From: Klebsormidium nitens | Taxonomy: Eukaryota; Plantae; Klebsormidiophyceae | NCBI GenBank assembly: GCA_000708835.1 | Contig: DF236968.1 | Coordinates: 310,001-374,000, forward strand | DNA length: 64,000 bases | Direction: 5' to 3' | Shown: positions 1-64,000 of the stretch, in pieces | Layout of the letters: every line of letters begins with the position of its first letter | Position numbering within the stretch: position 1 is the stretch's first letter | Position numbers and translations under genes: made by a program | Notes under the pieces: generated by a model | What the model was told of the DNA's origin: nothing | What the model saw: the letters and a program-made list of their open reading frames with translations, nothing else | Databases searched by the model: none

Positions 1-525
1 TTCCTTGTGTCTTGGAAAGACCCTATGTAGAGATCCTCGTTTCTTCGTTCTTCATATCCTTCTCTTGGACATTGATCTCCAATCGTGCGGACAGCTCCAA
101 AGTTTTAATTCCACAACGTCCTCACGACGTGGGGACACGAGGAAGCAGTGATGAGCAGATGATTGGTGACGTGGAATGAGCGCATCTTTGGAGTGTGGAG
201 ACACCATTCGCTCCATGCTGCTCGGTAATCTGATTGAGTGGCGGATTCATGGAACCTCTGAATAGCTCGAACGAAAGGAAATCCAAAGCACAGTCGCTGC
301 TTCACGCTCTGGTTCTTGCAGATCCAGAAGCTTTCGCTCCTACTTGAAAGGGTTTTGATTGAATATCGGGTCGCAATCTAAACCCCATCCTCTCTCAATG
401 CTTCTGATCCATGATTACTAGAGCTGCTAAATGGAGCAGGTGACTCTCAGAACTCGTCCAGGAAGCCCGGGGAGACTCTTCGAGGGAAATCCTTGATCGC
501 AATCCTGAACTCCAAACCTTTGCAG

Positions 526-3500
526 GCCCGGTTCTACCAATCCTACAGCGGCTACAACGACGAGCTCCTGTGGGCGGCCACGTGGCTGCACCGCGCGTCG
601 GGCGACGGTACGTACCTTGACTACGTGGTTAACAACCAGGGACCGCTGAACGCGGCCGGCTCCGCGACGGAGTTCAGCTGGGACAGCAAAACCGCCGGCG
701 CCGACATTCTGCTCGCGCGCCAAGCGCTCAGCTGCGGGCAGACAAACGAGCTGTACACGCATATACGTATGGCGGCGGAAACGGTGAGGGGCCTAGAGAG
801 TGCGGTGATATTCTCCGGTTGGTGCTCGATTCGTATGATTTGGCGCGTGGGTTTCAGGTTCTCGCTATGCTTGATCGAAGAAGCACGGGGTCCGCCTTTT
901 GAACGCTAAGCTTCGGTTTGCAAAGGGAAGCAACAGAGGAAAGCAAAAGAAGCGAGGGTGTCGTTTGGGCTACCATTCGCATCCGTTCTTCGATTACCTT
1001 TTCTGGAAAACACAATATTGCCGTTCAGCATGGTTGCAGAATTCATTGCCGTCGTCTCTTGGCTTCTCGCTGAGGTCATGAAGGTCTTTGCACTTAATGA
1101 CGGCACGACCTCCATCCTACCATGGTAGCTTACCCCAGATTCTCAACGGCATCCTACCTCTGCTGGTTTGATAATCTCTCCACTGTTCCTCTTGTGCTAC
1201 TTGATATGCCAGGTGCAAAAGGCCTGACCTTCTTCCTATTAGGAAACTTCCCGCAGCGCTGGCGACAGCAGGGTTCTTATTGCTGACGTCACGATCGTCT
1301 TTGCAGTTCGCTTGCTACTACGTGAATCGACTAGTGTTCACCACCGCCAGACGGGCTGGCCTATATCATTGTTGAGTTCTTCACGATGCTCTTGATGACG
1401 TCAATTCCCTTGCCGACTTCATAATCTCCTTTGCAGTTCGTGTGCTACTTCGTCAACAAGCAGGTGCCCACCACGCCAAACGGCCTGGGCTATTGCCAGG
1501 ACCCCACCCTGACATCGGCTCCGACGTAAGCATCTACCTCCTTGCTGACGTCATGATTCTTGTGCAGTACGTGTGCTACTACGTCAACCGCCAAGTGCCC
1601 ACCACGCCAGACGGCCTGGCGTATATTCGGGACGGGTCAAACATGCAGTACTCCAACAACGCCGCGTTCTTGTCCATAGTCTACAGCGACTATCTCTCCG
1701 CGGCGGGGCAAAGCCTGACGTGTAACAACAACGGCGGAGGAACGGTGACGTACTCTCCCGCTCAGGTATGTGACGGCACGTTTTCAGTGCTTTTCTTTTT
1801 GATTCAGAAAGCCAGTTTCTTGAATAAGCGGTTCCGTCGATGATTTAAGACGACCATCTCTTCCGTGGCGGGGCAAAGCCTGACGTCTACCGTCGACGGT
1901 GGGTAAACGGTGACATACTGCCCCGCTCAGGTGCGCGACGTCCCGTGCTGTTGCTTGTCTGAGTGCTTTTTTCGCAGACTAGGTACCGCTATCTTAAGCT
2001 GGGACTTGAAGCAGCACATTTCAAGTCATGTGACGTCATGAAGAAAAATCAACGAGCCCACCATCGGGGCCAACTCTCATTCGCTGTGGTAGATTTTGGA
2101 GTCGGCTCGACCCCGTCTGCTATTGAAAATCTGCACTCTGGATCCGCTTTCTGGTGAAATTTTGGGGCCGCGTCAGAATGTTTCCTCGCAGGAATTCTCT
2201 CCTTCTACGAAAGGAATGAAAGCACCCCTGACCGCGTCGAAGTTCGTAACGGCCTTGGTCATCTGTTTCTTGTGCGAATGGCTACCTGATTCTCGATTCT
2301 GAAACCAGTGATAACCAATCATTCCGGTGTCTTTATCAAGGCCAGCTTGTCCCTCAGTCTAACAAATGATCATTTCCCGCCCCCAACCGTTTTTCGGTTT
2401 CCAAACGCTCAGACCCGACCGCTTGTCCCGAGCAGATCGTTACCTGGGCGCGCACTCAGATTGACTACGTGCTCGGCGGTAACGCGGCCGGTCGGAGCTA
2501 CATGGTGGGCTTTGGCAGCAACTACCCGACGCGTGTGCACCACCGGGGGGCGTCGGTTCCTTCTCCCCCCCCTAACTACTCCTGTGGAGAAGGCTTCCAG
2601 TTCTATCATACGAACAACTCTGACCCGTGAGTCGTGCTTCTTGCTCTATACAACAGAAGCGCGTTGCTTTTTGAGCAAATGAGAAACGGAAAGTCGTCCT
2701 TTGAAAGTTTTGAATGTTTGTAAGGCTCAGGATCTTTTAAACGGTGGTGAAACTGAGGCGTGTAGAGAAAGGAGAAAAAAGGAGGATGGAGATGTGAGGC
2801 TCTACCTTAGACAAAACTAGTTTGGCAGTCCCCTCCGATGTGAAAATGGTTTTCGTTTACCCGCAAGCTAGTCTTGCTGCCTCGAATGTGCACGAGGAGC
2901 AGTGAATTGGCTTCGCCAATACTTGACGACGTCCCTGGAAATAAACAAATCCTCTTCGCCTTCGTGTTTCGAGCTTCTGCAAATCAGTTTGTTTGACATA
3001 AACCGGCGATCAACGAGAAGATAGCTGTTAAGAGGCGGTGGCACTCGTTTTTACCGTCATCTGACAACCTCTTTCTGAACCTACAAGTGTTTCTCGTTCT
3101 CGAGAAACAGTAAGGGTGCGCGGCGACCGAAAAGCTGCAAAAAGCTTTCCAGATTTCTTAGCCAATCGGAGGGCTTTTCAGATCCACGTAGCAGACTAAG
3201 GTAAATACCAGAGGAGGTGTATGGCTTGAACAGTACCGTACCTTTTAAATATCGGTACTACGAAGGCAAGACGGGACGCCAAGTAGGTTTTCGGTCGACG
3301 CGCAACCTAAGAACATAACCGGTCTGATATGTGCTGTTGAAATGGATGTTTTGACCACTCTAAACCTCATCCCTATTCCCTCCAGCCACGTCATCACCGG
3401 GGCAATCGTGGGCGGCCCCTTCCAAGACGGAAGCTACGCCAACATCCGCGACGCCCGTGATGGGATTGAGGGTTACAAGCAATCGGAGCCGACCACGTAT

Positions 3501-5343
3501 ATAAACGCGGGCTACATGGGCGCGCTCGCGCGCCTTATCCGCGGGACCTCGGGGGTAGAGCCCGGGTGCACAGCTGTCACTGTGGGGGATCCCTCTCCGA
3601 CTACCCCAGAACCGACCACCCCTTCCCCGACCACTCCCGCCCCGACCACTCCTCCCCCGACCACCCCCACCCCGGTTACTCCTAACCCGACTACTCCGAA
3701 CCCGACCACTTCCGCCCCGGTTACTCCCAACCCAACAAGTCCCGCTCCGATAACACCTGCCCCGACCACTCCCTCTCCGACAAGTCCTGCCCCGACCGCT
3801 TCCGCTCCAGTGACACCTTCCCCAACCACCTCAGCACCAGTCACTCCTACCCCGACCACTTTTGCCCCGACCACTCCTTCTCCGACAAGTCCTGCCCCGA
3901 CCACTTCCGCTCCAATAACGCCTTCTCCAACCACTTCAGCCCCAGTCACTCCCGCCCCGACCACTTCTGCCCCGACCACTCCCCCCCCAATTACTCCGTC
4001 ACCCACTTTGTCTGCCCCGATCACTCTTGCTCCGACCGCCCAAACGCCAATCACACCTTCTCCGACCGCCCAAATGCCGATCACTCCTTCTCCGACCGCC
4101 CCACCTCCGACTAGTCCTTCTCCGACCAGCGCCGGGCCTTGCCCCGGGCCCACCGTTTACCCGGCGGGGGGTGTCTGCGACTCGGCCTCGGCGACTCCCA
4201 ACCAGGTTAGATTAAACTTCGCTGCATAAAGTAGCTGGAAAAGCCGACCTGCCAAAGCCTACTGTGCTTTGCAGGTAAAGCATACCACAATTGGAATAGG
4301 AAACTTTCTTCTTGCTGCCCGGACGCTGCAGGGGTCGGGTTCACGGAGCTTACCCATCATTCGGAGAAAGGTGCGGGGACTTTGTTGGGAGCGAAGCTCC
4401 ATTGAAATTCCGCCTTTCTACGCGTCGACACGAAAGTGGTGAAGATATTTGCCAGCCATTCAAATGAAGGGGGACGTTCCGCAAAGCGTCAGCAACAATC
4501 CCTTGGTGACACAATGACGATGAGAGTAGTCGCATACGAAGCCCGTCGTTGCAGCATCATTTGCCATCACCCAGATTCTGTGCTGGAGTATCCTGCCGCT
4601 AAACTTCACCGTCCGGCGTTACGGGTTACACAACGTCTCCTTACACGAGAATTTGCAACTCTCAGCAGATCGACCCTGAATCACCTGTATGCATTCCATT
4701 TCCGTTCTCCTCACCGTTTCCGTTTCCGTTTCTCCCAGTGCTATTCCGCCGACGGCTCCTTCTACGTCTGCTGCTTGGGGAACTGCCCCAGCACCCCCGG
4801 CACCCGCCCCTTCTGCGCCGACCCCCCCCCCGGAGACTGTTTCCCGACCCTCCCTCCAACTCTTGGGCAAACCCCCCCACCTAAGATCGATTCGCCGACT
4901 CCCGCGCCAACCGCCCCGACTCCTTTTACCCTTGCGCCAGTCGCACCGATTCCTGCCCCCGTCTCGGCTACCCCGGGCTGCCCTACGGTGCGATCGGCGG
5001 GTGGAGTTTGCGATCCGATGTCACAGATGCCAAACCAGGTGGGCTCGTTTGCCTTTCCCAGAGCGGGTCTCGCTTTATGCTGCAACGTTGGTTTGGCGAT
5101 ACGAACGGCGCCTTTCTGAACTTCTAACAAAAAGCCCGCCCCCGATCGCAAGCACTACAAGTTGGACGAATCGTTACGAATCGTTACGTATCGTCACCTA
5201 CTCTTGCCTAAGCTGATGTCACCTATTTGTTTTTCCAGTGCTACAGCGCCGACGGCAGCAGCTTCATCTGCTGCCCCGGTTCCTGCTCGAGCGCCCCCAG
5301 CGCCGTTCCAACGTGCGCGTCCGTCCTCCCCGGCTGCCCATAA
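526..5343 (+). CDS. Glycoside hydrolase family 9 endo-1,4-beta-glucanase (5' part outside window) with Pro/Thr linker and two C-terminal Cys-rich modules
   Basis: Phase-consistent exons: 526-783 (FYQSYSGYNDELLWAATWLHRA...FSWDSK), 1568-1765 (TPDGLAY...NMQYSNNAAFL), 2436-2626 (QIDYVLG...SYMVGFG..YPTRVHHRGAS), 3386-4205 (GAIVGGP...YKQSEPTTYINA + linker), 4739-5038, 5239-5343 (TAA). These are GH9 hallmark motifs including HHRGAS and the catalytic-acid EP motif. Confidence 0.93.
1270..1567 (+). repeat. Tandem degenerate copies of the acceptor and 5' part of GH9 exon 1568-1765
   Basis: TTGCAG|TTCGCTTGCTACTACGTGAATCG at 1301-, TTGCAG|TTCGTGTGCTACTTCGTCAACAAGCAGGTGCCCACCACGCCAAACGGCCTG at 1431-, versus the real GTGCAG|TACGTGTGCTACTACGTCAACCGCCAAGTGCCCACCACGCCAGACGGCCTG at 1562-. 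Each is preceded by TGACGTCA. Confidence 0.85.
1852..1940 (+). repeat. Degenerate copy of the 3' end and donor of GH9 exon 1568-1765
   Basis: GGCGGGGCAAAGCCTGACGT...ACGGTGACATACTGCCCCGCTCAG|GTGCGCGACG mirrors 1703-1775. The copy has TAA at 1904-1906 in the homologous frame. Confidence 0.85.
3595..4135 (+). repeat. Coding 15-nt / 5-aa periodic Pro/Thr/Ser linker (PTTPx / PVTPx / TSAP)
   Basis: ORF 3342..4229 reads PTTPEPTTPSPTTPAPTTPPPTTPTPVTPNPTTPNPTTSAP..., about 180 aa. Confidence 0.9.
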
Positions 5344-6518
5344 GTCCGCCGGCGGAAGCGGAACCGTATTCCGCTGCTCCCAAACGGCGGCTGCTGACAT
5401 CACAAAAGAGGACTCGCGCGGAGGTTCCGTGAGGGGTGACGGATTCCCCAGGAATAGAGAAAACTGCGAGTTGATAACCTTATTCATTGCCCAGAGATGC
5501 GTCGGAATCCGTTGAGCGGAATTGGGATGGTAACGACGGACGGAACTGCTCCTAGCGTACATGTTCTGCGTGGAAAGCTCGCGACAACCAGGTCTACAGG
5601 TCTACAAACATCATTGCACAGTCTTTGGTTACGATTTGCTTACGGTGGGGTTCATTGCCCCGAGTCATTGACTTGAACTTTGAGTCTAGAGTTGGGTCAT
5701 CGTAGCACAGCGCAAAAAGCAGACTCCGAACATGGTTATTCCTCGTCAAGTAGATCTTGATTCGCATGGCAAAAGTCAGGAAATTGTCCGGTGAGGTATT
5801 CGAACTCATCCGCGTAAAGAAAACAGACTCGTTAAGATACTAGACGCCGCGCCGTACTGTACGTTTTGCTACAGAACGGTATCGCGAAATTCAAGGAGCC
5901 AATGTCTGCCTTTAGGCGACCGGTTTTGAAACCAACTGCACTCGAAGGACAGTGTAGGAAAAGTACTGACAGACATGTCACACAGTCTAAGGTATCCTTG
6001 GTCATTCTTTTCAAGTTGTTTCTGATTGCACGATGGGTAGTCTGTTTTTCTCCAACACGGCAGAAACAGCGAGTTCCAAGGCACTAGATCCGATACCCCA
6101 CGCTCCGAGACAAGTCTAACAAATCAGAGGCACTTGCAAGCGTGCGGTCATACTAGTTGCGCCCATTCTTGGAGGTCTGATTTAGGAACTAGAATGGGGA
6201 ACATGTACGTGTCAAAAAATTCATGTTCCGCTTCGAGATGCAGATTGCTCAATTGGATCGCCTCCTTCATGCGATGCGTCTCCATACGATTTTTCTGGAG
6301 CACATGCTGGAGTGTTCTGGACTCTGTTCCGTTAGCAAGAATCAGTCAACACCAAATCTCTACTCAATCCGATAAAAAACAGTCGTTTATTTGGGACGCA
6401 ACAGGCACATCGTATCTGCAACCTGCCACTTCTATGACAAGATATGGGGCTCCAACGTTGACTAGTTGTTTTGCGTTCAATGGCGTGTAGTCTTCGTCCA
6501 AGCCCGTAGTCGCGTCTC

Positions 6519-9500
6519 CTAGCCATCCTCTGACGTATCCTCGACAATCTCTGCCGCATCCTCAACGTATTTGCTCCACTGCTTCGACGCTGCCATCTCC
6601 TTCAACCTTGCGACTGAGAGCTCATGCAATTTCCCCGCCTTCTCATACAGCATCGCATCCCAGCTGTTCAGTTCCGCCAGCTTTGCCGTAGTGGCCTCTG
6701 ACAAGCTGGATCGCACCACCATTCCCGCGGACTCGTCCAGCGTGGTCGGGTTGGTTTCGGTGCCTTTCAGCGGACCCACCGTTCTCTTCATGTTGAACAG
6801 GCGCGAAACCAAAGGGGCCAACGGCTCGACGTCCGACATGTTCTCCGCCAGAAACACGAGCGCGAAGTTCCGCAGGTTGCGCAGCGCGCACTCGTAATGC
6901 GCGCGCGTGATTTCGGTGAGCGCCCCGAGCGGCGTGTCTTCTCCGAGACGCCCCTCAGAGCCCCGGTCATCAGAGCCCCGAATATGCAGGAAACAAACAA
7001 TCAAAAGGTTCTCACAGGATCCTCAGAGACTACACGCGAAGCCCCTTCTCCTATAAGGGTGAAGACCCAAAATGCAGATTGTCCGCTTATTGTAGACGTG
7101 GTACAAAGGGAAAGTTGAGCATATTCGTACAAGCATCGAGGAAGCGCGCAAAAAACGATCGGGCGAATTAAGCTATCCAAAGGCTCGATAATAGCACCTC
7201 AATAACGTGTGCCCGTTCTCCACCCTACCCTCAGAATCGTACGTGATAGTTTCCCAAAGTTCCGATTATCAGAGCCACGGTCATCAGAGCATGAAGCTTC
7301 AATTTAGCAAAAATGAACATTAGCAAAAGTAATCTGACCATCCTGTGACGGGTGGGGTTAGTTTGGGGGTTTAAGGTGGGTACGGGTGCGGAGCGGGTCA
7401 TTTTGTGGGTTAGGTTTTTAGTGTTAGTGTCGGAGCCTACTTTTGCTAGAGCTTACTTTTGCTTAATCGAAGAGTCATCATCAGAGCTTCGGTTCCTCAC
7501 CCCCGTCTCCTCGTTGCACAAAACGCGCGTCATGTGGTTGCTCTTCTGGAAGCCGCCGAACCGGAATCCGTCATCCCAGACGAAATCGTCAAACGTCGCG
7601 TTTCCGGCGGAAACGATCCCCGACAGCTTCCCCAGTTGGATGTTCCAGTTCCACCAGCTGACGACACGTGACACCGGGTGACGCAGCGTGGTGACGTACG
7701 CGAAGGCGCCCCGGTGGCCGATCGAATGGATGCCGTACGAGAAGTGACCGCTGATGAGGCGGGAGCTCTGGAAGGTGCGCGCGACGCGCGCGCGTTCTGG
7801 CTCTGGCAGGCGGTGATATTTCGCCTCGTATGTGTATGAGAAGATCCACGGGATGCAGTCGAGATCCTCCCAGGCGGGGCTACAAGGAAGACAATTTCGT
7901 TGGTAAGCTGAAGCGCTCTTTTCTCTTTTCTTTGGGCGTCCATCCCACTCGCTCACGAGCTTCAGGTCGCCGCAAACAGCAATTGCGCAACGCAAAACTG
8001 TGGCCGACACGGCACCTATGACGCGACTCGGATGCACGAAACCACTTTGTATTGCTACATATCTCAAACAAGGAGAAATAGTAGCAACTATGTCCCAGTC
8101 TATCGTAGCCCGTTGCTCCTGGGATCACCTGTGACGGTCAAAGACTCGGAAAACGTAAAGAAAAGGGTTGTCGGGTTCGCAGCCACTTAAGTAACTTTTT
8201 CGAAAGCGTCAAAAACAGAGAAAGGGCTGACTCGTGAACATTAAGCCCTAAGCTTGTGACGAAGACACAAACCTTCTAAGGTGAACACGCCTAACGGTCA
8301 AGAGTAAATTGCAACGGCATTCGCTGGTTCAAACGCAAAGTCCGTTAACGACTTACTCATCCCAAGCCGTCAGTCCGGTGCAGCTGTCCGGCTTATACTC
8401 CGCATAGTGCAGGAGGATGAAGAGCTGGTTGCACTTCTCTTCTTCCAGTCGCTCGAGCGCGCGAATGTTGGGCTGACACTCCGCCATGTTGACGTGCGTG
8501 GAAAACATGACGTCCAACGTGCTGCTGGCCGCTTTCTGGATCCGCAGAAGGAACACCGTCGCGCGGCCCGCGAGGAACTCCTCGTGGAGCGGCTCCAACG
8601 GAAGAAGGTCAATGCTCCTGTACAACAAAGTTGATGATTTTGTCGACCTCGTTAACACAGGAGGTTTCGGCTGCTAACCAGGCTGACTAGGTATATACCA
8701 GACTTGACTCTTGGGTTATTGGAGAACTAACCCGGTTTTGACCTTGTCTCAAGGCTGTTTTAACGCCCTGGTTACTGGAACAATAACCGTCGCGCGGCCC
8801 GCGAGGAACTCCTCGTGGAGAGGCTCCAACGAAAGAAGGTCGATACTCCTGTCAGAAGCAAGGTTATTGTCACACTTGTTTGGACACGTGCAAACGTGTT
8901 CCGGAAGTCTCTATTTCGGACAGGGACTTATTTCCTAACGGCAGTCCGAATGTGGCCCGAAGCTCATCCGAACTCGGTCCGGAATCACGCTTTCGTGTCG
9001 CTGCACCGATCTGAAAGGTGTCCCAACTAGATCTGAAACTGTCTGAACCAGATCCGAACCGCACTTCAGTTCGGATCTGGTTCGGACCTGGTTTGGACAA
9101 ACGCTTCCTCGCAGTGGTTCACGGGAAGTTTCGGCTGCTAAGGAGGCTGAATACCAGAATTAGCTCTTGGGTTATTGAACATTTAATCGGGCTTTACCCT
9201 GTTCCAAGGCCGCTTAACGCCCAAGTATGGTTACTGGATATATAACCGGTTTCTAACCCGCCCAGAACCATCCCAAAACCGTCTCTAACTAAGGGCTAAA
9301 AGTTCCTGACGTGAATGCTGTTCTTTTCTCGTCTGTGAGTCATCTTGATGACTCTAATAATCGGCAATGATCATGCACATAAAAGGAACACTCAAAACAG
9401 CGACTGTGATCGCAGATATAAGGCGTGTCCTTTTGATGCAGCGAGACTTCACTAAAGCTTTTTGATGATTTTGAATTTCATGATTTCAGAAGAGATTGTA

Positions 9501-10925
9501 CAGTCGAAGCGCGAATCTGAGCTGAGTGTCGCTTGATCGTGTGGCCGGGAGGATCGCCTCCGTAAAGGAAGTCGCGCGAGCGCACGCTCGTTCGCTAGCC
9601 GACGCGTACCTTTCAATTGCAGGGAATACTGGCTGCTAATCATGCTGTTCACCAGAATTTGAGGTTATTCGGTAACTCAACGGACATTAACCCGTTCCAA
9701 TGCTGGTTACCACTGCCCACGTCTGGTTGTTGGACACATAACTACTTTTCAACCAGCCCATAAGCGGACCAGAACCGTCTGTGGTTAAAAGACAGGACTT
9801 CCTGTGAAGCCGCGGGCATGGCCAGCTTCTTTTACCCGAAGAAAGAGACGGACAAAAGCAGAATGGACCACAACGGCATGCGTTGGCAAGGGATTCCGGA
9901 AGCCGTTGATCCACTCGAAAATTGATAAACGGGGTACTCATGAAGTGACGTGACTAGGGCGACTTATAGTACCCGCATCCTGGTTGATAAGGTCCGCGCT
10001 CGCATTAGTTTGTTGCGAAAAGCCAGAAATGGGGATCCGCCTTTCCGGATCAGTGGAGGAGAGCGCAGTATGAATGCATCTGACGAAAAAGAATCAGGAC
10101 CTACATAGGCGTGCACTTACAAATAGGTTTCAGAGCACTTAAAATCAGCAGTTACAAGATGAAGCTAACCAGATCGAACCATAGTCCATTGGCGAGACTC
10201 AAGAAAGTGCTACGAACATGGCCTGGGCCTACCTCTTCAGCTATCCAAACGAAACGTACTTAAGCCCACCGTGATAAAGAACTTCTTTCAGACCTTGCGA
10301 AAAACGTTCGTTCACACAGCTGCCTCGACTTTGCAGACTGCCCCAATGCACCATCTTTCATTCTTCAGAAACACTTCAGAATCCTCCCAACAAGAGTAAA
10401 GGCCTACAAGTCAATCATCTCAGCAAATCATACAACCTTATTTTGGCCATCAAGGGTCTTCAAAGCAGCACTTCCTCTATAAGAACATCAACATTGTCTG
10501 TATCAGAGACGTCGTTGATCAAAACACGAAACCAAGTGCACTTACTCGTCATCTGCCTCGTTTCCCTCTTCTTCTTCTTCTTCCACGTCAGCGCTATCGT
10601 CATCAGCTTCCTCCCAGCTGTGCGACGGGCTCTCTGCATCGTCCCCCCAGCGAACTTTCCAGACATCAGGCCCCTCTTTCATTGCGGCATTCATAAGCCG
10701 GGTAGTTCCATTTAGAATCTTCTGAATTCCAACAATGGAATGCTCCCGTTTGCTCATCGTGACCCAGGTTATCCGGTAGAGGGCGCCATGGAAATAGAGC
10801 GAGTACGCAGCCCAGAATGACCAGAATAGAAAGAGAAAGATGAGGCAGTACCGGCGGTTGAACGCTGGTGAGCGGAAGCCAGGGCGGTTCTTCGGAGAGT
10901 CCATCTTGAGGGGTGTGCGCGCCAA
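6519..10925 (-). CDS. Type II membrane PAPS-dependent sulfotransferase-like protein (carbohydrate sulfotransferase / HS2ST-like, Sulfotransfer_2 type)
   Basis: Exons 10925-10546 (Met, single TM CLIFLFLFWSFWAAYSLYF, acidic stem), 8617-8357 (FLLRIQKAASST, 5'-PSB-like), 7879-~7501/7457 (ISGHFSYG; TTLRHPVSRVVSWW, 3'-PB-like), ~6983-6519 (ALRNLRNFALVFLAE...LNSWDAMLYEKA). The first three junctions are phase-consistent. The last acceptor is unresolved. Confidence 0.8.
7347..7417. repeat. Dispersed ~70-nt intronic element, copy 1 (copy 2 at 49815-49885, inverted)
   Basis: GACGGGTGGGGTTAGTTTGGGGGTTTAAGGTGGGTACGGGTGCGGAGCGGGTCATTTTGTGGGTTAGG aligns by eye with the reverse complement of 49815-49885 (GACGGGTAGGGTTAGTTTGGAAGTTAGGGTGGGTATGGGTGCGGAGCAGGCAGGTTTGTGGGTTTAAG). 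Confidence 0.8.
8555..9248. repeat. Tandem duplication spanning a sulfotransferase splice acceptor, with an insertion in the second copy
   Basis: 8555-8619 is repeated at 8786-8850, and ~8652-8790 is repeated at ~9126-9248. About 270 nt of unrelated sequence separates the two parts of copy 2. Confidence 0.85.
8860..9125. mobile_element. Possible non-autonomous foldback/MITE-like insertion
   Basis: It interrupts a duplicated unit and contains a perfect 12-bp inverted repeat, CCAGATCCGAAC (9048-9059) / GTTCGGATCTGG (9069-9080), extendable with one mismatch, plus several related CCGAAC/GTTCGG words. Terminal inverted repeats and target-site duplication were not identified. Confidence 0.35.
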
Positions 10926-11009
10926 GTGAACGGAGAGCAGATAGGATAAGGACCTAATTCAAAGTTGTCCGCCAAAGACCTCAAATTCGAGATCTACAGG
11001 CTTGTTGTT

Positions 11010-11145
11010 GAAACTGCTGGTCACGTCAAGCGGCAGAGCAAGATACGATTTCCAGTAACAATAAGGAGAAGCTTGCTTTGGAAACTGCTGGTCACATCAA
11101 GCGGCGAAGCAAGATGGAATATCCAGTAAACGATAAGGAGAAGGG
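11010..11145. repeat. Two ~61-nt tandem direct repeats upstream of the sulfotransferase ATG (probable 5'UTR intron)
   Basis: GAAACTGCTGGTCACGTCAAGCGGCAGAGCAAGATACGATTTCCAGTAACAATAAGGAGAAG followed by GAAACTGCTGGTCACATCAAGCGGCGAAGCAAGATGGAATATCCAGTAAACGATAAGGAGAAG. Confidence 0.85.
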
Positions 11146-12185
11146 ACAAAAGACGCTTTAATACCGGCCGTCTGCAACAGCTGGTGACGTCACGTGCTCC
11201 GAGGTTTTCACCCCTGGTAAGATTGCGCCAGCAAAGGCAAACAGAAAACGTTCGTGAAGACCAACGGGGCTCAACAGAGGCACTAATCCCTTGCTTCTCC
11301 GACCGAGAGAAATCAAGCACGTAACCGCTAAGCTCTGCCACTGCCAATGGGTTCTTTATATGAGTCTAGTCTGCCTTGTCAGAAAACGAGACGCGACTCA
11401 GAAGCTACCTCCCAAGAGCTTCGACGTGACAGAAATGGTCAGCAAACTGACAGTAAATGAGTGTCGCCATGATTAGGTTGGCACGCAAGGGCCAATACAT
11501 CGGTTGCGAATGACGACCATCCTGCGCACGAGTAGATCATCAATCGACGACTGTGATTTAAAACTGGAGACTACATTAGTTGATCACAAGTGGTCACATC
11601 GGGACGCCCACTCAAGTACCCTCTCCTAACTAGAAGAGGGAGGCGCCTGATTCATGTTTAAGGAGTTTCCACGGGCACAGGCAAACGAAGGCAGAAACTC
11701 ATGCGGCCCCGCGGGTGGTGTGAGTTCGGGTCAGGTCAGAATAGGGGTTACCGTTACTGTGATTAGACCGCTTTCGGACCAAGCTAAGACATGCCAGATG
11801 CACGGACCAATCCTCTTGTCCAGACTTTGTCCAATAGGAAAGAAGTCCGAGCTGGACAATTGAGCCGTCTCATGGACATAGTCCAAATTCTGTTTAGTGA
11901 GTATCCAAACCCCTACACGGATCTCCAGCATTTCGTGACTTCGCCTAAGGGTCCATGTCTAGACTCTGTCTACAAAGTGCCTGACGATATTCAAAGCCTG
12001 TTGAATAATACCCCAACTGCCTCTGAACAGCCTTCTGACACACATCGGACAAGTGCTAATTAATCTCTTACAGTGTGCAAATGTAAACCTCGCTCGACTG
12101 CGTCTGATATGTACACCAATGCAATTGACAATGAGAGTACAGTTTTCTTCTCTTTTACAAGCTACATTGGCACGTTTGATCGACT

Positions 12186-14170
12186 TCAAACGTTTGGAGG
12201 GGACGGAATTTCGGGAGCGCCTAGTTCTGGTGAAAGCCTTGGTTGGAAGTGCTGCAAGTGGAGCATCAAACGAAAGATCAAATGCCGGCGGTAATCTATT
12301 CTCATTGCGCGAAGTCCTTTCTTTCGTCTGGATTTCCACATGCGAGCCGGTTTGGCAGGCATATAATCACTCATTTGTTCCGTTACAAAATTTCCTCGTT
12401 ATGGCGGCCTCTCTACGGATTCATGCACTTTTCAAACCTCTAAAGCAATGTTAATCAAGCATTTAGCTCCGTTGACAAGCTGTCATAAACGGATCTTCGA
12501 TCTTCCATCAAGTATTCAAGTTTACCCAACTTCTTTTTTTTCAAATTTTGACAACCGGACTCGCGAAACGGATTTCGCGCTTTCTCATAAAGCGAGGCAA
12601 GCACGACCCTTCTGCAAGCCATTCAAACCCCACCGAAGCTTTTCGAGAGAATTTGGGATAGAGAAGGGTGTCCAGTAATGTCCTGATATTGCGTGCGCGC
12701 AGCTCGCGGGTTTCCTTTCCGCTGATCGGAACTCCTAGTACCTCGTTTGGGCTGATACTATTCAACGGGGGAGTGTTAGACCACATGCCACCTTTGCGGG
12801 TCTACACCGAACCGCCCCCAGATACCTCTCTGAATTCGGTGAATGAATCTCGTTGAGACCAGAAGTTGCAACAACATGCATCCAGCGGACGTCTAATATG
12901 AGGGTAAGATTCCTAGTTGCATTTTCTACAATACTGTGAATCCAAGGGGCGTACGGAACAGACCGTCTAAGAGCCTAGAAAATGCGCCGTACTTGAATCA
13001 GGGACGCTTACCGAAGCCAGTGACGTCAGGAGGGATCCCCTGGCCAGGTCTGCCATCGTCAGGATCGCCTCCGCCAGCCGGGGATGCTCGCGGGCCTTGT
13101 GAACCTGGACGGCGACCATCTCGTGGCTGCGGAGGAAGGGGGACCAGTCGGCGGCGTCGGCTCCTACAGGGCCCGAGCGACAAACGACTTTGCACCGAGT
13201 AGAAAGAGAGGAAATGACGAAGAAACAGGGGGCAGAGCAACAAGGAGGGAAGAGAATCGTTGATGGCTGTTGTAAACACTTGGCGGCGTCGGCTCGTTCA
13301 GGGCCCGAGCGAAGGAGAGGTGATGATGCAGTGAGTTGTGACAAAGTTGACGGGAAGCGATGGGAGAGAAGGAGCGAAGATAAGGGGGAAAATGCAGTAT
13401 CAAGGTAGAAGGAATGGAGAAGCGAGCGCGACGGAGGGAGAGGAAAGCGATGGCAGCGAGGTGGGAGGGGAAAGACTGAATTCATGTCAGAAGGTGAGTC
13501 ATACGGGTGAAGTATTGTGCACTGGCCACGAGTTGTATTTTGATGAAAATTTGCAAAACAAGATATGTCAGTCAATAACTTCTGGTCAGGATAGTTGCAT
13601 CTTTTTCTCGTCCACCAAAGCAGATGGGTCACGCATTCAAGCGAGAGGTAATCTGCTTCGATTGTCGGGAGTGCCTTATCCCTATCGAAACCATTTCAAA
13701 CTGCCATGAAACTGAGTTTCCCCAACAAAAGGCCGCGAATCTTGTGGGTTTTCTGGAAAACCCATCTTCCGGAAGGAAGAAACCAAGGGAGATCCGAACA
13801 TGCACATGAACGGTCAACGTTCAAACCAGAAAAGAGGTCTAGGTGACCAAGCAGAAACCGTTCTCACTAAAACATTCGAAAGCCATGCATGTCGCCCTAC
13901 ATTCAGGAACGCACCCAGCTTGGATATCATCCTTTTAGAGAGATCAAAAGTCCTCTTGTCTTCTCAACTTTTACAAGGACATGCGTTACCTTCTTCTTTC
14001 CTCAGAGCGCAGCAAAGCAATTTCCGGGGGGTCCAAGCAGGAGCAACGGCGGCCCCCCCATCGCCACGGAGAGGGCTGACGTCATACTTGCGAACTTGGA
14101 GGTATGCGGTGAGGAAGAGGCAGCCGCCAAAAAGCAAGACCGTGAGCGTTCTTATCTCAACTTCCAGCAT
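12186..14170 (-). CDS. Uncharacterised small type II membrane protein (~190 aa)
   Basis: Phase-consistent exons 14170-13990 (Met + TM LTVLLFGGCLFLTAYL), 13163-13012, 12801-12634 and probably 12251-12186 (last exon less sure). Canonical AG/GT at each junction. No family motif recognised. Confidence 0.6.
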
Positions 14171-15925
14171 TGTGACGGACAGAGAGGATCTGGCTGATGA
14201 AGACGGGCTACGATCTGGATGTGCAGAAGCACACTTCAGTCAAGGAACTGATTGAACGAGGAACAAAGAACAAAGGAGGTTTTCCTCCCAGCCTCATCTT
14301 ACAATCGCCATGCGGTGATGAGAATCCGTCTCGTCTGGAACTCAATTTTTCTCAAGATTGGCTGACCTTTGATGTGCGGCTGCACTGTAGGGAACCTATC
14401 TTTTCCGCAACCTCACGAAATCAAGCGAGGCGCTTTTTCTCAAGTTTATCGACAGCTTTCGCCGAAAAGGTCCTACTAACCAGAGGCGCATGCAAAGGCC
14501 TTTCGCATTCTTTCGCCATTCAATAGCCTGATCTATAAAGCTGGGCAGCATATAAGTTGAAACAAAGGCAACGGGGGCTCGAGGAAATGCTCCAAAACTT
14601 TCAGAAAGGGGACCTACTAGGCTTGTCACGTCAAAGAGTGGGAGTCAGAACGATTCTTAAGAAAGGGACCACCTCGCGGTGTGATCTCGTCACCGGCTTT
14701 CGCCTGACGTCATCAGAAGTCCCTTAGGCAGTCACGTCAGTCCACGACATCATAAGTGCCGGACTGTGGAAGATCAGAAAACGGCTTCTGGCGTTCCACC
14801 AAGAACCAGACTGCTTTTCCAGCTTTTTGAGAGACACTGCAGCTCAGGTTCGTCCTGGCCCGAGTTTTATCGTGCAATCAAGAATTAACTTAACCTCGTC
14901 TGCGGTTATCGCAGAAGGGTCGTCGTGGGTTGCACTCGTCAGGCAGTATCTCATTTATTGTGGGAGGCGAGCTGGTCGTAATTGTACCAGCGAAAAATAT
15001 ATTCAAGTCTGGGGACCGAAGAATTGCACGAGAACGCAGGGGAATCCGCACGAAAGCCTGACGGGCCGCTGACGTATGGACTGGTAGAGAGCCCAAGCTC
15101 TGGGGAAGTGCATACGTGGAAAGACAATTTCGTGTTTTCCTTCGCGGCCCCCATTTGAGGGCTGCGCCAAAATGAAACACCCATTAAAAGGGCATATTTC
15201 AGTACTACTGGCACTGCCGAGCAGCATGGGTGGTTCGAACCGAGCCGGTTGACATGAGCCTAGACTCCGTCCGTGGAACAGTTTTCGACTGCAAGAGGGC
15301 AACAAGTCATCGCAAAGTTGCAAAGTTGAGGTTGAAGTTGCAGCGCTACCAATACTATACTCAACGAAGGCCGCAGTGCTCTACCGTCAGGTCGTGAAAA
15401 CAGGAAGGAGCCGTATTCTAGGATATCGATGTTCTACAAGCTGAGGGGAGACGTTCGTCCCTCAATATTTCTCTAACTCTTCTGGAAAGCTTTCTTATCA
15501 GTGCAAAAGGGCCGGTGCAAAGGAACAAAGTCGCGGGGTCCGGACGTCTTCAAAATGTGCGGAGCTGACTTTTAATCTGTTTTGGCCAATTTGCTTGACA
15601 GCAGGAATTGCTCTACCCAAAGCCACTTGATGGCTCGAGCTCGCTCAAACCACACTAGTACTACCTAGCTATGAGTCTCCTGCACATACCTCGTCAAAGG
15701 GATCCCTCCGGCTCGACGGTTTCCCAAACATGCGAGTCGTAAATTAAGCGCGGCCGGCAGCGGCGGTTCGGCAATACGCGTCGAAACTGTGACCCCGCAG
15801 GTTCGCGTAGAGGTAGTCGACGTCGGAAGCGTAAACGCCAACCCTGTTTACTGCACTGAAACTTGCAACTGAGGCCGGAACAGCCAAGATACTCGATCAA
15901 TAGATCCCCTGTAGATTGAAGCTAG

Positions 15926-18900
15926 ATGGAGGATGAGAGCATTGGAGACCAGCTGGATGAGGCGTCAGGTTGGCTTGAAGACGGTGACTGCAAAGCCGAT
16001 GAACAAGGCCAGTGGATCTACAGGAAAGATGCCGCTTCGGCTTCTCCGAGTTTGCAGATCAAGTATGCTTTCAAGATGCATGCAAACCTGCCGACGCATC
16101 AAGTTTCTGAAAGATGCTTCCACATAGTGAATAAGAGTCGGCCAGATGTCGGCAGAATGTAGCATGCGCCGCGCCGACTGACATCTAGAAAAGACTTGAA
16201 GTTGAGGAGGTATGGCAGATACTGAAATCCCCTTTCAACGCCCTGATTCTTCTTCAAGTGTACTGTCAAAAGCCATCAAGCTCCAAACCCTAATTTCGGA
16301 ACCCTAATCTGAGCTGGCAGCTTTACCACCAGGGACGCCTTCCATGGGCCCCTTTACATGGCTCAGTCTCCCTCTGCCGCTCTCTCAGGCATTGCTTCTG
16401 CTGCAGCCACCCTCGTTGGCCGCAGCATTGCCCTTTCAAATCACACTGATACTCAGCAGCTTTCTCCTCGAGGTGGAATTGTCAGAACCCTGATTTCAAG
16501 CCAAAGGCTTGACATAAGCTCTAGCAGTCTTACCACAAGCTCCCGCAATCCTATCATAGGTGCAAGCATCCAAAGCTTGCCTTGTCTTCAGGCTGACATT
16601 GCAAGTTGGGGGGCGAGCGAGACTGGGGCTCTCTGTGAGGTTCTGTACCAGTGCAAGGAAGCAGAACGGCGACTGAGTCTCTCAGAGGAGAGCGTGATCA
16701 CTGAGAGGAGCCGAATCGGTTCCATAGCAATTGCCGACAGTCTAGAAAGAGCACGTTCTATTCCATCTCAACCAAAAGGGGCCATTTTTGGTCACAGCGC
16801 CCAGCCACAAATGGGCTCTCCACCAGGCATCAAGGGTTTGGAGACTGAGAGAAGGCACTCAGGCGGGTCTCAAGCATTCTCACAACCTAGACGAACGCCA
16901 GATGCTTCCAGCGCAGCCGCTTCTTTACAGCAGCGCCTGTCCGCAGGACATCCAAATGTTTCACGGCCCTCACAGCAAGGGGGGGCTGCAGTAGGTTCGG
17001 ATCAGATGCAAGGGGGGGTGGAAAAACGCCGTTCCAGCTCCGAGGCAGTCCTCAGAGTGCTGCGACAGTGTCAGGAGCTAGAAGAGGACCTTGCAGCTAG
17101 GAACTGGACGCAAGGGGGGGGCGAGAGTGGCCGTTCACAAACGGGGGTGTCAGAGGGGGAGTTTGAAAGAAACAGGGGGGGCAGGATGAGTGGAGGAGGT
17201 GGGGGGGGCCGGGGTGGCATTGCAACTTTCCAGAGGGCGGGGCAGGACGAGAGCGAATGGAATGCTGGTAAGACGAGCTTCCCTTAGCGACGGTGCGCAT
17301 TCCCCTTCCCAGAGCTGTTTGTGACGCACATGTTCCATTGTCTGGTAATCCAGCTCAGCATCGGGGCTCACTGATAGGGGTGATCCCCTGGTTTGTTGGT
17401 CTTTTGTTTCTCAGTCCGTACTTAGCTTCCCAGCTTTGGGGCAAGTTATTCCTGAGAATAGGGCCTTCTTCTCCAAAGGTGCGCACCAATTAAGCAAAGT
17501 TCTTGATTATCCTTTACATTCATGAGATTCAAACTATGAAAGGTGACCGCCAATGAAAGCACGTCTTCTTGCCCCCCTTATCTGCTTTTGCACTTTCAGT
17601 CAGTCCTCCACCCAGATGCTGCCGTTCAAGACCAAAGCCTTCTCTCAACGTTCTTGTTGACTGCGACCATATTGCCTGCCCTTCCAGACCCCTATCAATC
17701 CATAAGGAGCTTCAGAAGCTTTACGGCGAAAACTCCCGCGGTGTTGCTCAAAAAGGACAAGCCCTTTGCTTACTTAGAGAAGCTGAAGTTGCACAATGCT
17801 GCAATTGCTGCAGCCCCCCTGCTTGTTTCAGTGGAAGAGGCCCAACCTTAAATGCTAGGAGCTATCTCTTTGTATTCTCCCTTGACGCCGGGTTTATTTA
17901 CCAGCTTTCTGACCAGTGCTTCAGCTTCTTTTCCAGCGGTCGTTGTCATCTTTCTTCTCTGCGGTCCTTGGCTTTCCGCACTTACACACAGATACCGTGT
18001 TGAGTGATCGTAGTATTCACTGTTGGCAGTTGGTAATACTTTGTTTTCAGCTCCTAGCTCCTCTCAAAAACAACCGTGCACTTCAAGAAGAAAGCTCTGC
18101 TCACACCCTTGCAGGTGAACCGCCGGGGTCTAGGCCTCATTCCGAGCGCTCCTTCTTCATGCGCGAACGGCACTCCAAGCACACGTTGTCATCAATGGGA
18201 CCGAGCGACTCCCACCCCCAGTCGTTGTCTGCAATACGGGAGACTAGTGAAGACGTACAAAACAGTGTCCGACATTCGGACAGCCGCTTCAGAAATCAGA
18301 GCGAAAGTGTGCATCCGCGGACGTCCGGCAATGACGGGGCTGCGGAGAGAGACGGCCGCAGACAGCCGAGCTGGTTCGAAGAGGAGTCAGGAGGCCCAAG
18401 AAGGGCGTCCGAAAGAGCGTCCGCAGGGCCCGAAAGAACGTCCGCAAAACGAGGAATAACGTCCGCAAGTAACTCGGTTGTAGAGGATGCAAAGCCGAGC
18501 TGGCTCGAAGAAGAGGAAGGGATGTCAGAGGCGCCGGAAAGGGCGTCCGAAAGAGCGTCCGCAGGGGCAGAAAGAACGTCAGAGCGGATCATAGCTACGG
18601 AGGAGAAAGAGCACAGGCAGTTGAGCTGGCTCGAGGGCAGAGAAGCGGCGTCCGAAGGGCAGGGGAGGCCGTCCAAAGGAGCGTCCGCAGGCTCGGGAAG
18701 AGCGTCCGCAGGGTCAGAAAGATTGTCCTCAAGGAAGTCGGTCTCCGAGGAGAAAGAGCACCGGGAGCTGAGCTGGCTGGATGACGAAGAAGGGGCGGTT
18801 GAAGGGCAGAGGAGGCCGTCCGAACGAGCGTCCGAAAGAGCGTCTAAACTAGTGTCCGGACGGGCGCCCAAAAGAAGTTCCCATGTAGAGACAGAGCACA

Positions 18901-21900
18901 GGAGGCAGAGCTGGCTGGGGGAGGAAGACTGGGCGCCCGGAACGGCTTCTCTAGCGTCCGAAAAGGCGTCCGAAAAAGCGTCCGCAAGAGTGTCTGGAAA
19001 GTCGTCCGGAAGGAAGTCCGAGGAAGAAACAGAGCACAGGAGGCAGAGCTGGCTGGCGGAGGCAGGCTGGGCGCCCGGAGCGGCTTCCCGAGCGTCCGAA
19101 ATAGCGTCCGTAGAAGCGACGAACGAAGCGTCCGCTAGAGCGTCTGCTGGGGACTGTTTCAGAAGCCGGTCAGGATCTCGAAACACCGTGGAGCGACTCC
19201 GGTTTGCTGGCGCTGAAAGTGGGGAAGAACTACCAGATCAACCTCGATCCAAGAAGCAGCAGTCAACCGATGCTCGATCAACGAGAGTTCACGAAAACCG
19301 GACATCTCAGGGCGCCAACACAAGTGGTCGGACGTCTGCGAAAAGCGCAGAGCGGCAGAGTGGGAATGAGCACCTCGAAGAAGAGCCGGGGGGGAGACAG
19401 GGGGGTGGCGCGCGCGCGTTTGAAGACGGAGTCGAAGTGTTGCGGCTTGTGGAAGGGGAGCCTTCGTGGACGAGCGCGGAGCCTTCCGGGTTTCTCGGGC
19501 GGGGGGAGGTGGAGCGGCCGAGCGGAAGCTCTAGAGGTGCGTCTGGTGGGGTAACGGCAAATGTGCCCGAGGACTTTGGCGAGGTCGCCAATAAGAGGGG
19601 GGTAGAGGAACCGGTAACGGAGAAGCGAGACAGGCCGGAACGCGGACCGGAACCCGATGCAGGGGAAACGGAAGACCGGAAGAGCAGTTTTGGGGGGTCG
19701 ACAATAAGGGCATTTTTTGATGAGGACACGTGGCACGACCGCACTGGTCCTCCTAGCGTGCGCGAGTCTGGGGGCAGATCCGCAGCTAACAGCCGACCGG
19801 CGTCCCGACTTTCTGAAGCTGGATCGTTCCAATCCGCTCGGGCGTCCGAACGGAACGAAACGGAAACCGGATTGGCTGTGCCGAGAGCGTCTCGAAATAC
19901 AGTCAGCGCAGCACGTGAGTCTGCGAGTCGCACCTTCGAGTTCCCGACGAGGGGATCATTTTCAAAGAACCCTGGAGCGAAAGGGTCACGGTCGCGGTTC
20001 GCTTCGGCGGAGAGAGGGGCGGAACGGAACGTTGCAGCGGAAAGGCCGGCGAGCATGCGGACGAGTCTGAGCGGGCGGAATGGTCCCAACGGAAGAGATA
20101 GCCCTGTGAACGTTCCGGAAGGAAAAATTCTCGATGGAAGGAACAGTACGGGTGGGCGTAACAATCTGGAAGGAAGGAGCAGTACGGGTGGACGGAACAG
20201 CATGGGCGGAAAAGCGAGTGCGGACGGACGGAAATCTTTGGAGGGGCGGAACGATCAGAACGGACGGAACAGTCCTGACGGACGGGACGATTTGGATGGA
20301 GGGGAAAACCTGGACGGCTGGAAGTACCCGGTGGAACAGGAAGTGCGGGGCAGCCTGAGCGGACAGACCGCTTCGGAGAGGCGGAACGAGCGGAACGGAT
20401 CGCGTGCTGCAACAAATTCGTACTCCGAGAAGCGGGCTACGAGCGCAGGTGTGCCTGCACCTGCCACGAGAGAGCGCCACGTGGCAGGGCGAGCGCCGCC
20501 AGACCGTGCGCGAGCGAGCGGCGTGCAGTCTGGAAAGGGGGCAGACTTTGATTGCTCGAATAACGACCACCCAGGACAGAGGGCTTCGGAAGACGTTCCC
20601 CAAAACAGCGCGCGAGTGCAGGTTTCGGAGAGAGGGCAAAGCAGATCGGGGCAGAGAGTCGAGATGCAAAATACGGATGGAGAGAAGTGGGCAGATAAGC
20701 GAGTGACGGGAGTACCGCAGAGAAGCACAGTGCGGGTAAACATGGGCGAGAAATATCAGAAAGGCGCCCACGTGATTCGAATCAACGGCTGGGAAGCAAC
20801 AGCGGATCGCGAAAACCGTTCCCGAAACGCACCGAGCGATTGTTACTTTCACAAGGAGCGCATTGAGGGCCGTTCTCAAGATGAAGAGAGGGACTTCGAC
20901 GAAATGTCGTCGGAGGATGGCCGTTCCGAGTACGACACTGGCAGCTGGCGAGCTCCGATTGGTCGGGAAGGTGTTCATGGGGAGCAATCGGGGTGGGGTT
21001 CCGCGACACGTGGCTTGGTGCGTACCGCTCGGTTGAAGCACCCGGGGGCCGAGATAACGGAGAAACAGCGGTACGAAAAGGAAATGGAGGCGCTGAGCGA
21101 ACTGGTCAGAGAGTATGAAGCGAACGCGGTTCAGAAGCACAGACGCGGTATAGGGTCGGGCGCGAGGAGGGGCCAGTTCTTACTGGAGCCGGACACCGGT
21201 TCTACTTTGCTGGGCACTCCGGTCTCGGAGCTCTCCCTCGACCTGCCCACTCCGCCGGAGCTCCGGAAGAAGCGGGAAGCTCTAGGTGGGCTCCCTGGAA
21301 AGCAGACCGGGGGCCAGCCCGGGAAGGGCGCGGGAAGTTTAAAGAAGTCTCTTGCGCAAACGCGGCAAGCGGCGAAAGAGGCGATAAAATCGGTGCGCGC
21401 GGTCTACTGCGCGAGCGGCTGCGCGACGCAGCAGGTGCGCGAGGGAGAGCGCGTGTGGAAGCAGCAGCTGGTGAGAATACGCGCCTGGACGGTGGCAACA
21501 CACCCTGTCTGCTCGTGTCTTGACTTGCGGGAAGCGGCAGGGTTTGGCAGAATCCCAAGACTTGAGTCCTTGATTGTCTGGAATTGTTGTCTTGACGGTT
21601 TTGCGCACTCAAATTACCAACCGACGGAACGTGTTTTTCTGACCAACGAAAATCAAGAATCTCGACGCCCGTTCCTTCAATAACAAAATCAAGCACTTCC
21701 TTTCTTCAGCTTCACGAGAACATACCAAAGAAAGCACTGCTTACTGAGGGGCCTTCATCCGCCTCATTGAGTGGCCAGGTCTGATGTTCGATGTTTCTCG
21801 CGAATTCCAGTTACCCGACCTTCGCTTACCCAACCTACTAGTTTCCGCTGTGCTCCAAACGTCAAGATTCTCCGACTGGATCCTGATCATACTCGCCTTG

Positions 21901-23938
21901 CTTTTCATTCTGCTAACTGATTCCTCCCCCGCTTTCCCAGGCGCTCGCGCGCACCTCCGAGCGCGAGCTCAAAGCGCGCGCGCAGCGCGCCGAGGTCCAG
22001 GCAACAAGGCTGGGGGGCCTGCTGGACTGGCGAGTGCGCGAGGTCGCGCACCTGAAAGCCGCGCTGGCGGAGCGCACCGCGCGGCTCGACCAGGCGGAGC
22101 TGCGGCTGGACGAACTAGAGCGGGGGAACGCTGCCGCGGGCGAGGGGATGCGGGAGGTGGGTTTAGAACCGGGTTTGGTTTTCAATCCGGGCTGGGCTTG
22201 AGAATCGAATCCGGTTTCACCAGGCTAGGTGACGGGTTAGTGCTGTTCTGTTGAGCTTACAAGTAAGGTCGATTCTGACAGGCCGACTGAATTTCGGTGA
22301 AGGATGATCTGTCCGACTCTAGAAGGAGGGAACCGGTTTGCCATGAGACACTATTTGAGGTTCGGTTGAACTAAAGCGGGAAGAGCCATGCAAGATAGAG
22401 GTGATCAAGGCTGGCGCGGAATGCCTTCGATTTAACCACTTGGGTCACCCGAAAGTTCGTTAATGTATGCTTGCTTGCGGCACCGACGATATGCATTAGT
22501 GGTATATAACTTCTTTTCCGAACGATCTCTTCCCTTCGAATCATTTTTCTTGATCCTGCCACTCCGTTGCTCGAGAACCTTTCCGGCGACCTAACGTCAA
22601 TCTCACCTTTGAGCAGGCCCTGAAGGTCGCCAAGAAGGAGCGGGACCACATACTGTACCTGCTTCGGAAAGCGCTGAAGCAGCTCAAGGTGAGCGGACGG
22701 AACGCGTTGAGCGGAAAAGCTCGGTCCAACATCCTCGCCTCTTCAGAATATAATACCCTGCATTTTCCCCTCTTTTCACACGATTGGTGAAACGAGTAGT
22801 GACAATTGCTGAGCTGGCAATCTGCTGCCAAGCACCAGTCATTAAAGATTGTGTTCCCGTTCCGACCTATCAAAGACCAGCCAAGTTTTTGGGGCTGCTC
22901 TTTCAGCACCTACTAGTCGTCGATATTATCTTCTTCAATTGCATCAGAATGTCGATAAAGGGCCTTTCAGTTACCGTACTGCTTGAGCTGCGGGTAAGTT
23001 AACACAAGGGGTTTTGCAGTTACCGTTTTGAGCACGTCCCCCGAAGCTGAGAAACAACTCGATCTTGTCAGTTTGCTTGTGAGTCGCGACGCATCGGACG
23101 TCAAACTTTGGACAAACTCACTTACTTTCTTATATTTTCTTTTCGTGAACAGTCAGCGGACCATCAGCTGCATTCCGGCCAACGGCCGCCGCGGTGCCTA
23201 CCGGAACGGTTCCGAACGGAACCGGCAGATCTGGGCGCCAGCGAAGGGGATAGCGACTCCTACGCCGCTACGACGACGCCCGGATCGGAGGCCACGTCAC
23301 CAACATGTGATGAAGTCACGCTGACGCCGTCCGCGTACCGTGGAGCAAAGCGGGCCTACGAGCCTGTCGTTCTCGACGTGAGCGTCCTTTCCTTCTTGGC
23401 TCAACTTGGGTCAAAGTTATCTCCGAGGAATTTGAAAGCTAAGCAACCCCGTTCTGAGCCTTTTACCTTTCACCTGGTCCCCTCTTTGACCCCGTTTTCG
23501 CTGGCTGACATCGGAAGACTGGCTTAATCTGCATATGTGCATTGCCGCACGAGGGTCAACTCCACAAGCCAAGGGGAACCAAAGTTGTTGTCCATTTCAA
23601 GCACGCAATCTTGTGAAGGTGAATGCTTTTCAGAGTAGCCTCTTTGCTATAAAATGTCGAGCAGGCTTTCTGCAACGGCATGTCTTCCGTTCTCTCAGAA
23701 AACGTAGAGCGTTTCTCTCGCGAATCCAATGACTCGTTCTGTCAGCAGAAGAGTGCAGAGAAACTCCGCTGACGAATCCAATGGACATTGAGGGATACAT
23801 GGAAGAAAAGGAAAGAAGGGGACTGAGAAGGAAATGGAACTTTCTGCTGCGCAGGACTGGGCAGCGAAAATGGCCGAGCTCCAGCGGTCCCTCGACAAGC
23901 AGCGGTCGATCCTCTCGGACAACCGCCGCTGGTCGTGA
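15926..23938 (+). CDS. Very large, mostly intrinsically disordered protein with internal repeats and C-terminal coiled coil; function unknown
   Basis: Exons 15926-16062, 16321-17267, ~17604-17830 (uncertain), ~18051-21434, 21941-22156 (heptad-rich LKAALAERTARLDQAELRLDELE), 22617-22688, 23153-23377, 23855-23938 (TGA). Phases match at all junctions except those around the uncertain third exon. Confidence 0.78.
18358..19145 (+). repeat. Six imperfect coding repeats with core (R/K)xxSW(L/F)-acidic ... (R/K)AS(E)RAS
   Basis: RQPSWFEEE, AKPSWLEEE, HRQLSWLEG, HRELSWLDDE, HRRQSWLGEE, HRRQSWLAE, each followed by ASERAS/ASAG blocks. The DNA motif GCGTCCGAAAGAGCGTCCGCA recurs. Confidence 0.85.
20070..20320 (+). 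repeat. Coding 18-nt / 6-aa periodic G-R-N-S-x-x repeat
   Basis: GRNGPNGRDSP...DGRNSTGGRNNLEGRSSTGGRNSMGGKASADGRKSLEGRNDQNGRNSPDGRDDLDG. Confidence 0.8.
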
Positions 23939-25100
23939 CGTCACGCGTGGCGTCAGCATCGCTCCACTCGGGCCGCCCACAGCCCGCCTCGCAGTCAGCA
24001 TGAAAATCAAATGCAGGCAGCAAACATGCATAAATGGTATACGGTATATAGTATATGGTATAATAGGTAGACTTTCGGATAAGAGATCGAACTCTGGGGA
24101 CACAGGGACGATGATCATAGCGGGCAAAGGCGTTACGCTTCTACAGTAGCACTACCGAAGAAAAGACAGTCACGGCGGTACGTTCGAAAGATGCACATGA
24201 TGCTGGCGGCAAGACAGTCATAGAGGATCTGCGTTAGGCACAAATTAAGGTGCACGGACATGGATACGGATCAATGCGTAGCATATATAACAGGCGACTT
24301 CTTTAAATAGACACTGTGGCACGGTTCTAATTGTAGCGTGGCGGCCGGGCAGAACTTCCAACGACCTTGTACGTCTGATAGGTGGATGCTTTTTCGTTAA
24401 GGAAGGACTCGACAATACAGGGTGATCGACCGCGGACGCAGCATTGTTGCGAGCGACTTATACATGGGTGGTTAATGTGCAGAGACTTCTGATTGTCGGA
24501 ACCCCCTGCATTTGCAGCTGCCACGCGCTTGCCGCATCGATTCTTAATATACCACGTTCTGACGGTAATTGAATCGATGCGGTACACCGTCATGCATCCT
24601 TAGATCTTGCATTGTCAAATCGCTGTGCATGACAAATGGCCTCGCATTCATGACGGTTAGGCCACAATCTTGACGGATCAGCAAGCACAACGCGGATCAT
24701 CGGTAATACCTTTCGACTTACACCGTATTGTTTTCAAAAAAGTCGCGGTCTGTTCAGAGTCTGTTGCCAAAAACCCTTCTTCTCAAATCACCATGGGGAT
24801 GTTTATGAAGTGGATGACGAGCGCTGACGCCCTTATTGCAAACAAAAATCGAGTTATCACTGTCTTCGTGCGTGTTTGTGAAGCAATTGCATGCGGGCAG
24901 CTCAGCCTTTGTGATCGACGTTCTAAAGGAGAACAGTTTACAGTTGTTCAACCGAGCGTAACTCTTTCCGGCGCGCGCTTCGCTTGTGTAGCGACGAGCT
25001 ATAAAGGGATCTAAAACTCCCGGTACGAAGGTCGGTTGCAGTGTATTTCGAATGCAAAATTTTGCTGAGTCCAGGACGCTCTGCCGGCAACCGCAAGCCG

Positions 25101-25430
25101 ACCGGTAGAAGTCCCCGGCCTCCACCTGTAGCATCTACCCAGACCGGTAGAGTCCCCCGACCTAAACGGGAAGAACGCCCCTATACCGGTAAACTCCTTC
25201 GGCTTACAGGGATAGCACGTCCTTATACCGGTAGAGTCCCCCGACCTATATGGGGAGCATGACCTCAGAACGGTAGAAACTCCCAGCCTACACGGGAAGC
25301 ACGTAACCACACCGGTAGACTCCCCCTCCCCTATGCGAGAAGCATGTACCTACGACAGCAAGAATCCCCGAAGCATGTACCCATACCGGTAGAGTTCCCC
25401 GACCTACACCGGTAGCATGTATCCGTACCG
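25101..25430 (-). repeat. 42-nt tandem array formed from the last codons and stop codon of the GT17 gene
   Basis: ACCGGTA-type unit starts on + at 25101, 25143, 25185, 25227, 25269, 25311, (~25355, short unit), 25385 and 25427. The unit at 25385-25426 contains the real GYMLPV* end. Confidence 0.9.
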
Positions 25431-28400
25431 GTCCGCGTTTTCCACAATCCCTCGAGGTAACCCCTCGGTCGACCGCATCCGGTACAGCACCCCGAACATA
25501 CACGTGGCGGCCGTCTCGCGCACCACGTCATGGTCCCGGTAGTCGTTGCTGACTTCCGACGCGTGGCTGTACTCGGAGACCTTGGTGACGTAGTGCTCGA
25601 GCGGGAGGCAAGAACTGCAGTGCAAAGATGACAATCCTGAGATCGCAGCTATCGTACGAGAGAAAGATGGAAAGCAAGAGAGCCGACGAATCGCCGGTTG
25701 TCTTTCTCGGGTTTCCATAATCAGGGCTTTGCGCGTGGATAGTAAGCTTAGAGCAGCCGGTTTGGATTAGGCTTGCTGTAAGTGGAAGCTGCTCGCCAGT
25801 AGCGCTTCCCATTGAGTTCTTGACGCTGGTTCGATGGCAGTTTCGGCGGCAAGACGGTATGGGAGAACGGAAGCGGAATGCGACTCTTCGCGGCTACAAT
25901 TACCAATCATGTCCCTGGTCGTTTATCTATTGCTCGCTGCTGAATAAAGATTCCAGATTTGTCCAAAGCATTGTGGTTTGCAGCAGAATTATCGGCCAGG
26001 CCGACCGCCAGCATTTAGATCGGAGCAGCTCGAACGCAAGGAAGGATGTGAAAAGTGGTAACACCATATGGAATCGATGCCCATCGTTTGGGTCGGAACT
26101 GTTCACCGAAGTCGCCACGTAAAGAAAAACTGGTCCTATGAGGACCGCTTCTCTTGCGCACGAAAAAATGGGATATCATACGCAAGGGAGGAGGAAACTT
26201 ACTATGAGTGGCGGCCGAAATTGAGAATCTGCGCGAACCGTGCAGAATCGGACTCCCAACCATTTGTAATTTCTGGAATGAAAAGAAACTCTTACCTGCA
26301 GTGCCAGCCGCCGCAGTCGATGACGTGGTTCGACGGAATGTCCGTGGAGAACTTGTTGCGCAGCTTCGCGCGCACCGTGTTCCCGTCGGCGTGCAGCTGC
26401 GCCCAGTCGGTGTCCCAGTGGCCGCCGTGCGCGAACTTGCCTATCGTCACTGCGGACACGTGGCACGCGTAGATTGGTCAGAATTATGTCATCAGTCCTC
26501 CATGACGTGCACCTATGAGGACCTGCACTCTTAAGCGCTCATTACATCAGCCTGTATATGTGCACTACCGCAGATTGACCGATATTTAAGAAAGAGTACA
26601 GAGGGGGCATCTCTTGTGCGTCACTCGAGAGAACGGAGTTCGCCCTCGATCGACAGTGGAGGTGTGTTTTGGTGGGTCAAGATTGTGGGCTTGAGTGGCA
26701 ACGGGTGAAACTTGGACTTTGATCAACAAGCACTCCGCAGGTGCATGTTGAAGCCATTTTTAAGATGGCCGCAATCCATGCAAAGAAGTTGAGAAAAGGG
26801 CGTCGATATCAGTCAGCCGAAGAGAACCTGTATTTCAAGATCACAACATGGTTATGACAGGGTGCGTCGAATGACAAATCTGGCGTTGATAGCTGCATGT
26901 CGGCTTATGTCTGGGGCTTCGGTTTTGGGGTTCGCGGTACGTACCGACGGTCCCTGGCCACATCTGCTTGTCGTCCTTCCAGTCGCGGTCGATGCACGCG
27001 AAGGTGAAGCGCCACAATGGCATGCGCAGGATCACGGGGAAAGCCTTCGCGTCTCTCTGCTGACGTAGCGCGTGGACCACGTGGGCCTTGGGCAACTCAT
27101 CGAGGTCGCCTGGAGCGAAGGAAAGATGGCCAATGAGATTTATCTGCTCTTGTATCCGGAGTTCGTCAATCTTCAGTTGCGCTCGTGTCTGAAACGAGTG
27201 CCTTTGTGACGAATACCTTTTTCCTGTGTTGTGTTTGGGAGTGACTTCGAAGAAAATTAGCAGCTACTTCGCTCGACTTTGGCCCGCCGCTCAAAGCCAT
27301 ACCGAATTTCAATAAACAAGTTGAACGGTGGGCAATCAAGCATGAGACGGTGACCTCTGTGCTCAACCTGGCTTTCAAGAAGAACCGTCCGAAAACATCG
27401 GGCCCAAACCGAACATGTCATCGAGCCGAAATGTTCTCCTCATTGACGTCTTACAAGTGATTGCAAACCCTCAAACGGGATGACCCAACAAGTATGAGCA
27501 GATCTTCGCCGGTAGCTTGAAACTGACCCTAGAATCCAGCTCAAACTGCCTCCCCAAAACTTCGACAGCAACTAACCCACCAGTCATGACCAGGTCTTCA
27601 CTGGTAACCCGCCCCTTAACCGCATCCCAAAGCACGTCGCGCATGTGTCTTTCCCGGTCCCACGCGCTCGGGGCGTCTTTCGGGAACGTTTCCAGATCGC
27701 AGTACGCGTTCTCGATCTGGGGCCACCAGCGCCGGAACCGCTCCAGCTTGGTGACGTCAGTCAGGGGCCGCTCGTGGTTCATAAACGTCAGCGGGCACTG
27801 CATCGGAAGGGTATCGACTTTTCAGTAATCATCGAGTCCCTCGCATATTAGGGTTCAATGAACGTCAGCTACTGAGGTAACAAGAACCGGAACTTTCAGA
27901 TGGATTCTAGCTTTCTAGAACGGTGTGCTAGTGGAGAATGTTGAGTGCTCCAAAACTTTCAGGTACGTCGATCAGGAGGCGTTCGAGACATAAACATAGC
28001 TCGTATTCAGAAGATACAAAAACGATAAGATGTTAGTGAGCCGAAAACGTCCTGGATCGAGTCGGAGAAAAGGTCAGTTTCCAGAAAGTGGTTCTTGGGC
28101 ACTGCAGCCAAAGCGGTTTGAAATCTTTACTAGATCTAAACAGCGAAACCGATATTTTTGGCCACTCTTCAAGATCAAAACCTTGAAATCGTAAAGGTCT
28201 AGTACCTTTAACCCTAAATTGGACGGTTGTACACTAACCTGGACGAGTACAAACTTGTGCACGACGTTCTCCAGTTCCATGAGGCGCATCTCCAGCAGGT
28301 CCAGCTCGTTCAGAAACAGCACCGCGTCGTACACTTTCCGGACAAAGGCCCCTGGGGCGATGGAGAGATCAGTGCTGCAAGGAGAAAGACCAGCTCTCTT

Positions 28401-29544
28401 TGTGGGGCGGGAAGATAGAACGAGCTTCCAAGGGTTCACCTCTGGGATGATCAATATTTGTCGTTTGGGTGTAAGCGTGTGGAGATAAGAACAATCTTTG
28501 GTGGTGTGGGTCACTGTACCGGTTGGGAAATTTGAGGCTTTCACAAGAACTACGTTAGAGAAAGGACAAGATCCAGCAATTCAAGGGACCTGTGCAAGCA
28601 AGAAGCAGGCTCTAGCTAGAACCCCACGTCATACAAGTTGCTCAAAGGAACCAGTAGGCCAACGATATCCCGGTGGTCAAGTTGAGGAAGGTAATCAGGA
28701 TTTTACCACAGATGAATTTGTGCAGTTTTGAGCTCTGGTCCTGCTTTGCAAAACAGAATTGCAAGGAACTGCACCTACACATTTCCCGGATTGCGATAAC
28801 AAGTCTTTGCTCATATTACAACGAGCAGACTGTATAAGGGCACTGGCGCACTCCGGCCTCCGTGCTTAAGCCCATCTTCGAAACAAGGGACACACCTTCA
28901 TTTTCAGATATCACTATTTCCATGACAAGAAGACGGATGTGACCGTGATGATTAGCTGGATTTCAAAATAGGGTCCTGACTACTGCAAACTTTCCATGAC
29001 AAGACGACTGATGTGACCGTGATGAAGAGCCGGAGTAGAAAAAGAGGGTTCTAACTACTGGAGAAGGGATTGGAAAAGAATTACCAGGAAACTGTCTCTA
29101 CCTTGGTGGGTTGTCAATGTCCCGCTGCTGGCAATACGGCGCTGCCGGCGCCTCGCTCTCCTCCCCAGTTGAAAACTTGACAAGTGGCGCTCCCAGCTTC
29201 TTCAACCGCTCCGCCAACAATTTCGCCCGGATCTTATACACATTCGTCCCATAGTAATGCTTATACTCTTTCAGCCACTGTTCCTCCGTCAAATTCGCAG
29301 CCGCCCGTGTGTTCGCAATGAAATCAAGTTCAGAGAAAGTGTCGTCCGTAGGGGATCCGTCCTGGCTGCCCTGGGTGAGGCTCTGGAGGATCTCGCGGGA
29401 AAGGATGAGCGTCGTGCAAAGAATACCCGCAGCGAGTATACCGAGAAGGGGACGGAATTTGGACTGGGGTAATGTTTTGGAGACGAGAGTCTTCGCTGTG
29501 GGGCTGTCGGCGGCATCGAGCGCGCTGGACACTACTGACAACAT
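25404..29544 (-). CDS. Glycosyltransferase family 17 (GnT-III/MGAT3-like) type II membrane protein
   Basis: Phase-consistent exons 29544-29102 (TM LLGILAAGILCTTLIL), 28374-28239 (RKVYDAVLFLNELDLLEMRLMEL), 27797-27581, 27109-26945 (GDLDELP, DxD), 26449-26296 (GGWHC), 25614-25404 (SSCLP..YVTKVSEYSHA). These match the GT17 YDAVLF.NE.D, DxDE.P and GWHCS..YSH motifs. Confidence 0.88.
28918..29034. repeat. Intronic tandem direct repeat (~43-nt core, ~74-nt period)
   Basis: TTCCATGACAAGAAGACGGATGTGACCGTGATGA versus TTCCATGACAAGACGACTGATGTGACCGTGATGA. Confidence 0.8.
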
Positions 29545-31375
29545 CTTTGCTGGATCACTCTACTCGCAAAGTACTTAAGGGAATGAGCAAAGGATTGGTG
29601 GTGGCTTTGTGCTCCAGCTGGGGAGCCTTTCTCTGATCTCCCAAGGCTCCACTTGTTGAATGGTCCAAGGTGCAGCTAGTTGCTAGAAACTCAGTGTTCT
29701 ACAAACACAAGCTGGGGAGAAGCTACTACACTAAGATCAATAAGCAGAGCTGCAGCCTTGAGGCTTGCGTTGAAGTCAGTAGACAAAACTTTCTACGACG
29801 GGAGAAACCAGGCCAGCTAGCTCGCTGCTTGCGTAAGCGACACCTCAAGCCTGCTTCGCTGCTAAACAAAGTAAGCACCGCTCCCCTGCTGCTCCACTCG
29901 ATAGTGGCAGCGCCGCTTACCCCGCAGCTTTTCTGAACTGAGTCAGGCTGCTAGGCTGAGTAGAACTTCTGAAAAACAAGCACTGCGGGCGGGGGGAAGA
30001 GTCTGGTGGTGGCTTGGTGAGAAGGAAAACTTGGAAGTGCTGCTGTGAAAGCAGCTGATTTGTTGGCCACTATATTGCCTCTGTATCCTGGTCACATACC
30101 TATTCGCCGGAGTTTGGCGCCAAGGAAGTGCTTGATCAGTGCATAATTTCTTCATCCTTGCTTGCAGAGACCCACCCTTTCTCAGATCTGCAGTCTGCCA
30201 ACTTGGCAAGTTCGGGCTAGCTTGCATATGCGAGACGGCTTAACGACGAGGATTCCGGGATTTGACAGGGGGCACACTGTCTGGGGCACAGGCTTCGCTA
30301 GTCAGCTTCTTCCTCAATTCTCGTTGACAGTCAAGGCTGCATGCGAAAGGACGAAATATTCGGAGTCTCTTAGTGCGGCCCTGATCTTGACACACAGGGT
30401 CTTGCATAAGTTGCATGCATGCAGTGCCGCTATGTGTCACGGGCAGGCAAGCCATTGGCACCGCCTCCAGTCTGGAAGACTGTGTAGAAAGCAGTTATAG
30501 GGATATGGACCATTTCTTGTGTCAAAGGAATGGCTGAAAGGGTGTGTCAAGAAGGAAACACATCGTGCATTTCGGGTGTTGCTGATCAGCTGGCTGCTGC
30601 ACCATCTGCGCTAAGCGCTGCCAATCATTGGTGTTGCCCGATGGGCCCAATCATTGGCAATATGCATGTGTAATATCGATCCACGTGCAGCAATATGCAC
30701 TTGCCACGGCTGAGAATCCCGATAGGTATCGAGAAGTACAGAATCCCGGGCATTTCGGACGCGGGTCTCCATCTCGATCATTGCGAGTCGGAAATGATGA
30801 TGATATCAACTCTAGCTTTTGTCTCCTATCAATTTCAAATGGGGCTTGCCGCTTGTCCCTTTAATAAAGGATATGTAGGATAAGAGCCCGGACACAAAAG
30901 ACTCTATTACCAAAGAGCATTCCTGCTCCAAGCTACCTACACCCGACGTAACCACCAGACTATTATCCAACTAATGCCCCGGGCTGTACCGGTACCCCAT
31001 TAGAAGACAAGCCCCTATAGGACGAGTCGAAGACGAGAAAGTGGCCACGCTGCGGACCTACGGTAATCATTTGTATCTGCCGGAACTCCGTGACCCGTCC
31101 CCGGAATCCGTTGCCATGCTCTGCGGAAAGCCGAGTCAGTCACCAGGCTGGCCCGCCTCACCTCAGCGCAGCGGCAGACCGTAGACGCAGTGTTCACGTT
31201 GGATGTGCGTTGAAACTTGGAACTTATTAAAAGTTAAAGTGGACCTTGTGCCGCCACAAGCAAACTGCCCATTGTTACCGGTAACCTACGAGCTCGGAGC
31301 TGGCTGTTTTCAGACTTTGCACCACAAGAAAAAAGACCCACAGGTTGTATCAATCAAGTGGCCTGTGCTCTCGCC

Positions 31376-34300
31376 ATGGCCGAGGGGTGCGGCTGCGAGA
31401 AGGACTCGTGCCAGATCAGCATCCAGAATCCGCTTGCGGCGGTTGGCACTCAGGAGCCCCTTTACGAGGCGACCGAGCTGCGAACGGGGGCGGCCAATCC
31501 CCACTGGTCCCGCCGGCTTATACAACCATGCTTGCCCCAAAAGGTGGTCGCAGAAATGGTGGGAACTTTTGCGATCGTCTTCGCAGGTGAGGGGTTCGGT
31601 GAGAAAGTTAGGGTTTAGGGTTGTTGGGGTTGGTGTCGTGATGCAAGCGTAGGGCTTTGGATTGTGTGCAGGTGAAAGCAGACTCGCTCTTTGTGTGTTG
31701 AGAAGTCTGGCTGCGCCGCGCGATTTTTGAGATTTTAGCAAATGAGGATCCTGAGGTGGCATAAGAGTCTAGGCTTGGCAGCCTGATGGCGGATTGCTTA
31801 ACAAAAAGTTATATGCTGAGCTATTACCATTTGATGCTCTGCCTTTGGCTTTTAGAAGACGTGCACCAAAACAGTGGTGGGCAAGGGACGCTTTCTTGAA
31901 TTACGTAGTCGTTATGGAGGCGTATGCTATCGTAGACGCTGCCACCATTCGTGTGTCTGTTTGAAAAAAGCGTGCACCAAGAGCGATGCTTTGTGCAAAC
32001 ATGCTCAAAGTTAAAAAGGTTCTCGCCGCACCTTAATCTGTGTTCGCAACAGACAGTCCCTTGTAGGACAAGCAAGGAACGCACATTTCATTGCATTTTT
32101 TGACTCTGACGGGATTTTCTCACTTCTCCAGGCTGTGGGGCAGTGGTGGTTAACGCCCGCTCCGACGGCGCGCTCGGTCACGTGGGCATCGCCGCTACTT
32201 TTGGGCTCGTAGTCATGGTTATGATCTATGCAGTGGGCCACATTTCGGGCGCCCACTTCAACCCCGCAGTCACGCTGGCGTTCGCGTGCGGGCGGCACTT
32301 CAGCTGGAAAATGGTGAGCTCGGGGCTCGTCTTGTTCTGCAATTGAGTGATCTAGTGTTTGTCACCGTCAAGACCGAAAAAGGGGGATTCTAGTTTACCT
32401 TTACTGGAGTTGGGCCACAGTTCAAGTGTCCACTTTGACCCCGCAGTCACGGTGGCGTTTGCGTGCGGGCGGCACTTATGTTAAGAATTTGTGAGCTTGG
32501 ACTTTATACATCTAAGACTTTTGCAATTAAGGGTGTTATTTTCGGTTTCTCCAAAGGGGGGGCCTTTAGGTCTTCCCAAAGAGTGGAATCCGGGTGCACC
32601 CCCTAAAGTAAAGTTAGCCGTGAAGGTGGTCTTTAAGCAGGCTATAGCACAGAATCTATGAAGACAGTCGAGTACGGGTCCCATGACGAGTCAGCATTCA
32701 CTATCTTGCAGTCCCACCATGTACCTCCCGTATTGGGCCGTCATGGCATCCCCTCTTCGCAAATGGATCTCAGTGGGCAGACCGTCGCGCACCTCGCTTT
32801 CATCTTTGCAATTTCCTTCTTTCCCCCAATCTTGACTTGCTTCACCTTCTGTTGCGTCGCTTCAAAATCAAGGCTTATAATTTCCAAGCAATGAGACAGT
32901 CACTGATTCCAATGCCCCAGCGATAAGCAGCGATTGCCTTTTCCCCAGGTCCCTTTCTACTGGGCCGCCCAATTCCTGTCTGCCACCGCCGGCGCAGCCT
33001 TGATTCGCGGGATTTTGGGCTCGGAAAAAGCGCTCGGGGCAACACTACCGAGCGGGACCGATTGGGAGTCGCTCCTGCTAGAGTTCGTCCTCACGTTCTT
33101 CCTCATGTTCGTGATTGCCGCCGTTGCAACAGACACGAGGGCAGTCGGAACAATGGCCGGAATTGCGGTATGCTTAGCTCATCTAGTGCTCTCCCTCTCG
33201 ATGAGTGCTGATATCAGTCCCTCCAGTACGTTCCTGAGGCATGCTTCAAAATATGCGTCATGCTTATGTGGTCCCAAACAATCTTGGTATGCTGCGTGGA
33301 CGGTCTGTTTTCATCAATTGTTGCTTGTTCTTGTTAATTCTTTCAAGGGTTGTTATATGAGGAACGCTCCCCTTCGAGAATTTCCAAGCGTTGTTTCAAC
33401 TGTGGTCGAAGCTCGAGAGTCCATGTTTTGTTCTATGGCGCCGCCAGTGAAAATCAGCATAGTGGGCGGAGAAAACGGCACTCGTTTTTCCTCATTCCTC
33501 ATTGCTTCAATCCTAGTAGTTCTTGTCGCATACGTCGACGATTGAATTGATGATGCCTTCATCATACGGACCTGTTTGGAATCGTTTGCGTGTTTCGATT
33601 AGCCACGAAAATATTCCTCATTGTGATGATACCCAACCCTTGTCTCAGTAGCCTGAATCTGGTGCGCTTCGCTCTCCTTTGTAAATCCATATTGTCGTCC
33701 GGTTTTATGCTGGAGACTGACTCGACAAGTTTGCCAAAACTCCTACCAATCTTCACTTAGTTGAGAGTGGTCTGCTCTTACCGTTATTCACTCAGTCAAC
33801 TCCCATGCCGACAGATTGGCGGGACGGTTGCTCTGGATGCCTTGTTCGGAGGCCCTGTCAGCGGCGCCTCGATGAACCCAGCCAGGTCGCTGGGCCCTGC
33901 GCTCATAGCTCTTGTAAGCAAACAGGGCCTTTTCCTCAAAAGTTCCTTCTGGCGAATTGCGGAGCCGCCGCCCCTTGCTGTTGGATTTTCTTTTACGCGT
34001 TGGCTTGTTTGAGGAAAGAGCTTTTTGTGAGGACATGAGACTCATTTCAGTAAAGCGTCACAGCGTTTGGCATTGAAGAGAGCAGAATGCGAGAAGTTAG
34101 GAAAGGGATTGTAAAGAGCGAGTCGGACTGGGTTACAAGTGACTGGCAAACTAGACTTCCCGCAACTCCATCCAAAACGAGTGGGAAAGGTTGGGTTTCG
34201 AGTGATAGCGGCAAAAGCTTAATCACGACCGGGTAACGGGTGTTGATGGGATGTAAAACCGTTTGCGAAGTGACGTCATTGCTTGTCAGCCCGTTGTGCA

Positions 34301-34762
34301 TGTTTTACTAAGAGATGTTTTGCGCTTAGAAGCATCTTATTCATGGTTGTCCTGATTCCTTATTCGAGTATGCAGTTCGACTCATCAATCAAGACCGTGA
34401 CCCCGTCTTGATGACAGGATAGATCCTTTGTATTCGTTTCACGAAGGGGGAGCAAGCCCCAAGGCTCATTCGGAACGTTCTTCTGATGGTCCACTTCTCT
34501 ACCCCCGGCGATGAGCTGCCAAACATTGCTTTCTTGGCAGAGTTTTCGATTTTCAAATGTCACTGCTTCCATTTTCTTGCCTGTCAGATCTTAGGACATT
34601 CGATCTCTGAAGCTTTAATCTTCCGTTGAACAGGAGTTCCGGGGACTGTGGGTCTACTTCGTGGGCCCAGCCGCTGGTGCGGTGTCCGCTATCTTTGTCT
34701 ACAAGTTCGTGCACGGGCCAACGCAAGAAGTGGCACGAGGAGCGCACGGATGCTGTGAATGA
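31376..34762 (+). CDS. NIP: Nodulin 26-like intrinsic protein (NIP aquaporin/metalloid channel), NPA/NPA, ar/R filter F-A-A-R
   Basis: Exons 31376-31586, 32132-32313 ([13 protein letters not shown]), 32949-33167 (ATDTRA), 33815-33913 ([17 protein letters not shown]), 34634-34762 (LWVYFVGP...*). All phases are consistent. Confidence 0.96.
32405..32478 (+). repeat. Intronic degenerate copy of the 3' part of NIP exon 2
   Basis: GGGCCACAGTTCAAGTGTCCACTTTGACCCCGCAGTCACGGTGGCGTTTGCGTGCGGGCGGCACTT versus exon GGGCCACATTTCGGGCGCCCACTTCAACCCCGCAGTCACGCTGGCGTTCGCGTGCGGGCGGCACTT (~32236-32300). Confidence 0.88.
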
Positions 34763-35883
34763 AGGCTCTCGCTTCAGCCTATAACCAATCTCCATCTTCC
34801 TCAGCGAGGCAGTTCACATATTGTCAGAGATTTGAGATCCGCATCTTGTGGGTTTTTCTTTGGAGGAAACAAGACAGGAGGGTCTTTCTGACGCATAGCT
34901 GCGGCTAGGAAAGCAGGGTGAAAGGGCCGCTACAGACGAGCTGATTGAACTGAGCTCTTCAAGCAGAGTCGGCGTGCCAACGATGCTGTGGGCAGATTGC
35001 ACTTTCAGTCGAAATGACTGAGAGCTTCCTGCCCTGAGTCAAAGGACAAAGTCCAAGATATCAAAGCGGAACGCGGCAAGGTTCCTCTTTGATATGCACT
35101 TTCTGTACCATATTTAGGGACGGTGTTGATTATCTTGGTGCCCAATTGCATGGTCCCACCGGACATCTTGCTTACCTGTTGCATCCGATCAAATTATGCA
35201 ACGTGTGATGTATTGTAAATACGATTTCAGTGCATGCATCTTAATTTGAACATACCCGGAATTCACACCGAATTTCGGTGACCGTGTGCATGTAGGGTCC
35301 TGGAGCTTGAACCCATTAGTATATAAGGCATTCAGATTGTGCCAGATACATGCGCGATGCAATAATCAAACAACAGTTCCATGCTACTAACATCCGACGC
35401 ATTGGATCGTCATGCACATGAAGAGCCTGGGGTTATATTACCTCCGATCCTAAAATGCGTTTGCAACCTGCAAGCTGGCCCGCCCCATCATTGCATGTTA
35501 CGTCCGGGCCGTCCCATGCACATGTTAGCCTCGGGTCACTTTGAAGCCTCGATTGGATCATTCGCGCAGCAACGAGCGGATTGAGGACTCAGGAGGGTGT
35601 GAGATTGGAGGAGGAAAGGCGACGCCAAGTGATTGCGGCTTGTGCCAGCGAACATGGCCAATCCAGAGCGCGAGCTTGACTTGCGATGTGCACAGTGATC
35701 GAGTCCGCAAAAGAAATGCGTCACACTTTCAAAGCTGCCGAGGTTGCTGTCGCGAAGTTTTGGAAGGACTCAACTTGGCATGTCAGCAAAGAATCGAATA
35801 CGATATGATCACCGGATGATACTCCACCTTCGAAAGCAGCAACGCGCATATTCGATTGGATTTGATAACATGTCTTCCAAGAA

Positions 35884-37880
35884 TCAGCTGCCGGGGCGCA
35901 GCGGTAACTCTTCGTTTTCCAAAAGCCGAAGCTGTGTTACCTTCGAGTTCGCATAACTCAGGTAAGAGTTCCAAACAAGCCCCACGATGTTTGAATATAA
36001 CACGCGCTCGGTCGGGGGCACCATGGTAAAGTTGAACATGTTGGCAACCGGCCAGAACACACACCTGCACAGGTCGGAAAACGGAAAGCGTAAGCTGCAG
36101 GCGACAGACACAAACATGAAGATGGATCCAAGACCAGACTATTGCAAACTGGCGGAAGCAGGGGAGCGATCGATTTGGGGGGCTAAAGAAGCTGTCGTCA
36201 CCGTAGTTGGGTTGCTTCTGCTTTGAACGCAAAACCACCCGCATCTCTCAGCCGTCATGATGCAATACGATTGTCGAAGCAACAGCCGCTTTCAAGCTCA
36301 GGGAGTGTTCCGTCAGCAAATCAGCATGAGAAGAAGGAGATTACAAGCCCTGTCAGCGGCAGACTTTCTAGTAGATGGATCGAAAGCAGATTCGGGCCAA
36401 TATCTGCCACAGAAAGCACACTCGAATAGGCCCAAGTCCACAACAAGTCCGGAGTCAGTCCTAAATCTGTTACCGAAGGACTTGAGACGATAAGAGCCTC
36501 GGCTCACCCGCTGGTGTATGTTGGCAGAAACCCCTGCTCCAGCTTCACCTTGCACTCCTGCCACGTCTTACCCTCCAACTTCCCCATGTAAGTAAAGAAA
36601 GCACCGAGATACACTGGAAAGACGACCGCCTGTCATGCAACGAGAGAGCTTAACTCAGTCACGGATGAAAGAGCATCAAACAGGCGTACTTGCCTAGAAT
36701 AGAGGAGACACTCGAGCCAATGAAGGACAGTGAAAAGGTCCTCCTTTGTAAAAACGTCAAGAGCCTTCGAGTTGATTGGTTGAACGTTCCAGTACTTGAG
36801 CGAGCACCTTGCTTCTCAACCTCGAACAAGCCTTGCTTGACCATCATCGGAAGATTAAATGATGACTAAGACTGGACTAATACTGCGGTTACTGAAGAAA
36901 GGACGTCTCTCGATTGACACTGGTCATTAAGTGGTGGCTTGATAAAGTTTGGTGCGACGCTGAGTAGCATGAAGGTTACACTTCTTTGGAAGGCTTTTAC
37001 AGACCTCCCAGACCTCCCAGACCGTGTCCCCCCTCTTTGCCTTTGTCTGCCCCTAAAGTATGTCGCTTTTATGTCCTTGGTGATGAGATTGCATTCAGAT
37101 CCACATCATGAGGTCTGTCACTGAGGGGGCTTGCAATTGTGTCCATTTCAAGAAGACCAAGATGACAGGAATGACATCAACGGTGGCAGCCAACCAAGCA
37201 GCGAGTGGTACACTGAGGGGAAATGCAAAAGATTGCCCCATGACTGCCCAAACAGTGGCAGCGGCTTCAACAAACAAACACCGTATTTCTAAATTGGAAA
37301 GGAGCCCCTAAGCAGGCTGATCGCACCCCTGAACCAATTCGCAATCGTCAAAGATGCCCTTGCACAGATCGGCAAGAAACGTGAATGGCCGAAGGCAGCT
37401 GTTCACCTGGCCCAGTGCCGTCTTGGCGACTGCAATTTGCAACGACTTGGACGGTCCGAAGGTGGCATCAAGCCACCTGAAACCATGAAGAAAGTAAGGG
37501 CCATGTAATGTCAGGCCAACGAAAGCAAACCGCAGCGTGCGCTGGAAGTCAAGATCCTGTACAAAGGAAAGCCACAGCTGCTCCACTGAATTGCTGTTTG
37601 GTTGAGGATCTGTGTCTGTCTGCGCCTGTAAGTGGTCTCTTGAGAATCCTGATCCTCTCCTTAGCTCAGAATCTGAAGATGGAGGAGAACTGCTTGCTTC
37701 CGTGGTCAGAACTTTTGGTTTTTGAGAAGTCTTCTGCATGGTTTGGCAGATGACGTCCCCAACGCCCATGATAACTCCGGAAGTAGCGCCCGCCCGCAGC
37801 TCCGGCCGACGGGCCAGACTACGGAGGCTGCCTATGAGGCGCTGGAGCGGGGCAGCATGGCTCATTGCGGACTCAGACAA
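35884..37880 (-). CDS. Mpv17/PMP22 family membrane protein (SYM1-like)
   Basis: Exons ~37880-37407 (GVIMGVGDVICQ; DFQRTLRFAFVGLTLHGPYFLHGFRWLD; KTALGQ), 36629-36508, 36064-35941 or read-through to 35884 (FWPVANMFNFTMVPPTERVLYSNIVGLVWNSYLS). Phases are consistent. Start and exact 3' end are uncertain. Confidence 0.88.
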
Positions 37881-38049
37881 GCTTCGTGGTATGCGAATCG
37901 AACGCTGTGGTGGTCACTTGCTGCCACGGAATGTCGCATATTAACGCCCCCAAATGTCAATGCCTGTGAGGTGAGAGGGCGGGATTCCGAAAAGCTCAAG
38001 CAGCTGCACCCTATGATAGGGCGGTCACATATGAGTTCTCGGGGAAGTG

Positions 38050-38310
38050 GCGAGTGTTCCCTGAGGGAGCGCATGCTCCCCGAGAATTTGCTTTGGTCAT
38101 ATATTCCCCAGGGACCCGTCGCGCGAAAAGTTAAAATTTCCCGAATTATACGGCGAGGCAGACTCTCCAAGGAGTGACCGCCGACCGTCCCTTAGTATTT
38201 TTACCGGCGTCCCTGAGGGACGTACCGTCCCCCAGAATATCGAGTCGAAATTCTGGGGGACGAAATCATCGGTTTTCGGTCCCTGAGGGACGGTGCACCC
38301 CGAAAATGTT
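38050..38310. repeat. Intergenic structured/foldback sequence
   Basis: Perfect 13-bp inverted repeat CGTCCCCCAGAAT (38226-38238) / ATTCTGGGGGACG (38250-38262), with near-palindromic CCCTGAGGG at 38059, 38211 and 38281. Confidence 0.6.
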
Positions 38311-39486
38311 CATATGTGACTGCCCTATTATGAGAAACATGCACTTGAGTTTTTAGGGTTTGCAAACGCAGTTAGTTTGAGTGGGTTTGGCCAGCCGTAA
38401 GTACTAAGAACAGAGGAAAGCTGGCGTTTCGGCTGCAGTTGGCCCCACAATCTGGGTCTAAACCCTTGAGGCTTGAGAAAAAGAGGAGAGCTTGGCAATC
38501 ATCAGCCGCAATGCAATTTTGTCGTGACCAGTTCCCCTTGAAGTTGCAACTTCAAGCAGCTCTGTATTGTCGAGAAAAGAGATCCGTCTCCTCCTGAGCA
38601 GCAGCAGAGTGAAGAAGTCTTGCGGATTAGGTGCGGATTGATGCGGGGAAGGTCCAGGAAGGGTGCTACCGCCGCCCTGGTTGCTGTTGTCCTTTTAATC
38701 GGACAGGTGAGCTGCATAGGAGTGTTGCGTGGTCAGCTTGGGATTGCCGTCTCATGGCGCATCAACTTGGAACAATGCTAGCGCGCCAATCAGCTTCATG
38801 ATGCCGCCCCATGATTCAGGAAAGGGGCTTTGAATTTCATATTTGATTGATAGTTGTACGACGCTAGCAGCGAACAAGCTGTAGCCAAGCTTCTGCACTC
38901 CGCTTTGGCAATGCTTGCGGTAATGGTCTGTCAGCCACATTCATCGGGTATTTTCTGCACAATCTCTCCAAAAATTGCTCTTTGAAGCCACGCATATGAT
39001 GCTTTCAATGTGTCGGTACTGTCTGTATCTACGAGCTTGGGCCGAGATTGCGGACATGTTGCACCTAACAACTGGACTGGTGATGTTTTTGCAGGTCGAC
39101 TTCTTGCAAACAGCTGAAACTGAGCTGTCATTGAGAGTCTGGTCAAATATAGGCTCGTTGTGGACTTTGAAGCGGCGCCAACAATTGTTCTGAGAAGACC
39201 ATCCGCTTTTTCAATCCGGAGGCGCTAGTTAGCTTTACCAAGGGGTTTTGAAAGCAGAAGGCTTCTTCAATCAGATGTAGTTCGCTGGTCCTGCGCAACG
39301 CCGGAAAACTAAGATAGATTGTTGGAAGTCGGCATCTTGTCGGCAGTGTTCCTTAGTATTGTTCGTTTCTATTCCTAGAAGTGGTACACTAGTGCACCTT
39401 ACCCCTAGTCATTCAGGGTTTTGGGTGGATAAGAACCAAAGCACTCGCCTAGGAAGGACCGCCGGAGCTTGGCTCAAGACGCAGCA

Positions 39487-41202
39487 ATGATTGCTCTCCG
39501 GCAGGCCTCTTCTCGGGGCCTTTTCACACCGCAATTGTGGCGTCCTGCATGGGCGTCAGTGGTGAACCCCGACGCAGCGGCCGCCTTGGTTGCACCTGAC
39601 CCTGCAGCTTCCGAAACCCCCTCACAGTCAACAGAAACCCCGGCCGCTGCGCCTGTCCTCGACTCTCTGCAAAGCAAACCCTCCCGACCACTGCCCTCCC
39701 GACACATGGCCTCCTTCCTTAGCTCGTCCTTCTCAGCCCCCCACCATAGGTCGGTAGCGCACTTCCACTGTACAGCGTACGCTCGAGCAGAGGCCGCCGA
39801 GCAGCGGACGCCGCCGAGCGAACGGGTAGAGCGCATCGCGAACGACATTGTGCAGTTGAACCTTTTAGAGGTGGCGGACCTCTCGGAGCTGCTTCGGGCC
39901 AAGCTAAAGATTACGGAGATGCCGATGGCTGCGGGCATGATGGGGGGCGGAGGGGGTGCAGCGGGGCCCTCGGGGGGCGCCGCCGCGGCGGCACCGGAGG
40001 AAGCAAAGGAGGAGAAGTCGGTGTTTGATGTGAAACTGGAGAAGTTTGACGCGCCGAACAAGATCAAGATTATCAAGGAGGTGGGTGATGGAAGCTTCTC
40101 TTAAAAACCATCAAAATGAGTTTTGGAACTTGCAGTCATGTTGGCTGATTAGCTGGATGCTTCGTCTGTTCGAATTGGTGGGGTAATCTCTGATAGGCAC
40201 AGTCCTGCTTCGGTCTTTGGATTCGGTCTGGGAAGCAGTCAGACTATTGTCGATGTATGGGCAATCGTAATGTTGCAGAATCAACCTTGCCGATTTGGCA
40301 ACAAGTTGAGGTCCCCTGCGCGCAGAATAATGCAATCAAAGACCTGCGCTCAGTGAATCTTCTAGGGCGCTGATTTGAACTTTCTTTTCCAGTTCGCAAG
40401 TCTTCAATTCTCTTAGCGACAGAAATGGTGGCCCCTCTGAGTATCCAGAGTGGACTGCTTGGAGCTTTTTCAAAGGATTGTGCTCATTTCAAAGAGGTGC
40501 CACTTTGTTGCAAGAGCCAGCATATGCGCACAAGTGTCCGTATATACTATTTGTGCGTCCTGATCTTCTAACCCTGCCAATTGCGCATGGGCCCACCCTT
40601 CGTTTCACATCCTGGATCAGAATGGAGCTTTGCGCTGCTTGCACTAAGCTTCAAGCAGCAGGGAAATAGCTGTTGCCTCGGATGCTGGGAAGGGCTTTGT
40701 CCACCACTTTGCCAAGTGCTCTGCTATCCATCTCTTTGGCCGTAACCTCTGAGTTGCTCTCTGTTGCTTGGATCTGACTGGCATGCTCGAAAGCGTAAGC
40801 CCTGTCTCACCATGTAAGACTGTGCTAGCGTTGCCGGCTGCCCTGCAATGAAGGCAGTACTTCATGACCATTTTTCTTGCATCAGTGGCTTCTTCACGTG
40901 CCCAGGCCACATCAGCATGCCACAAAGAGGCCGGAGTTTCAAGAATTGAGCCTTTCCAAGTCGACCAGAATCTGAGCGGGACAGCTATGAGATCGTACGT
41001 TTCTCCCAGCTTTTCCTACTTTGTACCGATTTCTATCCGCATCTTTTGACAGGTACGGGGGATGACGAGCCTGGGGCTCAAGGAAGCGAAGGACCTGGTT
41101 GAGAAGGCGCCGGTCGTTATCAAGGCGGGTGTAAGTAAGGCGGAAGCAGAAGAGATCATCAAGAAGTTGCAAGCAGTTGGGGCCACGTCAAAGATGGAGT
41201 GA
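39487..41202 (+). CDS. rplL: Organellar (probably mitochondrial) ribosomal protein bL12 (L7/L12) with N-terminal targeting peptide
   Basis: Exon 39487-40080 ([16 protein letters not shown]; [24 protein letters not shown]) and exon 41053-41202 ([44 protein letters not shown]). The start codon choice is uncertain. Confidence 0.93.
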
Positions 41203-42361
41203 TAGAGCCGTCAGTCGACCGCTGCCACATCTTAGACGCCCAAATCATCTTCAGTCGTCAGTCAATTTACAAGAGGGGATCCATTGAGCTCCAATTTATA
41301 TCTGCAAGAAGATGCTTGCAAGCCGGAACCAATACCTGGTACATTAAAGCGCTCCTTCTATGCTGCGAGCTTGTCACGGGGCAGGTACGGCACTCAGTTA
41401 TATGATACTTCAAACCAATGCTTTGCGCTGACTTCAAAGGCCGTATTCTTGGGACATGTGCATACAGACATCCATCACACTAATGAGTGCTACGTCGGAG
41501 CTAGCTATGGTTATATGTACTAAACGCGCTCGGACTGAGCTGAGCCTGGGCAGCTCAGGACAATCATCATGGTGTAGAGCTACGGTGGCGGCCGCCCATG
41601 CATGCGTTCGTAGCTGAGACGGACGGCTGAACATTGCTCATGTGACGCGCACATTTTGGCGCGTGTATATATATGAATGCGTATTATTTCTGCAGTCCAT
41701 GGCGCGATCATGCAGTACCGGCCAATCGTTCATGGTTCGATGTGGCCGTCGCCTTGATATAACTGATCGATCTTGGACACATGTCACATATGCAGCTCAG
41801 AATCGAATTTTCAGAGCTGGACATGAAGGCGTCATGGAGGGCCCATGTGAATTGCATGAACTTGGTATCGTGCAATCAAGCACCTTGCACGCAAGCCGCC
41901 ATAGTTCGTTAACTGGGGATACATCATCTTACATGCTTGCAAGCCAAAATTGATATACTCTGCAAGCCCGGCCCAACATGCCACATACGCTTTCCACTTC
42001 TGAACACAACGATGCTAAATCCTAGGAGAGCTCTCGTTTACGTGAATCCAAATGTACACAGCCTCAATCGTCATCGAAAAGACCAACTTGTTCAACGCTT
42101 GATCCGTGCAAGGTGGTGCTAAACTTTCTTTTTTACTCTTTGTACATTTGAGTTCCTTGGAGGTCAAGGGGCAGAGCGCAAGCTATGAACATCTATGTAC
42201 AGATGGAATAGGTCAGAGGCTGTTCGGGGCCATGAGCACTTCCAGCAACTCAATTCTCCACGTTGGCTTCCAGGCATTTGCCATTCTAAAGAAGCACAGC
42301 AGTTTCTCCCTTGACCGAGATACTCGCGTTTCGGGTTTCCATACACAAAGAAAACCCCTCG

Positions 42362-45300
42362 TCAGTACGCAATGTGTTTGCTGAGTCCCTTTCCATCGTG
42401 TTTCAGGCTTTCCGTCAACCAGTATCCGTCTCGCACTCCCCCAAAGCGCTGCACGATCGGATGCAGGGCCAGTCAGATCATCCCGGTAGTTCCCGAATAT
42501 CACATTCAGACACGTTTGAAGCATTCTTTTAGAATTACTTCAGTGTGCCAACCCCATCCGTAGGTCCACAAGGTCCACTTTGGAAGCAAACAATGCGTGT
42601 CGTCCTACGTTCTTATTACCAGTGCTCCGCCTCTCCGTTCCTGACCTTACAAGCCCACGTGCACATGTAGCGCTCACTGGCAAATCGCCCTCAAAAGTAT
42701 CTCGGATGACAATCATCCAAAAACTTACCAGGCCTTTGAATCAAATGCAGGAAGGCATTGGCCACCAGCTGAATGGCGGAAACGAGCTGATACCACATCA
42801 GGACTTCATCGAAACTGTGTCTCTGGATCACGAAGCAAGCGGTCAGATACGTCTTCAACCAGCTCTATCATAAAAACACCACGCTCTCTGGAACAAGAAA
42901 CTACCTACCTGTGAGAGGGTGAACTCGAAGACCTCTTCTTCGCCGGGTCGATGGCCTCGTATCCAAACTCGCTGCTTGAACTCATGCTGCAGATGCGAAG
43001 AAATCATTTCAAAAGATTTCGGGATGCTCTTCGAAGGTCACAGCAATGTCCAGACATGAAGAATTGCATGCCAACCTCCGCAATCAAAGCTTCAGCAACT
43101 GCGAGGTGGGAAACGGATTCGTAAAAGTCGACGAATCAACATGGACGACCCACTCTTATCTGGCTCTTCTTCGGATGACAAGGTTTGTCCGTGTGCTCGC
43201 CAGATTTTGACGGCTTTTGATTACAAAAAGGACTCGGTGGGCGGTGCAGACTCTACAACATGGGATCCCGAAGAATCGACTCAAGGGAGTTATGAGTAGC
43301 GTAACTCCTGAGCATACTTTCCGGGAAGGGGGACTTACTTCGGAGGGGTGGAAGCTGCTCAGGATCTTGGAGTCGGTGTGCCCCAGGAGCACGCGGTAAA
43401 CTCTGTCGTGAAACAGTCGTCGGAATCTTTCGAACTGCAAAACGAGCAGTTATTGATGTGATACCAGCGGCTAAAAGCACCAAGGCGAAGAGTTGTAGAG
43501 AAGACTTGTTTGATGCAACGAAAAGCGAGCGAGTTTGACAACGTCAGCGTAAGCGAGCATGAAGCTTTAATCTAGTAGGGCAAGAGTTGGAAGGGTTGGC
43601 GAGTACAGAATAGACAGAGCGGGCCTAAGTGAACAATCTAGACAAGCCGTTCCATGTACTCGTGCAGGGGGTTACAGCCAGCGCCTGGTGACGGAAGCTG
43701 CTTACCTGACCAAGGTCCTTGACGGTACCAAAATAGGTTGAGAACGTGAATGGATCGAACGCGGCAAACTGCAAAAGACAAAGCGAAAGTAGAAAAACGA
43801 TCGTGAAATGCATTATGATTAGACAAAACGAACAGAGCATTATAGGTTTCACACAAGCGACATTTGAGAAATTTATTTTGGAGATCAAGCCGTAGTAACC
43901 AGACCCTGAGTTGCTTTCCCTGCCTGCAAACCACATGTCCCCCCTATCCAATCATGAAAACAAACTCTTTTGTTGTTGAGGCGAGCAGGTATCGGGGCTC
44001 ATTGACAAGTTGCGTGGTGACTGCCAAGTAACAAACAAGGGTTCACCTGAACCACTGCCAAATGTTCTGAACCTCACACCTGAAGGCCACCCACAGAATC
44101 GAGTCTAAAGATGTTCCATGCATGATGTCCATGTTCTCTCCACTTTCTGTATGAGTATTCTGTCGACAACAATGGAAATAACTGTATTTTTCGTGGTATT
44201 GAAGCGTTATGGTTAGGCAAACAAAATTGTTGAAGTGATGCTCACCCTGTACATGACCTCAATTCCGTGATCTGGATACGGATGGTCGTTGTCCTTGAGC
44301 GCCTCTAGTTGGCGCAAGATTGCTTCTTCCGCTGTCAACTGTACCACCAAACGCCCAACAAAAACGCATCAGCTTGCTGTCGGCGTCTCTCTTTGACTGG
44401 CAAAGCAAGCGAAGCTCTCACTTGTGTCAACCTTCCAAAGTCGAAGTACTCAGGATTGCTGGGGTTAAGTATTGTCTGGAGCCTAGGTGTCATGGAGTAA
44501 TTGATAAAAGCAACGAGGATTCTTGTTGATGACGTTCGCCTAGTGACCGACTTACCTCAAAGGCCGGCCCAAGAGGTCTTTGACTCCGTTCTTTCAACCT
44601 GCAGACGGGGATGTTGCTTAGCAAAGCTTACAAACAACGGCACGCATCCTTTGATTCTAATAGGTGAGCAATACAACATCTACAAAGGAAGGTGTGCGTA
44701 TCAGCAAAAAAGCCTTACATTCCGTTTAAGTGACGGCGCTTTGGTTGTGGAGCGAACAGTCTAGATTAAGTTCTATGGTCAGGTCTGGAAGCTGAATTCA
44801 CCTCGCAAGGACTTGCAAGGACAATGCAGGTTCTCAAAGTTGATTGCATCATTGTTTTGCCCGCCTCCTCAAGAAACAAGCAAGATACTCAGTTCACAAA
44901 GTCTAGGAGCCACGACCCTTGGCTGTCTCAGGAGAGACCGCAGGTGCAAGTGACGCGTCAAGTCTTGGACAAATCACCAACTTGCTCCGAGGAGAAGGCA
45001 AGAAAGGGAAGGATAAACGAGGAAGGAGAAAGAAGGTATGGGGGGATGACTGCAGCGTTCAAGTGCAACTTTTTAGGGCTTACAAGGACGTTGGAAGAAA
45101 GTCAGGGACCTCCATTGCCATCCTCGTAGAGGAGTATGGGCGCCAAACTCGTGCAGGGGCTGATCGGGAGAGCCTTTTTGGCCTCAGAAAGTGTTGGTAC
45201 TCATTCTGAAGGAATGATTTGCACAGATTGCATACCGCCACTGGACCACGCATTCTTCCAGAACTTCTGGAAACCAGCCGAACAGTGTCTGAGCGTTGCT

Positions 45301-45421
45301 TTTGTGGGGGCCAGGGTTGCTTTTGAGCTGGTCTACTAGAGGCACTTGTATGCTTTTGACTTGAAGTGTGGAAGTTTGCTATGCCCGTCAAACCCCTGTT
45401 CGAGACTAGTGACTTTGACAT
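42362..45421 (-). CDS. Conserved green-lineage protein, DUF4864-like, probable plastid transit peptide
   Basis: Phase-consistent exons 45421-45084, 44598-44556, 44338-44246 (AILRQLEALKDNDHPYPDHGIEVMYR), 43768-43706 (FAAFDPF), 43434-43339 (FERFRRLFH..YRVLLGH), 42986-42909 (FKQRVWIRG), 42448-42362 (DGYWLTESL..DG). The family label is from memory of plant homologues, not a search. Confidence 0.83.
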
Positions 45422-45557
45422 ACTTGCCACAGAAACTTCCGGTCTGAAGTTACTCAGTCCTTTGAGACGAACACCGACAAAACACCTTAAGTTCCAGTAC
45501 TCTTCAAACAACAGCCAGCTTATCGGTTGGTGCTTTGGATTTCTTCCGTCAATCGTT

Positions 45558-45722
45558 TCATTCCTTGATTAGTCCCTCAGCCTCCAGCTCAACTGTCCTG
45601 CTCTCATCGTCCTCAACCTTAGACTTGCGCAGAGACTGCACAAATGATTTGAAGGCCAGAAAAGCGGAGGATCCAACCGAAACGGAAAGTAGAGCCACAG
45701 CTAGCGGCAGAAGGAATGTCAT
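45558..45722 (-). CDS. Possible 54-aa single-pass membrane micro-protein / uORF
   Basis: MTFLLPLAVALLSVSVGSSAFLAFKSFVQSLRKSKVEDDESRTVELEAEGLIKE*. The same frame stays open upstream to a CAG acceptor near 45857. Support is compositional only. Confidence 0.3.
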   Translation of the reverse strand: MTFLLPLAVALLSVSVGSSAFLAFKSFVQSLRKSKVEDDESRTVELEAEGLIKE

Positions 45723-46348
45723 GTCGAAGCGCGACTGCAAGAAAACGCCTTCCAGTGCCACATCGCCTCCACAGCTTCCACTGCCAGAACTTCCAGTTCC
45801 TGCTCCAGTTCCAATGTGCCCCTGCTCAACGTATATCCTTCTGCCACATTTCTGTGAATTTCAGATTCTGCTCTGCTCAACATGAATTCAAACTTGACAC
45901 CAACCATTGGGTTTTGACCGGCGGTCACGTACCGAGCGCTAGCAGGGAGACGGAACTGCATGTTCGGTCACCGGCCAGTCCAGAAGATTATAGGAGGAGG
46001 TAGCCTCCGGAGGAAAGCCCCGGGTACTCGGCTGTACTGCCACTGGGCTGACGTGTGGGTCATGCGGAAACAAATTTTCAGAAAATACATTGCTGGACTC
46101 TGCCTGAGCTGAGGTGGAGCCAGGTGGAGCATGCACATTCTGCACATTGCAGCTAGGGCAGCTGGCAAGTTGCATCATGGTGCAGGGAAAGTCTGCCAGC
46201 TAGAGCAATCCGTCTGGTGGTGGTGGGAGATGGTGGTGCTGTGCTGAACAACAAGAATGCGGTGAAAACCCATGAAGAAATGATTTGAGGCTGGGGAATC
46301 ACTTGGTTGCTGAGCACCTTTGATGTAATTGGGGCAGAGAGGTTCAGG

Positions 46349-49300
46349 ATGGCAAAGACGTGGCCGGCCAATCTCTTCTCGACTTGGGACGCCCTTCTTG
46401 TTCTGGCTGTTCTTGTTCATGTAGTACTTGCCCCATTCACCAAGGTTGAAGAAAGTTTCAATGTTCAGGTAAGATTTCATTGCTGTCTTGTTGATGACTT
46501 TCGCTTCTCTCATAAGAGGTGACTTCCCTTTTATTCGACTGTGATTTGAAGGGACACGTTCAGTAGCCAAACAACTTTTTGAGGGCACGCGACGAAATGT
46601 AATGCACCTGGAGCACGCTGGCAAAAGTGTAGGCAATGCTGCAGCACGACTCCATTTGCACGCATACTTTCTGAAGATATCCTACAACTTTTCAAAGGAC
46701 TCATTTCACCTTATAATGGAAGAGCTCATAGCTGAGACTTTTCAGGGCCCGAACTTCAGAATTCATTCGCAAGTCTTGAATAAAGCCCATACTCACTGCA
46801 GGCAACCCATGATCTTCTATACCACCGGGGGAACTTGACTGAGGTTAGTCCCTTACTTTCGAACTGGACGAATGGTTCGGCTTTGGGTTGTACTGATGCA
46901 GCCAGTTTAGCAAGTTCATGAAAGCCCTTCAACATGTAGATTGAGAAGGAAAGAGTAAACGAGCAAAGCATACTCATTCTTATGAAACTGGTCTGTCCAC
47001 AAGCATCAGAACTCATAAGTGCCGCAAGAGCTTTCATGATCACTGACAGTACCATCGCTCTCGCTTGATCTGCAGTATGACCATCAAGAGTTCCCTGGTG
47101 TCGTGCCCCGCACTTTCCTTGGGGCAATCAGCTTGGCCGCTACCTCCTTCCCACTTGTGGCGTGGCTACAAACGATCAATCTGCCCAAAGTTGGGGCACT
47201 CTATGTAGGTGCGCCTCATCTGATGCATGAACAGCAAGAAAAGTTTCTATGCTTTGGTGGGCTTGTATGTATCTCGCAAAAGTTGGTTCAAGTTGTTTCA
47301 AGTATTCAGGAGTCAATTTGCATCCTCTTCCCAAGGGTGCTGTACGCTGTCAAGCTAGTGAAGAGTTTTGTGTTGTTTGTTGCAGGCTGGACACTATAGT
47401 CTCTCTTTGTACCCATGGCAAGGTCGATGTCCACCAGAAGTAATTGGAATGTATCAGTTTGCAAACAACCTTGTCAACAAAGGAGAACGTTATAGTGTGG
47501 TCTCACTAGAGGCAAGACATGATGGGCCAAACGAGGAGCCTAAAATCGGTTTTCTGAATGGAGGGAATCGCTGCCGGGGTCTCGTACCAAAATTTTCGAA
47601 CCTTTGTCCTGCAGTACGAATCGTCCTTGGACTCGCCACCGCAAGCTCACTCATCGCTCTCAACCGCCAGGTACATGTCCAGGTCATGCTTCTTTCGTGA
47701 ACCGAGTTGTCCTCTGCAGCAACTTTTGAGCTCCTCCGCTGAGAGGACTTCAAGTTTGGCACCTTAGAATTGCGCAACGCGTTCGAGAATCTTGGGAGGG
47801 GCCACCGTAGTTCCCACAAACGTTTCAGAATACAGGAGAAGAAGCATATACTGTCCCCAAGTCCCACTCTTCATCTCAATCGTCATCCGTACAATTGTTG
47901 CTGCCATTGCTCTGCCAACCAGAGTTCCACACGATCCCGATCATGGAGCAGTCTACTGCTTCTACGCAGTGGGCCTCTCGAAGACCACCTTTTCGTGCAT
48001 GAAATGAAAGGCTCACCTTTGCCCTCTGCGTGTGCAGATCAGGTCAAGATTCGGTCCAAACGTTGGCAGGGCGTTCGCCCTCGTTTGCTGCTCGCAGTTC
48101 CACCTTCTCTTTTACGCCAGCAGACCGCTACCCAACATATTTGCGCTCGGGCTAGGTGAGAAAGAACGTCCGCAATACTTCTCCATATTGTTCCACCAAG
48201 AGCTTCGCTCCGGAGATTTTGGACTGAAAGGCTGATATTTTCGTGATGGCGACTTCTTGAAGAGCGAGTGCTTCCCACGGTCAGTGACCTGAAAACGAAG
48301 GCGGAGTAAGAACTTACAGTGAGACGGATCCAAGGAGACTGAAAAAGATCGACCAGGAAGAGGTTCTCCGCTTTCTGCCTTCAATCCCCTTCAAGTGCCT
48401 AGTGATCGATTGTAAGTCGGACAACGTTTTGAGCGAAGTGAACACGCATTTCTTTGCAGTGAGCTACGCATACGCAAGATGGTTGGAGGGGAGACCAGTG
48501 GCGATGCTTCGGTTCGTGGTAAGGCTGCTGGGTGTCTGACCTTAAAGCCTAGCCCGTTGATTGAGCTGATTGCGCATGGCTGATTGAACGACTGCCGTCC
48601 TTCTCTCGGGCCCCTTAAAACGCAGCTTTAACATGTTGTCTTCGACGGAGTGTTGACACTGTCTGGAAATGCATGGAATGACGTGTATCGTCGAAAACCA
48701 CAAAGTTTGCACCTAATGCATCGCAGACTGGCGCTGCCACGTATTGAACCTGTGTTTTAAGGGGCCCGGGTCTGCGAGGTAGTGAACGAAGATGCGGTTC
48801 GTTCCTCGTCTGCTTGCCCAGGAATGAAGAATCTCGACCTTAGTAAGATCGTCTATCAGACGTTTTTGGACTTTGTCAATACTAAGATTTCTTGGAACGC
48901 GGACGGTCTCTTTGAGAGACTCTGCTTTCGCCCGCCCGTGAACTGACCCCTCTTTCTTCAGGTCTTTGCTATGGGCGTGTTCCGGTGCGATCTGGTTATA
49001 CTACTTGGGCCGCTTGGGCTTCACCTACTCTTGGTAAGTCAAGATTTCTGTACATTTCCATAATTTCGTCTGCACGTTCTTGTGCAGATGTAGCCTCTTG
49101 AAAAAAGCCTGTCCGAACAGCTCTGTCGTGCTTGCACCGTGCTCGATCTGAAGAAGCAGTTCGTTCTGCTCGGGTGTTTTCAGAATCCCAGATTGCTTTC
49201 GGTATTTCGGGAATCTAGATCGTTGTTTATGACAACCAGGTGGATCTCCGTTCGTCCAGTCATGTATCCGTCCGCCTGAATGTTTCTGGAGATTCTGACG

Positions 49301-52300
49301 TTCGTCCGTTTTCACCCGTGGATCGCCCGCAGACCCGATCGATATCGTTCTGGGCCGCCTTCAGGTGCTGTTTCGTTGCTGCTGTTGCCAGCTTGGGTAA
49401 GCTTAAGACATATCCTTAGCACAATCACCTTGCGTGTGAAGTCAAAAGTATCTTCTTGATTGACGAGCTTCCTTCATGCGCACAGAGTCAAAGCACTTCC
49501 AGCGTATGGTTCATTGGTTACTCTCTTGTCGTCAGCTTGACACGGATCACAGCAACATAACCTTAGAACATGTCTTGAAAGCTCGCTTGTCGATTCGATT
49601 CGTTCCCTTTGACTCCACATCTCAGCTCTTTCAGGTGCACTCTGCTTGCAGTGCTCGAGTTTCCGACTTTTCTGCCGGTTGTATTTCGACCTTCCCGAAC
49701 TCGCTCGCTCCTCTCCCCTAATGTCTCGCCTCGGTCCATTGCCCCTTACTCTTCCACAAAACTTGAGAATGATATTGATAAGCCACGATAATAATAAGCT
49801 CTGACTAACATCACAAACTTAAACCCACAAACCTGCCTGCTCCGCACCCATACCCACCCTAACTTCCAAACTAACCCTACCCGTCCCAGTGCGGTCACCT
49901 TACTACACCTCGGTTTTTTCCAACATTTCTCTTGAGTGCCAGTAGTCTTCCCGCCTGTCTTCCACCAATCACGCTCTCTTTCCCCGAACAGCTGTCACGG
50001 TGGCAGTCGACTCCATCGTCTTTCCTCCCTCTTCCACCGACCAATCGCCCTTCTGTTTGACAGCTGTCAGAGTGGCTGTCGACTCCTCCTTTGATCAACC
50101 AATTCCGTCCCCTTATTTCTGACAGCTGTCACTGTGGCAGTCGACTCCTTCTTCTGGGGCCGGTGGTTGTGGCCTGAGGGCGAGGTCCTGTGGTTCAACA
50201 CTGTTCTAAACAAGAGCGCCGACTGGGGCGTCTCCCCGTGGCACTGGTACTTCACCTCGGCGCTGCCCCGGGCACTGCTCGGGGCATACCCCCTAGCACT
50301 GGTAAGTTACGCAACCAGGTTTTGGAAGAGTTCTCCAACGTTCTATATTTGCATCGTCAGACGTGATTGAATCGTCCTTTCCGTACTGAAAGGACGAGGT
50401 CGCTTAGGAATCAATCGGTCAGAAACTTTATTGAAGCAAAGGGAACCGTGGCAAGGACCTCTCTATTTTTTTTTGAGGACTTCTTTATACTTTTTCGGTG
50501 CGGCGAACGAACCTAACCCTGCGGTGATGAACTAAACCTGCAGCTGGGTTGCGGTTTCTGAAATTTTGTGCACAGCGGGCGCTAACTCTGTGTCATCCAA
50601 CAAGAGTGTGCAGCTCACCGGACCATTCCCACCTAGACGAAACGAGCGCTAACCTGTGGTGTGAAAACCTCGGTTGCAGCTCGGCGCGTTCCTTGACCGG
50701 CGCGCGGGGAGCCTGCTGTGGCCGATCCTCTTGTTCGTGTCACTCTACTCGTATCTTCCACATAAGGTAAGACTTGCTTAAACCAGATTTCGTAACTTGA
50801 AAATCAGGCACCAGGTATCTAGTAAGCCGCGTCGCTCCTCCCTGGACTGGGACACGGAGATGTCAGTACTCTGGATTTTACGATCAGCCGAGCTTTTATT
50901 GCGGAGCCTTTCTCGAGTTGATCAGGACCCCGGCACCTTGTTAAGGCAATTCTGGAACATCCGTAATCGCGTGAATTTGGGTCCGACCAAATGGACTTGT
51001 TTGTTCAGGTCTACGTGGAGAAAATTCGTCAGGCTGATTTAGTCAGCTCCGACTTGTCGTTGGATGGAAACGGAGCTTGTATGATCAATCCAGATCAACT
51101 CTGCTTGCTTCCAAGCAATCCACATAAAATGGCTGCGAACTCTCAGAGCGTGAAGTAACCGGTTTTGAGAGACGTGCTCGAAATGTTTGACCGGGCTTCG
51201 TTATTTCCACCAGGAGTTGCGGTTCATCTTCCCAGCTTTCCCGATCTTCAACACATCCGCCGCAGTCGCCATCGAACGGATGTGAGAGCGCCCTCCTATT
51301 CAGCTCCATAATGAGATTCTTTTCTAAGGGAGTTTTCCTTCCCTTAAGGGAGTCTCCTTTCTTTCTTTCTCGGAAGGGATCGAGCAAGCGATAGGATCAG
51401 TCTCTTAGGCCTCCTGTATCTCGCGTTTCTGGGTGGAGACGCTCCTGAGCTCCATTATCCTTCGTTGTTCCTTTGAAGGTCTCCTTTTTGCTTCATTGGT
51501 TCTTATCATAGTCGTCTTTATTGTGAGTTCACCTTTTTTGCAGACGCATCAATTGGCATAAGTCCTGGTTATGGAAGCTCCTGGGCTTAAGCTGCGCTGG
51601 GTTGCTTCTCGGCAGCCTGGCTGCTACTTGCGTTTTTACGGCAGCTTCGGCCGCTAACTACCCTGGGGGGGAGGCCCTGAGACTGCTGCACAAATTAGGT
51701 AAGCACCCTTAAGTAAAAATGAATTTAATGGGAACGCATTCGCAGGTTGGGATCCTTTGAGCATTGTGAGAACGAAGTCGAGCATCGAAGCTTCGGTCCC
51801 GGTACCTGAGGACCTAACCGAGTGGCGAACACAATACAGAGACCCCATTTTTAAAAATATCGCCCACATCTTGATGTGTAGACCAAGTCTTGCTTAGTTC
51901 AATCTGGGCTGTAGGTCAAGGAAAGCGCTGAAGCACAGAAGAAATCGGGACTTGAACCGATTGCACTGCATGATTAAAAAAGCGACGAATGAACATTTCC
52001 GGAAAACTAAACCCGCGTCTTTGCATTTTCGGACAGAGAGTGCAGTCACGTACAGCTGCTACTTTCTCAAGCCGGCCGCAAACGTCCGGAGTATTGTGAC
52101 CTCAGGGAAAAGCAAGAGAAAGAAGCAAGATAAATCCCTCGGAAGACTGATTGTCGTACTTGCATTACTGTACAGAGAGCTCGAAGCCGCATTTGGACGC
52201 TCCTCCGTACGTCCACGTGGACGTTTTGCCCGCCATGACCGGCGTCTCACGTTTTCTTGAGGAACCGGGCTGGAGGTACGGACCGGTTCAGAAGTGTACT

Positions 52301-53553
52301 GGGAACATTCCAATCCTTTTGATCGAAGACCCTGAACTCTCAACGCCTGGTTTTTTGAAACATGATACTTCGTAACCTTGAGACCCCAATTGATCTTAGA
52401 CGGTCGATTATCAGCGTGCGCATCCTTTCCGTGCTCTTGTACCAGATTGGTTATTGCTGTTGTGCGCCAAGTCGCGCGAACGTTCTTTAGCTTCTGGCTG
52501 TCAGGTACTCGAAAGAGGAGGGCTTGGATCCGGAGGACTACGCCTCACGGAACTTCACGCACTTGCTCAGGTGAGTCCTTTTTCTTGTGAGAAGCGCTCA
52601 CGGCCACCATTCGAAACTGACGCTTCTCCTTTTTGGTGAAAAAGCGGGTGATTTTAGAATCTGAAGCGTATGCGCATCCTCACGATGAAACGCCGAGTCC
52701 AGCGCCAAAAGCATCCTTTCCTGCAGCCGCTTTCCCTCCCCATGTATCGGAAGAGGTATTTTCTTCAACGAATTGTGCTCACTTAAAAGCCGTCGCTCAA
52801 GACGGTCACAAGAAGTACAAGCGACAGTGAGGACGTGCAAAACGGCCCAGGCTAAGAGAGCCCACGAAGGCTGTGTTTCTATTTTTCTTATCTCTTCGCC
52901 GATTGCCGGTGCCAGTCCTCGGTAGCAGGCGATCAGGGACCTGGAAGTCCGTTCCTCGATCCCGCGATTTAGTGTCGAACCACCCATGAACTTGCCTTTT
53001 CGATGAATCTTTGTCATCCAGCCGTTCCCGCTCATCTCCGAATCTTGACCGTCCGGTATCTGCAGTGGACGGTCCGATGTGCCCCACTTCAAGCTTCTGG
53101 CCGCGGTAGAAGGCTTCCACAGGGTGCGGTTGCGGCGTGCGCTTTGGCCCGTTTATCTGGTGAGTTGCACTCGTCTCAACTAGCCCCGCCGGCTTTCTTG
53201 CAAGCATCTGCGCTCAACACGGAAATCCTGCCCCTCCACCCTCCCCTCTGCCTGAACGAACGGAGGAACTTCCTGTCTCGTTCATGCTTGTGAAAATGCT
53301 TGTGAGCGTGAAGGGTAAAAAGTGTCTTGTCAAGATTTAGCTGACTTTCTTGAGACAGCGGAAGGAGCAGTGGGGCTTGACAAGCATTGCGGATGCATGC
53401 TCGGATGTTTGGGCTCGCATAACCCGGTAGTCACCAAGACTGGGAGTCATTGAAGACAGGTTCAAAGGTCTAGAAACTCATCACGGCTATCTCTTCGTAC
53501 AGGAGAAGATACCGTCCACGTTCATACACGTCAGATCCGATGCCGGCCCCTAG
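46349..53553 (+). CDS. ALG12: Dol-P-Man:Man7GlcNAc2-PP-Dol alpha-1,6-mannosyltransferase (GT22)
   Basis: 16 phase-consistent exons: 46349-46468 ([10 protein letters not shown]), 46802-46843, 47076-47208 ([14 protein letters not shown]), 47615-47670, 48038-48155 ([10 protein letters not shown]), 48460-48518, 48962-49033 (FRCD), 49333-49396, 50126-50301 ([23 protein letters not shown]), 50680-50766 (LPHK), 51214-51281 (ELRFIFP), 51544-51698 (NYPGG), 52176-52275, 52505-52570, 53066-53159, 53503-53553. Confidence 0.95.
49815..49885. repeat. Dispersed ~70-nt intronic element, copy 2 (see 7347-7417)
   Basis: The reverse complement matches 7347-7417 over ~70 nt. Confidence 0.8.
49960..50160 (+). 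repeat. Three tandem copies of the ALG12 exon-9 acceptor and exon start
   Basis: GAACAG|CTGTCACGGTGGCAGTCGACTCC (49992), TGACAG|CTGTCAGAGTGGCTGTCGACTCC (50064), TGACAG|CTGTCACTGTGGCAGTCGACTCC (50126, the real one). Confidence 0.9.
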
Positions 53554-54806
53554 TGACTAGGACCTGAGACTCGAAGTGCTTAATCTCTGCCCGCTAACCA
53601 AACGATTCTTATTGGTGCTCCAACATGTTATGGAAGGATCTCCACCGCTGCCATAAAGAGCCGGTGCGCTTAGGCGGCACACAGTGCCATACTTTTACCG
53701 ATTGCTGTACGGCGATGTGTAGAGTGCCTCCAAGGTACAATAGACCCAGAATGAATCCAATCCATAGTCAGTCACCGCGGTACAGAGCATGGGTAACCAA
53801 TCTTTTTCGTCAAAAAGCATGTCTGGCAGGCTCACTGAGTTAAGTGGACAGCCGTCGCTAATGCACCGCCCCCGCTCTGCGTGTACGTGCAAAACCTCGA
53901 CTTCCGGCGCCACGCATCGTTTGTGACACGCGAGTTTCTCGTGAGCTGTAAGCCCCGCAATGTTTGATCTGATGTTGTTGAATTGCAACGAGTACATTTT
54001 GTAGACACGGTTTGATGATAATGATTCACCATGTAAACAATATAAGCGTACGTAATTGCAACATGATAGCTTGCATGGAATTGATTGACTATGAGCACCG
54101 TCACTGTCACTGCCCCACCTAGGGGGATCGGGAACGTATGCAACTACAGAGACTCCCGGGGCAGCGCTTACGTGATATGATCACGAGCGTTCCTGGCGGG
54201 CTGCGTCGTCGCGTTATTCCTGTGAATTGAGGAAGAGTAACTACAGCTGCTAAATTAGCTAGCGCAGATCCAGCGGTATGCGGCCGGACATCAATCTATC
54301 AGTGTACATAAATGCGTACGCACAATCCATATTGAAACGTTCTTTCCGTTTGCATGACGCTCTTTCACATAAGCGCATATACTGACTCGCTCGCGGTAAT
54401 GAAGCTGTGTGCTAAGATCGCAGGACGGCTTGTGCTGAAAGAGACACGTCTATTGAATCCCCTTCAAGCAGATTCCCACGTTACAGAATGTATGCTCATA
54501 TAAGTGACTTTCAAGTATTTGGATCTATACAGACTGGCGAGTAAGGTGCACCGAGGCACTTGACACTTCGACACCAGGCTAAGCCGCTAGCTGGCAAATT
54601 AGCCAAGCGCTCTCGCAACGCCCAACAATGGTACTGAAGATGGGCCACAGCGTTGCAGGGCAAAAGGGTCTTGCGTTGACTCCACAAACAGTCAATGGCA
54701 GTTACAGTTGACGGCCTTCTCTGTAGAGTCCTTTCATCAAGTCTTTCTACATAGTCCATCCCCAAAGTCTCAACGCTTCTACATGCCGACTCTTCTTCCG
54801 TATACC

Positions 54807-57800
54807 CTAGAAAAATGGAGGGAAAATGACCCACCGCCTCGGATACTTGACTGTTCCGTCCTTGCCGTCGAAAGTCTGCAAACGTAAATGGCATCCGTTC
54901 ACCACTTTGACTACGGACCGACTTGCAGCGTTGTTACAACATCATTTGTCGAAGCGGGCACAAGGTCTTCACGACCAACTGTTGTCGAGAGTCTGGCCCA
55001 GATTGGCCAACGACTCATACGGATTTGTCTCAGTATTAAAGCACTTCTGATCGCGCATTCCTGGCCATCCCCGTTTCGACGTGGTCTTGAAACCCCTATG
55101 CATATCTACCAGTCTGGGCTCCCTGCAGAGCCTCAGCCAAACTGACAGTATGATAAGGGACCGGAGCCCAGACTTCGTGATGGGATGATCGAACCGAAGA
55201 CAAAATGGCAAGGGTGTGTCCTTGTAAAGTACAGCGGCATCAACACTTAAAAGTGCTGGGATCGAAACAGAAGCTCACCCGTCGCAGCCGCTTGTGCTTG
55301 CCAACCGCCCATATGGTCATTTGCGTTGCTCCGCCCACAATGAACACCCAGCCCATAAGCGTCTGCGTCGCAATGTTGAACCCAATCCAAGCCCAAATCT
55401 CCGTCGTGTAGTTTGCGCAAGTCACGTAGTTGAAAAGGAAACCCTGCAACAGGAATCAAAGCTCAGCGAATTTTCAAAAGTAGAATGGTTGCAGTGGGGC
55501 TTGTCTCAGACAGCAAAGACGAATCCAACTCTGTTGACTTCAGGAAGGGAGCAAAACGGTTTCCCGAAGCCAATCACGCTTGAACCTGCAATTGTCAGTC
55601 ATACTTGAAGGAGAAGAGGAACAACACTAGACTGGATAATCAGCGTCTCAATCCCAACATTCATCAATACCATCTTTGAAATGTCAACGCTTGCTGACAA
55701 GCGTGCAGACCTGGTGATCTCTCACACATTGGGGAGCGGCGTCGTTGAGTCTGAGACCGACCCTTTAAAACAACATGCGGCGTGCATCAGACAGAAATTG
55801 TCAGTACATCACACCAGGCCGACAATCTGACCCAGATTTTAGGTAGCTATCTCAGACTGTGTGGTTAATGCCAACTCGTCTTTGCAATCAGTGCTCAACC
55901 TTGTAGTAGCACAAACCCACCTTCGGAATGAAGTAGCCCTTGCTCCCCGGTGGCCGGATGTTTCTCAATATGAGGTGCGTGTAAAAGTTGGACAGCTGCG
56001 CAACCGCAAAGATCCCAAACCCAACGAGCATCTGCGTCTCACTAACCGGGGTGTACAACGGGTTGTTAAGGAAGTAACTGATAACCAGCGCGAAACCCCA
56101 GTAGTATGTACAGTTCTTGAGCAGGAAGTAGTATCCGACCGTATCGTGACTGTACCGGTGCACGAAAAGCGTTTCCAAGATGCGCTTTGCGTAGTGGAAC
56201 TCCCAGGCTAGCAGCGCGTAGAACTGGTAATCATGGCGGTTAGCGCTAATCTGGCTGTTAACGGCCCAGGGGTAGAGCGCTTGGGGGAAGAGGTAGAACA
56301 GCGGGTAGAGTAGGAGCGGGCCTAGGTATTCCATGACAAAGAGAGTGGTCCATGTGATCTGGGGGCCTAGGTCTTTGAACACGACAACGGGCTTGGAGGT
56401 TTTGGAGAAGTAGTCGGAGAGCTTTTTGGAGGACTCTAGGACGGTGGCCTTCTTCTGGTCGGGCCCGAGGGGTAGCGTGAGGCGCTGGCGGGACGGGTAG
56501 AACTTCTTGACTGCAGGAGGTTCAGCCGTAGGTTAGCGGCATAACGAGATTTTTGAGTTTGGCTAGTTGCCGTGATGTAGGGGCGCCCTGAGAGGGGTCG
56601 ATTGCCTTGACTGGGGAAAAGGGGCGTCACGATTTGAAGTGGGCGAGTCAGATTGGGGGCATCGAGACTGACAGTGTTATTCGTGGCCTGCGAAGGCTGA
56701 GGCACTAACATGGGAACAGGCACTCTTGTAAGAGAACCAAGGGAACAGGGATGAAAAGAGATACTCTTTCTTTCCAGAATGGAGATGGTCAGGTGGTGGC
56801 GAGAAGTGAAACAGTACATGAGCTCATTGCTGACAGTAGAAAAGCGGGGCTAGAAGCTTAAGCAAAGTAGCCATCTCAATGGCTACATCAAGATGGATGC
56901 AGATTTCAGAAGGGGACCTTTCTGCAAGATCTTACACAAGAAGAGCATAACGCACCTTTAATCGTTGCTCATTGGAATAGAAGAAAGAGGAAGTCCCCGA
57001 CGTTATCTCAACTCAGATGCATAAATTTAAAGAAGAAGCAACCGAAGCGTGGAACCAACAAACTGGTCTCCCGAGAAGAGTTAAGGAGGAAAAACACAAC
57101 GGAGCGCCAGTTCAATTAAGGAGCTACAACGCATAAACGTTTTCGGTGACGAGCATTGTCAACAGCGCTCCCCAGACGAGGATTGAGTATCTGAGCAGAT
57201 CTTTCAAGAGTAACGCAGCAAAATGGTGCACACCTCGTGCAGTCTCTATATACCACCATCGAGCGTCTGCTTTGATCTGTCCGAAGTGCATTTCAGTTCT
57301 GGAACATGGCACCAGGGGCATCAACAAAAAGAGATAAGCTACGGCCATTATCAACGGGGATTGCCACTGTCTACGAAGGTCATCAAGCGGCCCTGTCAAG
57401 GGCAGCGGTGAGCGGAGCGGTGGTTGTCATGAAATACATCGGTAGTGGTCCAAGTATGGATCACAGTTTTCGTCACTTACTTTTTGCATGAAAGGCCGCC
57501 TGCAGGTCCGCCACTGTCGCCTGCAAAAGTTACGCAAAAAGTCCTTCAAGCATCTGAGAGCGCTCCTTTCTGAGAAGCATGAAGATTTTGCCTGCCGTCC
57601 TGTTCAAGTGGTGACGCGCCTTCAGAACATCCTTTCCTTGACTGTTCGTGCGCAGATAGTCTGCTGAAAAGCACCTTCAAGAGTTGTTTTCCATTGACGG
57701 ATCACGTTAAGATACTCGGCTAAGAGCTTTCCCAAGGTGCCGGCGCCACGCGCAGAAAAGACTGTGAATAAAAGAAGTCATTTTGATTCTCCAACGCTTG

Positions 57801-58236
57801 ATCAGTATAAGCGCTAATGAAATGCAAGCAAAAGAGACAGCTCATTTCAATGCAGAATATCGAGGGTGTCTTTCTGACATCTAACTCAACATCAAGGTTA
57901 TCATTCTTCCGAAGGCGTTACAAGCTTAATTGGCGCTTGCAAGAACCACTTAGCATCACAACAATCCAATGAGGCAGATCTGCATTCCTCTCCTGGCTTC
58001 TGAAGTTGGGGAGCAACGAACAAGCAAGATTTCAATTACATTGAGAACAACTTTCGAGATGGGTGCCGTATTCCTGCTGCATACCAGCGTTTATGCGGAT
58101 GCTAGCCGGCAGATTTGCGCTCCATCAGACAGTGTTCATAGTAATGCAAATGCATTGAAGTGCTTACATCATCCGGCAGCTCGAGCCCCCCCTTGACGAC
58201 TTCCCGCCCGCTGCGGGACTCGATGCGGATCTGCAT
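54807..58236 (-). CDS. ECR: Very-long-chain (trans-2,3) enoyl-CoA reductase, CER10/TECR orthologue
   Basis: Exons 58236-58168 ([20 protein letters not shown]), 57520-57481 (ATVADLQ), 56510-55921 (YPSRQRL; VFKDLGPQI; EYLGPL; [14 protein letters not shown]), 55443-55279 ([10 protein letters not shown]), 54875-54807 ([13 protein letters not shown]). A probable 5'UTR intron lies at 58431-58243. Confidence 0.96.
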
Positions 58237-58547
58237 GCTCGCCTGCAATTTGTCAAATGGCACTGCCTGATCAAAGCACCACCAACTGTCTTCCGCAAGG
58301 ACGTGTGCTGTCGCTGCTATCCTCTCTTTTTACGCAGGCGCTCGAGCATTTGTGCGGAGCTGTAACTAGAGCAGAGAACGCTGGGCACAGGGTCAGCTGA
58401 GTTCTCATACGTAGACACGTGTCACCCTTACAGAACGGGCCAACTAGACAAGTATCCAATCACGGATTGCCAAATCAGCACGCCCAAGGAATCCCTCTGG
58501 ATTCCGAAGTTCCATGGAACCCCCACTCATTTCAATGTTGCTGCAGA

Positions 58548-58583
58548 GACTCAGGCTCAGAGTCAGAGTCAGAGTCAGAGTCA
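58548..58583. repeat. Hexanucleotide microsatellite (GAGTCA)4 plus two degenerate units, between the divergent ECR and GFA genes
   Basis: GACTCA GGCTCA GAGTCA GAGTCA GAGTCA GAGTCA. Confidence 0.8.
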
Positions 58584-58825
58584 GAAAGCATGGGAATCTC
58601 TGCAACAGCTGAGCAAGGAAGCGTACAAAGGATTCATGAGTCTTGGTGTCTCCTCTGGACGCAATTGGCAGCTCGCATTTGGGAGGCTGGCAGATGCCAC
58701 GTTTGCAGGCCGGCAAACATATCAAACTTTTTTGGCCAAGGTCTAAGCCCTTCTGAAAGTATTAGGGCGGCTGGCTCCATTGAGCTGAAACATTGCGTAG
58801 TGGCCACCTGAACTCGTCAATTGTT

Positions 58826-61329
58826 ATGGCAGCGCCTGAGGGGAGGGCCATCCAGGGTCAATGTTTTTGCACTGCTGTAAAGTTTGAGATCGCAGCTGGT
58901 GTAGAGCCTGCTTTTCAGGTGAGGTATGACTATTGATACAATGATAAGTTTGAGTTCGTAAAACTTATGCATGTTGTTTAACTCTTAATATAGCGGTTCA
59001 TTCGTAACCACTTTTTTGTCGGTGGGGTGTTTTGGCAACAAGATGACACACTGTGGTGGTGCGCATGATCTTCGAAATTGATCACAAGAAATCTTTGAGA
59101 AAAGGTGCCAGGTCTTATGCATAAGCTCAACTCTGCACTGTGCCAAGCTGAAAGGAAGCTCAACTCGAAGGTTGATGTAATCTCAAGAGCCCTTCCTCCT
59201 GCCCTTCCTTCCTTGCTCCTCAAACTGTTCAGAATGAAAGGCCATCAAGCACAAGCTCAATTTTGCACTGTGCCAAGGTGAAACACATCTTGACTCAAGT
59301 TGAATCGATCTCAAGAGGCTCCCTTCCTCAGTCCTTCAAGTGTCCGGAAAGAAAACCCCAAAAGTGTACACTAATCCTATCGACGAAGGGCAGGAAAACC
59401 AAGCGCCTGAACTTAACAGTCTGCAAGACATTCTTTTGTCAGGCGTATTGCCACTGCCGTTCCTGCCAATGCTACCATTCTGCCCCCTTCATCGCCGTTG
59501 TGGGTTTCCCCATCAAGGTGGATCACGGCTTTGCTGACAAGGAGGGAAGGTGAGTAGTCACGCATCCTCTCAGATGCTCAGGTCGTGGAGCTTTGCTGTT
59601 GCTTGGTGTTATTGATGTTCGATTAGTGAGTGTTTCCTTAATGTCATGAATGCGCTTCTTAGGAAGCCGCAATTGCCTGATGGCGCAAGAGAGAGGCTTC
59701 TCTGCTTGCATGCCATACTAGCGGGTTCTGCAAAGGTACAGGCATGCGGTTTGGGGAAGGATCAAAATTTACTGCGACAAGATACGGGTACAACAGTGTG
59801 ACTTTCAGTAGAAGGTGATTCTGTGTGAGTGTGACTTCCAGGTTGAAGTTCACGGAAGGCGCTGATCTGGTGACGTCGTACAATCACTCGCATCACGGCG
59901 CGCCCCGTAGGATGTTCTGTAAACGGTGAGTTCTGGGAGAAACGACGTTACTCCGCAAGGATGGTCTTTTACAGATTGCGTTGAGTGGCTGAATAAGATT
60001 GCGTTTGAAACTATTGGGGTTGCCGGTTGGATAGAGGCCGTGATTTGTCTGAGAGTAGCATATATTGAACTAGACACAAGGTCTTGCTCGATCATCTAGA
60101 TTGGAGCAAAAACTCTAGTTTGACTAGCTCATTGGTTCACAAATATGTCAGTCACGTATGCTGAACGCAAGAGCTTTACAGCTCCGCCACGTCCTGTGTA
60201 CTTTGGCACGTTGAGAGCCGTTTCTTCCATCAGGAACAGAAAGGCGGGTGATGATAGTGACGAATTTGTTGCAGGATGTGGGCGGAAGCTGACTCCTTGT
60301 TTTCTGTGATCTAAGATGGATCGATAAGCTTACAAACCAAGAAGGTATTCGCTCGAAGCGGATACCAGACTAGGCAGGTGGCGAAATCACAAAGCCCACA
60401 GTACCCCAACAAACAAGCTGAAAAGCCAATAAATCTCGAAGAAGTCGAAGTTCACTCCCTAACTTCGGCGGACGCCAAACCTCTTTGTAAGCTTGATGAA
60501 TTCTTACGGACACCCGCCATACAGATGCAGCACGTCTTTCCATACAGAAGGCAGACCTTCCTTTTCTACACACAGGTGCGGTGCGGCCCTCGCAAACGTT
60601 CTCGACGAGGGCATCTTCGTCACCTTCCCCCGAGTCATTGCAAAGGGCGGCTTCACATTCAAGTGAGTTTCCGTCTTCCTTTGTAAAAAAAAGCTAAAAC
60701 CTAGTAAAAAACGAACGCACTCACTCCCTATCGGGAGCCAAGAACCACTCTCCTTCGGGGAGTGGACTGACTGCGTTAGTGGCTGACGTCATATGAAGGG
60801 GCGCGGAGGTGGGACTGGGGAAGGGGGTGATGGGGCCAACGTCATGCTTTTTTGCAAAGGTAAGGAAGAGGTGGTGTAGACCATACAAGCCCAGGCAAGA
60901 CGTGTGCTGAGGGCAATCCGCTTTGCTGCCGCTGAGAATTGTCATCCCGGTTGTAGAGAGTCGTCTCTCGTCCTCGACAAGAGAACTCTTGTTCGTGTAC
61001 TGTCCAGTAAGCACCTTATACAAGGCCTCTCGCTTGTGCTCTTTCTAGCTTGTTTTCTGACACACTGACCATGCGCTTGTGCATGTGACCACTCGACAAC
61101 TGCCGAACACTCTCCGCAAATGTATTAGATTGCCGAATTGTTCCGGCTGTTGAGCTCAAATGATGACGGTGCGCCCTTAACGTTGCAAGTGTCAGGCAGG
61201 CCCCAGTTTCATGGGTTTTATGGCGACACGGTGTTTCCATTTCCGGACGGCCTGCCAAAGTACAGCGGCTTTGGCAAGGGCGACCGACTGGACGAGGGCA
61301 GCCCCTCGAAGGAGTACAGGTTCGACTAA
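58826..61329 (+). CDS. GFA / CENP-V (Mss4-like) zinc-binding protein
   Basis: Phase-consistent exons 58826-58918 (IQGQCFCTAVKF), 59443-59549 (YCHCRSCQ..HSAPF), 59842-59925 (RMFCKR), 60576-60662 (CGAAL), 61200-61329 (PQFHGFY...DGLPKY...*). Contains the CxC, CxCxxC and CxxC Zn motifs of the GFA family. Confidence 0.9.
59121..59330. repeat. Intronic tandem direct repeat, ~130-nt period
   Basis: AAGCTCAACTCTGCACTGTGCCAAGCTGAAA...ATCTCAAGAGCCCTTCCTC versus AAGCTCAATTTTGCACTGTGCCAAGGTGAAA...ATCTCAAGAGGCTCCCTTCCTC. Confidence 0.8.
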
Positions 61330-62657
61330 CTTGAAACAGGGACTTCAGGATGTTTCAGATAATCACATCCTTAGCTACCAAGCCTGCTTCCATGATCTGT
61401 ACTCGATGTTGGATGTTGAGATTCAGTTGTAACGGCGACGTATAGGATTTGCTTTTAGTGAAAGTTAATTGACGAGCTCTAGATCGGAGTCCCAGTGATA
61501 GCTTGCGGCATGCACTTGTTGCTCAGACTGATTTTAACGTTGCAAGGTAATCCACAAACATCGAGAGCGTAGAAAAGTAGCACGGGATCGCGGTCGATCG
61601 GATCTCCCGATGTTTTCAGAGCTAGCCTGCGGGATGCCCAGCCATCTGCGGTCGAGCGGAGGACACGCAGAAACGTGCTTTCTGCTTCAAATGACCATGG
61701 GAGCGCCTATAAGTTATTCAATTGCACTATTCCCATTGCATACGTGTACATTCTCAATCATGTGTGTACTGAATGGCAGGATCGCCGCGTCGAGTATCAT
61801 AGATATCGATTCCAATATGGTTGTCCGCTGCTGATTAAGGTTGCCGCATGTGCCGCCATGCAATAACATGATCTCAGATCTATATGAGCGCAAATGCAAT
61901 TGTGCAAACTGGCGGCAGCGAAGGACCGCGAGGCCGCCTGGCTCTTCGATCAGAATCTAGACACAAGTCAGGATCCAAAGAGAATCCAACTGTAGAACGG
62001 TCAATCAAGTAGTACCGCCGTACTAGTTCGACCTTCAAAATAGGTAGTGCATGCATATGTGCTTGCAGTGATGCATGTGATGCGCGTACATACACGCACC
62101 AAGATCGGATAGGTATACATGTCAATTATACAGTAGTCCCGCGCATGCGTGTCATGTGACATGTGTCGGGAGCTGAGATGCATATGTGCGGCGATGCGCC
62201 TCCGTGTACGAGCATCTCAAGGTGCATGAAAATCTAGCTATTTGAACGTGCCCGGGCCCCATACTACGATCTTCCAGCTCCGAACTGCAGACGGCAACGG
62301 CCGGCCTTTTACAGAATTTCTAGCTCGATGCAGAGGAGCTGCGGATTTTAGGTACTGACAGATTCGTGCGCAATGATCGTCTTACATGCGTTTCGAGAAT
62401 CATCATGTTCAGGGTCTCTCTGATGTACAGCAGTGTGCGGCACAGACGCCCCTGCGTTTCACCGAGGCACGAACAGTGAAAATATCGGGCGATCTTAAGC
62501 TCGTCAGGCTATCAACGAGTGGAAGGTTGACTTCTGTGATCCAACAGAGGATCTGGAATCACTTTATCGTCTATCCGCCTTCATATGGAGCATCTAAATC
62601 AGAGAGTCCCGCATCTTCGAATGCTCGTCGCCGCTGCTTGCACTGCACACAAGCAGT

Positions 62658-63063
62658 TTAGCGTTGCCCAATCAAAATTGACGCCTCGAACCCCCGCTGT
62701 ACTGGTTCCATGACAAGCTGGAAGGACCAAGCTGACAAAACTGGGCCGCTAAGCACTTCAGCTTCAACAAGCCTGCCAAAGATCCGGGAGGTCATCATAC
62801 ACGGCCGTTGTCGGCTTGACAGCTCATCGATACATCCCACAATGTCAAGCGCACGAAGGTTTGGCTCGTGGGACAAGACAGGAGTCCATTGCTCCCTCCG
62901 AAATACCTTTCCGCAACGCGCAGAACGACACAGTTTCTGAATGACACTGGCAAAGCAATCCCTCGTAACTGGAGAAGAGCACGCCACCCGGAGCGTCCCG
63001 ACCTCGCATGGCTGGCCACTGAAGTATACCAACAACCTTCCTTCTTTCGCAGGATGCACTATT
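62658..63063 (-). CDS. Possible terminal exon of a gene continuing beyond the window
   Basis: The 133-aa ORF has a plausible acceptor (GAATAG at ~63063) and an LRR-like stretch, PNLRALDIVGC. No partner exon was identified. Confidence 0.25.
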
Positions 63064-64000
63064 CATAGAAGAGACATGCAATTGTTAGTTGAGAGACAGG
63101 CGGGAGCGGATTCGGCATTCTGAGTAGGTCCCAACCTCTAGACGGACCAGATTCTAACCTGAGAGCACCGTCCGCAATGCAGCGGCCGTCCGACCATGCA
63201 GCTGTAGGAGAGGCGGTACGGGACGCCCGACGAGGCGCCCGACCGGATGACGTCAGCTTTGCTCAGATGACTGCGGCGTAAGGAGAGGAAGGTTTAAGCT
63301 TCTATTCGCTCGGAAACATTAGCAGAACTCGTTTTTGAGCCTACAAGGAGAAACTCTGCGTGTCTCTCCACTGGGCACGGAAGTCGGTTGAGGGGCAACG
63401 TCAATAGTTTCCAGGCCCACAAACAGTCCATTGGGGTACTGCAAGGTTGGCCTTGCATCATTCGACCTGGGACGATGACTTTGTCAAGCACCTCAAAAGC
63501 CCAAAACCTACGATCGAAACACGCGAATAATACTGAATAATACGCTGAACTCAATCCTTTCGTTTTGAATCTCATTGAGGTTCTGAGGTTCGCTTGAGAT
63601 TTTGACCTCCTTTGAGGCCTTTTTGACCTTTAAATGACAGAACGAGATTTGCATGCTACAGTGCAAGGTGGAAGACGTTTCAGGGCCCTTCCAAACTTCA
63701 CCGCGACAGAGGCGACTCATGAAGTGGTGACATTTCAAGTTAGTTGCAAAGATTATCAGATGCCGTATCAGGCGACAGACCCCTCTGATTGGGTGACACT
63801 AAAAAGACTGAGGGATCAGGATGAGGGTTACGAAAGTTGGGGAGCGGTTACTCACTCCAAGGGCGTCTCAACGGATAGAGGGGGAGTCAGAGATGTGGTG
63901 AGCCGCCGGAAGTTGGTCAGAAAGTCCTCGGACGAGCTGAACAGGAGGAGGTCAATACGTCGTTACGTAAAGGGGTGAGGTCGATTCAGAAAGCTTGTCA

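Follow-up and report, generated by a model that had tools for sequence, protein, structure and literature searches.

The 3′ end of a GH9 endo-β-1,4-glucanase gene of Klebsormidium nitens encodes two copies of a small cysteine-rich module that belongs to an unnamed protein family, so far seen only in Klebsormidium and in related environmental sequences. Judging from the sequences recovered, the module has spread among secreted proteins, in which it always occupies a C-terminal position, usually after a Pro-rich linker. It is predicted to fold as a β-hairpin of about 36 residues stabilised by three disulfides, with an extra outer cysteine pair in each GH9 copy. The reading we favour, which we consider about evenly balanced between right and wrong, is that it serves as a carbohydrate-binding or wall-targeting module, as the domain architecture suggests.

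Structure of the GH9 gene and of its 3′ end

The window, that is, the whole 64,000-nucleotide stretch of DNA analysed, contains the 3′ two-thirds of the glucanase gene. The gene start lies outside it, as do about 230 N-terminal residues that include the signal peptide region and the catalytic Asp pair. All features described here are on the forward (+) strand. When the window exons were compared with Pfam one by one, the only matches obtained were to the Glyco_hydro_9 profile (PF00759), at 493-780 (E 1.7e-16), 1562-1767, 2469-2627 and 3387-4205, and none involved the module. The four exons cover profile positions 206-444 in colinear order, which places the product in the GH9 family. The first exon (526..783, profile positions 206-279) is flanked by the acceptor ...tgcag/GCC and the donor ACG/gtgagg (the slash marking the splice site) and also matched GH9 enzymes in a PDB sequence search (E ~1e-9). 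The second (1568..1765, positions 303-348) is bounded by cag/TAC and CAG/gtatgt. The third (2436..2626, E 1.3e-10, positions 363-402) carries the sequence SYMVGFGSNYPTRVHHR, and the final part of the catalytic domain (3386..3589, positions 404-444) contains the catalytic-acid motif ...YKQSEPTTYINAG. Both SYMVGFGSNYPTRVHHR, taken as the GH9 His signature after the PROSITE pattern, and YKQSEPTTYINA, taken as the catalytic-Glu signature, are intact.

The catalytic domain is followed by a Pro/Thr/Ser-rich linker of about 180 residues (~183; 3590..4139), read from the translation of ORF 3342-4229 and built on 15/30/45/105-nt tandem repeats. With GH9 matches lying upstream, the placement of the module behind a Pro/Thr linker on a GH9 enzyme, proposed in the preliminary description of this DNA, was borne out. 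Positions 4131-4205 translate to AGPCPGPTVYPAGGVCDSASATPNQ, with GTTAGA directly 3′. This segment includes the N-terminal half of module 1, CPGPTVYPAGGVCDSASATPNQ (4140..4205), which holds the outer cysteine C1 and the first core cysteine and aligns with PVGGTCDPRSSTPNQ of the relatives. An intron (4206..4738) ending in ...CCCAG separates it from the 100 codons of 4739-5038. These encode CYSADGSFYVCCLGNCPSTPGTRPFCADPPPGDC, the C-terminal half of module 1 (CYSADGSFYVCC..C..C plus the outer cysteine C8; 4739..4840), then a Pro-rich inter-module spacer of 46 residues (4841..4978) and the N-terminal half of module 2, CPTVRSAGGVCDPMSQMPNQ (4979..5038), and are followed by GTGGGC. Beyond the second intron (5039..5238), which ends in ...TTCCAG, the interval 5239-5343 translates to CYSADGSSFICCPGSCSSAPSAVPTCASVLPGCP and a stop codon, completing module 2 (…VLPGCP). 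The last residue of the protein is therefore a Pro, and the terminus ...PGC previously given is one residue short. Both introns are of phase 0, have canonical GT..AG ends and interrupt the sequence between Q and C (NQ/CY), so that translation and splice sites alike confirm the proposed junctions 4205>4739 and 5038>5239. The cysteine spacing previously reported for the two copies, C-x(9-11)-C-x9-C-x9-CC-x3-C-x9-C-x(6-7)-C, was also found to be correct.

Authenticity and age of the two copies

A test HMM was built from environmental relatives only (alignment A2), with the window sequence left out. Run against all 64 kb of the window translated in six frames, it matched the C-terminal halves of modules 1 and 2 with E values of 5e-10 and 1e-10, respectively, and the N-terminal halves, of 15 residues each, at 0.008 and 0.09; the window gave no further match. 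The two copies are thus genuine homologues and not a chance pattern. Conceivably, the exons could remain unspliced and have no coding role, the gene stopping shortly after 4205 (…PNQVRLNFAA, then a stop); indeed, neither a word search with one window exon (exon B) among candidates of 55-175 aa nor a HMMER search of 1.84 billion representatives recovered a database protein that ends as the spliced gene would. We regard this as extremely improbable, considering that a profile made of foreign sequences matches both halves of both copies, that canonical splice sites keep the reading frame, that annotated K. nitens proteins share the intron position, and that in a 66%-identical relative, whose contigs lack the intron, NQ-CF is encoded without interruption. 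The dN/dS values, all below 1, further argue against a non-coding reading. Comparison of the window copies gave a dN/dS of ~0.45 and a dS of ~0.8, pointing to an old duplication that was kept in frame, while the pair formed by K. nitens P0013 and P0006, a relative 66% identical to it, gave a dN/dS of ~0.25, indicative of purifying selection. A DNA-level search over 4100-5400 detected no repeat because, at a dS of ~0.8, the copies are too diverged. The domain duplication initially deduced from the shared phase-0 intron gains support from the K. nitens paralogues, since 10 of their 12 modules retain the intron at NQ/C.

Members and distribution of the module family

About 23 modules were found in total, in K. 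nitens proteins and on a few environmental contigs. The HMMER search of the 1.84 billion representatives with exon B yielded P0002, P0004 and P0005 (E 3e-8 to 4e-5), and a word search with P0004 added P0012, P0013, P0014, P0015 and P0016 (E 3e-17 to 1e-9). Two other HMMER matches were rejected as relatives, P0001 being a junk repeat translation and P0003 an animal galaxin-repeat protein (PF24748). Inspection of the P0005 contig revealed no recognisable partner exons. A word search with residues 322-469 of P0012, reaching up to 820 aa, returned P0012 and P0004 only, with no longer architecture and no annotated model of the GH9 enzyme studied here.

Four K. nitens proteins besides the GH9 enzyme carry the module: KFL_001660180, KFL_000460100, KFL_004060070 and a NAGPA-like protein (P0004, P0013, P0014 and P0012). 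Each is annotated as a hypothetical protein, without a name for the module. P0012 is a NAGPA-type phosphodiester glycosidase (PF09992, E 4.5e-27) ending in two modules; P0013 and P0014 have N-terminal domains of unknown function; P0004 consists of the module alone, in five tandem copies. Thus, the module is not bound to GH9, the only context in which it had first been described. Runs of 2 to 5 modules per protein were observed. The homologues share the pattern CDP..PNQCFNA.G...CC.G.C...PG..P.C and, for the most part, the phase-0 intron of the GH9 copies, from which they differ in having six cysteines per module instead of eight and other N-terminal domains. As judged by eye, the N-termini of P0012 and P0013 include hydrophobic, signal-peptide-like stretches. 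Pfam detected no recognisable carbohydrate-active domain in P0013, P0014 or P0004, and the N-terminal domain shared by P0013 and P0006 found nothing in Pfam, the PDB or the ESM Atlas.

Conserved core and predicted fold

The core common to the family comprises six cysteines, C-x9-C-x9-CC-x3-C-x9-C, set in the motif CDP..PNQC[FY]N. The outer pair (C1/C8) is confined to the GH9 copies; hence, the eight-cysteine unit of the preliminary description is valid for these copies, whereas the conserved unit of the family has six. In alignment A4 the six cysteines, Asn14, an aromatic residue at position 17 and Gly21 are invariant, and most rows also share Asp7, Pro8, Pro13 and Gln15. Of the aromatic positions originally thought to be conserved, the F/Y following the third cysteine (the CY of the window copies) is invariant, but the second is often occupied by Ser, Gln or Ala.

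Structure prediction made use of the six-cysteine module of a relative, which is encoded without interruption; the window exons were kept unjoined in searches and folding alike. AlphaFold2, given a 32-row alignment, returned a confident model (mean pLDDT 88.3) in which a β-hairpin involves positions 14-17 and 24-27; a first run, with 9 rows and a pLDDT of 56, had been discarded. Presumably the cysteines form disulfides, and the two extra ones in each GH9 copy pair with each other. No fold match was obtained with Foldseek against the PDB, with a wide VIA-align search or with a second VIA search using the 44-residue model, methods by which such small folds are often missed. The structural check proposed at the outset produced a confident small model; at 44 residues, the lack of a fold match says little as to whether the fold is new. 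The top Foldseek rows were small inhibitors (pacifastin, 7slt; Nicotiana T1 inhibitor, 1ytp) and could hint at a domain akin to protease inhibitors or antimicrobial peptides that is either set free by its carrier or displayed on it. Such a role seems very unlikely, as these matches are at noise level (E 5-7, probability 0.01, TM 0.19-0.24, rmsd 8-10 Å) and no reactive-site-like motif is conserved.

Possible function of the module

Land-plant GH9 cellulases acting on crystalline cellulose bear CBM49; rather little is known of the targeting of wall hydrolases in streptophyte algae. We postulate that the Klebsormidium GH9 enzyme, whose N-terminus maps outside the window, is secreted, its long linker probably being O-glycosylated. 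The module would act as a non-catalytic targeting unit that binds a cell-wall polymer, cellulose or another wall glycan, and keeps the catalytic domain close to its substrate; having two copies would add avidity. It would thereby be a functional analogue of CBM49 in land-plant class C GH9s or of CBM1 in fungal cellulases. The location of the module C-terminal to both a GH9 enzyme and a NAGPA glycosidase, the Pro-rich linkers and the tandem copies all speak in favour of this idea. Cellulose-binding type A modules normally display a row of three aromatics, and the single invariant aromatic of the module counts against the idea. Furthermore, no likeness to a known CBM emerged in sequence or fold (Pfam, PDB profile, Foldseek, VIA-align), and the presence of the module on P0013, P0014 and P0004, proteins with no recognisable carbohydrate-active domain, is a further point against it.

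These last proteins, the five-copy P0004 included, and the scarcity of conserved aromatics would also be accommodated if the module bound a wall protein or glycoprotein, or engaged in intermolecular disulfide exchange, and so retained secreted proteins in the wall matrix as an anchor or cross-linker. We consider this unlikely, though the most serious of the rival functions: each module has an even number of cysteines (6 or 8), as would be expected of disulfides closed within the molecule, and the GH9 and NAGPA partners suit glycan targeting. The extreme C-terminal position after Pro-rich segments might also befit a ligand-free cap with a purely structural role, compact and protease-resistant, by which the extended glycosylated linker is stabilised or brought to an end. 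There seems little chance of this, given that polar residues of the surface type (Asp7, Asn14, Gln15, Asn/Ser18) are conserved across long-diverged paralogues and that a cap would hardly explain the tandem repeats.

Going beyond wall targeting as such, one can propose, at somewhat less than an even chance, that the module constitutes a new CBM family with an unseen three-disulfide β-hairpin fold, confined to the Klebsormidiophyceae, which provides an early-diverging streptophyte alga with an independently evolved counterpart of the CBM49-bearing class C GH9s of land plants and was reused for other secreted wall enzymes. With its 36-55 residues and its occurrence in a model alga on at least two distinct glycosidases, the module is a cloneable candidate. 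Binding to a wall glycan, if demonstrated, would establish it as a new CBM family, make it a small probe for the wall polymers of Klebsormidium and reveal a case of convergent enzyme-targeting solutions on the road to land plants. Small intron-split modules of this kind evade six-frame and ORF-based annotation, and existing K. nitens gene models leave them without a name.

Comparison with known cysteine-rich and carbohydrate-binding modules

The initial impression that the module matches no named family held in Pfam, PDB sequence profile and fold searches, for which intact-module relatives served as queries. Pfam, which includes CBM_1, CBM49, Chitin_bind_1, CBM_14 and X8, gave no module match at E<=10 with P0002, P0004 and P0005 and none at E<=1 with the modules of P0012-P0015. 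The PDB sequence profile search with the module returned noise only, and exon B alone found nothing in the ESM Atlas or in a PDB sequence search. CBM1 has about 36 residues, four cysteines and three aromatics on a flat face; the module, with six core cysteines, a CC doublet and one invariant aromatic, is set apart from it. CBM49 is a β-sandwich of about 100 residues with no cysteine framework, and the 36-55 residues of the module are cysteine-rich. CBM14 and CBM43/X8 were set aside on the lack of a CBM_14 or X8 match in Pfam. The eight-cysteine motif of plant nsLTPs and hybrid Pro-rich proteins (C..C..CC..CxC..C..C) is helical and spans some 80-90 residues; the module reaches less than half this length, lacks a CxC and is predicted to form a β-hairpin with no helix. 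The hevein signature of CBM18 consists of eight cysteines with a CCS..G.CG motif and two cysteines before the CC doublet; the module has three before the doublet and x9 spacings, and gave neither a Pfam (Chitin_bind_1) nor a fold match.

With domains of about 40 residues the statistics are weak in every method, and folds this small tend to escape VIA-align and Foldseek. The module could accordingly belong to one of the known small disulfide-rich binding families (hevein/CBM18, CBM1 or some other knottin-like fold, for example) and have diverged too far for the searches employed. This appears quite doubtful in view of the failure of intact-module proteins to match Pfam even at E<=10, of the noise level of the PDB profile matches and of the cysteine arrangement (three before the doublet versus two in hevein, and four in all in CBM1).

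For the glycan-targeting module that we favour, the parallels with CBM1 and CBM18 are those of size (~36-45 residues), disulfide stabilisation, short β-strands, Pro/Thr/Ser linkers and frequent tandem arrangement; the differences lie in the number and spacing of cysteines (C-x9-C-x9-CC-x3-C-x9-C) and the lack of an aromatic triad. The published hevein spacing is C-x8-C-x4-CC-x5-C-x6-C-x5-C-x3-C (PMC6032398, Table 1). Volvocine GH9 cellulases end in unassigned cysteine-rich regions behind Pro-rich linkers, for which "novel cysteine-rich CBMs" have been proposed from architecture alone (Guerriero et al. 2018, PMC6032398). These regions (Cr9B, Gp51466, Gp51468, Vc2958622) were distinguished from the module by reading and by string search: they span 100-250 residues with W-x-C-x2-C type repeats and have neither a CC doublet nor a PNQC motif, and the strings CCPG and NQC are absent from the supplement of that paper. 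According to PMC5977491, CBM49 occurs exclusively in the class C enzymes of land plants. Like it, the Klebsormidium module is a C-terminal, non-catalytic appendage that a linker joins to a streptophyte GH9 enzyme, and its job is presumed to be the same.

Two split cysteine-rich modules at the end of a GH9 gene

The window begins within a plus-strand gene. Four of its exons (526-783, 1568-1765, 2436-2626 and the start of 3386-4205), each submitted to a Pfam search, cover positions 206-444 of the Glyco_hydro_9 profile colinearly, and a PDB search returned GH9 enzymes as the closest solved structures. The enzyme's N-terminal third, which would carry the signal peptide and the Asp pair, is encoded upstream of the window. 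Reading of the sequence shows SYMVGFGSNYPTRVHHR, the GH9 His signature, and YKQSEPTTYINA, the catalytic-acid motif, to be intact; on this basis the visible portion of the enzyme looks active. C-terminal to the catalytic domain, the last of these exons encodes a Pro/Thr/Ser linker of ~183 residues, made of 15-105-nt repeats. A lone Cys at ~3566 (…GVEPGCTAVTVG…) lies between the domain end and the linker, outside both modules.

The same exon terminates with the first half of module 1 (…PNQ|GTTAGA, at 4205). The exon at 4739-5038, exactly 100 codons, supplies the second half of module 1 and, beyond a Pro-rich spacer of 46 residues, the first half of module 2 (…PNQ|GTGGGC), and the exon at 5239-5343 the second half of module 2 (all on the plus strand). 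Window exons were analysed one at a time, the intact module being studied in relatives with uninterrupted coding DNA. Both module introns are GT..AG, phase 0, and fall between Gln and Cys. Translation thus confirmed the tandem eight-cysteine arrangement, the splice layout and the Cys spacing of the preliminary description; the final residue had been misread and is Pro, the protein ending …PGCP*. The proposed origin by duplication is also borne out. The two copies differ with a dS of ~0.8 and a dN/dS of ~0.45, and a DNA-level repeat is no longer detectable between them.

The module occurs in other proteins

Exon 4739-5038 alone had no match in Pfam, the PDB, the ESM Atlas or a length-limited word search. 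HMMER, run against 1.84 billion cluster representatives, matched five proteins, three of them true relatives: P0002 (two tandem modules), the K. nitens protein P0004 (KFL_001660180; five tandem modules) and P0005 (one). The other two were rejected, P0001 as a junk repeat and P0003 as an animal galaxin-repeat protein. A word search seeded with P0004 added four protein families. P0012, also from K. nitens, is a phosphodiester glycosidase of NAGPA type (PF09992, E 4.5e-27) that ends in two modules. P0013 (KFL_000460100) joins a ~290-residue unknown domain to two modules and has an environmental counterpart, P0006, that is 66% identical. P0014 (KFL_004060070) has three modules, which follow a Cys-rich N-terminus and a PT linker, and P0015 and P0016 are two exons, with two modules each, of a single environmental eukaryotic gene. 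Hence the module is not restricted to GH9.

A profile built solely from nine uninterrupted environmental modules matched, in the 64-kb window, the two C-terminal halves (E 5e-10 and 1e-10) and the 15-residue N-terminal halves (0.008 and 0.09), with no further match. As judged from these profile matches, the window module is more than a chance pattern. A protein with the window's GH9 C-terminus was not found among the cluster representatives by HMMER or in the length-limited word searches; either the public gene model omits these exons, or the protein lies behind a cluster representative or the length limits of the word search. That the module is a non-coding artefact appears extremely improbable; dN/dS is ~0.25 between orthologue-like pairs.

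Two of the loci deserve mention. In K. nitens DF237115.1 (2399-14214), the P0012 stop codon (9901-9903) is followed 98 bp further on by the five-module P0004 gene, an arrangement suggestive of local module amplification. The annotated P0004 start lies just upstream of a C-terminal half that no N-terminal half precedes, and both gene models may need revision. On the environmental eukaryotic contig encoding P0015 and P0016 (JGI 3300060284, 10001-13312), the four modules, two per exon, are free of the NQ|C intron. On the same strand, ~1-2 kb further downstream, are ORFs matching the VWA domain, which may share a gene with the modules.

The NQ|C intron

The splice junction given in the preliminary description is the one used in annotated K. 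nitens paralogues. A phase-0 intron lies exactly at NQ|C[F] in 10 of 12 modules from four genes in K. nitens genomic DNA, each with a GT donor and a CAG acceptor; the homologues sharing it are K. nitens proteins. Modules 2 and 3 of P0014 (6606-7411 of its genomic segment) lack the usual intron and module 2 has one elsewhere, after CCSNP, a pattern pointing to loss or sliding of introns in the family. The junction is contiguous in environmental contigs L005, L006, L002 and L007. A K. nitens gene that extends over 5.9 kb has a 387-residue counterpart encoded in its entirety on L005, which is therefore a spliced transcript or else comes from a relative with few introns. The NQ|C intron is older than the module's dispersal among Klebsormidium genes.

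The GH9 introns contain, at 1280-1633 and 1697-1946, decaying copies of the adjoining exon edge and splice site. The exon start 'cag|T/TCGTGTGCTACTACGTCAAC…' has three such echoes at ~130-nt spacing, and the exon end '…ACGTACTCTCCCGCTCAG|gt' one, 165 nt downstream. An exon-edge echo within the module family itself is found at 11075-11104 of the P0012-P0004 locus, where a degenerate second N-terminal half with a GT donor (CDLTSAAPNQ|GTGAGC) lies in the intron, ~190 nt past the real one. The sequence TGACGTCA occurs 13 times in the window vs 1.05 expected, a count reached in 0 of 100 shuffles; four copies are in GH9 introns or echo copies. Elsewhere on the plus strand, a GC-rich stretch (0.59-0.60) holds a 1255-codon open frame (17916-21683), rich in Ser, Glu, Arg and Ala, with a '…(Q/P)SWL.EEE…' unit repeated near its start and no Pfam match. 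Exons on the same strand for an aquaporin (MIP; 32934-33545) and an L7/L12-type ribosomal protein (39469-40104) are neighbours unrelated to the module.

Conserved core and predicted fold

Alignment of 32 rows, with split halves entered separately, yielded the consensus C-D-P-x4-P-N-Q-C-[FY]-[NSD]-A-x-G-x3-[VIL]-C-C-x-G-x-C-x3-P-G-x2-P-x-C. The conserved unit therefore comprises six Cys within ~36 residues, and the eight-cysteine description fits both GH9 copies but not the family. The additional Cys, 9-11 residues upstream and 6-7 downstream, are confined to the two GH9 copies, where they always occur together; most simply, they would form a GH9-specific fourth disulfide clamping the module ends. 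As for the aromatics previously described as conserved, only that of the CY pair (F or Y, following the second core Cys) is invariant, whereas many members have Ser, Gln or Ala in place of the second.

AlphaFold2 gave an unusable model from the nine-row alignment (pLDDT 56). With 32 rows, a relative's module was predicted at a mean pLDDT of 88.3 (35 of 44 residues at or above 90) as a single β-hairpin (positions 14-17 and 24-27) surrounded by coil. That the module is no more than a structural cap seems unlikely.

Putative function and relation to known modules

The best-supported reading, to which we give an even chance, is that of a wall-targeting, probably glycan-binding, accessory module. 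It is suggested by the C-terminal position on a cellulase, following a long Pro/Thr linker, the same arrangement on a second glycosidase family, hydrophobic, signal-peptide-like starts of P0012 and P0013 (by eye), the tandem copies, and the conservation of polar Asp7, Asn14, Gln15 and Asn/Ser18 around the invariant hairpin aromatic. Against glycan binding stand the single conserved aromatic, three partners devoid of a recognisable carbohydrate-active domain and the dissimilarity to any known CBM. A protein or wall-matrix anchor is a possible if doubtful role. An inhibitor- or antimicrobial-like domain is very unlikely. The earlier interpretation is partly supported, the binding role being what we infer. 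The module offers a clean, cheap experimental target that bears on wall-enzyme targeting by streptophyte algae.

The claim that the module belongs to no named family held. In a 2025 copy of Pfam-A, CBM_1, CBM49, Chitin_bind_1, CBM_14 and X8 matched none of the intact-module proteins, and a PDB sequence-profile search returned nothing below E 0.2. It is accordingly improbable that the module diverged from within a known knottin-like CBM family. Full-text searches on Klebsormidium GH9, CBM, endoglucanase and cysteine-rich proteins turned up no account of the module, and CBM49 is, according to PMC5977491, exclusive to the class C GH9s of land plants. In volvocine GH9 cellulases, C-terminal 'novel cysteine-rich CBMs' were proposed from architecture alone (Guerriero et al. 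2018, PMC6032398). Those regions, as read in the supplement, are longer and of W-x-C-x2-C type, with no CC doublet and no PNQC, and a string search of the supplement found neither CCPG nor NQC. Therefore the concept of a Cys-rich CBM on an algal GH9 has precedent, whereas the present family has none: it is a new family of a known kind, the accessory modules, small and rich in disulfides, that secreted glycosidases carry.
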